NCBI GenBank assembly: GCA_963693365.1
Contig: CAVNZM010000001.1
Coordinates: 990,054-1,054,053, forward strand
Length of the DNA stretch: 64,000 nucleotides
Reading direction: 5' to 3'
Source of the DNA: Amoebidium appalachense
Lineage: Eukaryota; Protista; Ichthyosporea
This document shows positions 1 to 64,000 of this stretch, piece after piece. Numbering within the stretch: the first letter of the stretch is position 1; each line of letters starts with the position of its first letter. The notes beneath the pieces are model-generated. The model was not told the origin of the DNA and searched no databases. It worked only from the letters and a program-made list of their open reading frames with translations. Position numbers and translations under genes: made by a program.

Positions 1-811
1 GACATCAATGTTTAGACACGACTGAACTGAATTTATTCTGATCTTCGAATAAATACCTGAAATTCCTCTAAGTCCAATCCATACATGATTTCCGACCAGT
101 CGGAAATCAGATCCATCTCTAATAGAAACCAATCACTAAGAACCAATTGCTTTCAGAGAGATCCGGTACGCGGAGGCGTACACGATAGGACACAGACACT
201 AGTTAAGATCAACTCGTGTCATCATCAAGGAAGTTCTAACCTATGACATACTGCAAAGACTCAGACATATCACACTTAACCTTGATGATTGGTTAAAGCC
301 CGGCAACACATGAAAACTAAAGTGAATTAATGAAGTCTAAACACACATGCTATTCTAAGTGTAGCCTAAGTGTGTTACCGTCCAATGAACACGTATTAAG
401 TAACACAAATCTACCTAACATATATTAGTAGAAAAGAAATACGATTATACACATGAAGACAAGGAGAGAAAGAAAAGAAAATAAGGAAGGAGAAAGAGGA
501 AGGAAAAGAGAGCACAGATCAACAAACAAGATAGTAATAGCATAACTATAACCAGAGATATTTATGTACACACGAACATGTACACGTCTCTCCCTGAGTG
601 GGTGGATCCGTGTACACACATATAAATATTCTAATCGATATTACAATACACGATTAAAGCCGATACAACACGATTACAAGTATACAAGCATATCGGAGAT
701 CGATGCTACACTTTACATAATAGGAGTGTGGCATTTACACTAAGCATATGAACTGAAACATAACACAAACTGAGAAGATCTTACCATATGTAAATACTAC
801 GTATTACAACA
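1..811 (-). repeat. Copia family A LTR, cut by window edge
   Basis: Near-identical to 53825-54741; ends ...GTATTACAACA (= TGTTGTAATAC on minus). Confidence 0.9.
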
Positions 812-1578
812 CCCGTTAACTCCAAAGTTCCCCCCTCCAACCTCGAGCCCGATGATGACGTTTCCCTCATCGAGCCTGATCCCGTTCCTGTTGCCCTTGC
901 CCCACCGACACCCCCCCCCCCACCGGCCCCCCTGCCCCCGTTCAGTTTCTCCCCGATGCCAACAACCATGCTCCCGGCAACGTCACCCCCATCCGTCCAG
1001 GCTCCCCCGACACTTTCCACTCAGCCCCAGCCAGCCCCGAGGCCCCAGCCCCGGCCGTCCCTGGTTTCCACGTTCCCCCCCTCCGGCTCTGGCACTAACC
1101 GTGCCTCCCCCCCGTCGTTCAGCTCGACTGCAAGACAAGCTCGGCCTCCAGGCTTCCATCCTCCTGCCCGTCCCCCACCCTCCCACCATCAACATTGACC
1201 AGCTGCCCAAACCCCTCCGTCAACTGTGCTCCGGCCCCAACGGAGACAGGCTGCTTTGACTACTGAGTACCAAGCCTTCGTCGACAAAGGCATTTTTGAC
1301 CTTGTCGACCCCCCCCCCCCCGGTGCCAACATCGTCGGTTTCAAGTGGATCGTCTCTGAGAAAACCCTCAACTCAGCTGGTGACACCAAGATCAAGGCCC
1401 GTGGTGTTGCTCAAGGCTTCAGTCAGGAGTTCGGTGTTGACTATGAGTTGACTGAGAGCCCCGTCATCCGTCCAGCTGCTCTCCGTGCCCTCCTGGCACT
1501 TGCCGTCGTTTAAGGCCATGACATTCATCAACTCGACGTGTCCACGGCCTTCCTGAACAGCCCACTCACCGAGACCAT

Positions 1579-2313
1579 TGTCATCTTCACATGATTCTCA
1601 GCAAGACTTAGAAGTTGAGTTTTGTATTTGTTTATTAGTTGTTGTATTGTTTCCTTTTCCTTTCTTCCTTTCTTTCTTTCGTTTCTGTTTCCGTGTACAC
1701 GACATCTTAGATCTGTGTACGTATCGACATACTTAGCTCGCGCACACGTATTGTCGTTTGTGTCAAAATCTGTATATGTCATCCAATCATATCTCGTTTG
1801 TATTTTCCCAAATATAGTAACTTACATTCCTTTCTCATTCCTTTCTCACGACGTAGCATTGTGCTATGTTCTCCAACTATTAGGAATAATTATATTTAGA
1901 CGTGTTATGATAAGAACATGTATAAATGTATGTTGTGAACTAATAGTTACATAAGTGGTTTCATTTCGTTAAATGTTTCCGTGCTTTTATTAGAAGTTTC
2001 TTTCATTAGAGGATTGAGTTTTATATTCTATGTGTCGACAGACATTTTGATCGATATATTTTACACTCATAGTTTTCGTCTTTCTGATTGGAAAATAGAG
2101 TTTTCGTTCTTTTCATTGGTTTATCGTTTTCACATTCCCAAGTATAAAAGGGACTTCATCTTGGAATAAATATCAAGCAGTCGTATTAATTTCCTATGGT
2201 TCCAGAAATCGTTCCACCTCTCCGGTTGTGTTTCTCCCGTGTGTCTCTGTGTTGTGTCTTACATAACACCCATCTGTGCTCTCTGCTTCTCCGTTTACCC
2301 ACACAAAACAATA
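1579..2313 (+). repeat. Solo LTR, family B
   Basis: TGTCATC...ACAATA flanked by TSD ACCAT (1574-78, 2314-18); RT sequence resumes across it. Confidence 0.92.
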
Positions 2314-2376
2314 ACCATCTACATGAAACAGCCCCCCGGGTTCATCACCACGGCTACCTTCGGCAAGGTGTGGTGC

Positions 2377-3562
2377 TGTTAAATTATATAAGTATTTGGG
2401 ACGGAAGCAGAGACACAGCAAGCACAACATCCACGAGTCGGACACCTTTAGTGCCGGTCATCATGCCGAGAAAAATGACTTCCCACTGAAAATTGGTGGT
2501 TTTGCTATCGGGACCAGTCTTCCCTTCACCTTTCCACATGGTTATTTTGTTTACACCAGTTTTGTTTGGATCCATGATTGAAAAACGATCGCTAGTTCTA
2601 GATGTGTGTAGGGAGCGTGCAAAAGGGCTGCATAACCTGTTAAATTATATAAGTATTTGGGACGGAAGCAGAGACACAGTGGTGCAGTGTGAAAACACCA
2701 CAGACACACACAACAACAAGACACGGAACGATCGGAGCAGTGTACACAACAGACATCAATGTTTAGACACGACTAAACTCAATTTATTCTGATCTTCGAA
2801 TAAATACCTGAAATTCCTCTAAGACTAATCCATACATGATTTCCGACCAGTCGGAAATCAGATCTATCTCTAATAGAAACCAATCACTAAGAACCAATTG
2901 CTTTCAGAGAGATCTGGTACGCGGAGACGTACACGATAGGACACAGACACTAGTTAAGATCAACTCGTGTCATCATCGAGGAAGTTCTAACCTATGACAC
3001 ACTGCAAAGACTCAGACATATCACACTTAACCTTGATGATTGGTTAAAGCCCGGCAACACATGAAAACTAAAGTAAATTAATGAAGTCTAAACACACATG
3101 TTATTCTAAGTGTAGCCTAAGTGTGTTACCGTCCAATGAACACGTATTAAGTAACAAAAATCTACCTAACATATATTAGTAGAAAAGAAATACGATTATA
3201 CACATGAAGACAAGGAGAGAAAGAAAAGAAAATAAGGAAGGAGAAAGAGAAAGGAAAAGAGAGCACAGATCAACAAACAAGATAGTAATAGCATAACTAT
3301 AACCAGAGATATTTATGTACACACAAACATGTACACGTCTCTCCCTGAGTGGGTGGATCCGTGTACACACATATAAATATTCTAATCGATATCACAATAC
3401 ACGATTGGAGCCGATACAACACAATTACAAGTATACAAGCATATCGGAGATCGATGCTACACTTTACATAATAGGAGTGTGGCATTTACACTAAGCATAT
3501 GAACTGAAACATAACACAAACTGAGAAGATCTTACCATATGTAAATATAACGTATTACAACA
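2377..3562 (-). mobile_element. Internally deleted family A copia (5' LTR 2638-3562, PBS, gag start, last ~40 bp of 3' LTR)
   Basis: TSD GGTGC (2372-76, 3563-67); gag start MDPNKTGVNK matches 53762. Confidence 0.9.
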
Positions 3563-5019
3563 GGTGCCTCAAGAAAGCTAGGCTACGGTCTGAAGCAAGC
3601 CTCCAAGGCCTGGTATGACTTCCTCGACGTCCGGCATTCTCTTGGCCCACGGTCTCCTCAAAACCAAGACTGACCCGTGCATCTACCTCCGGTTCTTCCC
3701 CAACCAGGATGTTGTCCGTGCTGGCAACTATGTGGATGACTCCACCATCACCAACACCCGTGGTTCTGATGCTGCCCGTGACCTGGCTGCTCACATCGGC
3801 AAGATGGCCAGCTGCCGTATGAGCCCGTTCGATCGTATGCTCGGTGTTGATTTTCACCATTCCGGCCCCCACCACCTTCACATGCACCAGAAGTCCTACA
3901 TCATGGACATCATCCATGACTTCAATCTCACCGATGCCAAGTCTAAGGATACCCCGATCCCTGCCGGCACCAAAGTATCTCTGGCTGACTGCCCCCCTCA
4001 ACCGTTCATCGTCCCCTACCGTGAGCTCCTCGGCCGTCTTCTGTGGGTTGCACGGTGCACCCGGCCCGACATTGCCTATGCCATCGGTTTCCTCGGCCGA
4101 TTTAGCAGTAACCCTGGCAAAGCTCATTGGGACCTCCTCCGTCGTGTGGCCCCGTACCTTCTCGGCACCATCGATCTAGGTGTTGAGTACAAGTACACGG
4201 CCACCCAGGACCCCATCCTTGTGTGCTACACCGATGCTGACTTTGCTGGTTGTATCGACAGCAAGAAGTCTACCACAGGCTTTGTCGTCACCTTTGCTGA
4301 TATGCCTATCGTCTGGTACTCCAAACTTCAACCCATCACGGCCGCCAGCACCACAGAGGCTGAGTTGATAGCTTTCAATGCCGGCACCCAGGAGGTTGTG
4401 TGGCTCCGTGACCTCTTCAAGGAGCTCGGTTATCCGATGGCTGCCCCCACCCGGTGTACTGTGACAACCAATCCACCATTGCCATCGTCCACTCTACCGG
4501 TATCAAACACCGTACGAAACACATTGCAGTCCGTTACCACAACACCAAGGATTACATTGCCAGTGGGGACGTGGTGGTTAACTATGTCGAGTCTGCCAAC
4601 AACTTGGCTGACATCCTTACCAAGTCACTGCCGGGTCCCAGCCATGTCACTCACCGTGATCGACTCTGTGTGCCCGACCTTGTGCAGTGATCATCGTGTG
4701 GTCTTCTACTACACCTGGGGCCCTGGACAGCAGCTTCCTCTACACTGCTTCCCAGTTGGAACGTCTACTACTACGATTCTGTATATGTATTTTTTTTTTT
4801 GCCTTAAGTGGGGTTTGCCCACTTTAAGGGTTCATCGATTAGCACAACACAATACACCTGAGGCTAGCCACCTTTGCGAATACTGGCCGACTCCCAGTCC
4901 CACTGAGTCACAACACATAGGTTAATGTTTCCACGGCTGGCTCCCGTTAATATATATATTATACCTTCACCTGCATATTTTATTTTCTTCCTTGGTTGTT
5001 TTCCTTCCTTTGCTGTTGT

Positions 5020-5053
<34 letters not shown>

Positions 5054-5182
5054 GCCCCATCCTTTAATTTTTATTTCTTCTTATTTATTTTTCACTTTCC
5101 GTTTCCGTTCTCAAGTGGGGAGTTTTTAGAGATTCAGTGGGGATATATGTGAGAACACAAACTTCAAGTCTTTAAGTGGGGA

Positions 5183-5598
5183 TGTTGAAGTACGTAGTTT
5201 GTACATGTGTAAGATCTTTCAGTTTGTGTTTATGATTCAGTTCATAGCATTAATGTAAAAATCACCCTCCTTGTTCGTAAAATTGTTAATCGATCTCAAA
5301 TATGTTTTCGTGTCTGTAATCGTGTCATATTGGCTCTAATCGTGTGTTGATCTAAAGATTAGAATATAGATATGTGCCTGCACGAATCCACTCAGTAAGA
5401 GTGCTCGTGCACATGTTTGTGTGTACATGAATATCTTATGTTGTAACTGTGCTATCGTGTTCATGCTTGTTGTTCTGTGTTCCTCTAATTCTCTCTTCTC
5501 TTCTTCTCTTTTCTTTCCTCTTTTTCTCTGGTGTTCATGTGTGTGATCACTGTTCTTTCTCACTAATATACGTTGAGTCAATTCGTGTGAAGTAGATG
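5183..5598 (+). repeat. Truncated 3' LTR of the A2 element
   Basis: PPT AAGTGGGGA immediately before TGTTGAAGTACG; diverged relative of LTR-A; interrupted by an LTR-A end fragment at 5599-5637. Confidence 0.8.
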
Positions 5599-5720
5599 TG
5601 TTAAATTGTATAAATATTTGGGATGAAAGCAGAGACAAACACATCTTCTGTGTTTAGCATCCACAGCCTTACAGCTATATATTCCTTTTCTTCTCCCTAT
5701 CTTTCCCTACGCCGGTCAGC

Positions 5721-6881
5721 ATGCCGCCGAAAAAGCGCCAGGCCTCAGCCGCCGCCCCTGCCGCGGCACCTAAACGCCTGACCCGCAGCGACCTCCGCCA
5801 CAGGCTGACCAACGCTCCCGCAGGCACTGACGCGCCTCCAGCGGCCCATACCACCACGGACCCTCCGGCTACTCTCCCCTCTACTCCTGAAGTCCCTCCT
5901 CAGGCCCCACCGTCCCCGCCGATGACTTCTCAAGACGCCGTCCTTGCCGCCCTCACCGCCATCAGCACCCAGATGGCTGGCGTCCTGGCCGCTCTCACCA
6001 ACCGCGACCCTCCCGCGCCCCCCGCCGCGCCCTCCGCACCCGGGGAGGTTTCCCTGGGGCTGCATCTCGGCCCTGACCTGGATCTACCTGCCCTGCCCGT
6101 GCCCCCCATTACAGGTGAGAACCCTGGCGACATTCAGCCGGGCACACTCCCGCTTCCCCCCGCGGATGTGCTGGCGGATTTGCGCGCCAATCGTTTCGTC
6201 GACCTGTATAAGTTCACCCCCGTCGCCCTCCTGGCCCCATCCAAGAAAGGTCAGCATCTGCGCATGGCCGACGACGGCAGCATCGAGACTTTTCGCCAAG
6301 ACAAACCCGTTCCCCTGCGTTCACTCGTCATTTGGATCCAAGCTTGGACCCATTACATGGCCGCCAAGCACCACCTCGGCCTCCCCACGGACAAAGAAGT
6401 ACTTTGGACTCAGCACATCACTCGCCTCAGCACCCGATACCCGTGGGCCCAGATCCACAACTATGACGTATACGCCCGAACCGTTGCCCACCAACAGGGT
6501 CGGGCTCCGATCGAGTGTCCCAACCTGCTCGCCCAACTCCACCAGGATCTCCTCCTGCCACCCACTCTGCTCATCCCGGACGCATGTCAGCGCTGCGGCT
6601 TCCCCGACCACCCCAGCGCGGCCTGCCCCATGTACCCCAAGCCCGGCTGTGGTCTTGATGGTTTCGAGCCGCCCCACAAGCCCGGCGGGGGACAAACCCC
6701 CCACCGACCCGGCCCGCAACCCGGCCCGGCACCACCGGCTCGACCCGTGGATCTACCCGCGACACACTGCAGGAATTTCCACAACGGTCGGTCCTGCGCT
6801 AAGCAGCCCTGCCCCTTCTCCCACGTGTGCCCGCTCTGCTCTGGCACACACCCCCGCAAAGACTGCAAGCACAATGCCTAG
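5721..6881 (+). CDS. DIRS/Ngaro gag-like protein, 386 aa
   Basis: Open ATG-to-stop ORF; RFVDL and WIQAW motifs; CxxCxxxxHxxxxC knuckle and C-terminal CRNFHN...C...C..SH.C..C..H...C fingers. Confidence 0.85.
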   Translation: MPPKKRQASAAAPAAAPKRLTRSDLRHRLTNAPAGTDAPPAAHTTTDPPATLPSTPEVPPQAPPSPPMTSQDAVLAALTAISTQMAGVLAALTNRDPPAPPAAPSAPGEVSLGLHLGPDLDLPALPVPPITGENPGDIQPGTLPLPPADVLADLRANRFVDLYKFTPVALLAPSKKGQHLRMADDGSIETFRQDKPVPLRSLVIWIQAWTHYMAAKHHLGLPTDKEVLWTQHITRLSTRYPWAQIHNYDVYARTVAHQQGRAPIECPNLLAQLHQDLLLPPTLLIPDACQRCGFPDHPSAACPMYPKPGCGLDGFEPPHKPGGGQTPHRPGPQPGPAPPARPVDLPATHCRNFHNGRSCAKQPCPFSHVCPLCSGTHPRKDCKHNA

Positions 6882-6991
6882 TCTACGCGCACACCCACAC
6901 CCACAGATAGAACATAGGGGCTAGGAGCTAGGTTACACGGGTCCAGGGACACGGAGCTCGGGAAAGGGGCACTAGGGCTGAGTAAAAATTT

Positions 6992-7830
6992 TCGCAGGCC
7001 AACTACGGCGCCCGCGCGCGCCAAGAATAAATGTCCCTACACAAAGACGTTATTCTGGCCACTGCACATAATTTTCCTCCCCCCCCCTCATCCCTCGAGC
7101 CTCCCCCCCCTTACACTCACCTAGCACTCCCCTCCCCCCCCCTTCTTCTCACTCGGTGTACGCCCACACCCGCGCGTGCTCAGGCATCCCCTGCACAGGG
7201 CCCCGCTACCCTGCCTGCAAACCCTCCCTCGGGCCCAGCTGCCCTACTCTAACCCCCCGGGGCCCTGCTGCCCCTCCCCCCCCCCCTCCCCCCCCCCCCC
7301 CCCCCCCCGATGCCGGGATCTCCCCGAGGGTGCCCCACCCTTGCTAACCACCCCTTCCCCCGAGGCTCAGCCCCGGAGGCCCGCCCGCTGCCCCAGCACC
7401 ACGTTGACACCTCGCAGGCCAACTACGGCGCCCGCGCGCGCCAAGAATAAATGTCCCTACACAAAGACGTTATTCTGGCCACTGCACATAATTTTCCTCC
7501 CCCCCCCTCATCCCTCGAGCCTCCCCCCCTTACACTCACCTAGCACTCCCTCCCCCCCCCCTTCTTCTCACTCGGTGTACGCCCACACCCGCGCGTGCTC
7601 AGGCATCCCCTGCACAGGCCCCCGCTACCCTCCCTGCAAACCCTCCCTCGGGCCCAGCTGCCCTACTCTAACCCCCCCCGGGGCCCTGCTGCCCCTCCCC
7701 CCCCCCCTCCCCCCCCCCCCCCCCCCGATGCCGGGATCTCCCCGAGGGTGCCCCACCCTTGCTAACCACCCCTTCCCCCGAGGCTCAGCCCCGGAGGCCC
7801 GCCCGCTGCCCCAGCACCACGTTGACACCT
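6992..7830 (+). repeat. Two tandem copies (~420 bp) of the post-gag segment of YR copy 1
   Basis: TCGCAGGCCAACTACGGCG...GTTGACACCTC repeated at ~6992 and ~7412. Confidence 0.9.
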
Positions 7831-8173
7831 CCCGCCTCCGGGAGCTGCTGGCCCCCCAACCCAGCCCAATCATTCGCCGCGCAGCTCCTCCGTAACCAAC
7901 TTCCCCGGGCCCGACGACTCCGACCTTACCTGCAACCGGAGCCCTGCCCCTTCCCCTTCTGGGTCCACAAGTTCCTATTCCTTCCCCTGGGCTCACCCCC
8001 CCCCCCCCCCCCCCCGGCCCCCCCCCCAGATCTCCCCTTCCGGAGCAACGCTGGCCGATTGGCCCCCCACTTTGCTCCGGCCGAGCTGCTTCGTGCCACC
8101 ACTACCCTGCAGGAATGCCAGGCCCTGAGTCTCAACCTCGACTCTCGGGCCTTTTACTCCCGGGTGCAAAAAA

Positions 8174-9091
8174 GTGTTCATCGATTTCTGTGTGGCATCT
8201 CGGCTGCAATCCTCCTCCGGGTCCTCCCTCCCGGCCTCCCCACACACCGTGCAACTTTTTCTCGCCTGGTGTGCCCAACGAGGGGTACAGGCCTCTTCCT
8301 TAACCGGCTACAATTCGGCCATCACCAGGCTCCACCTCGACATGGGCCTCCCTGCTCCCTACCCCCACGACAAGTCTCTGGCCTGGTTCCTACGGGGGGT
8401 GGGCAGATGGCAGCTTTCTCACAACATCCGACCCCGTTCATCCACCAGGGAACCCCTCCTGCCCTCCCACCTCAGCCTACTCCATGGCCAGTGCCCCACC
8501 AAGGCCTCCTCGGCCAATATCCGGCTATGGACGGCCCTCATCGTCGGTTTCTGTGGTCTCCTCCGTTCAGGGGAATTTACCTCCAAGACCCTGACTTCTT
8601 TCGACCCGTCCCGTCACGTTAAACGGAAGGACGTGACCTTCAGCTACACCCCCACCGGTACTTTGTCCCATGCCACCCTCCACCTGCCAACCTCTAAGAC
8701 GGATGTACAGGCCCGCGGTGTCAACGTCACCCTAGCTGCCCTGCCCCTCACCCACTTCTCCCCAGCCCATCTCCTCCGGCAGTTCCTGGATACAACGTCC
8801 GGTCAACACGACAACCCCCTCTTCAGTCTCGGTGGCATCCCCTACACCAAGAGTGCTTTCTCTGCCGATTTCCGTGCCCTCCTCTCCCGGGCAGGCCTCT
8901 CACCCTCCCGGTTTGCCGGACACAGCCTCCGCATCGGGGGGGCCACAGCACTGGCTGAGGCCGGGGTCGACGACTCCCGGATCAAACAACTCGGCCGGTG
9001 GTCCTCCGACTGCTTCCTGATCTATACCCGACTTCGTCCGGCCTCCATTGCTGCCACCACCACACGTGTATTCGCCTCTATTCTTAAGTGA
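8174..9091 (+). CDS. Tyrosine recombinase of DIRS-type retroelement (true start probably upstream, across a frameshift near 8168)
   Basis: LLRSGE, SKTD, GHSLRIGGA, LGRWSSDCFLIY = R-K-HxxR-W-Y catalytic set. Confidence 0.92.
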   Translation: MFIDFCVASRLQSSSGSSLPASPHTVQLFLAWCAQRGVQASSLTGYNSAITRLHLDMGLPAPYPHDKSLAWFLRGVGRWQLSHNIRPRSSTREPLLPSHLSLLHGQCPTKASSANIRLWTALIVGFCGLLRSGEFTSKTLTSFDPSRHVKRKDVTFSYTPTGTLSHATLHLPTSKTDVQARGVNVTLAALPLTHFSPAHLLRQFLDTTSGQHDNPLFSLGGIPYTKSAFSADFRALLSRAGLSPSRFAGHSLRIGGATALAEAGVDDSRIKQLGRWSSDCFLIYTRLRPASIAATTTRVFASILK

Positions 9092-12000
9092 AACCTTTGG
9101 AGCAAGCATACTGCTCTCGTGCCGTGGTTTACAACCATTGCAGGTTCACTTTCGTCCAAGGGGATGTCCCCCTAGAGGCAACACACGTCCCGGAGTAGTT
9201 GTCATAGAGGTTTTATTTGTGGAAATTATTGACATAAATATTTTTTCTGGGTAAACACGTAGGATGGGTGTTCGATACCAACATAACCATGTAGGCTTCA
9301 TTTCGTGTTTTAGCAGTTAGCGGTTGGCTGCCCGCACACGGGCACCTATTAGCCAGTCAAAGCTATATATTCCTTTTCACCCACCCACCTACACCCACAC
9401 TCAACCCCCATTGATCCACACATATGTGCTGTTTTTTCACGGGGCGGAGACTTCCCCCGTTTTTTGGGCACATGGACCTCACGGATCAATAAAATTGATG
9501 ACTGGGGGCTTGCCGTGGTTTACAACCATTGCAGGTTCACTTTCGTCCAAGGGGATGTCCCCCTAGAGGCAACACACGTCCCGGAGTAGTTTTCATAGAA
9601 CAATAAGATGACTCACCAATAGTCGCGAGTGAGTACATTATTAAATTGTATAAGTATTTGGGATGTAAGCAGAGACACAGTGGTGCAGTGTGAAAACACT
9701 ACAGACACACACAACAACAAAACACGGAACGATCGGAGCAGTGTACACAACAGACATCAATGTTTAGACACGACTGAACTGAATTTATTCTGATCTTCGA
9801 ATAAATACCTGAAATTCCTCTAAGTCCAATCCATACATGATTTCCGACCAGTCGGAAATCAGATCTATCTCTAATAGAAACCAATCACTAAGAACCAATT
9901 GCTTTCAGAGAGATCTGGTACGCGGAGACGTACACGATAGGACACAGACACTAGTTAAGATCAACTCGTGTCATCATCAAGGAAGTTCTAACCTATGACA
10001 CACTGCAAAGACTCAGACAAATCACACTTAACCTTGATGATTGGTTAAAGCCCGGCAACACATGAAAACTAAAGTAAATTAATGAAGTCTAAACACACAT
10101 GCTATTCTAAGTGTAGCCTAAGTGTGTTACCGTCCAATCAACACATATTAAGTAACACAAATCTACCTAACATATATTAGTTTTGTTTGGATCCATGATT
10201 GAAAAACGATCGCTAGTTCTAGATGTGTGTAGGGAGCGTGCAAAAGGGCTGCATAACCTGTTAAAATTGCATAAATATTTGGGATGAAAGCAGAGACACA
10301 GTGGTGCAGTGTAAAAACACCACAGACACACACAACAACAAAACACGGAACGATCGGAGCAGTGTACACAACAGACAATCAATGTTTAGACACGACTGAA
10401 CTGAATTTATTCTGATCTTCGAATAAATACCTGAAATTCCTCTAAGTCCAATCCATACATGATTTCCGACCAGTCGGAAATCAGATCTATCTCTAATAGA
10501 AACCAATCACTAAGAACCAATTGCTTTCAGAGAGATCCGGTACGCGGAGACGTACACGATAGGACACAGACACTAGTTAAGATCAACTCGTGTCATCATC
10601 AAGGAAGTTCTAACCTATGACATACTGCAAAGACTCAGACATATCACACTTAACCTTGATGATTGGTTAAAGCCCGGCAACACATGAAAACTAAAGTAAA
10701 TTAATGAAGTCTAAACACACATGCTATTCTAAGTGTAGCCTAAGTGTGTTACCGTCCAATGAACACGTATTAAGTAACACAAATCTACCTAACATATATT
10801 AGTAGAAAAGAAATACACTTATACACATGAAGACAAGGAGAGAAAGAAAAGAAAATAAGGAAGGAGAAAGAGAAAGGAAAAGAGAGCACAGATCAACAAA
10901 CAAGATAGTAATAATATAACTATAACTAGGTTTTATTTGTGGAATTTATTGACATAAATATTTTTCTGGGTAAACACGTAGGATGGGTGTTCGATATTGA
11001 CATAACCATGTAGGCTTCGTTTCGTGTTTTAGCAGTTCGCGATTGGCCGCTCGCACACGGGCACCTATTAGCTAATCAAAACATCAGATTCCACATATCG
11101 CTAGACCGATTTTGATTGGTTCGATTCAGATTCACATATCACTGGATCGATTTTCAATTGGCTCAGGTCGGTAGGCTTAGGTATATAAGCAAGACAGTTT
11201 TCAGCAGATCAGCAAGCTACAAACACATCTTCTGTGTTGAGCACCTACAGCCCTTACGGCTATACATTTTCTTTTCACACTCCGTGACAACTCTTGACAC
11301 GAGCTTCTGTCACACCTTGACAATCGTGCCATCCTTGCAAGTTCAGCTTGCCCTCGTGTCCTCCTCGCAAGTTAGGCTTGCACTCCTGCCAGTTCCGTCC
11401 CGGTTAGGGCTAGTCGCCCTACAAGTTCCTCGACACTTCAAGAAGATTTCCTGACATGGTCCCTCACGCGCCGCGCCGCTGTGATCTAAGTCCCTACCAC
11501 TCGTCTAATTTCAAACCCCGTTTTCAATTCCGATGGCCTAGAATTTCACACCCCGCTTCGATCCGCATTGACTATCCTCGCTCATAGTCCTTGCCCGATT
11601 GCTCTTCTGAGTATTCAAATACGGTACTCCAATCGCGTCGCTTATGTTAAACCCAGTCAAAGCACCTTGTGCTTTCCTACTGTTCAGGAGTCCTGACCCC
11701 AAGTCCCTGCCAGAACAGCTTACCGTGTTCAACCCGCCTCCTTCCCTGTTTTCCCAACCTGTTTCCCGCCATGTCTCCCCCCACCATGACTTCACTGTCG
11801 ATGGATACCTCACATTCCATTGGCCTGCCCCGCATTCCAGCAGCATTTTTTTTTCCTCAGATCACAAGGCCAGCCTCGTCGAGATCTCAGCTACCCCAAA
11901 CCCTGCACGGCCCCAGTTCCCCTGCAGCTGTTCCCCCCCTGTTCCACCCGACCCCGGCCAGCTACACATGCTGCCAGGTCCGGTCGTTCCCATCCACGTT

Positions 12001-12679
12001 TCTGCCCAGCCAGCCTACCGTGCTGCCTGCCCATCCACGTTTCTGCCCAGCCAGCCTACCGTGCTGCCCGCCCCCGTTTCCAAAGCCCCTGGCCCGACCC
12101 AGTTAACCTTCTCCGTCCTGACTTACCTGCCTTTGACCCTGCCTCCGTCGTGCCTGATCCCAAAACCAATCCCGTCAAGCCCCTCCTCCCCTCCCTGTTC
12201 CGGCTTTCCCAGTAACCCCCGAGCAGCAAGAACCCTCAGGCTCGACGCCCCTCCAAACGAATTTCAAATTACGCGACCTCCGCAACCAGCTGCCCAACGC
12301 TCCCGCGGGCACTGACGCGCCTCCGGCGGCCCCCACCACCACGGACCCTCCAAGCCACTCTCCCCTCTACCCCTGAAGCCCCCCCTCAGGCCTGTCCCAT
12401 GTAGTACCCCAAGCCCGGCTGTGGTCTAAGACTTGATGGCTTCACACCGCCCCACAAGCCCGGCGGGGGACAAACCCCCAACCGCCCTAACCCGCACCCC
12501 GGCCTGGCAACACCGGCCCGATCGGTGGAGCTACCCGCCACGCACTACATGAATTTCCACATTTAAGGTCGGTCCTGCGCTAAGCAGCCCTGCCCCCTCT
12601 CCCACGTGTGCCCGCTCTGCTCTGGCACACACCCCCGCAAAGACTGCAAGCCTAATGCCTAGTCTACGCGCACACCCAC

Positions 12680-13735
12680 ACACACAGATAGAACATAGGG
12701 GCTAGGAGCTAGGATACACGGGTACAGGGACACGGAGCTCGGGAGCTCGGGTCACTAGGGCTAAGTACAAATTTTCGCAAGCCACCTACGGCGCCCGCGC
12801 GCGCCACAGAATACATGTCCCTACACAAAGACGTTATTCTGGCCACTGCACATAATTTTACTCCCCACCCATCCCACGAGCCTCCCCCCCCCTTACACTC
12901 ACCTAGCACCCCCCCCCCCCCCCCCCCCCCCCCCTTCTAACTCTGTGTCCACCCGCATCCCCGCGTGCTCGGGCATCCCCTGCACATGGCCCCGCTGTTC
13001 TGCCTGCAACCTCCCTCGGGCCCAGCTGCCCGCACACACAGATAGAACATAGGGGCTAGGTGCTAGGATACACGGGTACAGGGACACGGAGCTCGGGAGC
13101 ACGGGCCACTAGGGCTGAGTACAAATTTTTGCAGGCCACCTACGGCGCCCGCGCGCGCCACAGAATACATGTCCCTACACAAAGACGTTATTCTGGCCAC
13201 TGCACATAATTTTACTCCCCACCCATCCCACGAGCCTCCCCCCCCTTACACTCACCTAGCACTCCCCCCCCCCCCCCCCCCCCCCTTCTAACTCTGTGTC
13301 CGCCCGCATCCCCGCGTGCTCGGGCATCCCCTGCACATGGCCCCGCTGTTCTGCCTGCAACCTCCCTCGGGCCCAGCTGCCCGCACACACAAGATAGAAC
13401 ATAGGGGCTAGGAGCTAGGATACACGGGTACAGGGACACGGAGCTCGGGAGCACGGGCCACTAGGGCTGAGTACAAATTTTTTGCAGGCCACCTACGGCG
13501 CCCGCGCGCGCCACAGAATACATGTCCCTACACAAAAGACGTTATTCTGGCCACTGCACATAATTTTACTCCCCACCCATCCCACGAGCCTCCCCCCCCC
13601 CCCCCTTACACTCACCTAGCACTCCCTCCCCCCCCCCCTTCTAACTCTGTGTCCGCCCGCATCCCTGCGTGCTCGGGCATCCCCTGCACATGGCCCCGCT
13701 GCCCTGCCTGCAACCTCTCTCGGGCCCAGCTGCCC
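12680..13735 (+). repeat. Three tandem copies (~350 bp) of the post-gag segment of YR copy 2
   Basis: CACACAGATAGAACATAGGGGCTAGG...GGGCCCAGCTGCC repeated at ~12682, ~13034, ~13385. Confidence 0.9.
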
Positions 13736-13759
13736 TACTCTAAACCCCCCGGGGCCCTG

Positions 13760-13793
<34 letters not shown>

Positions 13794-14129
13794 CTGCCGG
13801 GGTCTCCCCGAGGGTGCCCCACCCTTGCTAACCACACCTTCCCCCGAGGCTCAGACCCGGAGGCCCAGCCCCCCCTCGGCCACCAGCGCGGCCACCCTCT
13901 TCCCGGACCAATTCCTTGCTGAGTTTCCGGTCCTCCGTTCCTCCCCCATCGGCGCCGTTACTACAAAAAACAAGCCCGGGACCCCAGCTCATTCTCGACG
14001 CAGGCCCCGGCTGCTACATGGCAGTGGCAGACGTGCAGGCTGCCTTCCGGCACATGCCCTCTCCCTTCCCCTGGGCTCAACCCCCCCTCCCCTCCCCCCC
14101 CCCCCCGATCTTCCCTTCCGGAGCAACGC

Positions 14130-15171
14130 TGGCAGATTGGCCCGGCCCCCCCACTTTGCTCCAGCCGTGCTGCTTCGAGCCACCACTACCCTGCAGGAGT
14201 GCCAGGCCCTGAGTCTCAACCTCGACTCTCGGGCCTTCTACTCCCGGGTGCAGAAAGTGTTCATCGATTTTTGTGGCATCTCGGCTGCCATCCTCCTCCG
14301 GGTCCTACCTCCCGGCCTCCCCACACACCGTGCAGCTCTTTCTTGCCTGGTGTGCCCAACAAGGGGTACAGGCCTCTTCCTTGGCCGGCTACAATTCGGC
14401 TATCACCAGACTCCACCTCGACATGGGACTTCCGGCTCCCTACCCCCACGACAAGTCTCTCGCCTGGTTCCTACAAGGGGTGGGCAGATGGCAGCTTTTC
14501 TCACAACATCCGACCCCGATCATCTCCCAGAGAACCCCTCCTGCCCTCCCACCTCGGCCTACTCCATGGCCAGTGCCCCACCCAGGCCTCCTCAGCCAAT
14601 CGCCGGCTTTGGACGGCCCTCATCGACGGTTTTTGTGGTCTCCTCCGTTCGTGGGAATTTACCTCCAAGACCCTGACTTCCTTCGACCCGTCCCGTCACG
14701 TGAAATGGAAGGACGTGACCTTCAGCTACACCCCCACCAGTACTTTGTCCCATGCCACCCTCCACCTGCCAACCTCCAAGATGGATGTACAGCCCTAAGT
14801 GTCAACGTCACTCTAGCTGCCCTGCCTCTCACCCACTTCTCCCCAGCCCATCTCCTCCGGCAGTTCCTGGATCCGACATCCGGTCAACCTGACGACCCCC
14901 TGTTCAGTCTCGGTGGCATTCCCTACACCAAGGGTGTTTTCTCTGACGACTTCCGTGCCCTCCTCTCCCGGGCGGGCCTCTCACCCTCCCGGTTTGCCGG
15001 CCACAGTCTCCGAATTGGGGGGGCCACAGCCCTGGCCGAGGCCGGGGTCGACAACTCCAGGATCCAACAACTTGGCAGATGATCTTCCGACTGTTCCCTG
15101 ATCTATACTCGACTTCGCCGGCCCCCATGGCTGCCACTAACAAACGTGTATTTGCCTCTATCCTTAAGTGA
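14130..15171 (+). pseudogene. Frameshifted tyrosine recombinase of YR copy 2
   Basis: Homologous to 8174-9091 with frameshifts and stops; GHSLRIGGA retained. Confidence 0.88.
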
Positions 15172-16112
15172 AACCTTTGGAGCAAGCATACTGCTCTCGT
15201 GCCGTGGTTTACAACCATTGCAGGTTCACTTTCGTCCAAGGGGATGTCCCCCTAGAGGCAACACACGTCCCGGAGTAGTTTTCATAGAGGTTTTATTTGT
15301 GGAATTTATTGACATAAATATTTTTCTGGGTAAACACGTAGGATGGGTGTTTGATATTGACATAACCATGTAGGCTTCGTTTCGTGTTTTAGCAGTTTGC
15401 GATTGGCCGCTCGCACACGGGCACCTATTAGCTAATCAAAACATCAGATTCCACATATCGCTAGACCGATTTTGATTGGTTCGATTCAGATTCACATATC
15501 ACTGGATCGATTTTCAATTGGCTCAGGTCGGTAGGCTTAGGTATATAAGCAAGACAGTTTTCAGCAGATCAGCAAGCTACAAACACATCTTCTGTGTTGA
15601 GCACCTACAGCCTTTACGGCTATACATTTTCTTTTCACCCACCCACCTACACCCACACACACCCCCATTGATCCACACATGCGTGCTGTTTTTTCACGGG
15701 GCGAAGACTTCCCCCGTTTTTTGGGCACAAGGACCTCACGGATCAATAAATTGATGACTGGGGGCTTGCCGTGGTTTACAACCATTGCAGGTTCACTTTC
15801 GTCCAAGGGGATGTCCCCCTAGAGGCAACACACGTCCCGGAGTAGTTTTCATAGAGAGATATTTATGTACACACGAACATGTACACGTCTCTCCCTGAGT
15901 GGGTGGATCCGTGTACACACATATAAATATTCTAATCGATATCACAATACACGATTAGAGCCGATACAACACGATTACAAGTATACAAGCATATCGGAGA
16001 TCGATGCTACACTTTACATAATAGGAGTGTGGCATTTACACTAAGCAAATGAACTGAAACATAACACAAACTGAGAAGATCTTACCATTTGTAAATACTA
16101 CGTATTACAACA

Positions 16113-16604
16113 TACATCTATAGATCTTGTTATGCATTCCTGTCTATTAATACACGTGTTATGATTGGACACTATAGAGATGTATGGAATTCGGTTTATC
16201 GCAATGTGTCTTCACTTTGAGAGTGTCCACTATTACGAAATATACGTATTTAAATGAGACGAGTATAAATATATATGTGTATTAATAGTGACTAGATGTG
16301 TAATTACTTAATTTATTTAAGTAAGAGTTTCTAAGCTTTAGTTAGGTCGGAAGTTGGAATGCGTATGCTCTGTCGGAATGTGTTTTCCTATCATCTGATA
16401 GAACCGATTGGTTCTCCCCTTTAGTTGAGATAAGATGCTAAGTTGCAAGTACAAAAAGACCCGGGAACACAATAAAAGGTTAGTTGTTGTTTGAAATCTT
16501 TCATGTGTCGTGAACAACTCCGATTGCCCTCTCTTTATTGTGTTGGTCGTGTTTTACATGACACCTCTGTGCACTCTGCTCCCTTAGACCCGTACAAAAC
16601 AACA
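16113..16604 (+). repeat. 3' part of a family C LTR (short upstream piece at 9600-9638)
   Basis: Reverse-complement homology to 25366-25900; ends CAAAACAACA. Confidence 0.85.
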
Positions 16605-16826
<222 letters not shown>

Positions 16827-17218
16827 AAACACACCCACCCAACCCCACCCACCCACCCACACACCCACACACCCACACAAACACACAAACACATACACAC
16901 GCACGCTCACATTTACCACTTCTTCAACTTGTGCTGGTGCAGCTCTTCTTCTGCCAGATGCATACTCATTGTGTGCTCTTTGCAAGGTCTGCTTTGTGTT
17001 GTCCACGGCAAATGTGTACTATGTGCTCCATAACATTATCGTTAAACAACCCGACTTGACTCCCCCCCTCCCCCCCTCCCCCCCCCCCCCCCCCCGTGGC
17101 CCCTTTGCCTCCCGCCTCACTCAGTCCCCCCCGCCCCCTCACCCTGCTCATTTACCACACAAGTAAATTTATGTGCACAGTGCGCATGCACGTACTTACA
17201 CACACAACACACACACGT

Positions 17219-17270
<52 letters not shown>

Positions 17271-17899
17271 AACTTTGAAGTATTTCAGAGGTTACTATTG
17301 GGGCCAAAGTTATCCTGCTGAATTTGCAGTGTCCGTGTGTGTATCTGTGTGGCGGGAAATGTATGTGGTGTGTGATGTGGGTGAGTGTATCTACATGTTC
17401 ATATCGGGTGCTTATTGCTGGTCATAGTTCGTGCACCTCGTGTGCATGTGTGGTACATCTGTGTGCGGTACGTGTGAAATGAATACGTGTGAAAGTGTGT
17501 GCTGTGTGTGCACGGTGGGGCGACTAGAGACGAGTGCGAGAGGGAGGGCGGGGGAGGGGGGGGAGGGGGAAGGGGGGGCCCGGGGGGGGGAGGGGGGGGA
17601 GGGGGGGGGGTATGACCTTACGGCATCGCTTGAGTTTCAGGTGATCAAGAGTGACTTCTATTAGTTAGCCTCAATGTTGACGTTTTGGGAATGTATATAA
17701 ACTCCTCTAAATCATAGTACTATATATACTCAGGTTATCTGAAATGATCATACGATTGCAGCCTATGGGGTGGCCTAGGGTGGGTTCCCCCTTCCTCCCC
17801 CCCCCAGAGGGGGGGGGGAGGGGGAGACCACCTACTCAGGTGGGTGGTGGGTCCTCCCCCCCGGAGGAGGGGGTGGACCCACCTGTCCAAGGGGGTGGG

Positions 17900-18676
17900 T
17901 GTCATCTTCCCATGATTACCGGCAAGACTTAGAAGTTGAGTTTTATATATGTTTATCAGTTTGTTGTAGTTTGTTTCCTTTTCCCTTTTCCTTTCTTCCT
18001 TTCTTTCTTTCCTTTCTGTTTCCGTGTGCACCGATATCTTAGATCTGTGTACACATCGAGATATTTAGCCCGCGCACACGTATTGTCGTTTGTGTCAATG
18101 TCTAAATATGTCATCCAATCAGATCTCGTTGTATTTTCCCAAATATAGTAACCTACATTCCTCATTAATTCTATTCGATTCCTTTCCCATTCCTTTTCCT
18201 TCTATTCCCACGACGTAGCATTGTTCTATGTTTCCCAACTATTAGGAATAATTATATTTAGACGTGTTATGATAAGAACATGTATAAATATATGATGTGA
18301 ACTAATAGATACATAAATGGTTTCATTTTGTTAAATGTTTCTGTACTTTTATGAGAAGATTACCTTCATTAGAGGATTGCGTTTTATCTTCTATGTGTCG
18401 ACAGGCATTTCGATCAATTTATTTTACCCTCATATTTTGCGTCTTTCTGATTGGAAAATAGAGTTTTCGTTCTTTTGATTGGTTTATCGATTTCACATTC
18501 CTGAGTATAAAAGGAACTTCACCTTGGAATAAATATCAAGCAGTCGAATTCATTTCCTATGGTCCCAGTAATCGTTCCACCTCTCCGGTTGTGTTTCTCC
18601 CGTGTGTCTCTGTGTTGTGTATAACATAACACCCATCTGTGCACTCTGCTTCCCCGTTTACCCACACAAAACAATA
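17900..18676 (+). repeat. Solo LTR, family B
   Basis: TGTCATC...ACAATA with TSD GTGGG (17895-99, 18677-81). Confidence 0.92.
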
Positions 18677-18849
18677 GTGGGTGGGTCCCCCCCCCCCCCC
18701 CCCCCCTCTTCCAGTCTAGCTACTACCCCCCTCCCCGTTTCAAAATTGAAGAATCCTTATTATGTGCTTTTTGATTTTAAGCGCGGGATGGGATACCCTA
18801 GCTGCTATTGGGACCAGACCACATATCGAGAGCGTTACGGACCCAGGTT

Positions 18850-20110
18850 TGCAACAGTTGTTAGATAGAAAAGAGACAACTTCTACTTCAAGGAGACTTG
18901 CCTAGAGTTTAAGCGCTCTCGTTCTCTCATTTTTGATTCAAGCGGTCAGAAGCGGCAGCCCATATTCACATGCCGATGCGACTAAAGGTAAGTCGAATAA
19001 AAGGATGGAAGGGTATGGTTTTAAAAACATTTGCCGAGAACAAAGCTAGGCGTTTGCGGCCACGCAGCTCTACCCTCTTTTCAACCATGTGGGAAAACAT
19101 AACACCAACAGAATTAACTAAGACACCAATATATTTGTATTCTGGGATTAAAGGCACATGCTTAGATTTATAATGTATATATTTGTAAATTGTTAGCTAT
19201 ATCCGGTACAAGAACACCACATTTGTCTATGTTGAGAATCAAGTTTTGCCTTGCACCACTCTGAGATACATAATATCTAACAATCTTTGCAGGCATCTAA
19301 GAGCACGAGCAAAGAGGGAATAACCATCAGCATAGAGAAGTGCAGGCGGAAATTAATAACTTAAACATTGATGTTCGGCATAAATCTCGAACAGCCAAAT
19401 CATCATAAATTAGGTTAAACAGGAAACCGACTAAATTAAATGCATGTTCGGATGGGTTTTATTTGTGGAATTTATTGACATAAATATTTTTCTGGGTAAA
19501 CACGTAGGATGGGTGTTCGATATTGACATAACCATGTAGGCTTCGTTTCGTGTTTTAGCAGTTTGCGATTGGCCGCTCGCACACGGGCACCTATTAGCTA
19601 ATCAAAACATCAGATTCCACATATCGCTAGACCGATTTTGATTGGTTCGATTCAGATTCACATATCACTGGATCGATTTTCAATTGGCTCAGGTCGGTAG
19701 GCTTAGGTATATAAGCAAGACAGTTTTCAGCAGATCAGCAAGCTACAAACACATCTTCTGTGTTGAGCACCTACAGCCCTTACGGCTATACATTTTCTTT
19801 TCACACTCCGTGACAACTCTTGACACGAGCTTCTGTCACACCTTGACAATCGTGCCATCCTTGCAAGTTCAGCTTGCCCTCGTGTCCTCCTCGCAAGTTA
19901 GGCTTGCACTCCTGCAATAACCATCAGCATAGAGAAGTGCAGGCGGAAATTAATAACTTAAACATTGATGTTCGGCATAAATCTCGAACAGCCAAATCAT
20001 CATAAATTAGGTTAAACAGGAAACCGACTAAATTAAATGCATGTTCGGATGTTAAGGAATTAACGACACCCAAAAAAGCCACGCAGAACACACGTGCATC
20101 CATAGTTTGA
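18850..20110 (-). pseudogene. Decayed non-LTR (LINE-like) reverse transcriptase; boundaries approximate
   Basis: Minus-strand FLFNLIYDDL, PALLYADG (YADD-like), KCGVL and EYKYIGV in LINE RT order, with many lesions. Confidence 0.6.
19455..19915 (+). mobile_element. 5' fragment of YR element (A repeat plus leader)
   Basis: Nearly identical to 10929-11389; flanked by 136-bp direct repeats 19319-19454 and 19916-20051. Confidence 0.9.
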
Positions 20111-21129
20111 ACATTATTTGCTGCCGTGCAAGTGCCTAGGTAGATATTTCATTTTACACCCAAAAACGTTTGCTGTGGTCCACTTCCTTTATCACCCCTA
20201 GTAAAAAGAACAAAAAAGGTAGCCCGGAGGCATATAGTTGACCAATAACTTTGCACAGCAAACGAACACACTTGGGGGAGGGGGAAAGGGGGGGGGGGGG
20301 GGGGGTGCTGGCTATTCCAGTACTACTCTTTAATTTCGAATTTAAATGGTTTTTGCGTTCTCATCATAGTCTATCATATATGTTATTTCTTTGAATTCCC
20401 GTGTCTCTCTCTCCCTCTCTGGCCTCTTTACGGTGGTTGGTATGCATGTCGGTGGATATCGGTCACCTGGCCCGGCTTCCTAGATCTGGAAACAACACAG
20501 CGGCATGATGAGGAGTGCACGGAATTTACTTTGTCATTCTTTCCTGACATAGTTCGGTTTTATTTGTAGACATGTATTTATTGACATAAATATTTTTCTG
20601 GGTAAACACGTAGGATGGGTGTCCGATACTCAACATAACTATGTAGGCTTCGTTTCGTGTTTTAGCAGTTCGTGTTCGACTGCCCGCATACGGGCACCTA
20701 TTAGCCGATCAAAAACGTCAGATTCCACAGATCACTAGACCGAGTTTGATTGGCTCAGGATCAGATTTCACATAACACGAGATCGATTTTGATTGGCTCA
20801 GATCGGTAGCCTTAGGTATATAAGCACGACAGTTTTTTAGCAGATCAGCAAGCAACAGACACATCTTCTGTGTTTAGCACCTACAGCTTTACAGCTATAT
20901 TTTCTTTCATTCTCCCTATCTTTCCCTACGCCGGTCAGCATGCCGCCGGAAAAGCGCCAGGCCTCAGCCACCGCCCCTGCCGCGGCACCTAAGCGCCTGA
21001 CCCGCAGCGACCTCCGCCACAGGCTGACCAACGCTCCCGCGGGCACTGACTGTTGGAAGATGGTATCGTTATCCAGTCCGATAGCATGAATCAGATCATG
21101 ATCGGCTGGTGGCCTGCGAGATCTTAACC

Positions 21130-21202
21130 GATCTCGTAGCTCAGTTGGTAGAGCACTCGACCGGAGATAGAGGGGTCGCGGGTTCAAATCCCGTCGGGAT
21201 CA
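21130..21202 (+). tRNA. tRNA-like gene (tRNA-Phe-derived; anticodon loop CCGGAGA) in TRIM 5' LTR
   Basis: Acceptor GATCTCG/CGGGATC+A; D arm GCTC/GAGC; T arm GCGGG-TTCAAAT-CCCGT; A and B boxes; TTTTT 3 nt downstream. Confidence 0.85.
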
Positions 21203-21339
21203 TCTTTTTCTCATCCTCTTCTCGCTGGGGTAAAAGCCAGCACGCCTTTACTGGCGTCATCACAACCATCGGCAGTGGTTAGGTTGTGATCTCAAGACTA
21301 GCAAGATCGCTAGTCTCTGCACCAGGACAAAATCCAAAA

Positions 21340-21357
21340 TGGTAGCACGAACAGGGG
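21340..21357 (+). promoter_or_regulatory. Primer binding site, probably for the 3' end of initiator tRNA-Met
   Basis: TGGTAGCACGAACAGGGG directly after LTR; implies primer ...TGCTA-CCA (A1:U72 type, as in TGGTAGC iMet PBSs). Confidence 0.75.
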
Positions 21358-21499
21358 TTCAGTGGGGACTGAGGGGGCAGTCCACCCTAACCTGATTCTG
21401 CGATTCGTCCTGAGTGGGGATGTTGGAAGATGGTATCGTTATCCAGTCCGATAGCATGAATCAGATCATGATCGGCTGGTGGCCTGCGAGATCTTAACC

Positions 21500-21572
21500 G
21501 ATCTCGTAGCTCAGTTGGTAGAGCACTCGACCGGAGATAGAGGGGTCGCGGGTTCAAATCCCGTCGGGATCA
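21500..21572 (+). tRNA. Identical tRNA-like gene in TRIM 3' LTR
   Basis: Same sequence as 21130-21202. Confidence 0.85.
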
Positions 21573-22832
21573 TCTTTTTCTCATCCTCTTCTCGCTGGGG
21601 TAAAAGCCAGCACGCCTTTACTGGCGTCATCACAACCATCGGCAGTGGTTAGGTTGTGATCTCAAGGCTAGCAAGATCGCTAGTCTCTGCACCAGGACAA
21701 AATCCAAAACTGACGCGCCTCCGGAGGCCCTAACCGCTACGGACCATCCGGCTACTCGCCACAGGCTGACCAACGCTCCCGCGGGCACTGACGCGCCTCC
21801 CGAGGCCCTAACCGCTACGGACCCTCCGGCTACTCTCCCCTCTACTCCTGAAGTCCCTCCTCAGGACCCGCCATCCCCGCCAATGACTTCTCAGGACGCC
21901 GTCCTTGCCGCCCTCACCGCCCTCAGCACCCAGATGGCCGGCGTCCTGGCCGCTCTCACCAACCGCGACCCTCCCGCGCCCCCAGCCACACCCCCCGCAC
22001 CCGTGGAGGTTTCCCCGGGGCTGCATCTCGGCCCTGACCTGGACCTACCTGCCCTGCCCGCGCCCCCCATTACAGGTGAGAACACTGGCGACATTCAGCC
22101 AGGCACACTGCCGCTTCCCCCCGCGGATGTGCTGGCAGATTTGCGCGCCAATCGCTTCGTCGACCTGTATAAGTTCACCCCCGCAGCCCTCCTGGCCCCA
22201 TCCAAGAAAGATCAGCAGCTGCGCATGACCGACGACGGCAGCATCGAGACTTTTCGCAATGACAAACCCGTCCCCCTGCGTTCCCTCGTCATTTGGATCC
22301 AAGCTTGGACCCATTACATGGCCGCCAAGCATCACCTCGACCTCCCCACGGACAAGGACGTATTTTGGACTCAGCACATCACTCGCCTCAGCACCTGATA
22401 CCCGTAGGCCCAGATCCACAACTACGACGTGTACGCCCGTACAGTTGCCCACCAGCAGGGTCGGGCCCCGATCGAGTGTCCCAACGGATCTCCTCCTGCC
22501 ACCCACTCTGCTCATCCCGGACGCATGTCAGCGCTGCGGCTTCCCCCGGCCACCCCAGCGCGGCCTGCCCCATGTACCCCAAGCCCGGCTGTGGTCTTGA
22601 TGGCTTCGAGCCGCCCCACAAGCCCGGCGGGGGACAAACCCCCAACCGCTCTGGCCCGCAACCCGGCCCGGCACCACCGGCCCGACCCGTGGATCTACCC
22701 GCGACACACTGCAGGAATTTCCACATCAACGGTCGGTCCTGCGCTAAGCAGCCCTGCCCCTTCTCCCACGTGTGCCCGCTCTGCTCTGGCACACACCCCC
22801 GCAAAGACTGCAAGCACAATGCCTAGTCTACG

Positions 22833-23757
22833 TGTTAACTTGTATAAGTATTTGAAATGAAAGCAGAGACACAGTGGTGCAGTGTAAAAACACCACAGAC
22901 ACACACAACAACAAAACACGGAACGATCGGAGCAGTGTACACAACAGACATCAATGTTTAGACACGACTGAACTGAATTTATTCTGATCTTCGAATAAAT
23001 ACTTGAAATTCCTCTAAGTCCAATCCATACATGATTTCCGACCAGTCGGAAATCAGATCTATCTCTAATAGAAACCAATCACTAAGAACCAATTGCTTTC
23101 AGAGAGATCCGGTACGCGGAGACGCACACGATAGGACACAGACACTAGTTAAGGTCAACTCGTGTCATCATCAAGGAAATTCTAACCTATGACATACTGC
23201 AAAGACTCAGACATATCACACTTAACCTTGATGATTGGTTAAAGCCCGGCAACACATGAAAACTAAAGTGAATTAATGAAGTCTAAACACACATGCTATT
23301 CTAAGTGTAGCCTAAGTGTGTTACCGTCCAATGAACACGTATTAAGTAACACAAATCTACCTAACATATATTAGTAGAAAAGAAATACGATTATACACAT
23401 GAAGACAAAGAGAGAAAGAAAAGAAAATAAGGAAGGAGAAAGAGGAAGGAAAAGAGAGCACAGATCAACAAACAAGATAGCAATGTCATAACTATAACCA
23501 GAGATATTTATGTACACACGAACATGTACACGTCTCCCCCTGAGTGGGTGGATCCATGTACACACATATAAATATTCTAATCGATATTACAACACACGAT
23601 TAAAGCCGATACAAGACGATTACAAGTATACAAGCATATCGGAGATCGATGCTACACTTTACGTAATAGGAGTGTAGCTTTTACACTAAGCATATGAACT
23701 GAAACATAACACAAACTGAGAAGATCTTACCATATGTAAATACTAAGTATTACAACA
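22833..23757 (-). repeat. Solo LTR, family A
   Basis: TG...CA with TSD CTACG (22828-32, 23758-62). Confidence 0.93.
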
Positions 23758-23798
23758 CTACGCGCACACCCACACACACACATAGAACATAGGGGCTA

Positions 23799-24618
23799 TG
23801 TTAATTTGTATAAGTATTTGGGATGTAAGCAGAGACACAGTGGTGCAGTGTGAAAACACCACAGACACACAAAACACGGAACGATCGGAGCAGTGTACAC
23901 AACAGACATCAATGTTTAGAAACGACTGAACTGAATTTATTCTGATCTTCGAATAAATACCTGAAATTCCTCTAAGTCCAATCCATACATGATTTCCGAC
24001 CAGTCGGAAATCAGATCCATCTCTAATAGAAACCAATCACTAAGAACCAATTGCTTTCTGAGAGATCCGGTACGCGGAGACGTACACGATAGGACACAGA
24101 CACTAGTTAAGATCAACTCGTGTCATCATCAAGGAAGTTCTAACCTATGACATACTGCAAAGACTCAGACATATCACACTTAACCTTGATGATTGGTTAA
24201 AGCCCGGCAACACATGAAAACTAAAGTAAATTAATGAAGTCTAAACACACATGCTATTCTAAGTGTAGCCTAAGTGTGTTACCGTCCAATGAACACGTAT
24301 TAAGTAACACAAATCTACCTAACATATATTAGTAGAAAAGAAATATGATTATACACATGAAGACAAAGAGAGAAAGAAAAGAAAATAAGGAAGGAGAAAG
24401 AGGAAGGAAAAGAGAGCACAGATCAACAAACAAGATAGCAATGGCATAACTATAACCAGAGATATTTATGTACACACGAACATGTACACGTCTCTCCCTG
24501 AGTGGGTGGATCCGTGTACACACATATAAATATTCTAATCGATATTACAACACACGATTAAAGCCGATACAAGACGATTACAAGTATACAAGCATATCGG
24601 AGATCGATGCTACACTTG
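23799..24618 (-). repeat. Truncated LTR-A fused to family B gag
   Basis: Homology to LTR-A; junction filler GCTACACTT-GCTACACT-ACACT. Confidence 0.88.
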
Positions 24619-25365
24619 CTACACTACACTGGCTGTGCTGTTGCTTGTCGTGCCAAGCAGGAGAAAGGCAACAAGAGTGTGCAATTTGCACTCATCTCCT
24701 CCACCGGCACACCCGAACGTGACGACCCCGTCTGGGACAGTGCTTGTAATGCACACATCTGCCCCGTCAAGGAGTATTTCTCCTCCCTTACCCCGTGTCC
24801 TCCCACCCCCATTCACGGCCTCGGCACCGTCAATGCCACACACCGTGGCATCATCAACCTGACACTGCACTACAACGGCCACTCAACCCCGTGCAGCATC
24901 AATGCTTTCTACGTATCCGAGTCACCGTCTTTCCTCGTGTCTACCTCTTTACTCCCCCCCCATCCCACGAGCCTCCCCCTCCTTACACTCACCTAGCACT
25001 CCCTCCCCCCCCCCCCCCCCCCCCCCCTTCTTCTAACTCCACCCACACCCCCGCGTGCTCGGGCATCCCCTGCACAGGGCCCCGCTGCCCTCCCTGCAAA
25101 CCCTCCCTCGGGTCCAGCTGCCCTACTCTAACCCCCCGGGGCCCTGCGCCCCCCCCCCCCCCCCCCCCCCCCCCCCGATGCCGGGATCTCCCCGAGGGTG
25201 CCCCACCCTTGCTAACCACCCCTTCCCCCGAGGCTCAGACCCAGAGGCCCGCCGCTGCCCCAGCACCACGTTGACACCTCCCGCCTCCGGGAGCTGCTGG
25301 CCCCCTACCCAGACCAATCATTCGCCGCGCAGCTCCTCCACGATGTCGAATTCGGTGTCAACATC

Positions 25366-26270
25366 TGTTGTTTTGTATGGGTCTAAGGGAGCAGAGTGCA
25401 CAGAGGTGTCATGTAAAACACGACTAACACATTAATGAGAGGGCAATCGGAGTTGTTCACGAGACATTGAAAGATTCAAACAACAACTGATTCTTTATTG
25501 TGCCCTCGGTTCCTTTTGTACTTGCGACTTATCATCTTATCACAACTAAAGAGGGAGAACCAATCGGTCCTATCAGAAGATAGAAAAAAACATTCCGACA
25601 GAGCATACGCATTCCAACTGATTAAACTAAAGTTTAGAAACTCTTACTTAAATAAATTAAGTAATTATACATCTAGTCACTATTAACTCACATCTATATT
25701 TATGTTCGTCTCTATAAAGAAACTTATTTAAATACATATATTTCCTAATAGTCGACACTCTCAAAGTGAAGACACTTTGCAATAAACCGAATTCCATATA
25801 TATCTATTGTCCAATCACAACACACATATATTAATAGACAGGAATGCACAACACGATCTACAGATGTACTCGCTCGCGACTATTGGCGAGCCATCCTTTT
25901 GAGAACAAAACTAAGCCATTTTGAAATAAAGGAAAGACAACGAGTGTGGCTAGCCAATCACGCTACCTCTCAGATAAACAGAGGAGAGCAAACAGAAATA
26001 AAATACAATAAGTTCTTATCAGGCAAGAGAGCCAGGTGTGCACAGATCTACAGATATCTGTGCTCACAGAAACAAAGGAGAGAGAGATACGGGGGGGGGG
26101 GGGGGGGGGGGGGGAGAGAGAGAGAGAGAGAGAGAGGGAGAGAAAGAAAGAAAAGAGAAAAGAGAAAAGGAAGAGAGCACAAAGAAGGAAAGCAGACACG
26201 AATACAAACAAGCTAAGACACTTACATACTTCAAGGCTCTTGCTGTCATACATGGTGACGTATTCCAACA
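25366..26270 (-). repeat. 3' LTR of family C copia (copies 29531-30432, 33695-34599)
   Basis: TGTTGGAATACG...AAAACAACA on minus, preceded by PPT GAGTGGGGA. Confidence 0.9.
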
Positions 26271-26734
26271 TCCCCACTCAAGGGGTTGAAGTTTGTGTTC
26301 TCGTGCCTGTTGATGTGACGGTAGATGGGGTCCAAACACAGGAGGGGCCGTCACACTCAAGTCTCCCCACTCGAGGATGCAAACCGAAGATCCTTGAGGT
26401 GGGAACTAAAAAATAAAGTATGAAACTTGACAAAAACATATCATACTTGTAAGATGTGTATGACCATGTATTTTTAGTTGAATGCAAAAATAAAAAGGCA
26501 TTATTTCAAACAAACGTTCCAAAAACCCAAAAGTAGCTCGCAACCTCCTTAGATGAGGTCCAAACACAGGAGGGGCCGTCTCACTCAAGTTTCCCCACTC
26601 GAGGATGCAAACCGAAGATCCTTGAGGTGGGAAGGAGAGAATCAAAACAGAAGAGGCACACAACGACGGTTGCCTCGGAAGACTCGGAACAATAAATCAT
26701 GGTGGTTATCGTCGATATATATAGAGAGAGGAAA

Positions 26735-27450
26735 TGACATATACTAATCCGTCTCAGCAGATTAGCCTAAGTCCACGATAAAGATCGGGGGGGGGGGGGG
26801 GGGGGGTGGCCCGGGTCCACAGATCATCAAGATCAAGTCCGGGGCCTCAAGATAGCTGTACAGCTGCGTGCATCTTGCATCTGCCGGCGCAGGGCATTGG
26901 ACCAAGTCAGCCGGGGCAGCCGACCAATAGAATTCTAATTAGTGTGTAGGATAGATCGTAGGAGGACTTAGGAATGTGGTTGTTCGGGCAGAAGCTCTTT
27001 TGTAAGTATTGGCAAGGTTTGATAGTGTATGTTGCCAAACGTATTTATATATTTAGATGTAGAGGAAAGGGGGGGAGGGAGGGGGGGGGAGGATAGTATG
27101 AAATGTAGATTTAGACTCTGCGGTGCCACTAGGGGGAGGGTGAGGGGTGAGACATCATGGATAAATATATTAGTTGAGTAGATCGACTTAGCTCGTGCAG
27201 GCGCACGATAAAAGTAGATCGGAATGTTTGGAATGTGGCATCGTAGGGGCCCAGGTGATGATGATCTTTGAGGGCACGGCCTTGATGGCCTGAGTTGTAA
27301 CTTAAGTCTCATTCCGTACGGATCTAAGTTTGCCCGTCGGAGCCTGGTCTGAATAAACTTTACCGTTTTTCCGTACACGTTCGTTCCTTTTCGTGTGTGT
27401 ACACTTAGTAGAGTGCCGCGTCTCTAGTACATATACATTAGGATACGACA
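26735..27450. repeat. Solo LTR-like insertion, family D (copies 30897-31616, 35064-35777)
   Basis: TG...CA, 716 bp, TSD GGAAA (26730-34, 27451-55); absent from the homologous 3' UTR at ~41700. Confidence 0.82.
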
Positions 27451-27759
27451 GGAAACACTGGTGTATGTGTGACGTGTTGGTGGCTAATGTTTTATACTGG
27501 GGACCACCCAGGTAAACACAAGGCATGAACATCTTGTGGACTCTTTTATAGACTGGTTGTCAACCAGTAAAGACACGGGGAAGGTGCATGCCGTGGACTA
27601 GGTTTAGACTGGCAGTCAACCAGCTCGCAAGGCTATAGATAATTATTTATACTGGGTCGCCATCCCAGTTCGACATATATATAAAGTCGAATATAGAAGA
27701 AGACCAATATATATGGTGGGATATGAATATAAATAAACGACGGACGGTGGAGAATAATC

Positions 27760-27928
27760 CCCAGAGCAATGGTGGACTGATTGTCACAGTACACGGGGGT
27801 GGGCTCGGTCATGGGGTAGCCCAGTTCCTTGAGTAGATCACGGTGCCAGACAACATCTTGCACGGCAGCATTGAGGGCCAGGAGCTCGGCCTCACAGGTG
27901 GAAGTTGCAGTGATCGTCTGCAGCTTGG
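27760..27928 (-). pseudogene. Copia RNase H fragment of family C (in each array unit)
   Basis: KLQTITATSTCEAEL...YCDNQSTIAL. Confidence 0.88.
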
Positions 27929-29311
27929 TGTCATCTTCACTTGATTCTCGGCAAGACTTAGAAGTTGAGTTTTGTATTTGTTTATTAGTTTGTTGTAGTT
28001 TGTTTCCTTTTCCTTTCTTCCTTTCTTTCTTTCCTTTCTGTTTCCGTGTACACCGATATCTTAGATCTGTGTACGTATCGACATACTTAGCTGGCGCACA
28101 CGTATTGTCGTTTGTGTCAAATCTATATATGTCATCCAATCAAATCTCGTTTGTATTTTCCCAAATATAGTAACTTACATTCCTTTCCCATTCCTTTCTC
28201 ACGACGTAGCATTGTGCTATGTTCTCCAACTATTAGGAATACTTAATATTTTATTAGAAGTATCTTTCATTAGAGGATTGTATTCTATATTCTATGTGTC
28301 GACAGACATTTTGATCGATATATTTTACACTCATAGTTTTCGTCTTTCTGATTGGAAAATAGAGTTTTCGTTCTTTTGATTGGTTTATCGTTTTCACATT
28401 TTCACGTCTGCTCCGACATTGAACGTCTCTAGATCTGCTCCGACTACTGGATGAACAACAAGGCCTACCCGTCCTTCAACCAGCTCATCAGTGACATCCG
28501 AGGAGCTGAAATCCGTGCCGGCCTAATCGACGCAGGCAGTCCTCTTCGAGCACTTCAGAGCCGAGTGCTTCCCCCCGGTGACCTCCGTAACCGTATCCCT
28601 CGACGTGAGCATACACCTCACCGTTCCCCGTCCCGTTCCCGTGATCCTCCTCCGTCCTCCAAGTCACCCGGCCCCCGTTCAACTTCCCCTTACCATCGTG
28701 GTAACAGGGACAACCGTAACCGACAGCACAACACCAAGAAGGTGGAGTGTTCCTACTGCCATGAGCACCACCACATCACAGCATGCCCGGAGCCTGGCTG
28801 TGCTGTTGCTTGTCGTGCCAAGCAGGAGAAAGGCAACAAGAGTGTGCAATTTGCACTCATCTCCTCCACCGGCACACCCGAACGTGACGACCCCGTCTGG
28901 GACAGTGCTTGTAATGCACACATCTGCCCCGTCAAGGAGTATTTCTCCTCCCTTACCCCGTGTCCTCCCACCCCCATTCACGGCCTCGGCACCGTCAATG
29001 CCACACACCGTGGCATCATCAACCTGACACTGCACTACAACGGCCACTCAACCCCGTGCAGCATCAATGCTTTCTACGTATCCGAGTCACCGTCTTTCCT
29101 CGTGTCTACCTCTTTACTCCCCCCCATCCCACGAGCCTCCCCCTCCTTACACTCACCTAGCACTCCCCCTCCCCCCCCCCCCCCCCCCCCTTCTTCTAAC
29201 TCCACCCACACCCCCGCGTGCTCGGGCATCCCCTGCACAGGGCCCCGCTGCCCTCCCTGCAAACCCTCCCTCGGGTCCAGCTGCCCTACTCTAACCCCCC
29301 GGGGCCCTGCG

Positions 29312-29342
<31 letters not shown>

Positions 29343-32300
29343 ATGCCGGGATCTCCCCGAGGGTGCCCCACCCTTGCTAACCACCCCTTCCCCCGAGGCT
29401 CAGACCCAGAGGCCCGCCGCTGCCCCAGCACCACGTTGACACCTCCCGCCTCCGGGAGCTGCTGGCCCCCTACCCAGACCAATCATTCGCCGCGCAGCTC
29501 CTCCACGATGTCGAATTCGGTGTCAACATCTGTTGTTTTGTATGGGTCTAAGGGAGCAGAGTGCACAGAGGTGTCATGTAAAACACGACTAACACATTAA
29601 TGAGAGGGCAATCGGAGTTGTTCACGAGACATTGAAAGATTCAAACAACAACTGATTCTTTATTGTGCCCTCGGTTCCTTTTGTACTTGCGACTTATCAT
29701 CTTATCACAACTAAAGAGGGAGAACCAATCGGTCCTATCAGAAGATAGAAAAAAACATTCCGACAGAGCATACGCATTCCAACTGATTAAACTAAAGTTT
29801 AGAAACTCTTACTTAAATAAATTAAGTAATTATACATCTAGTCACTATTAACTCACATCTATATTTATGTTCGTCTCTATAAAGAAACTTATTTAAATAC
29901 ATATATTTCCTAATAGTCGACACTCTCAAAGTGAAGACACTTTGCAATAAACCGAATTCCATATATATCTATTGTCCAATCACAACACACATATATTAAT
30001 AGACAGGAATGCACAACACGATCTACAGATGTACTCGCTCGCGACTATTGGCGAGCCATCCTTTTGAGAACAAAACTAAGCCATTTTGAAATAAAGGAAA
30101 GACAACGAGTGTGGCTAGCCAATCACGCTACCTCTCAGATAAACAGAGGAGAGCAAACAGAAATAAAATACAATAAGTTCTTATCAGGCAAGAGAGCCAG
30201 GTGTGCACAGATCTACAGATATCTGTGCTCACAGAAACAAAGGAGAGAGAGATACGGGGGGGGGGGGGGGGGGGGGAGAGAGAGAGAGAGAGAGAGAGGG
30301 AGAGAAAGAAAGAAAAGAGAAAAGAGAAAAGGAAGAGAGCACAAAGAAGGAAAGCAGACACGAATACAAACAAGCTAAGACACTTACATACTTCAAGGCT
30401 CTTGCTGTCATACATGGTGACGTATTCCAACATCCCCACTCAAGGGGTTGAAGTTTGTGTTCTCGTGCCTGTTGATGTGACGGTAGATGGGGTCCAAACA
30501 CAGGAGGGGCCGTCACACTCAAGTCTCCCCACTCGAGGATGCAAACCGAAGATCCTTGAGGTGGGAACTAAAAAATAAAGTATGAAACTTGACAAAAACA
30601 TATCATACTTGTAAGATGTGTATGACCATGTATTTTTAGTTGAATGCAAAAATAAAAAGGCATTATTTCAAACAAACGTTCCAAAAACCCAAAAGTAGCT
30701 CGCAACCTCCTTAGATGAGGTCCAAACACAGGAGGGGCCGTCTCACTCAAGTTTCCCCACTCGAGGATGCAAACCGAAGATCCTTGAGGTGGGAAGGAGA
30801 GAATCAAAACAGAAGAGGCACACAACGACGGTTGCCTCGGAAGACTCGGAACAATAAATCATGGTGGTTATCGTCGATATATATAGAGAGAGGAAATGAC
30901 ATATACTAATCCGTCTCAGCAGATTAGCCTAAGTCCACGATAAAGATCGGGGGGGGGGGGGGGGGGGGGGGGTGGCCCGGGTCCACAGATCATCAAGATC
31001 AAGTCCGGGGCCTCAAGATAGCTGTACAGCTGCGTGCATCTTGCATCTGCCGGCGCAGGGCATTGGACCAAGTCAGCCGGGGCAGCCGACCAATAGAATT
31101 CTAATTAGTGTGTAGGATAGATCGTAGGAGGACTTAGGAATGTGGTTGTTCGGGCAGAAGCTCTTTTGTAAGTATTGGCAAGGTTTGATAGTGTATGTTG
31201 CCAAACGTATTTATATATTTAGATGTAGAGGAAAGGGGGGGAGGGAGGGGGGGGGAGGATAGTATGAAATGTAGATTTAGACTCTGCGGTGCCACTAGGG
31301 GGAGGGTGAGGGGTGAGACATCATGGATAAATATATTAGTTGAGTAGATCGACTTAGCTCGTGCAGGCGCACGATAAAAGTAGATCGGAATGTTTGGAAT
31401 GTGGCATCGTAGGGGCCCAGGTGATGATGATCTTTGAGGGCACGGCCTTGATGGCCTGAGTTGTAACTTAAGTCTCATTCCGTACGGATCTAAGTTTGCC
31501 CGTCGGAGCCTGGTCTGAATAAACTTTACCGTTTTTCCGTACACGTTCGTTCCTTTTCGTGTGTGTACACTTAGTAGAGTGCCGCGTCTCTAGTACATAT
31601 ACATTAGGATACGACAGGAAACACTGGTGTATGTGTGACGTGTTGGTGGCTAATGTTTTATACTGGGGACCACCCAGGTAAACACAAGGCATGAACATCT
31701 TGTGGACTGATTTATAGACTGGTTGTCAACCAGTAAAGACACGGGGAAGGTGCATGCCGTGGACTAGGTTTAGACTGGCAGTCAACCAGCTCGCAAGGCT
31801 ATAGATAATTATTTATACTGGGTCGCCATCCCAGTTCGACATATATATAAAGTCGAATATAGAAGAAGACCAATATATATGGTGGGATATGAATATAAAT
31901 AAACGACGGACGGTGGAGAATAATCCCCAGAGCAATGGTGGACTGATTGTCACAGTACACGGGGGTGGGCTCGGTCATGGGGTAGCCCAGTTCCTTGAGT
32001 AGATCACGGTGCCAGACAACATCTTGCACGGCAGCATTGAGGGCCAGGAGCTCGGCCTCACAGGTGGAAGTTGCAGTGATCGTCTGCAGCTTGGTGTCAT
32101 CTTCACTTGATTCTCGGCAAGACTTAGAAGTTGAGTTTTGTATTTGTTTATTAGTTTGTTGTAGTTTGTTTCCTTTTCCTTTCTTCCTTTCTTTCTTTCC
32201 TTTCTGTTTCCGTGTACACCGATATCTTAGATCTGTGTACGTATCGACATACTTAGCTGGCGCACACGTATTGTCGTTTGTGTCAAATCTATATATGTCA

Positions 32301-33474
32301 TCCAATCAAATCTCGTTTGTATTTTCCCAAATATAGTAACTTACATTCCTTTCCCATTCCTTTCTCACGACGTAGCATTGTGCTATGTTCTCCAACTATT
32401 AGGAATACTTAATATTTTATTAGAAGTATCTTTCATTAGAGGATTGTATTCTATATTCTATGTGTCGACAGACATTTTGATCGATATATTTTACACTCAT
32501 AGTTTTCGTCTTTCTGATTGGAAAATAGAGTTTTCGTTCTTTTGATTGGTTTATCGTTTTCACATTTTCACGTCTGCTCCGACATTGAACGTCTCTAGAT
32601 CTGCTCCGACTACTGGATGAACAACAAGGCCTACCCGTCCTTCAACCAGCTCATCAGTGACATCCGAGGAGCTGAAATCCGTGCCGGCCTAATCGACGCA
32701 GGCAGTCCTCTTCGAGCACTTCAGAGCCGAGTGCTTCCCCCCGGTGACCTCCGTAACCGTATCCCTCGACGTGAGCATACACCTCACCGTTCCCCGTCCC
32801 GTTCCCGTGATCCTCCTCCGTCCTCCAAGTCACCCGGCCCCCGTTCAACTTCCCCTTACCATCGTGGTAACAGGGACAACCGTAACCGACAGCACAACAC
32901 CAAGAAGGTGGAGTGTTCCTACTGCCATGAGCACCACCACATCACAGCATGCCCGGAGCCTGGCTGTGCTGTTGCTTGTCGTGCCAAGCAGGAGAAAGGC
33001 AACAAGAGTGTGCAATTTGCACTCATCTCCTCCACCGGCACACCCGAACGTGACGACCCCGTCTGGGACAGTGCTTGTAATGCACACATCTGCCCCGTCA
33101 AGGAGTATTTCTCCTCCCTTACCCCGTGTCCTCCCACCCCCATTCACGGCCTCGGCACCGTCAATGCCACACACCGTGGCATCATCAACCTGACACTGCA
33201 CTACAACGGCCACTCAACCCCGTGCAGCATCAATGCTTTCTACGTATCCGAGTCACCGTCTTTCCTCGTGTCTACCTCTTTACTCCCCCCCATCCCACGA
33301 GCCTCCCCCTCCTTACACTCACCTAGCACTCCCTCCCCCCCCCCCCCCCCCCCTTCTTCTAACTCCACCCACACCCCCGCGTGCTCGGGCATCCCCTGCA
33401 CAGGGCCCCGCTGCCCTCCCTGCAAACCCTCCCTCGGGTCCAGCTGCCCTACTCTAACCCCCCGGGGCCCTGCG

Positions 33475-33506
<32 letters not shown>

Positions 33507-36255
33507 ATGCCGGGATCTCCCCGAGGGTGCCCCACCCTTGCTAACCACCCCTTCCCCCGAGGCTCAGACCCAGAGGCCCGCCGCTGCCCCAGCACCACGT
33601 TGACACCTCCCGCCTCCGGGAGCTGCTGGCCCCCTACCCAGACCAATCATTCGCCGCGCAGCTCCTCCACGATGTCGAATTCGGTGTCAACATCTGTTGT
33701 TTTGTATGGGTCTAAGGGAGCAGAGTGCACAGAGGTGTCATGTAAAACACGACTAACACATTAATGAGAGGGCAATCGGAGTTGTTCACGAGACATTGAA
33801 AGATTCAAACAACAACTGATTCTTTATTGTGCCCTCGGTTCCTTTTGTACTTGCGACTTATCATCTTATCACAACTAAAGAGGGAGAACCAATCGGTCCT
33901 ATCAGAAGATAGAAAAAAACATTCCGACAGAGCATACGCATTCCAACTGATTAAACTAAAGTTTAGAAACTCTTACTTAAATAAATTAAGTAATTATACA
34001 TCTAGTCACTATTAACTCACATCTATATTTATGTTCGTCTCTATAAAGAAACTTATTTAAATACATATATTTCCTAATAGTCGACACTCTCAAAGTGAAG
34101 ACACTTTGCAATAAACCGAATTCCATATATATCTATTGTCCAATCACAACACACATATATTAATAGACAGGAATGCACAACACGATCTACAGATGTACTC
34201 GCTCGCGACTATTGGCGAGCCATCCTTTTGAGAACAAAACTAAGCCATTTTGAAATAAAGGAAAGACAACGAGTGTGGCTAGCCAATCACGCTACCTCTC
34301 AGATAAACAGAGGAGAGCAAACAGAAATAAAATACAATAAGTTCTTATCAGGCAAGAGAGCCAGGTGTGCACAGATCTACAGATATCTGTGCTCACAGAA
34401 ACAAAGGAGAGAGAGATACGGGGGGGGGGGGGGGGGGGGGGGGAGAGAGAGAGAGAGAGAGAGAGGGAGAGAAAGAAAGAAAAGAGAAAAGAGAAAAGGA
34501 AGAGAGCACAAAGAAGGAAAGCAGACACGAATACAAACAAGCTAAGACACTTACATACTTCAAGGCTCTTGCTGTCATACATGGTGACGTATTCCAACAT
34601 CCCCACTCAAGGGGTTGAAGTTTGTGTTCTCGTGCCTGTTGATGTGACGGTAGATGGGGTCCAAACACAGGAGGGGCCGTCACACTCAAGTCTCCCCACT
34701 CGAGGATGCAAACCGAAGATCCTTGAGGTGGGAACTAAAAAATAAAGTATGAAACTTGACAAAAACATATCATACTTGTAAGATGTGTATGACCATGTAT
34801 TTTTAGTTGAATGCAAAAATAAAAAGGCATTATTTCAAACAAACGTTCCAAAAACCCAAAAGTAGCTCGCAACCTCCTTAGATGAGGTCCAAACACAGGA
34901 GGGGCCGTCTCACTCAAGTTTCCCCACTCGAGGATGCAAACCGAAGATCCTTGAGGTGGGAAGGAGAGAATCAAAACAGAAGAGGCACACAACGACGGTT
35001 GCCTCGGAAGACTCGGAACAATAAATCATGGTGGTTATCGTCGATATATATAGAGAGAGGAAATGACATATACTAATCCGTCTCAGCAGATTAGCCTAAG
35101 TCCACGATAAAGATCGGGGGGGGGGGGGGGGGGGGTGGCCCGGGTCCACAGATCATCAAGATCAAGTCCGGGGCCTCAAGATAGCTGTACAGCTGCGTGC
35201 ATCTTGCATCTGCCGGCGCAGGGCATTGGACCAAGTCAGCCGGGGCAGCCGACCAATAGAATTCTAATTAGTGTGTAGGATAGATCGTAGGAGGACTTAG
35301 GAATGTGGTTGTTCGGGCAGAAGCTCTTTTGTAAGTATTGGCAAGGTTTGATAGTGTATGTTGCCAAACGTATTTATATATTTAGATGTAGAGGAAAGGG
35401 GGGAGGGAGGGGGGGGAGGATAGTATGAAATGTAGATTTAGACTCTGCGGTGCCACTAGGGGGAGGGTGAGGGGTGAGACATCATGGATAAATATATTAG
35501 TTGAGTAGATCGACTTAGCTCGTGCAGGCGCACGATAAAAGTAGATCGGAATGTTTGGAATGTGGCATCGTAGGGGCCCAGGTGATGATGATCTTTGAGG
35601 GCACGGCCTTGATGGCCTGAGTTGTAACTTAAGTCTCATTCCGTACGGATCTAAGTTTGCCCGTCGGAGCCTGGTCTGAATAAACTTTACCGTTTTTCCG
35701 TACACGTTCGTTCCTTTTCGTGTGTGTACACTTAGTAGAGTGCCGCGTCTCTAGTACATATACATTAGGATACGACAGGAAACACTGGTGTATGTGTGAC
35801 GTGTTGGTGGCTAATGTTTTATACTGGGGACCACCCAGGTAAACACAAGGCATGAACATCTTGTGGACTGATTTATAGACTGGTTGTCAACCAGTAAAGA
35901 CACGGGGAAGGTGCATGCCGTGGACTAGGTTTAGACTGGCAGTCAACCAGCTCGCAAGGCTATAGATAATTATTTATACTGGGTCGCCATCCCAGTTCGA
36001 CATATATATAAAGTCGAATATAGAAGAAGACCAATATATATGGTGGGATATGAATATAAATAAACGACGGACGGTGGAGAATAATCCCCAGAGCAATGGT
36101 GGACTGATTGTCACAGTACACGGGGGTGGGCTCGGTCATGGGGTAGCCCAGTTCCTTGAGTAGATCACGGTGCCAGACAACATCTTGCACGGCAGCATTG
36201 AGGGCCAGGAGCTCGGCCTCACAGGTGGAAGTTGCAGTGATCGTCTGCAGCTTGG

Positions 36256-39200
36256 TGTCATCTTCACTTGATTCTCGGCAAGACTTAGAAGTTGAGTTTT
36301 GTATTTGTTTATTAGTTTGTTGTAGTTTGTTTCCTTTTCCTTTCTTCCTTTCTTTCTTTCCTTTCTGTTTCCGTGTACACCGATATCTTAGATCTGTGTA
36401 CGTATCGACATACTTAGCTGGCGCACACGTATTGTCGTTTGTGTCAAATCTATATATGTCATCCAATCAAATCTCGTTTGTATTTTCCCAAATATAGTAA
36501 CTTACATTCCTTTCCCATTCCTTTCTCACGACGTAGCATTGTGCTATGTTCTCCAACTATTAGGAATACTTAATATTTTATTAGAAGTATCTTTCATTAG
36601 AGGATTGTATTCTATATTCTATGTGTCGACAGACATTTTGATCGATATATTTTACACTCATAGTTTTCGTCTTTCTGATTGGAAAATAGAGTTTTCGTTC
36701 TTTTGATTGGTTTATCGTTTTCACATTTTCACGTCTGCTCCGACATTGAACGTCTCTAGATCTGCTCCGACTACTGGATGAACAACAAGGCCTACCCGTC
36801 CTTCAACCAGCTCATCAGTGACATCCGAGGAGCTGAAATCCGTGCCGGCCTAATCGACGCAGGCAAGGGTCCTCTTCGAGCACTTCAGAGCCGAGTGCTT
36901 CCCCCCGGTGACCTCCGTAACCGTATCCCTCGACGTGAGCATACACCTCACCGTTCCCCGTCCCGTTCCCGTGATCCTCCTCCGTCCTCCAAGTCACCCG
37001 GCCCCCGTTCAACTTCCCCTTACCATCGTGGTAACAGGGACAACCGTAACCGACAGCACAACACCAAGAAGGTGGAGTGTTCCTACTGCCATGAGCACCA
37101 CCACATCACAGCATGCCCGGAGCCTGGCTGTGCTGTTGCTTGTCGTGCCAAGCAGGAGAAAGGCAACAAGAGTGTGCAATTTGCACTCATCTCCTCCACC
37201 GGCACACCCGAACGTGACGACCCCGTCTGGGACAGTGCTTGTAATGCACACATCTGCCCCGTCAAGGAGTATTTCTCCTCCCTTACCCCGTGTCCTCCCA
37301 CCCCCATTCACGGCCTCGGCACCGTCAATGCCACACACCGTGGCATCATCAACCTGACACTGCACTACAACGGCCACTCAACCCCGTGCAGCATCAATGC
37401 TTTCTACATATCCGAGTCACCGTCTTTCCTCGTGTCTACCTCCATGGCCTCAACTGCCGGCCTCCTGGGTCATTGTGACGATGCAGACAACCACCCGTCG
37501 TTCCTCTACAGCCGTAATGGTGACATCATTTCCGATCTCACCCCCCTCAACGGTCTCTACTACATCACTGACTATGTGATTGACACTCCTCAACACCCGT
37601 GGGTCCAAGCCTGCACAGCAAGGACTCAACCAACCGACGACCTCACCCTTTCGCACAACCGTCTCGGCCACCGTGCCCTATCCACCGTCACCAGGATGGC
37701 CAAGGATGAGCTTGTCATTGGCATGCCCCCCTCCCTCAAGTCACCCGACAACAGTGACTGCTTCGGCTGCATGTCTGGCAAGACCACCAAGGCTCCATTT
37801 CCCGGGCACCCGTTCCCGGTTCACCATCCCCGGTGCTAAGTGGCACCTGGACTTCTTCGAAGCTCCCTGTGCTTCCTATGGAGGCTACAAGGTTGCTCTG
37901 GTGTGTGTTTGTGATGCCACCGGTTACACCACCGTGTTCCCCCTCTACGACCGTGGTGAAACCCTCAGCTACATTCAGTCTCTCGTTGAAACCATCGAAC
38001 GTCAGACACCTGAGATCGTCACGCATCTTCGGTTTGACTCCGGCTCTGAGTTCACCTCCAGGGACACTGAGGCCTACTGCAAGCAGAAAGGCATCATCAT
38101 CGAGTTTGCCCCCGTCGACACACCACAGCACAATAGAGTTGTTGAACGGAAGATGAGAGAACTGCAAGAGACAGTCCGTTGCTTCCTCCATGCCGACAAG
38201 GACCAACCTCTCTCTCCCAAGTTGTGGGTTGCTGCTCTCAAGCATGCTGGCTACATCATCAACGTCACACCGTCATCTGCTGCCAACGGCAACACTCCCT
38301 TCGAGGCCTTCCACGGCTTCAAACCCGACGTCTCCCAGCTCCACGTGTTCGGCTCCCCTGCCTATGTGCATGTTCCCCGATCCAAGAGGAACAAGCTGGC
38401 ATCAACCGTCAGAGTTGGCACCTACGTCGGCTGGGATCTGCCCTCCAAGGCACACAAGATCCTCGACCGTGCCAGCAACCAAGTCAAGATCTGCCGTGAC
38501 GTCATCTTCGACGAGTCAAAATTCATGAGCAGCACCAATCAGGTCCCCGATCCCCCCAAACCCGATCTGCCGACATTGGACCCCCCCTCCGACGACGACG
38601 ATGAAACTCCGTCTGTGGTCATCTCCCAACCGTCCTGGCACAACCAACCAGCCCCGGTTGAACCCGTGCCTCCCCCGAGCCCCCCCCCCCCCACTGGCCA
38701 ACGTCAACCCTTGCTGCCGGCCCCCCCCGTTGCTGTGCATCAACCCGGCTACATGACCCCGGTTCGTCCTGGGTCCCCCACCTTCCACTCGGCCTCGAGC
38801 AGCCCTGTGGACACCGATGCCCCCCTCACCACCGGTCCTATTCCTGGCTTCGATGCCCCTGTCCCGGCCTACAACACTTCCCCGTCCTCCACCCCCCTCA
38901 AGGACCCCCCCAAGCCCAACCTTCGTCGGTCTGCACGTCTCACCAAGCCTCCAACGGCACTGGTCAGCATCACAGCACCGACCATCAACATTGACCAACT
39001 CCCCAAGGGCATTCAAAAGCTTTGCAACGGTCCCAACGGTGATGCCGTCATAGCTGCCCTTGTACAGCCCTCACCTCCGAGTTCCAAGCCTTCATCACCA
39101 AGGATGTCTTCACCGTCGTTGATCCCCCCCCTGATGCCAACATCATCAAGTTCAAGTGGATTGTGACTGAGAAAGTCCTCAACAGACACCAAGATCAAGG

Positions 39201-41232
39201 CTCGTGGTGTTGCAAAGGGCTTCACTCAAGTCTACGGTGTTGACTACGGTGACACCTCTTCCCCCGTGGTGATGTCCTCCTCCGTCCGTGCCCACCTTGC
39301 CATCGGTGTGGACGGCAACCATGAGATTCATGAACTCGACATCTCAACGGCCTTCCTCAACAGTCCTCTTCAAGAAGACATCTACATTGAGCCACCACCT
39401 GGCTTCATCACCCCCGGCAACGAGCACAAGGTCTGGAAACTCAAGAAGGCACTCTACGGCCTCAAGCAAGCTTCACTGGCCTGGTATGAGTACTTCGACA
39501 AGGTCCTCCTTGCTCACGGTCTCGAACGTCTCCGTTCAGATCCATGTGTCTACATCAAGACCTTCCCCAACGGTGACATCATCCTCACTGGCAACTGATG
39601 AAGTCATCCCTCTGCAAGGTTGACCTCCCCGACATCTTCCTCGGCACCCAGCTCATCCACACCCCCGGTCACCTCAAGCTGCTTCAACAGTCCTACATCA
39701 ACGACATCGTCAGAGACTTCAACCTCAACGATGCCCACCCCAAGGCTACTCCCATTCCCGTCGGCACCGTCATCACCATCAACGAGAACGACTCACCAAC
39801 CATCAAGGTTCCCTACCGTGAACTACTCGGCCGTCTTTTGTGGGTTGCTCGTTGTTCCCGGCCCGACATCTCCTTTGCAATCGGCTACCTCGGTAGATTC
39901 AGTGCCCACCCCACCAAACTTGCATGGGAATGTCTACTCCGTGTAGTTCGGTACCTCATCGGCACTTCCAACCATCGGTGTGGACGGCAACCATGAGATT
40001 CATCAACTCGACGTCTCAACGGCCTTCCTCAACAGTCCCCTTCAAGAAGACGTCTACATTGAGCCACCATCTGGCTTCATCACTCCCGGCAACGAGCACA
40101 AGGTCTGGAAACTCAAGAAGGCACTCTACGGCCTCAAGCAAGCTTCACTGGCCTGGTATGAGTACTTCCACAAGGTCCTCCTTGCTCACGGTCTCGAACG
40201 TCTCCGTTCAGACCCATGTCTCTACATCAAGACCTTCAGTTCCCCAACGGTGACATCATCCTCACTGGCAACTATGTGGACGACGTCATCATCATCTGCA
40301 CGGCCGACTCTTCCCACACCAAGGATCTAGTTGACCACATCATGAAGTCAGCTCTCTGCAAGGTCGACCTCCCCGACATCTTCCTCGGCACCGGCAGCTC
40401 ATCCACACCCCCGGTCACCTCAAGCTGCTTCAACAGTCCTACATCAACGACATCGTCAGAGACTTCAACCTCAACGATGCCCACCCCAAGGCTACTCCCA
40501 TTCCCGTCGGCACCGTCATCACCATCAACGAGAACGACTCACCAACCATCAAGGTTCCCTACCGTGAACTACTCGGCCGTCTTTTGTGGGTTGCTCGTTG
40601 TTCCCGACCCGACATCTCCTTTGCCATCGGCTACCATGGTAGATTCAGTGCCCACCCCACCAAACTTGCATGGGAATGTCTACTCCGTGTAGTTCGGTAC
40701 CTCATCGGCACTTCCAACCTCGGCCTTCACTACGACAAGTCTGCATCCGACGACAACACCCCCTTGCTGGAATGTTATTCTGATGCCGACTTTGCCAACT
40801 GCCCCAACACCCGTTGTTCAACCACCGGATACGTCATCTTCTTCAAGGGCATACCCATCACATGGTATTCGAAGCTGCAGTCCATCACGGCAACATCCAC
40901 CACCGAGGCTGAGCTTCTGGCCATCAATGCTGCTGTTCAAAACGTCATCTGGCACCGTGATCTCCTCCGTGAACTCGGCTACCCAATGACCGACCCCACC
41001 CCCGTCTACTGTGACAACCAGTCCACCATTGCCCTCCTGCACACCAACAGCATCAAGCACCTGACCAAACACATTGCTGTCCGGTACCACAACACGAAGG
41101 ACTACATCAAGAGTGGGGATGTGGTCGTCACCTACGTGTCCACCAAAGACAACATGGCCGACATCTTCACCAAGCCCCTGCCCGGGCCCTCCCACGAGCA
41201 GCACCGTGCTTCACTCAGTCTTCATGACTGAG

Positions 41233-41263
<31 letters not shown>

Positions 41264-41958
41264 TCCCCCCGGTTCATCTACAGTGGTCTTCATGTAGGTT
41301 GGGGCCCTGGCCAGTGGTCTACACATCACTGTGTAGAGACACCTCCCAACGAAAGCTACTGCTGTCTTCATCAATCTTCAGTGTGTGCATCTTCAGTGGG
41401 GATTTCTTCTCCACCATCCGTCGTTTATTTATATACCATCATATATATTGGGTTTCTTTTATATTCGACTTATATATCTGTCGAACTGGGATGGCGTCCC
41501 AGTATAAATATTTATCTATAGCCATGGCGTGCTGGTTGACTGCCAGTCTAAACCTAGTCCTCGGGATGCTCATTCCCCGTGTCTTAACTGGTTGACCACC
41601 AGTCTATAAATCAGTCCACAAGATGTTCATGCCTTGTGTTTATCTGGGTGGTCCCCAGTATAAATCATTAGCCACCAACACATCACACATACACTAGTTG
41701 TTTTCTTCTATATATATTCATATATCGTCATTGGCTACCTTCATGTTCCGAGTCTTCAGAGGCAACCGTCGTTGTGTGCTTCTTCCGTTTTGGTTTTCTT
41801 CCCCGGCTTGCACCTTCAAGTCTTCTCCATTGTCTTCTCGAGTGGGGAAACTTGACTGTGACTTCACGGCACCTGCTTCTACATGTGTGAGAGTCTTAAC
41901 ATCAACAGTCACATCAACAAACTTCACGAGAACCCAACTTCCAACCCTTGAGTGGGGA
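36256..41958 (+). mobile_element. Defective family B copia, copy 1 (gag-pol pseudogene 36778-41231)
   Basis: CSYC knuckle, WDSA protease, HNRLGH..CFGC, integrase D-D-E, YGLKQAS, YVDD, ADIFTKPL; PPT at 41950; LTR end, PBS and 5' gag deleted. Confidence 0.94.
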
Positions 41959-44900
41959 TGTCATCTTCACTTAATTCTCAGCAAGACTTAGAAGTTGAGT
42001 TTTGTATTTGTTTATTAGTTTGTTGTAGTTTGTTTCCTTTTCCTTTCTTCCTTTCTTTCTTTCCTTTCTGTTTCCGTGTACACCGAGATCTTAGATCTGT
42101 GTACGTATCGAGATACTTAGCTGGCGCACACGTATTGTCGTTTGTGTCAAATCTATATATGTCATCCAATCAAATCTCGTTTGTAATTTTCCCAAATATA
42201 GTAACTTACATTCCTTTCCCATTCCTTTCTCACGACGTAGCATTGTGCTATGTTCTCCAACTATTAGGAATACTTATATTTAGACGTGTTATGATAAGAA
42301 CATGTATAAACTTTGAATGTATGTTGTGAACTAATAGTTACATAAGTGGTTTCATTTTGTTAAATGTTTCCGTGCTTTTATTAGAAGTATCTTTCATTAG
42401 AGGATTGTATTCTATATTCTATGTGTCGACAGACATTTTGATCGATATATTTTACACTCATAGTTTTCGTCTTTCTGATTGGAAAATAGAGTTTTCGTTC
42501 TTTTGATTGGTTTATCGTTTTCACATTTTCACGTCTGCTCCGACATTGAACGTCTCTAGATCTGCTCCGACTACTGGATGAACAACAAGGCCTACCCCTA
42601 CCTTCAACCAGCTCATCAGTCACATCCGAGGAGCTGAAATCCGTGCCGGCCTAATCGACGCAGGCAAGGGTCCTCTTCGAGCACTTCAGAGCCGAGTGCT
42701 TCCCCCCGGTGACCTCCGTAACCGTATCCCTCGACGTGAGCATACACCTCACCGTTCCCCGTCCCGTTCCCGTGATCCTCCTCTGTCCTCCAAGTCACCC
42801 GGCCCCCGTTTAACTTCCCCTTACCATCGTGGTAACAGGGACAACCGTAACCGACAGCACAACACCAAGAAGGTGGAGTGTTCCTACTGCCATGAGCACC
42901 ACCACATCACAGCATGCCCGGAGCCTGGCTGTGCTGTTGCTTGTCGTGCCAAGCAGGAGAAAGGCAACAAGAGTGTGCAATTTGCACTCATCTCCTCCAC
43001 CGGCACACCCGAACGTGACGACCCCGTCTGGGACAGTGCTTGTAATGCACACATCTGCCCCGTCAAGGAGTATTTCTCCTCCCTTACCCCGTGTCCTCCC
43101 ACCCCCATTCACGGCCTCGGCACCGTCAATGCCACACACCGTGGCATCATCAACCTGACACTGCACTACAACGGCCACTCAACCCCGTGCAGCATCAATG
43201 CTTTCTACGTATCCGAGTCACCGTCTTTCCTCGTGTCTACCTCCATGGCCTCAACTGCCGGCCTCCTGGGTCATTGTGACGATGCAGACAACCACCCGTC
43301 GTTCCTCTACAGCCGTAATGGTGACATCATTTCCGATCTCACCCCCCTCAACGGTCTCTACTACATCACTGACAACGGCCACTCAACCCCGTGCAGCATC
43401 AATGCTTTCTACGTACCCGAGTCACCGTCTTTCCTCGTGTCTACCTCCATGGCCTCAACTGCCGGCCTCCTGGGTCATTGTGAAGATGCAGACAACCACC
43501 CGTCGTTCCTCTACAGCCGTAATGGTGACATCATTTCCGATCTCACCCCCCTCAACGGTCTCTACTACATCACTGACTATGTGATTGACACTCCTCAACA
43601 CCCGTGGGTCCAAGCCTGCACAGCAAGGACTCGACCAACCGACGACCTCACCCTTTGGCACAACCGTCTCGGCCACCGTGCCCTATCCACCGTCACCAGG
43701 ATGGCCAAGGATGAGCTTGTCATCGGCATGCCCCCCTCCCTCAAGTCACCCGACAACAGTGACTGCTTCGGCTGCATGTCTGGCAAGACCACCAAGGCTC
43801 CATTTTCCGGCACCCGTTCCCGGTTCACCATCCCCGGTGCTAAGTGGCACCTGCCAGTGGACTTCTTCGAAGCTCCCTGTGCTTCCTACGGAGGCTACAA
43901 GGTTGCTCTGGTGTGTGTTTGTGATGCCACCGGTTACACCACCGTGTTCCCCCTCTACGACCGTGGTGAAACCCTCAGCTACATTCAGTCTCTCGTTGAA
44001 ACCATCGAACGTCAGACACCTGAGATCGTCACCCATCTTCGGTTTGACTCCGGCTCTGAGTTCACCTCCAGGGACACCGAGGCCTACTGCAAGCAGAAAG
44101 GCATCATCATCGAGTTTGCCCCCGTCGACACACCACAGCACAACGGTGTTGTTGAACGGAAGATGAGAGAACTGCAAGAGACAGTCCGTTACTTCCTCCA
44201 TGCCGACAAGGACCAACCTCTCTCTCCCAAGTTGTGGGTTGCTGCTCTCAAGCATGCTGGCTACATCATCAACGTCACACCGTCATCTGCTGCCAACGGC
44301 AACACTCCCTTCGAGGCCTTCCACGGCTTCAAACCCGACGTCTCCCAGCTCCACGTGTTCGGCTCCCCTGCCTATGTGCATGTTCCCCGATCCAAGAGGA
44401 ACAAGCTGGCATCAACCGTCAGAGTCGGCACCTACGTCGGCTGGGATCTGCCCTCCATGGCACATAAGATCCTCGACCGTGCCAGCAACCAAGTCAAGAT
44501 CTGCCGTGACGTCATCTTCGACGAGTCAAAATTCATGAGCAGCACCAATCAGGTCCCCGATCCCCCCAAACCCGATCTGCCGACATTGAACCCCCCCTCC
44601 GACGACGACGATGAAACTCCGTCTGTGGTCATCTCCCAACCGTCCTGGCACAACCAAGCAGCCCCGGTTGAACCCGTGCCTCCCCCGAGCCCCCCCCCAC
44701 TGGCCAACAACCCTTGCTGCCGGCCCCCCCCGTTGCTGTGCATCACCCCGGCTACATGACCCCGGTTCGTCCTGGGTCCCCCACCTTCCACTCGGCCTCG
44801 AGCAGCCCTGTGGACACCGATGCCCCCCTCACCACCGGTCCTATTCCTGGCTTCGATGCCCCTGTCCGGGCCTACAACACTTCCCCCGTCCTCCACCCCC

Positions 44901-47303
44901 CTCAAGGACCCCCCCAAGCCCAACCTTCGTCGGTCTGCACGTCTCACCAAGCCTCCAACGGCACTGGTCAGCATCACAGCACCGAACATCAACATTGACC
45001 AACTCCCCAAGGGCATTCAAAAGCTTTGCAACGGTCCCAACGGTGATGCCGTCATAGCTGCCCTTGTACAGCCCTCACCTCCGAGTTCCAAGCCTTCATC
45101 ACCAAGGATGTCTTCACCGTCGTTGATCCCCCCCCTGATGCCAACATCATCAAGTTCAAGTGGATTGTGACTGAGAAAGTCCTCAACAGACACCAAGATC
45201 AAGGCTCGTGGTGTTGCAAAGGGCTTCACTCAAGTCTACGGTGTTGACTACGGTGACACCTCTTCCCCCGTGGTGATGTCCTCCTCCGTCCGTGCCCTCC
45301 TTGCCATCGGTGTGGACGGCAACCATGAGATTCATGAACTCGACATCTCAACGGCCTTCCTCAACAGTCCTCTTCAAGAAGACATCTACATTGAGCCACC
45401 ACCTGGCTTCATCACCCCCGGCAACGAGCACAAGGTCTGGAAACTCAAGAAGGCACTCTACGGCCTCAAGCAAGCTTCACTGGCCTGGTATGAGTACTTC
45501 GACAAGGTCCTCCTTGCTCACGGTCTCGAACGTCTCCGTTCAGATCCATGTGTCTACATCAAGACCTTCCCCAACGGTGACATCATCCTCACTGGCAACT
45601 ATGTGGACGACGTCATCATCATCTGCACGGCCAACTCTTCCCACACCAAGGATCTAGTAGACCACATCATGAAGTCATCCCTCTGCAAGGTTGACCTCCC
45701 CGACATCTTCCTCGGCACCCAGCTCATCCACACCCCCGGTCACCTCAAGCTGCTTCAACAGTCCTACATCAACGACATCGTCAGAGACTTCAACCTCAAC
45801 GATGCCCACCCCAAGGCTACTCCCATTCCCGTCGGCACCGTCATCACCATCAACGAGAACGACTCACCAACCATCAAGGTTCCCTACCGTGAACTACTCG
45901 GCCGTCTTTTGTGGGTTGCTCGTTGTTCCCGGCCCGACATCTCCTTTGCCATCGGCTACCTCGGTAGATTCAGTGCCCACCCCACCAAACTTGCATGGGA
46001 ATGTCTACTCCGTGTAGTTCGGTACCTCATCGGCACTTCCAACCATCGGTGTGGACGGCAACCATGAGATTCATCAACTCGACGTCTCAACGGCCTTTAT
46101 CAACAGTCCCCTTCAAGAAGACATCTACATTGAGCTACCATCTGGCTTCATCACTCCCGGCAACGAGCACAAGGTCTGGAAACTCAAGAAGGCACTCTAC
46201 GGCCTCAAGCAAGCTTCACTGGCCTGGTATGAGTACTTCGACAAGGTCCTCCTTGCTCACGGTCTCGAACGTCTCCGTTCAGACCCATGTCTCTACATCA
46301 AGACCTTCCCCAACGGTGACATCATCCTCACTGGCAACTATGTGGACGACGTCATCATCATCTGCACGGCCGACTCGTCCCACACCAAGGATCTAGTTGA
46401 CCACATCATGAAGTCAGCTCTCTGCAAGGTCGACCTCCCCGACATCTTCCTCGGCACCCAGCTCATCCACACCCGCGGTCACCTCAAGCTGCTTCAACAG
46501 TCCTACATCAACGACATCGTCAGAGTCTCAGACTTCAATGGTCAACGATGCCCACCCCAAGGCTACTCCCATTCCCGTCGACACCGTCATCACCATCAAC
46601 GAGAACGACTCACCAACCATCAAGGTTCCCTACCGTGAACTACTCGGCCGTCTTTTGTGGGTTGCTCGTTGTTCCCGGCCCGACATCTCCTTTGTCATCG
46701 GCTACCTCGGTAGATTCAGTGCCCACCCCACCAAACTTGCATGGGAATGTCTACTCCGTGTAGTTCGGTACCTCATCGGCACATCCAACCTCGGCCTTCA
46801 CTACGACAAGTCTGCATCCGACGACAACACCCCCTTGCTTGAGTGTTATTCTGATGCTGACTTTGCCAACTGCCCCAACACCCGTCGTTCAACCACCGGA
46901 TACGTCATCTTCTTCAAGGGCATACCCATCACATGGTATTCGAAGCTGCAGTCCATCACGGCAACATCCACCACCGAGGCTGAGCTTCTGGCCATCAATG
47001 CTGCTGTTCAAAACGTCATCTGGCACCGTGATCTCCTCCGTGAACTCGGCTACCCAATGACCGACCCCACCCCCGTCTACTGTGACAACCAGTCCACCAT
47101 TGCCCTCCTGCACACCAACAGCATCAAGCACCGGACCAAACACATTGCTGTCCGGTACCACAACACGAAGGACTACATCAAGAGTGGGGATGTGGTCGTC
47201 ACCTACGTGTCCACCAAAGACAACGTGGCCGACATCTTCACCAAGCCCCTGCCCGGGCCCTCCCACGAGCAGCACCGTGCTTCACTCAGTCTTCATGACT
47301 GAG

Positions 47304-47339
<36 letters not shown>

Positions 47340-48014
47340 TCATCTACAGTGGTCTTCATGTAGGTTGGGGCCCTGGCCAGTGGTCTACACATCACTGTGT
47401 AGAGACACCTCCCAACGAAAGTCTACTGCTGTCTTCATCAATCTTCAGTGTGTGCATCTTCAGTGGGGATTTCTTCTCCACCATCCGTCGTTTATTTATA
47501 TACCATCATATATATTGGGTTTCTTTTATATTCGACTTATAGTTGACCACCAGTCTATAAATCAGTCCACAAGATGTTCATGCCTTGTGTTTATCTGGGT
47601 GGTCCCCAGTATAAATCATTAGCCACCAACACATCACACATACACTAGTTGTTTTCTTCTATATATATTCATATATCGTCATTGGCTACCGTCATGTTCC
47701 GAGTCTTCAGAGGCAACCGTCGTTGTGTGCTTCTTCCGTTTTGGTTTTCTTCCCCGGCTTGCACCTTCAAGTTTTCTCCATTGTCTTCTCGAGTGGGGAA
47801 ACTTGACTGTGACTTCACGGCACCTGCTTCTACATGTGTCAGAGTCTTAACATCAACAGTCACATCAACAAACTTCACGAGAACCCAACTTCCAACCCTT
47901 GAGTGGGGATGTCATCTTCACTTAATTCTCAGCAAGACTTAGAAGTTGAGTTTTGTATTTGTTTATTAGTTTGTTGTAGTTTGTTTCCTTTTCCTTTCTT
48001 CCTTTCTTTCTTTT
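41959..48014 (+). mobile_element. Defective family B copia, copy 2 (gag-pol pseudogene ~42579-47302); 3' LTR starts 47910
   Basis: Same domains and shared lesions as copy 1; extra 204-bp in-frame duplication at ~43170-43575. Confidence 0.94.
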
Positions 48015-49345
48015 TGTTAAATTATATACGTATTTGGGATGTAAGCAGAGACACAGTGGTGCAGTGTGAAAACACCACAGACACACAAAACACGGAACGA
48101 TCGGAGCAGTGTACACAACAGACATCAATGTTTAGACACGACTGAACTGAATTTATTCTGATCTTCGAATAAATACCTGAAATTCCTCTAAGTCCAATCC
48201 ATACATGATTTCCGACCAGTCGGAAATCAGATCCATCTCTAATAGAAACCAATCACTAAGAACCAATTGCTTTCTGAGAGATCCGGTACGCGGAGACGTA
48301 CACGATAGGACACAGACACTAGTTAAGATCAACTCGTGTCATCATCAAGGAAGTTCTAACCTATGACATACTGCAAAGACTCAGACATATCACACTTAAC
48401 CTTGATGATTGGTTAAAGCCCGGCAACACATGAAAACTAAAGTGAATTAATGAAGTCTAAACACACATGCTATTCTAAGTGTAGCCTAAGTGTGTTACCG
48501 TCCAATGAACACGTATTAACACAAATCTACCTAACATATATTAGTAGAAAAGAAATACGATTATACACATGAAGACAAGGAGAGAAAGAAAAGAAAATAA
48601 GGAAGGAGAAAGAGGAAGGAAAAGAGAGCACAGATCAACAAACAAGATAGTAATAGCATAACTATAACCAGAGATCTTTATGTACACACGAACATGTACA
48701 TGTCTCTCCCTGAGTGGGTGGATCCGTGTACACACATATAAATATTCTAATCGATATTACAACACACGATTAAAGCCGATACAAGACGATTACAAGTATA
48801 CAAGCATATCGGAGATCGATGCTACACTTTACATGATAGGAGTGTGGCATATACACTAAGCATATGAACTGAAACATAACACAAACTGAGAAGATCTTAC
48901 CATATGTAAAAACTACGTATTACAACATCCCCACTTAAGACTTTGAAGTTTGTGTTATCATATCCCCACTGAACTAGTGAAATCTCCGCACTTGAGAACA
49001 GAAACGAAGAAAAAAAAAAATTGAAGTGTGTACGTTTCCCGGGGGGGGGGGGGGGGGGGGGGGGGGGAGAAGGGGGGGGGGAGGGGGGGGAAGGGGGGGG
49101 GGAAAGGGGGGGGGGAGGGGGGGGAAGGAACCGGGGCAAAAACAACGAATATGTATAACGTGTATAGTCGGGGTTTGATTAACTGGGTTTTAAACCAGTG
49201 AAAGATAGAGTAGAGTCATGGTACAGGTCAAACCTTATATAAAAACCCTAAGTGGGCATACCCACAAAGGCAATATACATATGAAATAATGATTATGATA
49301 AAGTAAGTAGTAAACATCAGAAAATCACTCTTGAAGTAGGACGGG

Positions 49346-52300
49346 TCAATCCACAATATCCGGCAAACAAAGTCGGGCACGATGGGTGACATGACTCGGG
49401 CCGGGGAGGGGTTTGGAGAGGATGTCAGCTAAGTTGTGGGCTGACTCAACGTAGTGGACAACCACATCCCCATTTGCAATGTAGTCCTTGGTGTTGTGAT
49501 ACCGGACTGCAATGTGTTTGGTACGGTGCTTGATGCCGGTGGAGTTGACGATGGCAATGGTCGACTGGTTGTCACAGTACACCGGAGTCGGAGCAAGCAT
49601 GGGGCAGCCGAGTTCCTTGAAGAGGTCACGGACCCAAGCAACTTCTTGGGTGCCAGCATTGAGAGCAATCAGCTCAGCTTCAGTGGTGCTGGTGGCCGTG
49701 ATGGGCTGGAGCTTGGAGTACCAGATGATGGGCATACCAGCAAACTCGATGATGTAGCCGGTGGTAGACTTCTTGCTGTCGGCACAACCAGCAAAGTCAG
49801 CATCCGTGTAGCATTCGAGTATGGGGGGCTGGGTGGCCGAGTACTTGTAGTCAATGCCAAGGTCAATGGTGCAGAGCAGGTACCGGGCCACACGACGGAG
49901 AAGGTCCCAGTGAGTCTTGCCGGGGTTGGTGCTGAACCGACCAAGGAAGCCGATGGCATAGGCAATGTCGGGACGTGTGCATCGGGCCACCCAGAGGAGA
50001 CGGCCGAGTAACTCACGGTAGGGCACGGTGAACGGTTGGGGGGGGCAGTCAGCCAGGGAGACGGTGGTGCCTGCAGGGATGGGGGTAGACTTGGACTTGG
50101 CATCGGTGAGGTTGAAGTCGTGGATGATATCCATGATGTAAGACCTCTGGTGCATGTGGAGGTGATGGGGATCAGAGTGATTAAAATCAACACCGAGCAT
50201 ACGGTCAAATGGACTCATACGACAGCTGGCCATCTTGCTGATGTGGGCAGCCAGGTCACTGGCAGCAGTAGAACCCCGGGTGTTGGTGATGGTGGAGTCG
50301 TCGACGTAGTTACCAGCCCGAACCACATCGTTGTTGGGGAAGAACCGGAGGTAGATGCACGGGTCTGTCTTAGTACGGGTCAGGCCATGGGCAAGAAGAA
50401 TGCCGTCGAGGAAGTCGTACCAAGCCTTGGAGGCTTGCTTGAGGCCGTACAGGGCTTTCTTGAGTCTCCAGACCTTGCCAAGTGTGGCCATGGTGATGAA
50501 TCCTGGGGGTTGTTTCATGTAGATGGTCTCGGTGAGTGGGCTGTTGAGAAAGGCCGTAGACACGTCGAGTTGATGGATGTCATGACCTTCAACAACGGCC
50601 AGAGCTAGGATAGCACGGAGAGCAGCCGGACGGATGACAGGGCTCTCAATCAACTCATAGTCAACACCGTATTGCTGACTGAAGCCTTGAGCAACACCAC
50701 GGGCCTTATTTTGGTGTCACCAGCCGAGTTGAGAGTTTTCTCGGCGACAATCCACTTGAAGCCGACGATGTTAGCACCAGGGGGAGGGTCAACAAGTTCA
50801 AAGATGTCTTTGTTGACGAAGGCTTGATACTCAGCAGTGAGGGCTGACTTGACCTGGTCACCATTGGGTCCGGAACACAGTTGACGGACAAGTTTGGGTA
50901 GTTGGTCGATGTTGATGGGGGGACCGGGGGGGACTGGCAGGGTGGTGGTGGCTTGAAGTCCAACCTTGCCCTGTAGACGGGCAGAACGACGGGGTGCAGG
51001 GACCGGGGGAGGTGGAGACGGGGGGGGGGAACCTGGAAGTTCGGAATTGCAGGGGGGGGCAACCTCCGGGCTGGACGGGGCCGAGTGGAAGTTGTCGGGG
51101 GAGCCGGGTCGGATGGGTGTGACGTTGCCAGGGGCAGGATGAGGGTCGGCAGGCTGGACGGGCACGGGGGCAGGGGGGCCGGTGGGGGGGGGTGTCGGGG
51201 GAACGACGATGGCAGGAGGGGGGCCAGAGTACACCAGACAAACATCATCTTCAGTGTCAACTGTGGGGGGTGGGGTGGTCGAGGTAGCAGTGGTGTCGGG
51301 GGTCGGAAGTGTTGATGGAATGTCGGACGGGAGATAAGCTGATTCGTCGAAAATCACATCACGGAAGAGGACGACACGATGGGTGGTGGGGTTGAAGATC
51401 CGGTGGCAGTGTGATTGAAGATCATAGCCGATATACATGCCGAGTTTGACGGTGGGGGCCAGCTTGTTCCGTTTAGAGGCTGGCACATGAGTGTAGGCAG
51501 GGCAACCGAACACTTTGAGCTCGGAGATGTCGGGCTTGACACCGTAGAAAGCCTCGAATGGTGTACGACCACTGGCAGTCGTGGACGGGGTGAGGTTGAT
51601 GATGTAGGCGGCATGTTGGAGGGCCTCAGCCCACAGTTTGGGGGACAGAGACTGATCTTGGACTTGATGGAGGAGGCAACGAACAATCTCTTGTAGGAAC
51701 CGCATACGACGTTCAACGTAGCCGTTCAGTTGAGGGCAGTCCACCGGAGCATAGCTGGCCTTGATGCCCTGGGAGAGGCAAAAAGCACGGGTAGCCTTGG
51801 AGGTGAACTCAGAGCCGGAGTCGAAGTGGTAGACACCAACTTTGGAGGGGGGATGGGTAGCAACGAGGTTGGTGTGAGCTGTGAGAATGTCCAGGGTGGT
51901 TGTACGGTCGGTCATCGGGTAGATCTTGACGAGTCCAGAGGCACGGCAGACAGTGACGAGAGCAACCTTGGAACCTCCGTACGATGTTGTGGTAGGCTCA
52001 AAAAAATCCCAATGCCATTCATGACCGGGGATGTTGGAGTAAGGACGGTCACCCTTGAACGGAGCCTTGGTGGTTTTACCCATAATGCAGCCATGACAAT
52101 CAGGAACATCACAGTCGAGGACAGACGAGGGGAGACCAATAACAAGGTCGTGTTTCACCATGTCCTTGATGCTGGTCATAGCACGGTGCCCCAGACGATG
52201 GTGCCAGATGGATGGGTTAACACTGGTGGTGGCAGCCAGAGCCACAGGACGAGTGGGTGGTTGAATGGTGTAGTCCTTGAAGTAATACAGACCGTTGTGT

Positions 52301-53762
52301 AGACGGAGGTTGACGAGATGACGGCCGGTAAGTCGGTCGAAGAGGAATGACGGAGTGGAGGCATCATTCAAGTCACCCTTGATGTATTCGGCAGCAGCTT
52401 CAAGTTGGGATGTTGAAATGAGGAAGGCTTGGCCAGACGGGGTGTAGTAGGCTTCAATGGTAAGGGTGGCAGTGCCATGGTCGGTGGTGGTGTTGATGAA
52501 GATATGGCCGGTGTGGGTGGCCAAGACGGGGGTGCCATTGAAGGCAGCAACGGGAGTCGGTGTCGGAAGCGGAATGAGGTCATGGAAGAACTCACGGGTG
52601 GGGCAGACAGTCATGTTGCACCCGGAATCCCAGGCTGTGCAGGGTCGGAGGACACGGGGACGGAGCTAGCATTGTATGCCGAGAAAGCAAAGGAGACAGA
52701 TTTCTCATTGCCTTGACGGGAACGGTTGTGTCTGGACATACGGCATTTCGGCTCGGGGCAATCGATGATCGTGTGATCAGGCTCGTGGCAGTAGGAGCAT
52801 GCTTTCACGGACGGGTTGTTAGAACGAGCCGGGGAATCAGAACGACGGGAACCCGAGAAACGGGAACGACTGGGGGAACGAGACGTGGACCGGAAGGCAG
52901 GCCGGTGGGGGGAACGGGATCGGGTGTGCTGACGGGAGAGACGAGTTCGGAGGTCCGTGCCAGGGGTACGGTCAAGTCGGTTGCGTAAGTCACGGCGAGG
53001 AAGATCACGGGGGGGAGCACTGGCATTTAATGCCATGCTGGACTTGGAGGCACGGTGGGCACGGTTGCTCCGGAGTTGCATCTTGAGGTCTTGACGTAAC
53101 TCGATGCCCTTGACGTGGTTGTGGAGGGACTCGAAGTCGGGGAATAGCTTATCACCGAAGTGATAGTCTTCGATAAGACGGTTGAACTCAGGGGTGAGGT
53201 CGTCTCTGGTGGTGAGTTCATTGAAGAACTTCTCAGCTAGACGAGTGAAGTGAATGGACTCATCTTGGAGGGACTGGAGCTGGTTCACGATGGTCTGCAG
53301 ACGACTCAGGTAGGTGGTGAATGATTCACCGGGCTGCAGGGCACAGGCATCCCACTGACGGTGAAGGATGCGGATCTGATCGGGTTTGCCTTGGAGGTAG
53401 TGTTGACGGAATTTCCACATGGCCCGTTCAGGGTCCATGCCAATACGGTACTGGGCAACGGTGGTGAGCACGGAAGGGTCGATGTTCTGTATCATATGGA
53501 GCAGGAGGCAATTGCGGGCCTCCTTGAGCTCCGCGGTAGTGCCGTAGCCGTAGAAGGGGGGTTCATTGTCAACCGCGACGGTGGTAGGGGGTACGTAGTT
53601 GTCAGCAAGTACAACATCCACGAGTCGGACACCTTTAGTGCCGGTCATCATGCCGAGAAAAATGATTTCCCATTGAAAATAGGTGGTTTTGCTATCGGGA
53701 CCAGTCTTCCCTTCATCTTTCCACATGGTTATTTTGTTTACACCAGTTTTGTTTGGATCCAT
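49346..53762 (-). pseudogene. Copia gag-PR-IN-RT-RH polyprotein with two frameshifts (~52635, ~50708)
   Basis: Consecutive 383/654/435-aa ORFs; CSYCHEPDHTIIDC, WDSGC, WHHRLGH..CHGC, WDFFE/FDSGSEF/ERRMR, GNYVDD, ADILSKPL. Confidence 0.95.
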
Positions 53763-53789
53763 GATTGAAAAACGATCGCTAGTTCTAGA

Positions 53790-53824
53790 TGTGTGTAGGG
53801 AGCGTGCAAAAGGGCTGCATAACC
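53790..53824 (-). promoter_or_regulatory. Half-tRNA (iMet anticodon-arm) primer binding site
   Basis: GGTTATGCAGCCC immediately after the LTR-terminal CA, like copia/Ty5 GGTTATG(G/A)GCCC; same at ~2625 and ~10246. Confidence 0.8.
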
Positions 53825-54741
53825 TGTTAAATTATATAAGTATTTGGGATGTAAGCAGAGACACAGTGGTGCAGTGTGAAAACACCACAGACACACAAAA
53901 CATGGAACGATCGGAGCAGTGTACACAACAGACATCAATGTTTAGACACGACTGAACTGAATTTATTCTGATCTTCGAATAAATACCTGAAATTCCTCTA
54001 AGTCCAATCCATACATGATTTCCGACCAGTCGGAAATCAGATCCATCTCTAATAGAAACCAATCACTAAGAACCAATTGCTTTCAGAGAGATCCGGTACG
54101 CGGAGACGTACACGATAGGACACAGACACTAGTTAAGATCAACTCGTGTCATCATCAAGGAAGTTCTAACCTATGACATACTGCAAAGACTCAGACATAT
54201 CACACTTAACCTTGATGATTGGTTAAAGCCCGGCAACACATGAAAACTAAAGTGAATTAATGAAGTCTAAACACACATGCTATTCTAAGTGTAGCCTAAG
54301 TGTGTTACCGTCCAATGAACACGTATTAAGTAACACAAATCTACCTAACATATATTAGTAGAAAAGAAATACGATTATACACATGAAGACAAGGAGAGAA
54401 AGAAAAGAAAATAAGGAAGGAGAAAGAGGAAGGAAAAGAGAGCACAGATCAACAAACAAGATAGTAATAGCATAACTACAACCAGAGATATTTATGTACA
54501 CACGAACATGTACACGTCTCTCCCTGAGTGGGTGGATCCGTGTACACACATATAAATATTCTAATCGATATTACAACACACGATTAAAGCCGATACAACA
54601 CGATTACAAGTATACAAGCATATCGGAGATCGATGCTACACTTTACATGATAGGAGTGTGGCATATACACTAAGCATATGAACTGAAACATAACACAAAC
54701 TGAGAAGATCTTACCATATGTAAAAACTACGTATTACAACA

Positions 54742-55377
54742 CTTTTCTTTCTGTTTCCGTGTACACCGATATCTTAGATCTGTGTACGTATCGACATGCT
54801 TAGCTCGCGCACACGTATTGTCGTTTGTGTCAAAATCTATATATGTCATCCAATCAGATCTCGTTTGTATTTTCCCAAATATAGTAACTTACATTCCTTT
54901 CCCATTCCTTTCTCACAACGTAGCATTGTGCTATGTTCTCCAACTATTAGGAATAATTATATTTAGACGTGTTATGATAAGAACATGTATAAAAATGTAT
55001 GTTATGAACTAATAGTTACATAAGTGGTTTCATTTTGTTAAATGTTTCCGTGCTTTTATTAGAAGTTTCTTTCATTAGAGGATTGGATTCTATATTCTAT
55101 GTGTCGACAGACATTTCGATCGATATATTTTACACTCATAGTTTTCGTCTTTTTGATTGAAAAATAGAGTTTTCGTTCTTTCGATTGGTTTATCGTTTTC
55201 ACATCAGTATAAAAGGGACTTCATCTTGGAATAAATCTTAAGCAGTCGTATTCATTTCCTATGGTTCCAGAATCGTTCCACCTCTCCGGTTGTGTTTCTC
55301 CCGTGTGTCTCTGTGTTGTGTATAACATAACACCCATCTGTGCTCTCTGCTTCTCCGTTTACCCACACAAAACAACA
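54742..55377 (+). repeat. Remainder of LTR-B begun at 47910
   Basis: Colinear with 1680-2313; ends AAAACAACA. Confidence 0.92.
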
Positions 55378-55876
55378 GATACTCAACATAACTATGTAGT
55401 CTTCGTTTCGTGTTTTAGCAGTTCGCGTTCGGCTGCCCGCATACGGGCACCTATTAGCCGATCAAAAACGTCAGATTCCACAGATCACTAGACCGAGTTT
55501 GATTGGCTCAGGATCAGATTTCACATAACACTAGATCGATTTTGATTGGCTCAGATCAGTAGCCTTAGGTATATAAGCACGACAGTTTTTTAGCAGATCA
55601 GCAAGCAACAGACACATCTTCTGTGTTTAGCACCTACAGCTTTACAGCTATAATTTCTTTCACCCACCCACCTACACCCAACACTCAACCCCCATTGATC
55701 CACACATACGTGCTGTTTTTTCACGGGGCGAAAACGTTTTTTGGGCACAAGGACCTCACGGATCAATAAATTGATGACTGGGGGCTTGCCGTGGTTTACA
55801 ACCATTGCAGGTTCACTTTCGTCCAAGGGGATGTCCCCCTAGAGGCAACACACGTCCCGGAGTAGTTTTTCATAGA
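55378..55876 (+). mobile_element. 3' end (partial A2, spacer, B2) of a YR element, probably copy 3
   Basis: Shares private variants with A1 at 20626-20900 (GATACTCAACATAACTATG). Confidence 0.85.
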
Positions 55877-57170
55877 AAGGATTTATACTCGTCTCGTAGG
55901 GGGATCCATAAACATGTGTGACAGATGCTGGTGGTGATCAGTTATTGGTGTCCACCTGGCTTATGCTGTTTTCTCCCCTCCACTCCTTGTGTGCTGACAC
56001 TTAGATTCTGCCATAAAAAACATTAAAGCTATTTAGGACTTCGCATGTACATAGCTGAACTAGTAGCTATATCATAATATAGTGTTAGCTGGAGAGTCCT
56101 TTTTGTTCACATGTGTCCACTAGGTGTATGGTATAAGAAACAACATATCTCCTACGTTACGACCTACGTATTACTAACAGCAAACGCAGCGTAACAAAGC
56201 TACAGCTCAGCATAAAAATACGCATAGTATAGCAGGGATGGAGAGAACTTTCTTGAAAACCTTTCCTTTACAACTCCGGATACGCACTTAATTTATCTGC
56301 CAAACACTTGGTTGCAATCGGGTCAAACCGGCACTCGCGCACACTACACCCACATGAACCGTTTTGAACTTACAGATACACATCAAAGCGAACACAATGT
56401 GAACACAACACAAACACGCAGGACAACACACACTGTACAAAAGCTTACCATATGCACGTACATGTGCACACCACAAAACACAATCGTGTGCTGAGCACAC
56501 CACCACTTGTGACACTGAAAAAGATATATTCATTTGTCAACTGCTCACACGTACAAACAGTTGTATAATATTCAGCATATGAAGGCCCTCTAAAGCCCTT
56601 AATACCTCAGGAGGTGACCATGCCAATAACCCGGGCCCATAGTAAGCGAATCAGCCTTGAATCAAAAGGGAATCTAAAGGGGGTTTCTTTAAGACTTTCG
56701 GGCCGGGTCGGGTTAGAGGGGATTCTAGCTATATGATTAATCATATTGCCGTGCTGCACATCAGTTGCGCACCATCGTTTTTCCGGCAGCAAGGAATAGA
56801 GTACAGATGTACCAAAATACAACAAAAAGAAATAAAAAAGAGAACAAAAAGAAACAAAGAAGGGAAGAAAGCGTTAGGAATAATATTGCAGTTCATATGA
56901 TTTATATGTTGAGCAAATGGCTTGACCCGGATGTGCTGGAATGGGACAATATATCGGCCTAAAAGAACCCCCCTTTCAGGAATTTACATTATATTTACCA
57001 GAACAGTAGCAAGCACAGCAAGCACCTAATGAACTATAATAAAAACTCCATATTCTAGCATACTCTACTGAGTCTCTCTCTAAAGAGCCCATCAGAGAAG
57101 AACTTTTTGTGGCATGCGAGTCACTCTGCTCCTGCGTCCTATACAGATGTTCGAAACAAAACGTGCTGAG

Positions 57171-60100
57171 TCAACCCCTATGAACCCAAGGCTGTGCATC
57201 TTTCTTCCTGGCAAGATTCACCTGTAGATAATATGTGGGGTCCATCTGCAGTGTGGGGAAAATGATCTTGTCTGCCATTCCAAGATCGTGCCCTCTAGTT
57301 CCGGCCAATGTCATGTTTGCCCTTATTTCTCTGACCAGGTCGGACGAGAGCACATAGAGCTGGCTATCCATTGAATGATCATAGGCCGAGCATTTTGCAA
57401 GCTCCTCTTTCATCCTGCCGTAGTAGACCCGATCTTGGGGCAGGGTGGCTAGTTGCTTTACAAGCGCCTTGGCATCAATGTGCGTGTGGCGGTCGGCCCG
57501 GCCGATGTGTGTCGCCCACAAGAAGGCCTTCGAAGCATAGCTCCACCATGAGAACATGGGATCGACAGACCCAGTGCAGTCCAGCTCCAGAACAGTTGAG
57601 GCATTAGCAAAATAGGTGTGGCTGGCAAGCTCACCCATGCCCTTGCACCACACCGGCACCACCATAACACTGCATGATTCAGGGACATTGGTGTCGGTGC
57701 TGTAGAGACATGTGTCGGCATTATTTTCCCTGCTGTGGCTTAGCCACTTTTCGGGCACCACCTGGTCTTGGTTGTCAGGGTGAATCGGCACGGCCAGTAC
57801 CACACGGGGTGCGGCATCCACTGGACACGGAAACAGCGTTGCTGATGGGGGGGCTATGTGTTGCCGCCTGGCACGAGACGTAGACATTTTTTGGGGGAAC
57901 AACTGAGGGTCCTGACCGAGGAATCAGGGAGGGAGGCAGGTAGCAGAGTAAGGCTTCAGTGGTAGACAACATATGTTCTTAAAGAAATAGCTGGGCATTG
58001 ACTGTGCTAAAATTCGTCTGCATCGTTGTTCGTTGAATACTATCACTCCATCATTCTAAAGGTCATATTCATGTTTGGGTTCAACTCACAAATGGAGAAT
58101 AAGTACCAAAATATAACAACCTCCCCCCCCCCCCCCCCCCCCCCCTTCCTCAAAGAAAACTCCTTACCACCATCTTTTCCCTTTTCTCCCCCATCAACTC
58201 TCACAGTCCGTTTATATCAACCATGCACCGCACTGCCGGCAATACATGCCAGCGAGGAAACAGAATAAGACACCACATGTACCTTACTGAACAGTTGAAC
58301 AAGACTGCCACATAAAGACCACCATGCATGCCAGAATATGCCTGATTGTGCTGCTGTAATACACATGCCTACATACCCGTATGCCCTAGACAACAGTAAA
58401 ACGGTATGGACAAACACGATCTTTAAACACACAGCACAAGTTCCACAACGCACAACTCAAAACACGCGACAAAAACTGCAAGGTCGAATCCAACTCTATT
58501 CGAATAGAATTTACGGTTTTGGGGGGGGGGGGGGGGGGGGGAAAGAAAAAACAAAAAGAAAAAGAATAACTCAACATGCACACTACACAATGTGCACTTG
58601 CACGAACACCTAACGTACGTACACACAAGTAGAATCATATCCACTCATGATGCATGCAGATGCGAGTAGTAAGGAGATTAGGAGAGGAAGTGAGGTCGTT
58701 TAATTACACCAACCTTCAATGGATGCTCGAAGGGAAGCGTCTTTGACCCGACTTGGATGACGGGGAACGGTGCCAGTGACACCCACTTCCCCGTTTGGAC
58801 ATCTTCATGCCCCTCCATTGTGGGTCTCGTTATGGGGTTGGATTCGTCCCCGACCCATTGCACAAGATCAGTTGACATAAGAATCATCTGCCCACTCACG
58901 TAGGTGAAGTCCTTCGGGCATTTTCGCACACATCCACATCTGGGTTACATGGGTATTGATTAATATGCAAGGCGCACTGCCATTTACCCCCCTGTATGGA
59001 TTGTGTCTGAAAAATGATTTCATACCATAGTATGCATTCAAATTACCTACATTAGTGTAATCTCTGCCTGAGCGTTTTACGCAGGATTGGTAGCTTGATG
59101 GCGCATATTTTGCTTCTAACCATGAGGAAGGATCGTTTCAAATCAGTGGATCATGCAACATCCCAAGATGTTCGGGCACCTTGAATAAATCAAGCAGCTC
59201 AAAATGCGAATGGGGAGCATACATGCTGAAAGTGTTGGAACGACCATAGTACAGCTGCCAGGAGGGTAGAGAAGCCAGTTCCTTGACAAAATCGCCTGCC
59301 CAGATGAATGTGTCCATGTCGCCTTTGGCCACGTGGGTGGCATGGGGGAATGCTCTGGCTGCATGCTGCCACCAGGCCAGCGACTTGCCGTTGTTCATGT
59401 TCTCCGGTATGTTCAGAACCACCAGATCGCCGTAGGTGGAATTCTCTTCAGCAATCAGCTTTGCTTCTTCCTGCGGATGCATATGGGAATTTGTCGGGGG
59501 TAAGTTCATGTCACAAAAGGCTTGAATTTGGCCTTTCAAAAATCAGCTATTGCTACCAAGAGGCAACAGCACATGCTTCTGGTGCCTGGAACTATAAATG
59601 ATCCGTTCGCCTTTGGGGCCCGTAAATTCCAGATAATTCAACTCAGTTATTCATTTTCACATCATACTAATACCCAAGTCAATTATTATTATAGGCCACC
59701 TGAACCTGGTCATAACTTCTAATTTACCTCGTTGGCAGGCAGTCCCACCACAAACACGGGCAATATGCTGCACGGTTTGCTTTCCGTTTCGGCCTGGTCA
59801 AAGCTGCGTTTGCAAACTTGCGGAAACTTGTGCCATGTCCGCCGGTGCACTTCTCTAAACTCGTAAAGTTTGGCCATGGAAAATGTTCCGTACACAATGC
59901 GAAGCTGCTGACTGTCGTTTGACAGAGAACACCTGGCGGGGGAGTCTTCAATTCTGTACAGGTTTGTCAATGGGGTTCTGCCCCCACCAGAAACTTGTGC
60001 ACTTTGAACCGATCCCCACAATTGGGTAATTGATGAGCTTGCAGCACCTAAACCAACATCATGCAATATCTTCAACAGTAAGGCACCCAACAATATAAGC

Positions 60101-60198
60101 CAAACCAGCGTGACCCTAGAGGAAAAGCTCGCAGAGCAACAGATCCTGGAAAGGATAGTGCTTCCTCCGCACATACTAAATGGCGCTGCTTTCTTCAT
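57171..60198 (-). CDS. Multi-exon type II membrane glycosyltransferase, GT31 (beta-1,3-galactosyltransferase-like); exon model approximate
   Basis: N-terminal TM segment; RRTW, VFVVG, EE...YGDLVVL...ENMNNGKS, KGDMDTF (DxD), YYGR, YVSGQMILMSTDLV, HEDV..GKW, HPLK. Exons approx 60198-59728, 59470-59180, ~58950-58714, ~58345-58283, ~57910-57171; not all phases resolved. Confidence 0.8.
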
Positions 60199-61886
60199 GG
60201 CTGCTATGTGCCTGCCTACGTCTAGTATTCCCGCAGGAGACTGTGTCAAAGATGTGACCTGATTGTCTTTATGGGGGGGATATTATTGTTTCGTAAGTGT
60301 GCATATGGTCGCCACCTCGGTACGTGATGATCAGCCACTCACAGCGTAGCCGCCAGGCGTTCGCGTTGTCATGATCAGGAGCCCGTAAATCGAGTCATAA
60401 CCCCGTAAATTTTCACGGAGATTTAGACTCGTCGATAGGTCCGCTTTAACTGCATTTGGAGTTCCGGATGCTTTGCACCAGACCTGAAAAATATAAGCGT
60501 ATACCTCTGTTTGTGGTTGGATTACTTAAAATGCGCCAGATTTAAGCCTCCGCATTTCAAGGGGTTGTCTTTTAGTTGACACATTGCGCATTATCTGGGG
60601 TTTCTGGTAGGCTACTCGTAAATATGGCAAATGCAAACCCTGTTTTTTGAGTGGGGGGAATGTGGGTTTGAAAGCGTTCATTGGTTTACTAAAGAGCCAC
60701 CTTTTGATTGGTCAGAACCTTGGCTGGTGGGATCCCCCAATACTTCTATGTGGGGGGGCGATCGTATGTCCCGTACCTGCGCAGCTGCGTTCCCAGGCAT
60801 TTTACACCCCGTTTCCATACGTGTGTAACTGTATGTAGCTAGTAGCTACGGAAAATTGAGCCTCGTTATACCAAAATACCCATATTTAGTGTGAATTTTT
60901 TGATTTTTACTATATGTAGGACCACATGCAGTCCTATGTCTGCAGGGCTAGAAATACACTTTAGGATTACTGTATTTTGGCACCTGGCGGATCGGCGCCT
61001 ATTTTTGACCAGAGAAATGGCCCGGGTACCCTATCAGGAGCGGGCAATTTTTGAATTCTCCCACCCCGGCCCCGCCGGGGAAAATTTGAGGTTTTTGGAC
61101 CTCAAAGAAGTCAAATCCTGCAAAATCCACTACCGGGAGGCCAAAAAGGGTGATTTCACAAAAAAGCAGGGTCATACATGAAAAAGAGAAAATGGGCGAG
61201 TTCAGTGGGCTGCCGATAAGTATATTTCGTGCTGGGCCGGTATACATGCTGCCGTGGTTGTTGCTGTAGACGGCAGTATGGCATTGCATGTGTCACGTGA
61301 CCTGCACGTGAATGCGACCATGTGCAGGCACTGAGTCTAGGGGGATTTGTGTGTGTGTTTTGGAGCACCGACAAGGCAGAGCCAGGGTGAGGGATGTGTA
61401 AACATAGAGTTTAGGGAGATCGTGCTGCTATTGTAACATGTGCACAAAACAGCCACGTGCACCACACTCCGGTGTACAGAACAATAATATGCACATGCGT
61501 CACTGTAATATCATGTATGCGCATGCCGCACAAGGTTTAGGAGACCACCACAGTAGATACTATTTTCTTTTGGTTGATATCCATGTAGGAATGGTGTGTT
61601 GCAGTTGTCATGATCAGCCTGAGGCAGGCACGTGCACTCACTGAATTACTAGAACTCATGAATAAAAATACATTCGCTAAAAATGGCAAGATAAATTTGG
61701 GGCCAAGCTATTATTTCCCCCTTTTAAACGTTTTTTTAGCTCCAAGAACTTCGATGCCAAAATTTCTATATTTGGCCATCGTATATGATAATGAACACGT
61801 GTACATAAAGTAGTTATTTAACTATGAGCGGCCCGTTACAAATACAGTGACGAAAAACAGTGACCTACGAGCAGTTTTTCTTTCTA

Positions 61887-61931
<45 letters not shown>

Positions 61932-62239
61932 ACACACACCAGACACACACACCACCACCACACCACTCACCCCCCAAAAAAACCACACACATACGTGCAC
62001 GTGTACACACACACACAGAACACCACCACCACCTCCACTGGACCCCATTTCCTCGTTGTTTTCTTAAGCCTTCAGACCAGTCCTGTACATTGGAGTTGAA
62101 CAATTGAATTCACCTAGGCTGACATGCTTCCACCCCCGCCTTCCACTTCCCTTCTCCCCACCCCCACCCCCACCCCACCCCCACCCCCACCCCGGGGGGG
62201 GGGGAGCTCTCGAGCCTCCGGGTAGGGAAGTGGGGTCCG

Positions 62240-63203
62240 TGTAAAATTATATAAGTATTTGGGACGTTAGCAGAGACACAGTGGTGCAGTGTGAAAACAC
62301 CACAAACACACAACGAAACACGGAACGATCGGAGCAGTGTACACAACAGACATCAATGTTTAGACACGACTGAACTCAATTTATTTTGATCTCGCATAAA
62401 TACCTGAAATTCCCTTAAGTCAAATCCATACATGATTTCCGACTGGTCGGAAATCAGATCTATGTCTAAAATAGCCAATCACAATTAACTGATTATTTCC
62501 CGGATATTTCCGGAATATGTAAATACTACGTATTACAACATCCCCACTTAAAACTTTGAAGTTTGTGTTATCACATCCCCACTGAACTAGTGAAATCTCC
62601 CAACTTGAGAACAGAAACGAAAAAAAATAAATTAAAGTGTGCACTTTTCCGGGGGGGGGGGGGGGGGGGGGGGAGGGGAGGGGGGGGAGGGGGGGGGGGG
62701 GGAAGGGGGGGGGGGGGGGGGGAAGGGGGGGGGGGGGGAAGGGGGCGGGGAAGGGGGGGGGGGGGGGGGGGGAAGGGGGGGGGGGAGGAACCGGGGCAAA
62801 AAAAACAAAAGAGATGTATAACGTTTATGGTCGGGGTGTGACTAACTGGGTTTGAAACCAGTGAAAGATAGAGTAGAATCGCGATACAGGTCAAACCATA
62901 TATAAAAACCCTAAGTGGGCATAACCACAAAGGCAATATACATATGAAATAATGGTGGTGGTAAACTAAGTAGTAATCATTCCAGCCGGGAGGCAGTGTA
63001 GATGCATCTGCTGTCCAGGGCCCCAGCTGTAGTAGAAGACCACACGGGAAGTAAGACGGTTCAATCGACAATGTCCGGCACACAAAGTCGGGCACGATGG
63101 GTGACGTGACTCGGGCCAGGGAGGGGCTTGGTGAGGATGTCGGCCAAGTTGTGGGCTGACTCGACGTAATGGACAACAACATCCCCACTGGCAATGTAGT
63201 CTT
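62240..63203 (-). mobile_element. Family A 3' fragment: internally deleted LTR (62240-62540), PPT, 3' UTR, RNase H end
   Basis: Homology to 48015-49485. Confidence 0.88.
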
Positions 63204-63325
63204 TGGGGGGGGGGGGGGAGGGGGGAAGGGGGGAAGGGGGGTGGGGAGAGGGGGGGGGGGGGAAAGGGGGGGGGGGAAGGGGGGGGGGGGGGGGGGGGGG
63301 AGAGGGAAAAAAAAAACAAAAAAAA

Positions 63326-63461
63326 CCCTGAGTTCAACCGCCTCATCGAAGACTACCACTTCGGTGATAAGATGTTCCCCGACTTCGAGTCCCTGCACAA
63401 CCACATCAAGGGCATCGAGTTACGTCAAGACCTCAAGATGCAACTCCGGAACAACCGTGCC
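63326..63461 (+). pseudogene. Family A gag fragment in opposite orientation
   Basis: PEFNRLIEDYHFGDKMFPDFESLHNH matches 53060-53195 (-). Confidence 0.85.
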
Positions 63462-63553
63462 TGTTGGAATACGTCACCATGTATGACAGCAAGAGCCTTG
63501 AAGTATGTATGTGTCTTAGCTTGTTTGTATTCGTGTCTGCTTTCCTTCTTTGT

Positions 63554-63644
<91 letters not shown>

Positions 63645-64000
63645 TATCTCTCTCTCCCTTGTTTCCGTGAGCACAGATATCTGTAGATCTGTGCACACCT
63701 GGCTCTCTTGCCTGATAAGAACTTATTGTATTTTATTTCTGTTTGCTCTCCTCTGTTTATCTGAGAGGTAGCGTGATTGGCTAGCCACACTCGTTGTCTT
63801 TCCTTTATTTCAAAATGGCTTAGTTTTGTTCTCAAAAGGATGGCTCGCCAATAGTCGCGAGCGAGTACATCTGTAGATCGTGTTGTGCATTCCTGTCTAT
63901 TAATATATGTGTGTTGTGATTGGACAATAGATATATATGGAATTCGGTTTATTGGAAAGTGTCTTCACTTTGAGAGTGTCGACTATTAGGAAATATATGT
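63462..64000 (+). repeat. Family C LTR, cut by window edge
   Basis: Starts TGTTGGAATACG; reverse complement of 25735-26270. Confidence 0.92.

Follow-up and report, generated by a model that had tools for sequence, protein, structure and literature searches.

A Helenus-type TRIM with a tRNA-like unit in each LTR: a new family and host record from the ichthyosporean Amoebidium appalachense

Miniature LTR retrotransposons (TRIMs) with tRNA-derived sequence in their LTRs were described as Helenus (TRIMp3) from fungi, animals and Selaginella (Kojima 2024, Biology 13:119, PMC10886601). Helenus is defined by its architecture and not as a sequence family, and it is thought to have had several origins (PMC10886601). 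The fungal members have target site duplications (TSDs) of 5 bp and Copia helpers (PMC10886601). The TSDs of Helenus are 4 bp in animals and 5 bp in fungi and the plant, and its use of RNA polymerase III (Pol III) has not yet been validated (PMC10886601). In this work, an element of Amoebidium appalachense, a single-celled relative of animals, was analysed. An initial annotation had suggested that its architecture might be undescribed, which could not be maintained, since the design had already been named Helenus/TRIMp3 in Kojima 2024 (PMC10886601). The TRIM is real, young and present in RNA, and it represents a new family and a new host record (Ichthyosporea) of the design described in 2024, not a new kind of element.

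The element was located at 21051-21709 of the window (the whole 64-kb stretch of DNA that was analysed), and its 659 bp were made up of two LTRs of 289 bp and an internal core of 81 bp (21340-21420), which begins with TGGTAGCA and terminates with GAGTGGGGA (Table 1). The LTRs were identical at 288 of 289 positions, the sole difference being A21297 versus G21667. The TSD was CTGAC (5 bp), and empty sites with a single CTGAC were found three times in the 64-kb window, ending at 5831, 12316 and 21792, the last of which is a tandem duplicate within the host element that the TRIM entered. The existence of these empty sites fixed the boundaries of the TRIM. The LTR termini were TG...AA, with a 3' end of CCAAAA and not CA, and the junction of the polypurine tract (PPT) with the 3' LTR was GAGTGGGGA/TGTTGGAA. 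Judged by its motif, the PBS TGGTAGCA is likely of the initiator-Met tRNA 3'-end type. The longest ATG-started ORF on both strands was only 42 aa, in accordance with the description of the element as non-coding, and no further copy or solo LTR was found elsewhere in the 64-kb window. The structure first annotated, from the 289-bp LTRs with one mismatch and the 81-bp core to the PBS, PPT, TSD and empty sites, proved to be exact. On the side of structure, the reading as a non-autonomous LTR element with a captured, putative tRNA-type Pol III promoter and mobilisation by LTR machinery held as well.

Table 1. Features of the TRIM and of its insertion site, with positions in the window
Feature	Position	Strand	Remark
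TRIM target: inferred gag-like 5' ORF in a multi-copy repeat	20940..22830	+	ORF interrupted after codon 37
Left TSD CTGAC	21046..21050	+	Single CTGAC at three empty sites
5' LTR, 289 bp, TG...AA	21051..21339	+	7-bp terminal inverted repeat, one mismatch at second-last base
10-nt inverted repeat of tRNA nt 1-10	21114..21123; again 21484-21493	+	Predicted pairing with acceptor 5' strand in RNA
tRNA-like unit, 5' LTR	21130..21202	+	ARAGORN; Rfam RF00005 57.4 bits; anticodon arm degenerate
A box; B box	21137-21148; 21181-21191	+	Within tRNA-like unit of 5' LTR
T5 tract, Pol III terminator-like	21205..21209	+	Sequence anatomy
Four adjacent predicted hairpins, U5-like part; candidate packaging/priming structure	21224..21316	+	Folding versus shuffles
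PBS TGGTAGCA	21340..21347	+	Abuts 5' LTR; judged by motif
12-mer with second PPT-like motif	21357..21368	+	Exact match in Copia-family 3' UTR of window
PPT GAGTGGGGA	21412..21420	+	Abuts 3' LTR; same junction at 8 Copia-type LTR starts
3' LTR, 289 bp	21421..21709	+	tRNA-like unit 21500-21572, T5 21575-21579
Right TSD CTGAC	21710..21714	+	Pairs with 21046-21050

Copia elements (RVT_2, rve, gag_pre-integrs) and tyrosine-recombinase repeats lie nested in the window, and the ORF interrupted by the TRIM is the first one of such a tyrosine-recombinase repeat. A sister copy of the TRIM target was found at 5796-6887, which matched 21757-22832 at 92.7%, and a Phage_integrase match at 8129-9088 marked the tyrosine recombinase ORF. 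In the repeats at 5658-9091 and 11611-15082, the first ORF was gag-like and another one encoded a tyrosine recombinase; no match to a reverse transcriptase (RT) was obtained for them among the 33 of 60 window ORFs of at least 150 aa that were scanned, and the 5' part of the tyrosine-recombinase repeats exceeded a depth of 10^5 in DNA run X3. These repeats possibly represent an abundant non-autonomous DIRS/Ngaro-like family. At 24629-37442, nested Copia fragments formed a 4.16-kb block that was repeated head to tail with 99.6% identity, which is either a recent tandem duplication or an assembly artefact. An expressed host gene of four exons was located on the minus strand (56916-60282), which matched Galactosyl_T (GT31) once clearly and once weakly. 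Its three GT-AG introns were confirmed by RNA contigs, diverged paralogues were present in the DNA run, and the one database match was an Amoebidium parasiticum protein with 98% identity over 76% of the queried piece, which runs parallel to the translated exons of the gene. Two high-depth repeats (56675-56970 and 61020-61800), which were present in RNA runs, flank this gene, and one of them falls in its 3' transcript region.

Two tRNAs were called by ARAGORN in the whole 64-kb window, one per LTR, and exactly two units were likewise detected with Rfam RF00005 (gathering score 29) in the 64 kb. The T5 tracts, which start 2 nt past the tRNA, were the only plus-strand T runs of at least four in the element. 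In this way, ARAGORN, Rfam and the sequence anatomy agreed on the 73-nt tRNA-like unit with A box, B box and T5 that had been annotated in each LTR. The description of this unit as a whole tRNA gene was accurate as to its full length and not as to an intact gene, given the degeneration of the anticodon arm. Intact parts were the A box, the B box and the stems of the acceptor, D and T arms, and the anticodon arm was damaged by C33 and a G-A stem mismatch; a GGA anticodon was combined with a 5-nt variable loop. When the 73-mer was folded alone, the stem pairing probabilities were 0.97 for the acceptor, 1.0 for the D and 0.89 for the T stem, and 0.0 for the canonical anticodon stem. The isotype assigned by ARAGORN was tRNA-Ser(GGA). 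Serine tRNAs have a long variable arm, and U33 is invariant in tRNAs; the GGA anticodon together with the short variable loop is therefore in conflict with a serine identity. Judged from these features, the unit is probably non-functional and not used in translation.

As for the parent isotype, tRNA-Trp may be regarded as a lead. In the accessible parts of PMC10886601, the last 16 nt of the unit agreed by eye with the 3' end of Apis tRNA-Trp at 14 of 16 positions (Fig. S2), and the 24 nt around the D arm were, by eye, those of the bivalve Helenus-2_TeGr. The T-arm pattern was found at nine loci in metagenome contigs, with 28-41 of 73 letters identical to the unit, and ARAGORN called tRNA-Glu at five of the nine and made no call at four, which was uninformative on the parent tRNA. 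In run X1, a 515-nt contig matched 21537-21579 only (from tRNA position 38 to the T5) with 2 differences; it stopped at the T5 and continued in the 5' direction as unrelated sequence. This break falls at 37/38, where introns of tRNAs usually sit; the contig may stem from an intron-bearing parent tRNA gene or from a sister family whose anticodon loop is expanded.

The distribution of the element was then evaluated in sequencing runs. At least half of its sampled words were present in 20 of the 24 runs listed, none of which is on record as RNA. In DNA run X3, the TRIM core had a depth of 5127-8650, and the control, four long, difference-free contigs of the host-gene region, had a depth of 33.6-42. 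The ratio of about 120-260-fold indicates an order of magnitude, as tandem arrays also raise depth. Run X1, which is labelled DNA, covered 10 of 30 control bins and was excluded from the depth ratios. The read depth suggests TRIM copies of the order of 10^2, depth not being a copy number. The family is homogeneous. The variation within the element over four runs consisted of five variable sites and one 4-base insertion, and no variant at 2% or more was detected inside the tRNA unit or at the AA end in any of the four. In these runs, the tRNA proved to be a feature of the whole family rather than a one-off SINE insertion. At LTR position 33, A was present in both LTRs of this copy, and C made up about 97% of the depth in X3 (11253 of 11594 depth units at 21083, and 7745 of 7923 at 21453); a shared A would be expected if both LTRs had been rebuilt from one RNA.

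In run X11, a 400-nt contig began exactly at the LTR start and ended 30 nt inside the second LTR, and these ends fit several flanks joining there, the flanks themselves not being seen in the contig. No flanks at the LTR ends were found among the contig loose ends listed for the runs, the exact LTR-start pattern matched nowhere in metagenome or viral contigs, and no second flanked TRIM copy with its own TSD was recovered from the window or from the metagenome and viral contigs. The RNA nature of runs X2 and X20 was judged from splice joints. The three GT-AG introns of the window gene were skipped in X2 and had no cover, which identified X2 as RNA. The TRIM was present there as one 400-nt contig, in which a 370-nt unit of LTR and core closed on itself at a depth of 105, and the flanks adjoining the TRIM had no cover in X2. 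Since X2 contains the whole LTR and core unit, the T5 tract is crossed by RNA, and so are the core and U3. As the contigs carry no strand, start, end or level, Pol II or copies embedded in transcripts of the host may be the source of this RNA.

The TRIM is likely copied in trans by Copia retrotransposons of the host. A 5-bp TSD is common to it and to Copia-type LTRs of the window. The junction AGTGGGGA/TGT gave 13 matches in the window against 0.09 expected, which comprised the TRIM itself, eight Copia-type LTR starts (tandem duplicates included), three sites in apparent Copia coding sequence and one upstream motif. One Copia-type family had 18 nt across the PPT/LTR junction in common with the TRIM. 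The 12-mer of the core recurred just upstream of the PPT in a Copia family, and 0 of 2000 random 60-mers of the window shared 12 nt. A single Copia PBS, GGTTATGCAGCCC (3 places), came into view in the window, and it differs from that of the TRIM. A full-length, young Copia, whose different PBS speaks against a direct partnership with the TRIM, was found on the minus strand (54741-48015), with LTRs of 917 and 913 bp (906 of 913 identical) and the TSD AAAAG. Its RT-RNase H had at most 39% identity in the best 120 of 1443 matches, which is uninformative on the host lineage, and its PBS resembled the start of most rust-fungus Helenus cores in the accessible part of the published sequences. Two solo Copia-type LTRs (1579-2313 and 17900-18676) had TG...TA ends and perfect 5-bp TSDs. 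Given these TA-ended LTRs and the TA-ended LTRs of published Helenus, the AA end of the TRIM is less odd.

The folding of the LTR in RNA was predicted as well. The 137 nt after the tRNA formed four hairpins (z -4.45), and 0 of 200 shuffles folded as well. In the 3' copy, the 10-nt inverted repeat of U3 was predicted to pair with tRNA nt 1-10 at a probability of about 1.0. The significance of this repeat was modest, with a 10-helix arising in 240 of 20000 shuffles and the acceptor stem lowered as far in 5 of 300. Acceptor stem pairing likewise dropped below 0.1 with 42% of random upstream or downstream sequences, so that the cloverleaf is weak in the folding model. A downstream "refolding switch" past the terminator was rejected, because shuffled tails broke the acceptor stem as often (198/300 and 158/300). 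As a hypothesis only, the inverted repeat might protect the RNA from tRNA-processing nucleases.

Taking these results together, we consider the element to be a TRIM of Helenus design whose tRNA-like unit likely acts as an internal Pol III promoter, and which a Copia-type element likely reverse-transcribes and integrates in trans. Pol III would start at the tRNA-like unit of the 5' LTR, and the first T5 would stop most of the transcripts. Some would continue past it, along U5, the core and U3, as far as the second T5, giving an RNA of 450 nt with the tRNA as terminal redundancy (R). The PBS would be primed by the host initiator tRNA-Met and the second strand by the PPT, and Copia would supply the RT, RNase H and integrase, the last of which would make the 5-bp duplication.

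Alternatively, Pol II might make the genomic RNA of the same TRIM, starting in U3 or entering from neighbours by read-through; the main role of the A and B boxes would then be the binding of TFIIIC and the maintenance of an open or unmethylated LTR, with only a short dead-end RNA made by Pol III. The T5 lying only 2 nt past the tRNA, which should stop most Pol III transcripts, speaks for Pol II, and so does the presence of the whole unit in the spliced-mRNA run X2 at a depth near that of the host gene (105 vs 109); multi-unit read-through transcripts are also known from Cassandra, as far as the accessible part of PMC7215508 goes. However, U3 is merely 79 nt long, and unrelated Helenus families in the accessible part of the published set repeatedly show a T tract behind the tRNA, which fits the use of both as start and stop signals. 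Synthesis of the genomic RNA by Pol II appears rather unlikely. It is unlikely, too, that the TRIM is an independently born, active Pol III LTR element, in which the U3 inverted repeat would unfold the 3' cloverleaf and so prevent cutting by RNase P, the hairpin-rich U5 would recruit the Copia particle, and the integrase would accept TG...AA. If true, this masking of the tRNA would offer a direct system in which a possible Pol III synthesis of Helenus across its own terminator could be studied.

A SINE might also have inserted into a normal TRIM LTR and now persist as a mere passenger, forming the 3' part of the LTR that is headed by the tRNA and includes the hairpins and the A-rich end, in agreement with the SINE insertion that Kojima proposed as the origin of Helenus (PMC10886601) and with the A-rich LTR end CAAAATCCAAAA, which is not CA. 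This is very improbable, as the T5 right behind the head would cut off the body of the SINE and, of the direct repeats around the tRNA, the best has 6 nt and does not lie at the ends; moreover, the contrast between intact promoter boxes, D, T and acceptor stems and a damaged anticodon arm suggests selection on the promoter parts. Dispersal of a working tRNA-Ser(GGA) by the element, or priming by the tRNA that it carries, is hardly credible in spite of the ARAGORN call and the folding of three stems in the 73-mer, given C33 in place of U33, the G-A mismatch, the absent anticodon-stem pairing and the lack of a long variable arm. Self-priming was rejected separately, as the 3' end of the unit with CCA matched only TGGT (4 nt) of the PBS.

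The Amoebidium element extends the known range of tRNA-promoter TRIMs from fungi, animals and a lycophyte to Ichthyosporea. This record lends support either to LTR parasites having taken up Pol III promoters convergently and more than once or to an old origin in opisthokonts. Being young, homogeneous and present in RNA, the TRIM is suited to the mapping of transcript ends for Pol III use and terminator read-through. Copies of the order of 10^2 would also inflate the tRNA-Ser(GGA) calls in the Amoebidium genome. No tRNA-bearing TRIM from ichthyosporeans was found among the papers listed in literature searches, and the family may already be contained in Repbase, in Dfam or in the supplementary data of the Amoebidium paper. 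Within their accessible parts, PMC12859917, PMC13570524 and PMC11244446 contained no ichthyosporean Helenus, and the main text of PMC11244446 gave 0 matches for "tRNA" and "Copia". The words "Amoebidium" and "Ichthyosporea" had 0 matches in the supplement of PMC10886601. When ten motifs of the TRIM were compared with that supplement by exact text, by which line-split motifs are missed, six had 0 matches, five family-specific ones among them, and the other four, which are short or generic, matched in unrelated context only.

Among other known systems, the Cassandra TRIMs of land plants likewise have, in each LTR, signals of a Pol III promoter and terminator, but these belong to 5S rRNA sequence with boxes A and C, whereas the Amoebidium TRIM has a tRNA (accessible parts of PMC7215508 and PMC10886601). 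No Rfam match to 5S rRNA, the trait of Cassandra and Ajax, was obtained in the TRIM at the gathering score or at E up to 10. No ribozyme, the trait of retrozymes, was among the eight Rfam matches at E up to 10, and no other Rfam family came near its gathering score. SINE2 elements share the tRNA head with A and B boxes and the non-coding nature. They differ in that the unit of the TRIM sits in two LTRs, that the 5-bp TSD surrounds the whole element, and that the tRNA is without a tail or TSD of its own.

The closest resemblance was to Helenus, and within it to the fungal families Helenus-5_PSt, -3_PTrit, -1_CCin and -1_AmAr in the accessible part of PMC10886601. Three differences were recorded. 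The host is an ichthyosporean, while Table 1 and Table S1 of PMC10886601 contain fungi, animals and Selaginella only. In the accessible sequences of that paper, the LTRs of rust-fungus Helenus mostly end a few tens of bases past the T tract, unlike the Amoebidium TRIM, in which the tRNA lies in the middle of the LTR with 137 nt of hairpins behind it. As to the AA end, 0 of 13 "ccaaaa" matches in the accessible part of the supplement ended a published Helenus LTR, and TA ends occur there. The shared features are two LTRs, a short core, a size below 1000 bp without protein, the length of 659 bp being within the range of 311-1263, and an LTR tRNA-like sequence that has an A box (TRGCY, YGG) and a B box (GGTTC) and precedes a T tract. 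The PBS after the 5' LTR, the PPT before the 3' LTR, the TGTT start, and a tRNA unit that is usually non-functional with a conflict of isotype are common to both as well. With fungal Helenus, the TRIM further shares the 5-bp TSD, the likely Copia helper and the T tract behind the tRNA, and seven of the 11 matches of TGGTAGCA in the supplement of PMC10886601 begin internal portions, all of them of fungal Helenus. The defining features of Helenus that can be read from a single copy were found in the Amoebidium TRIM.
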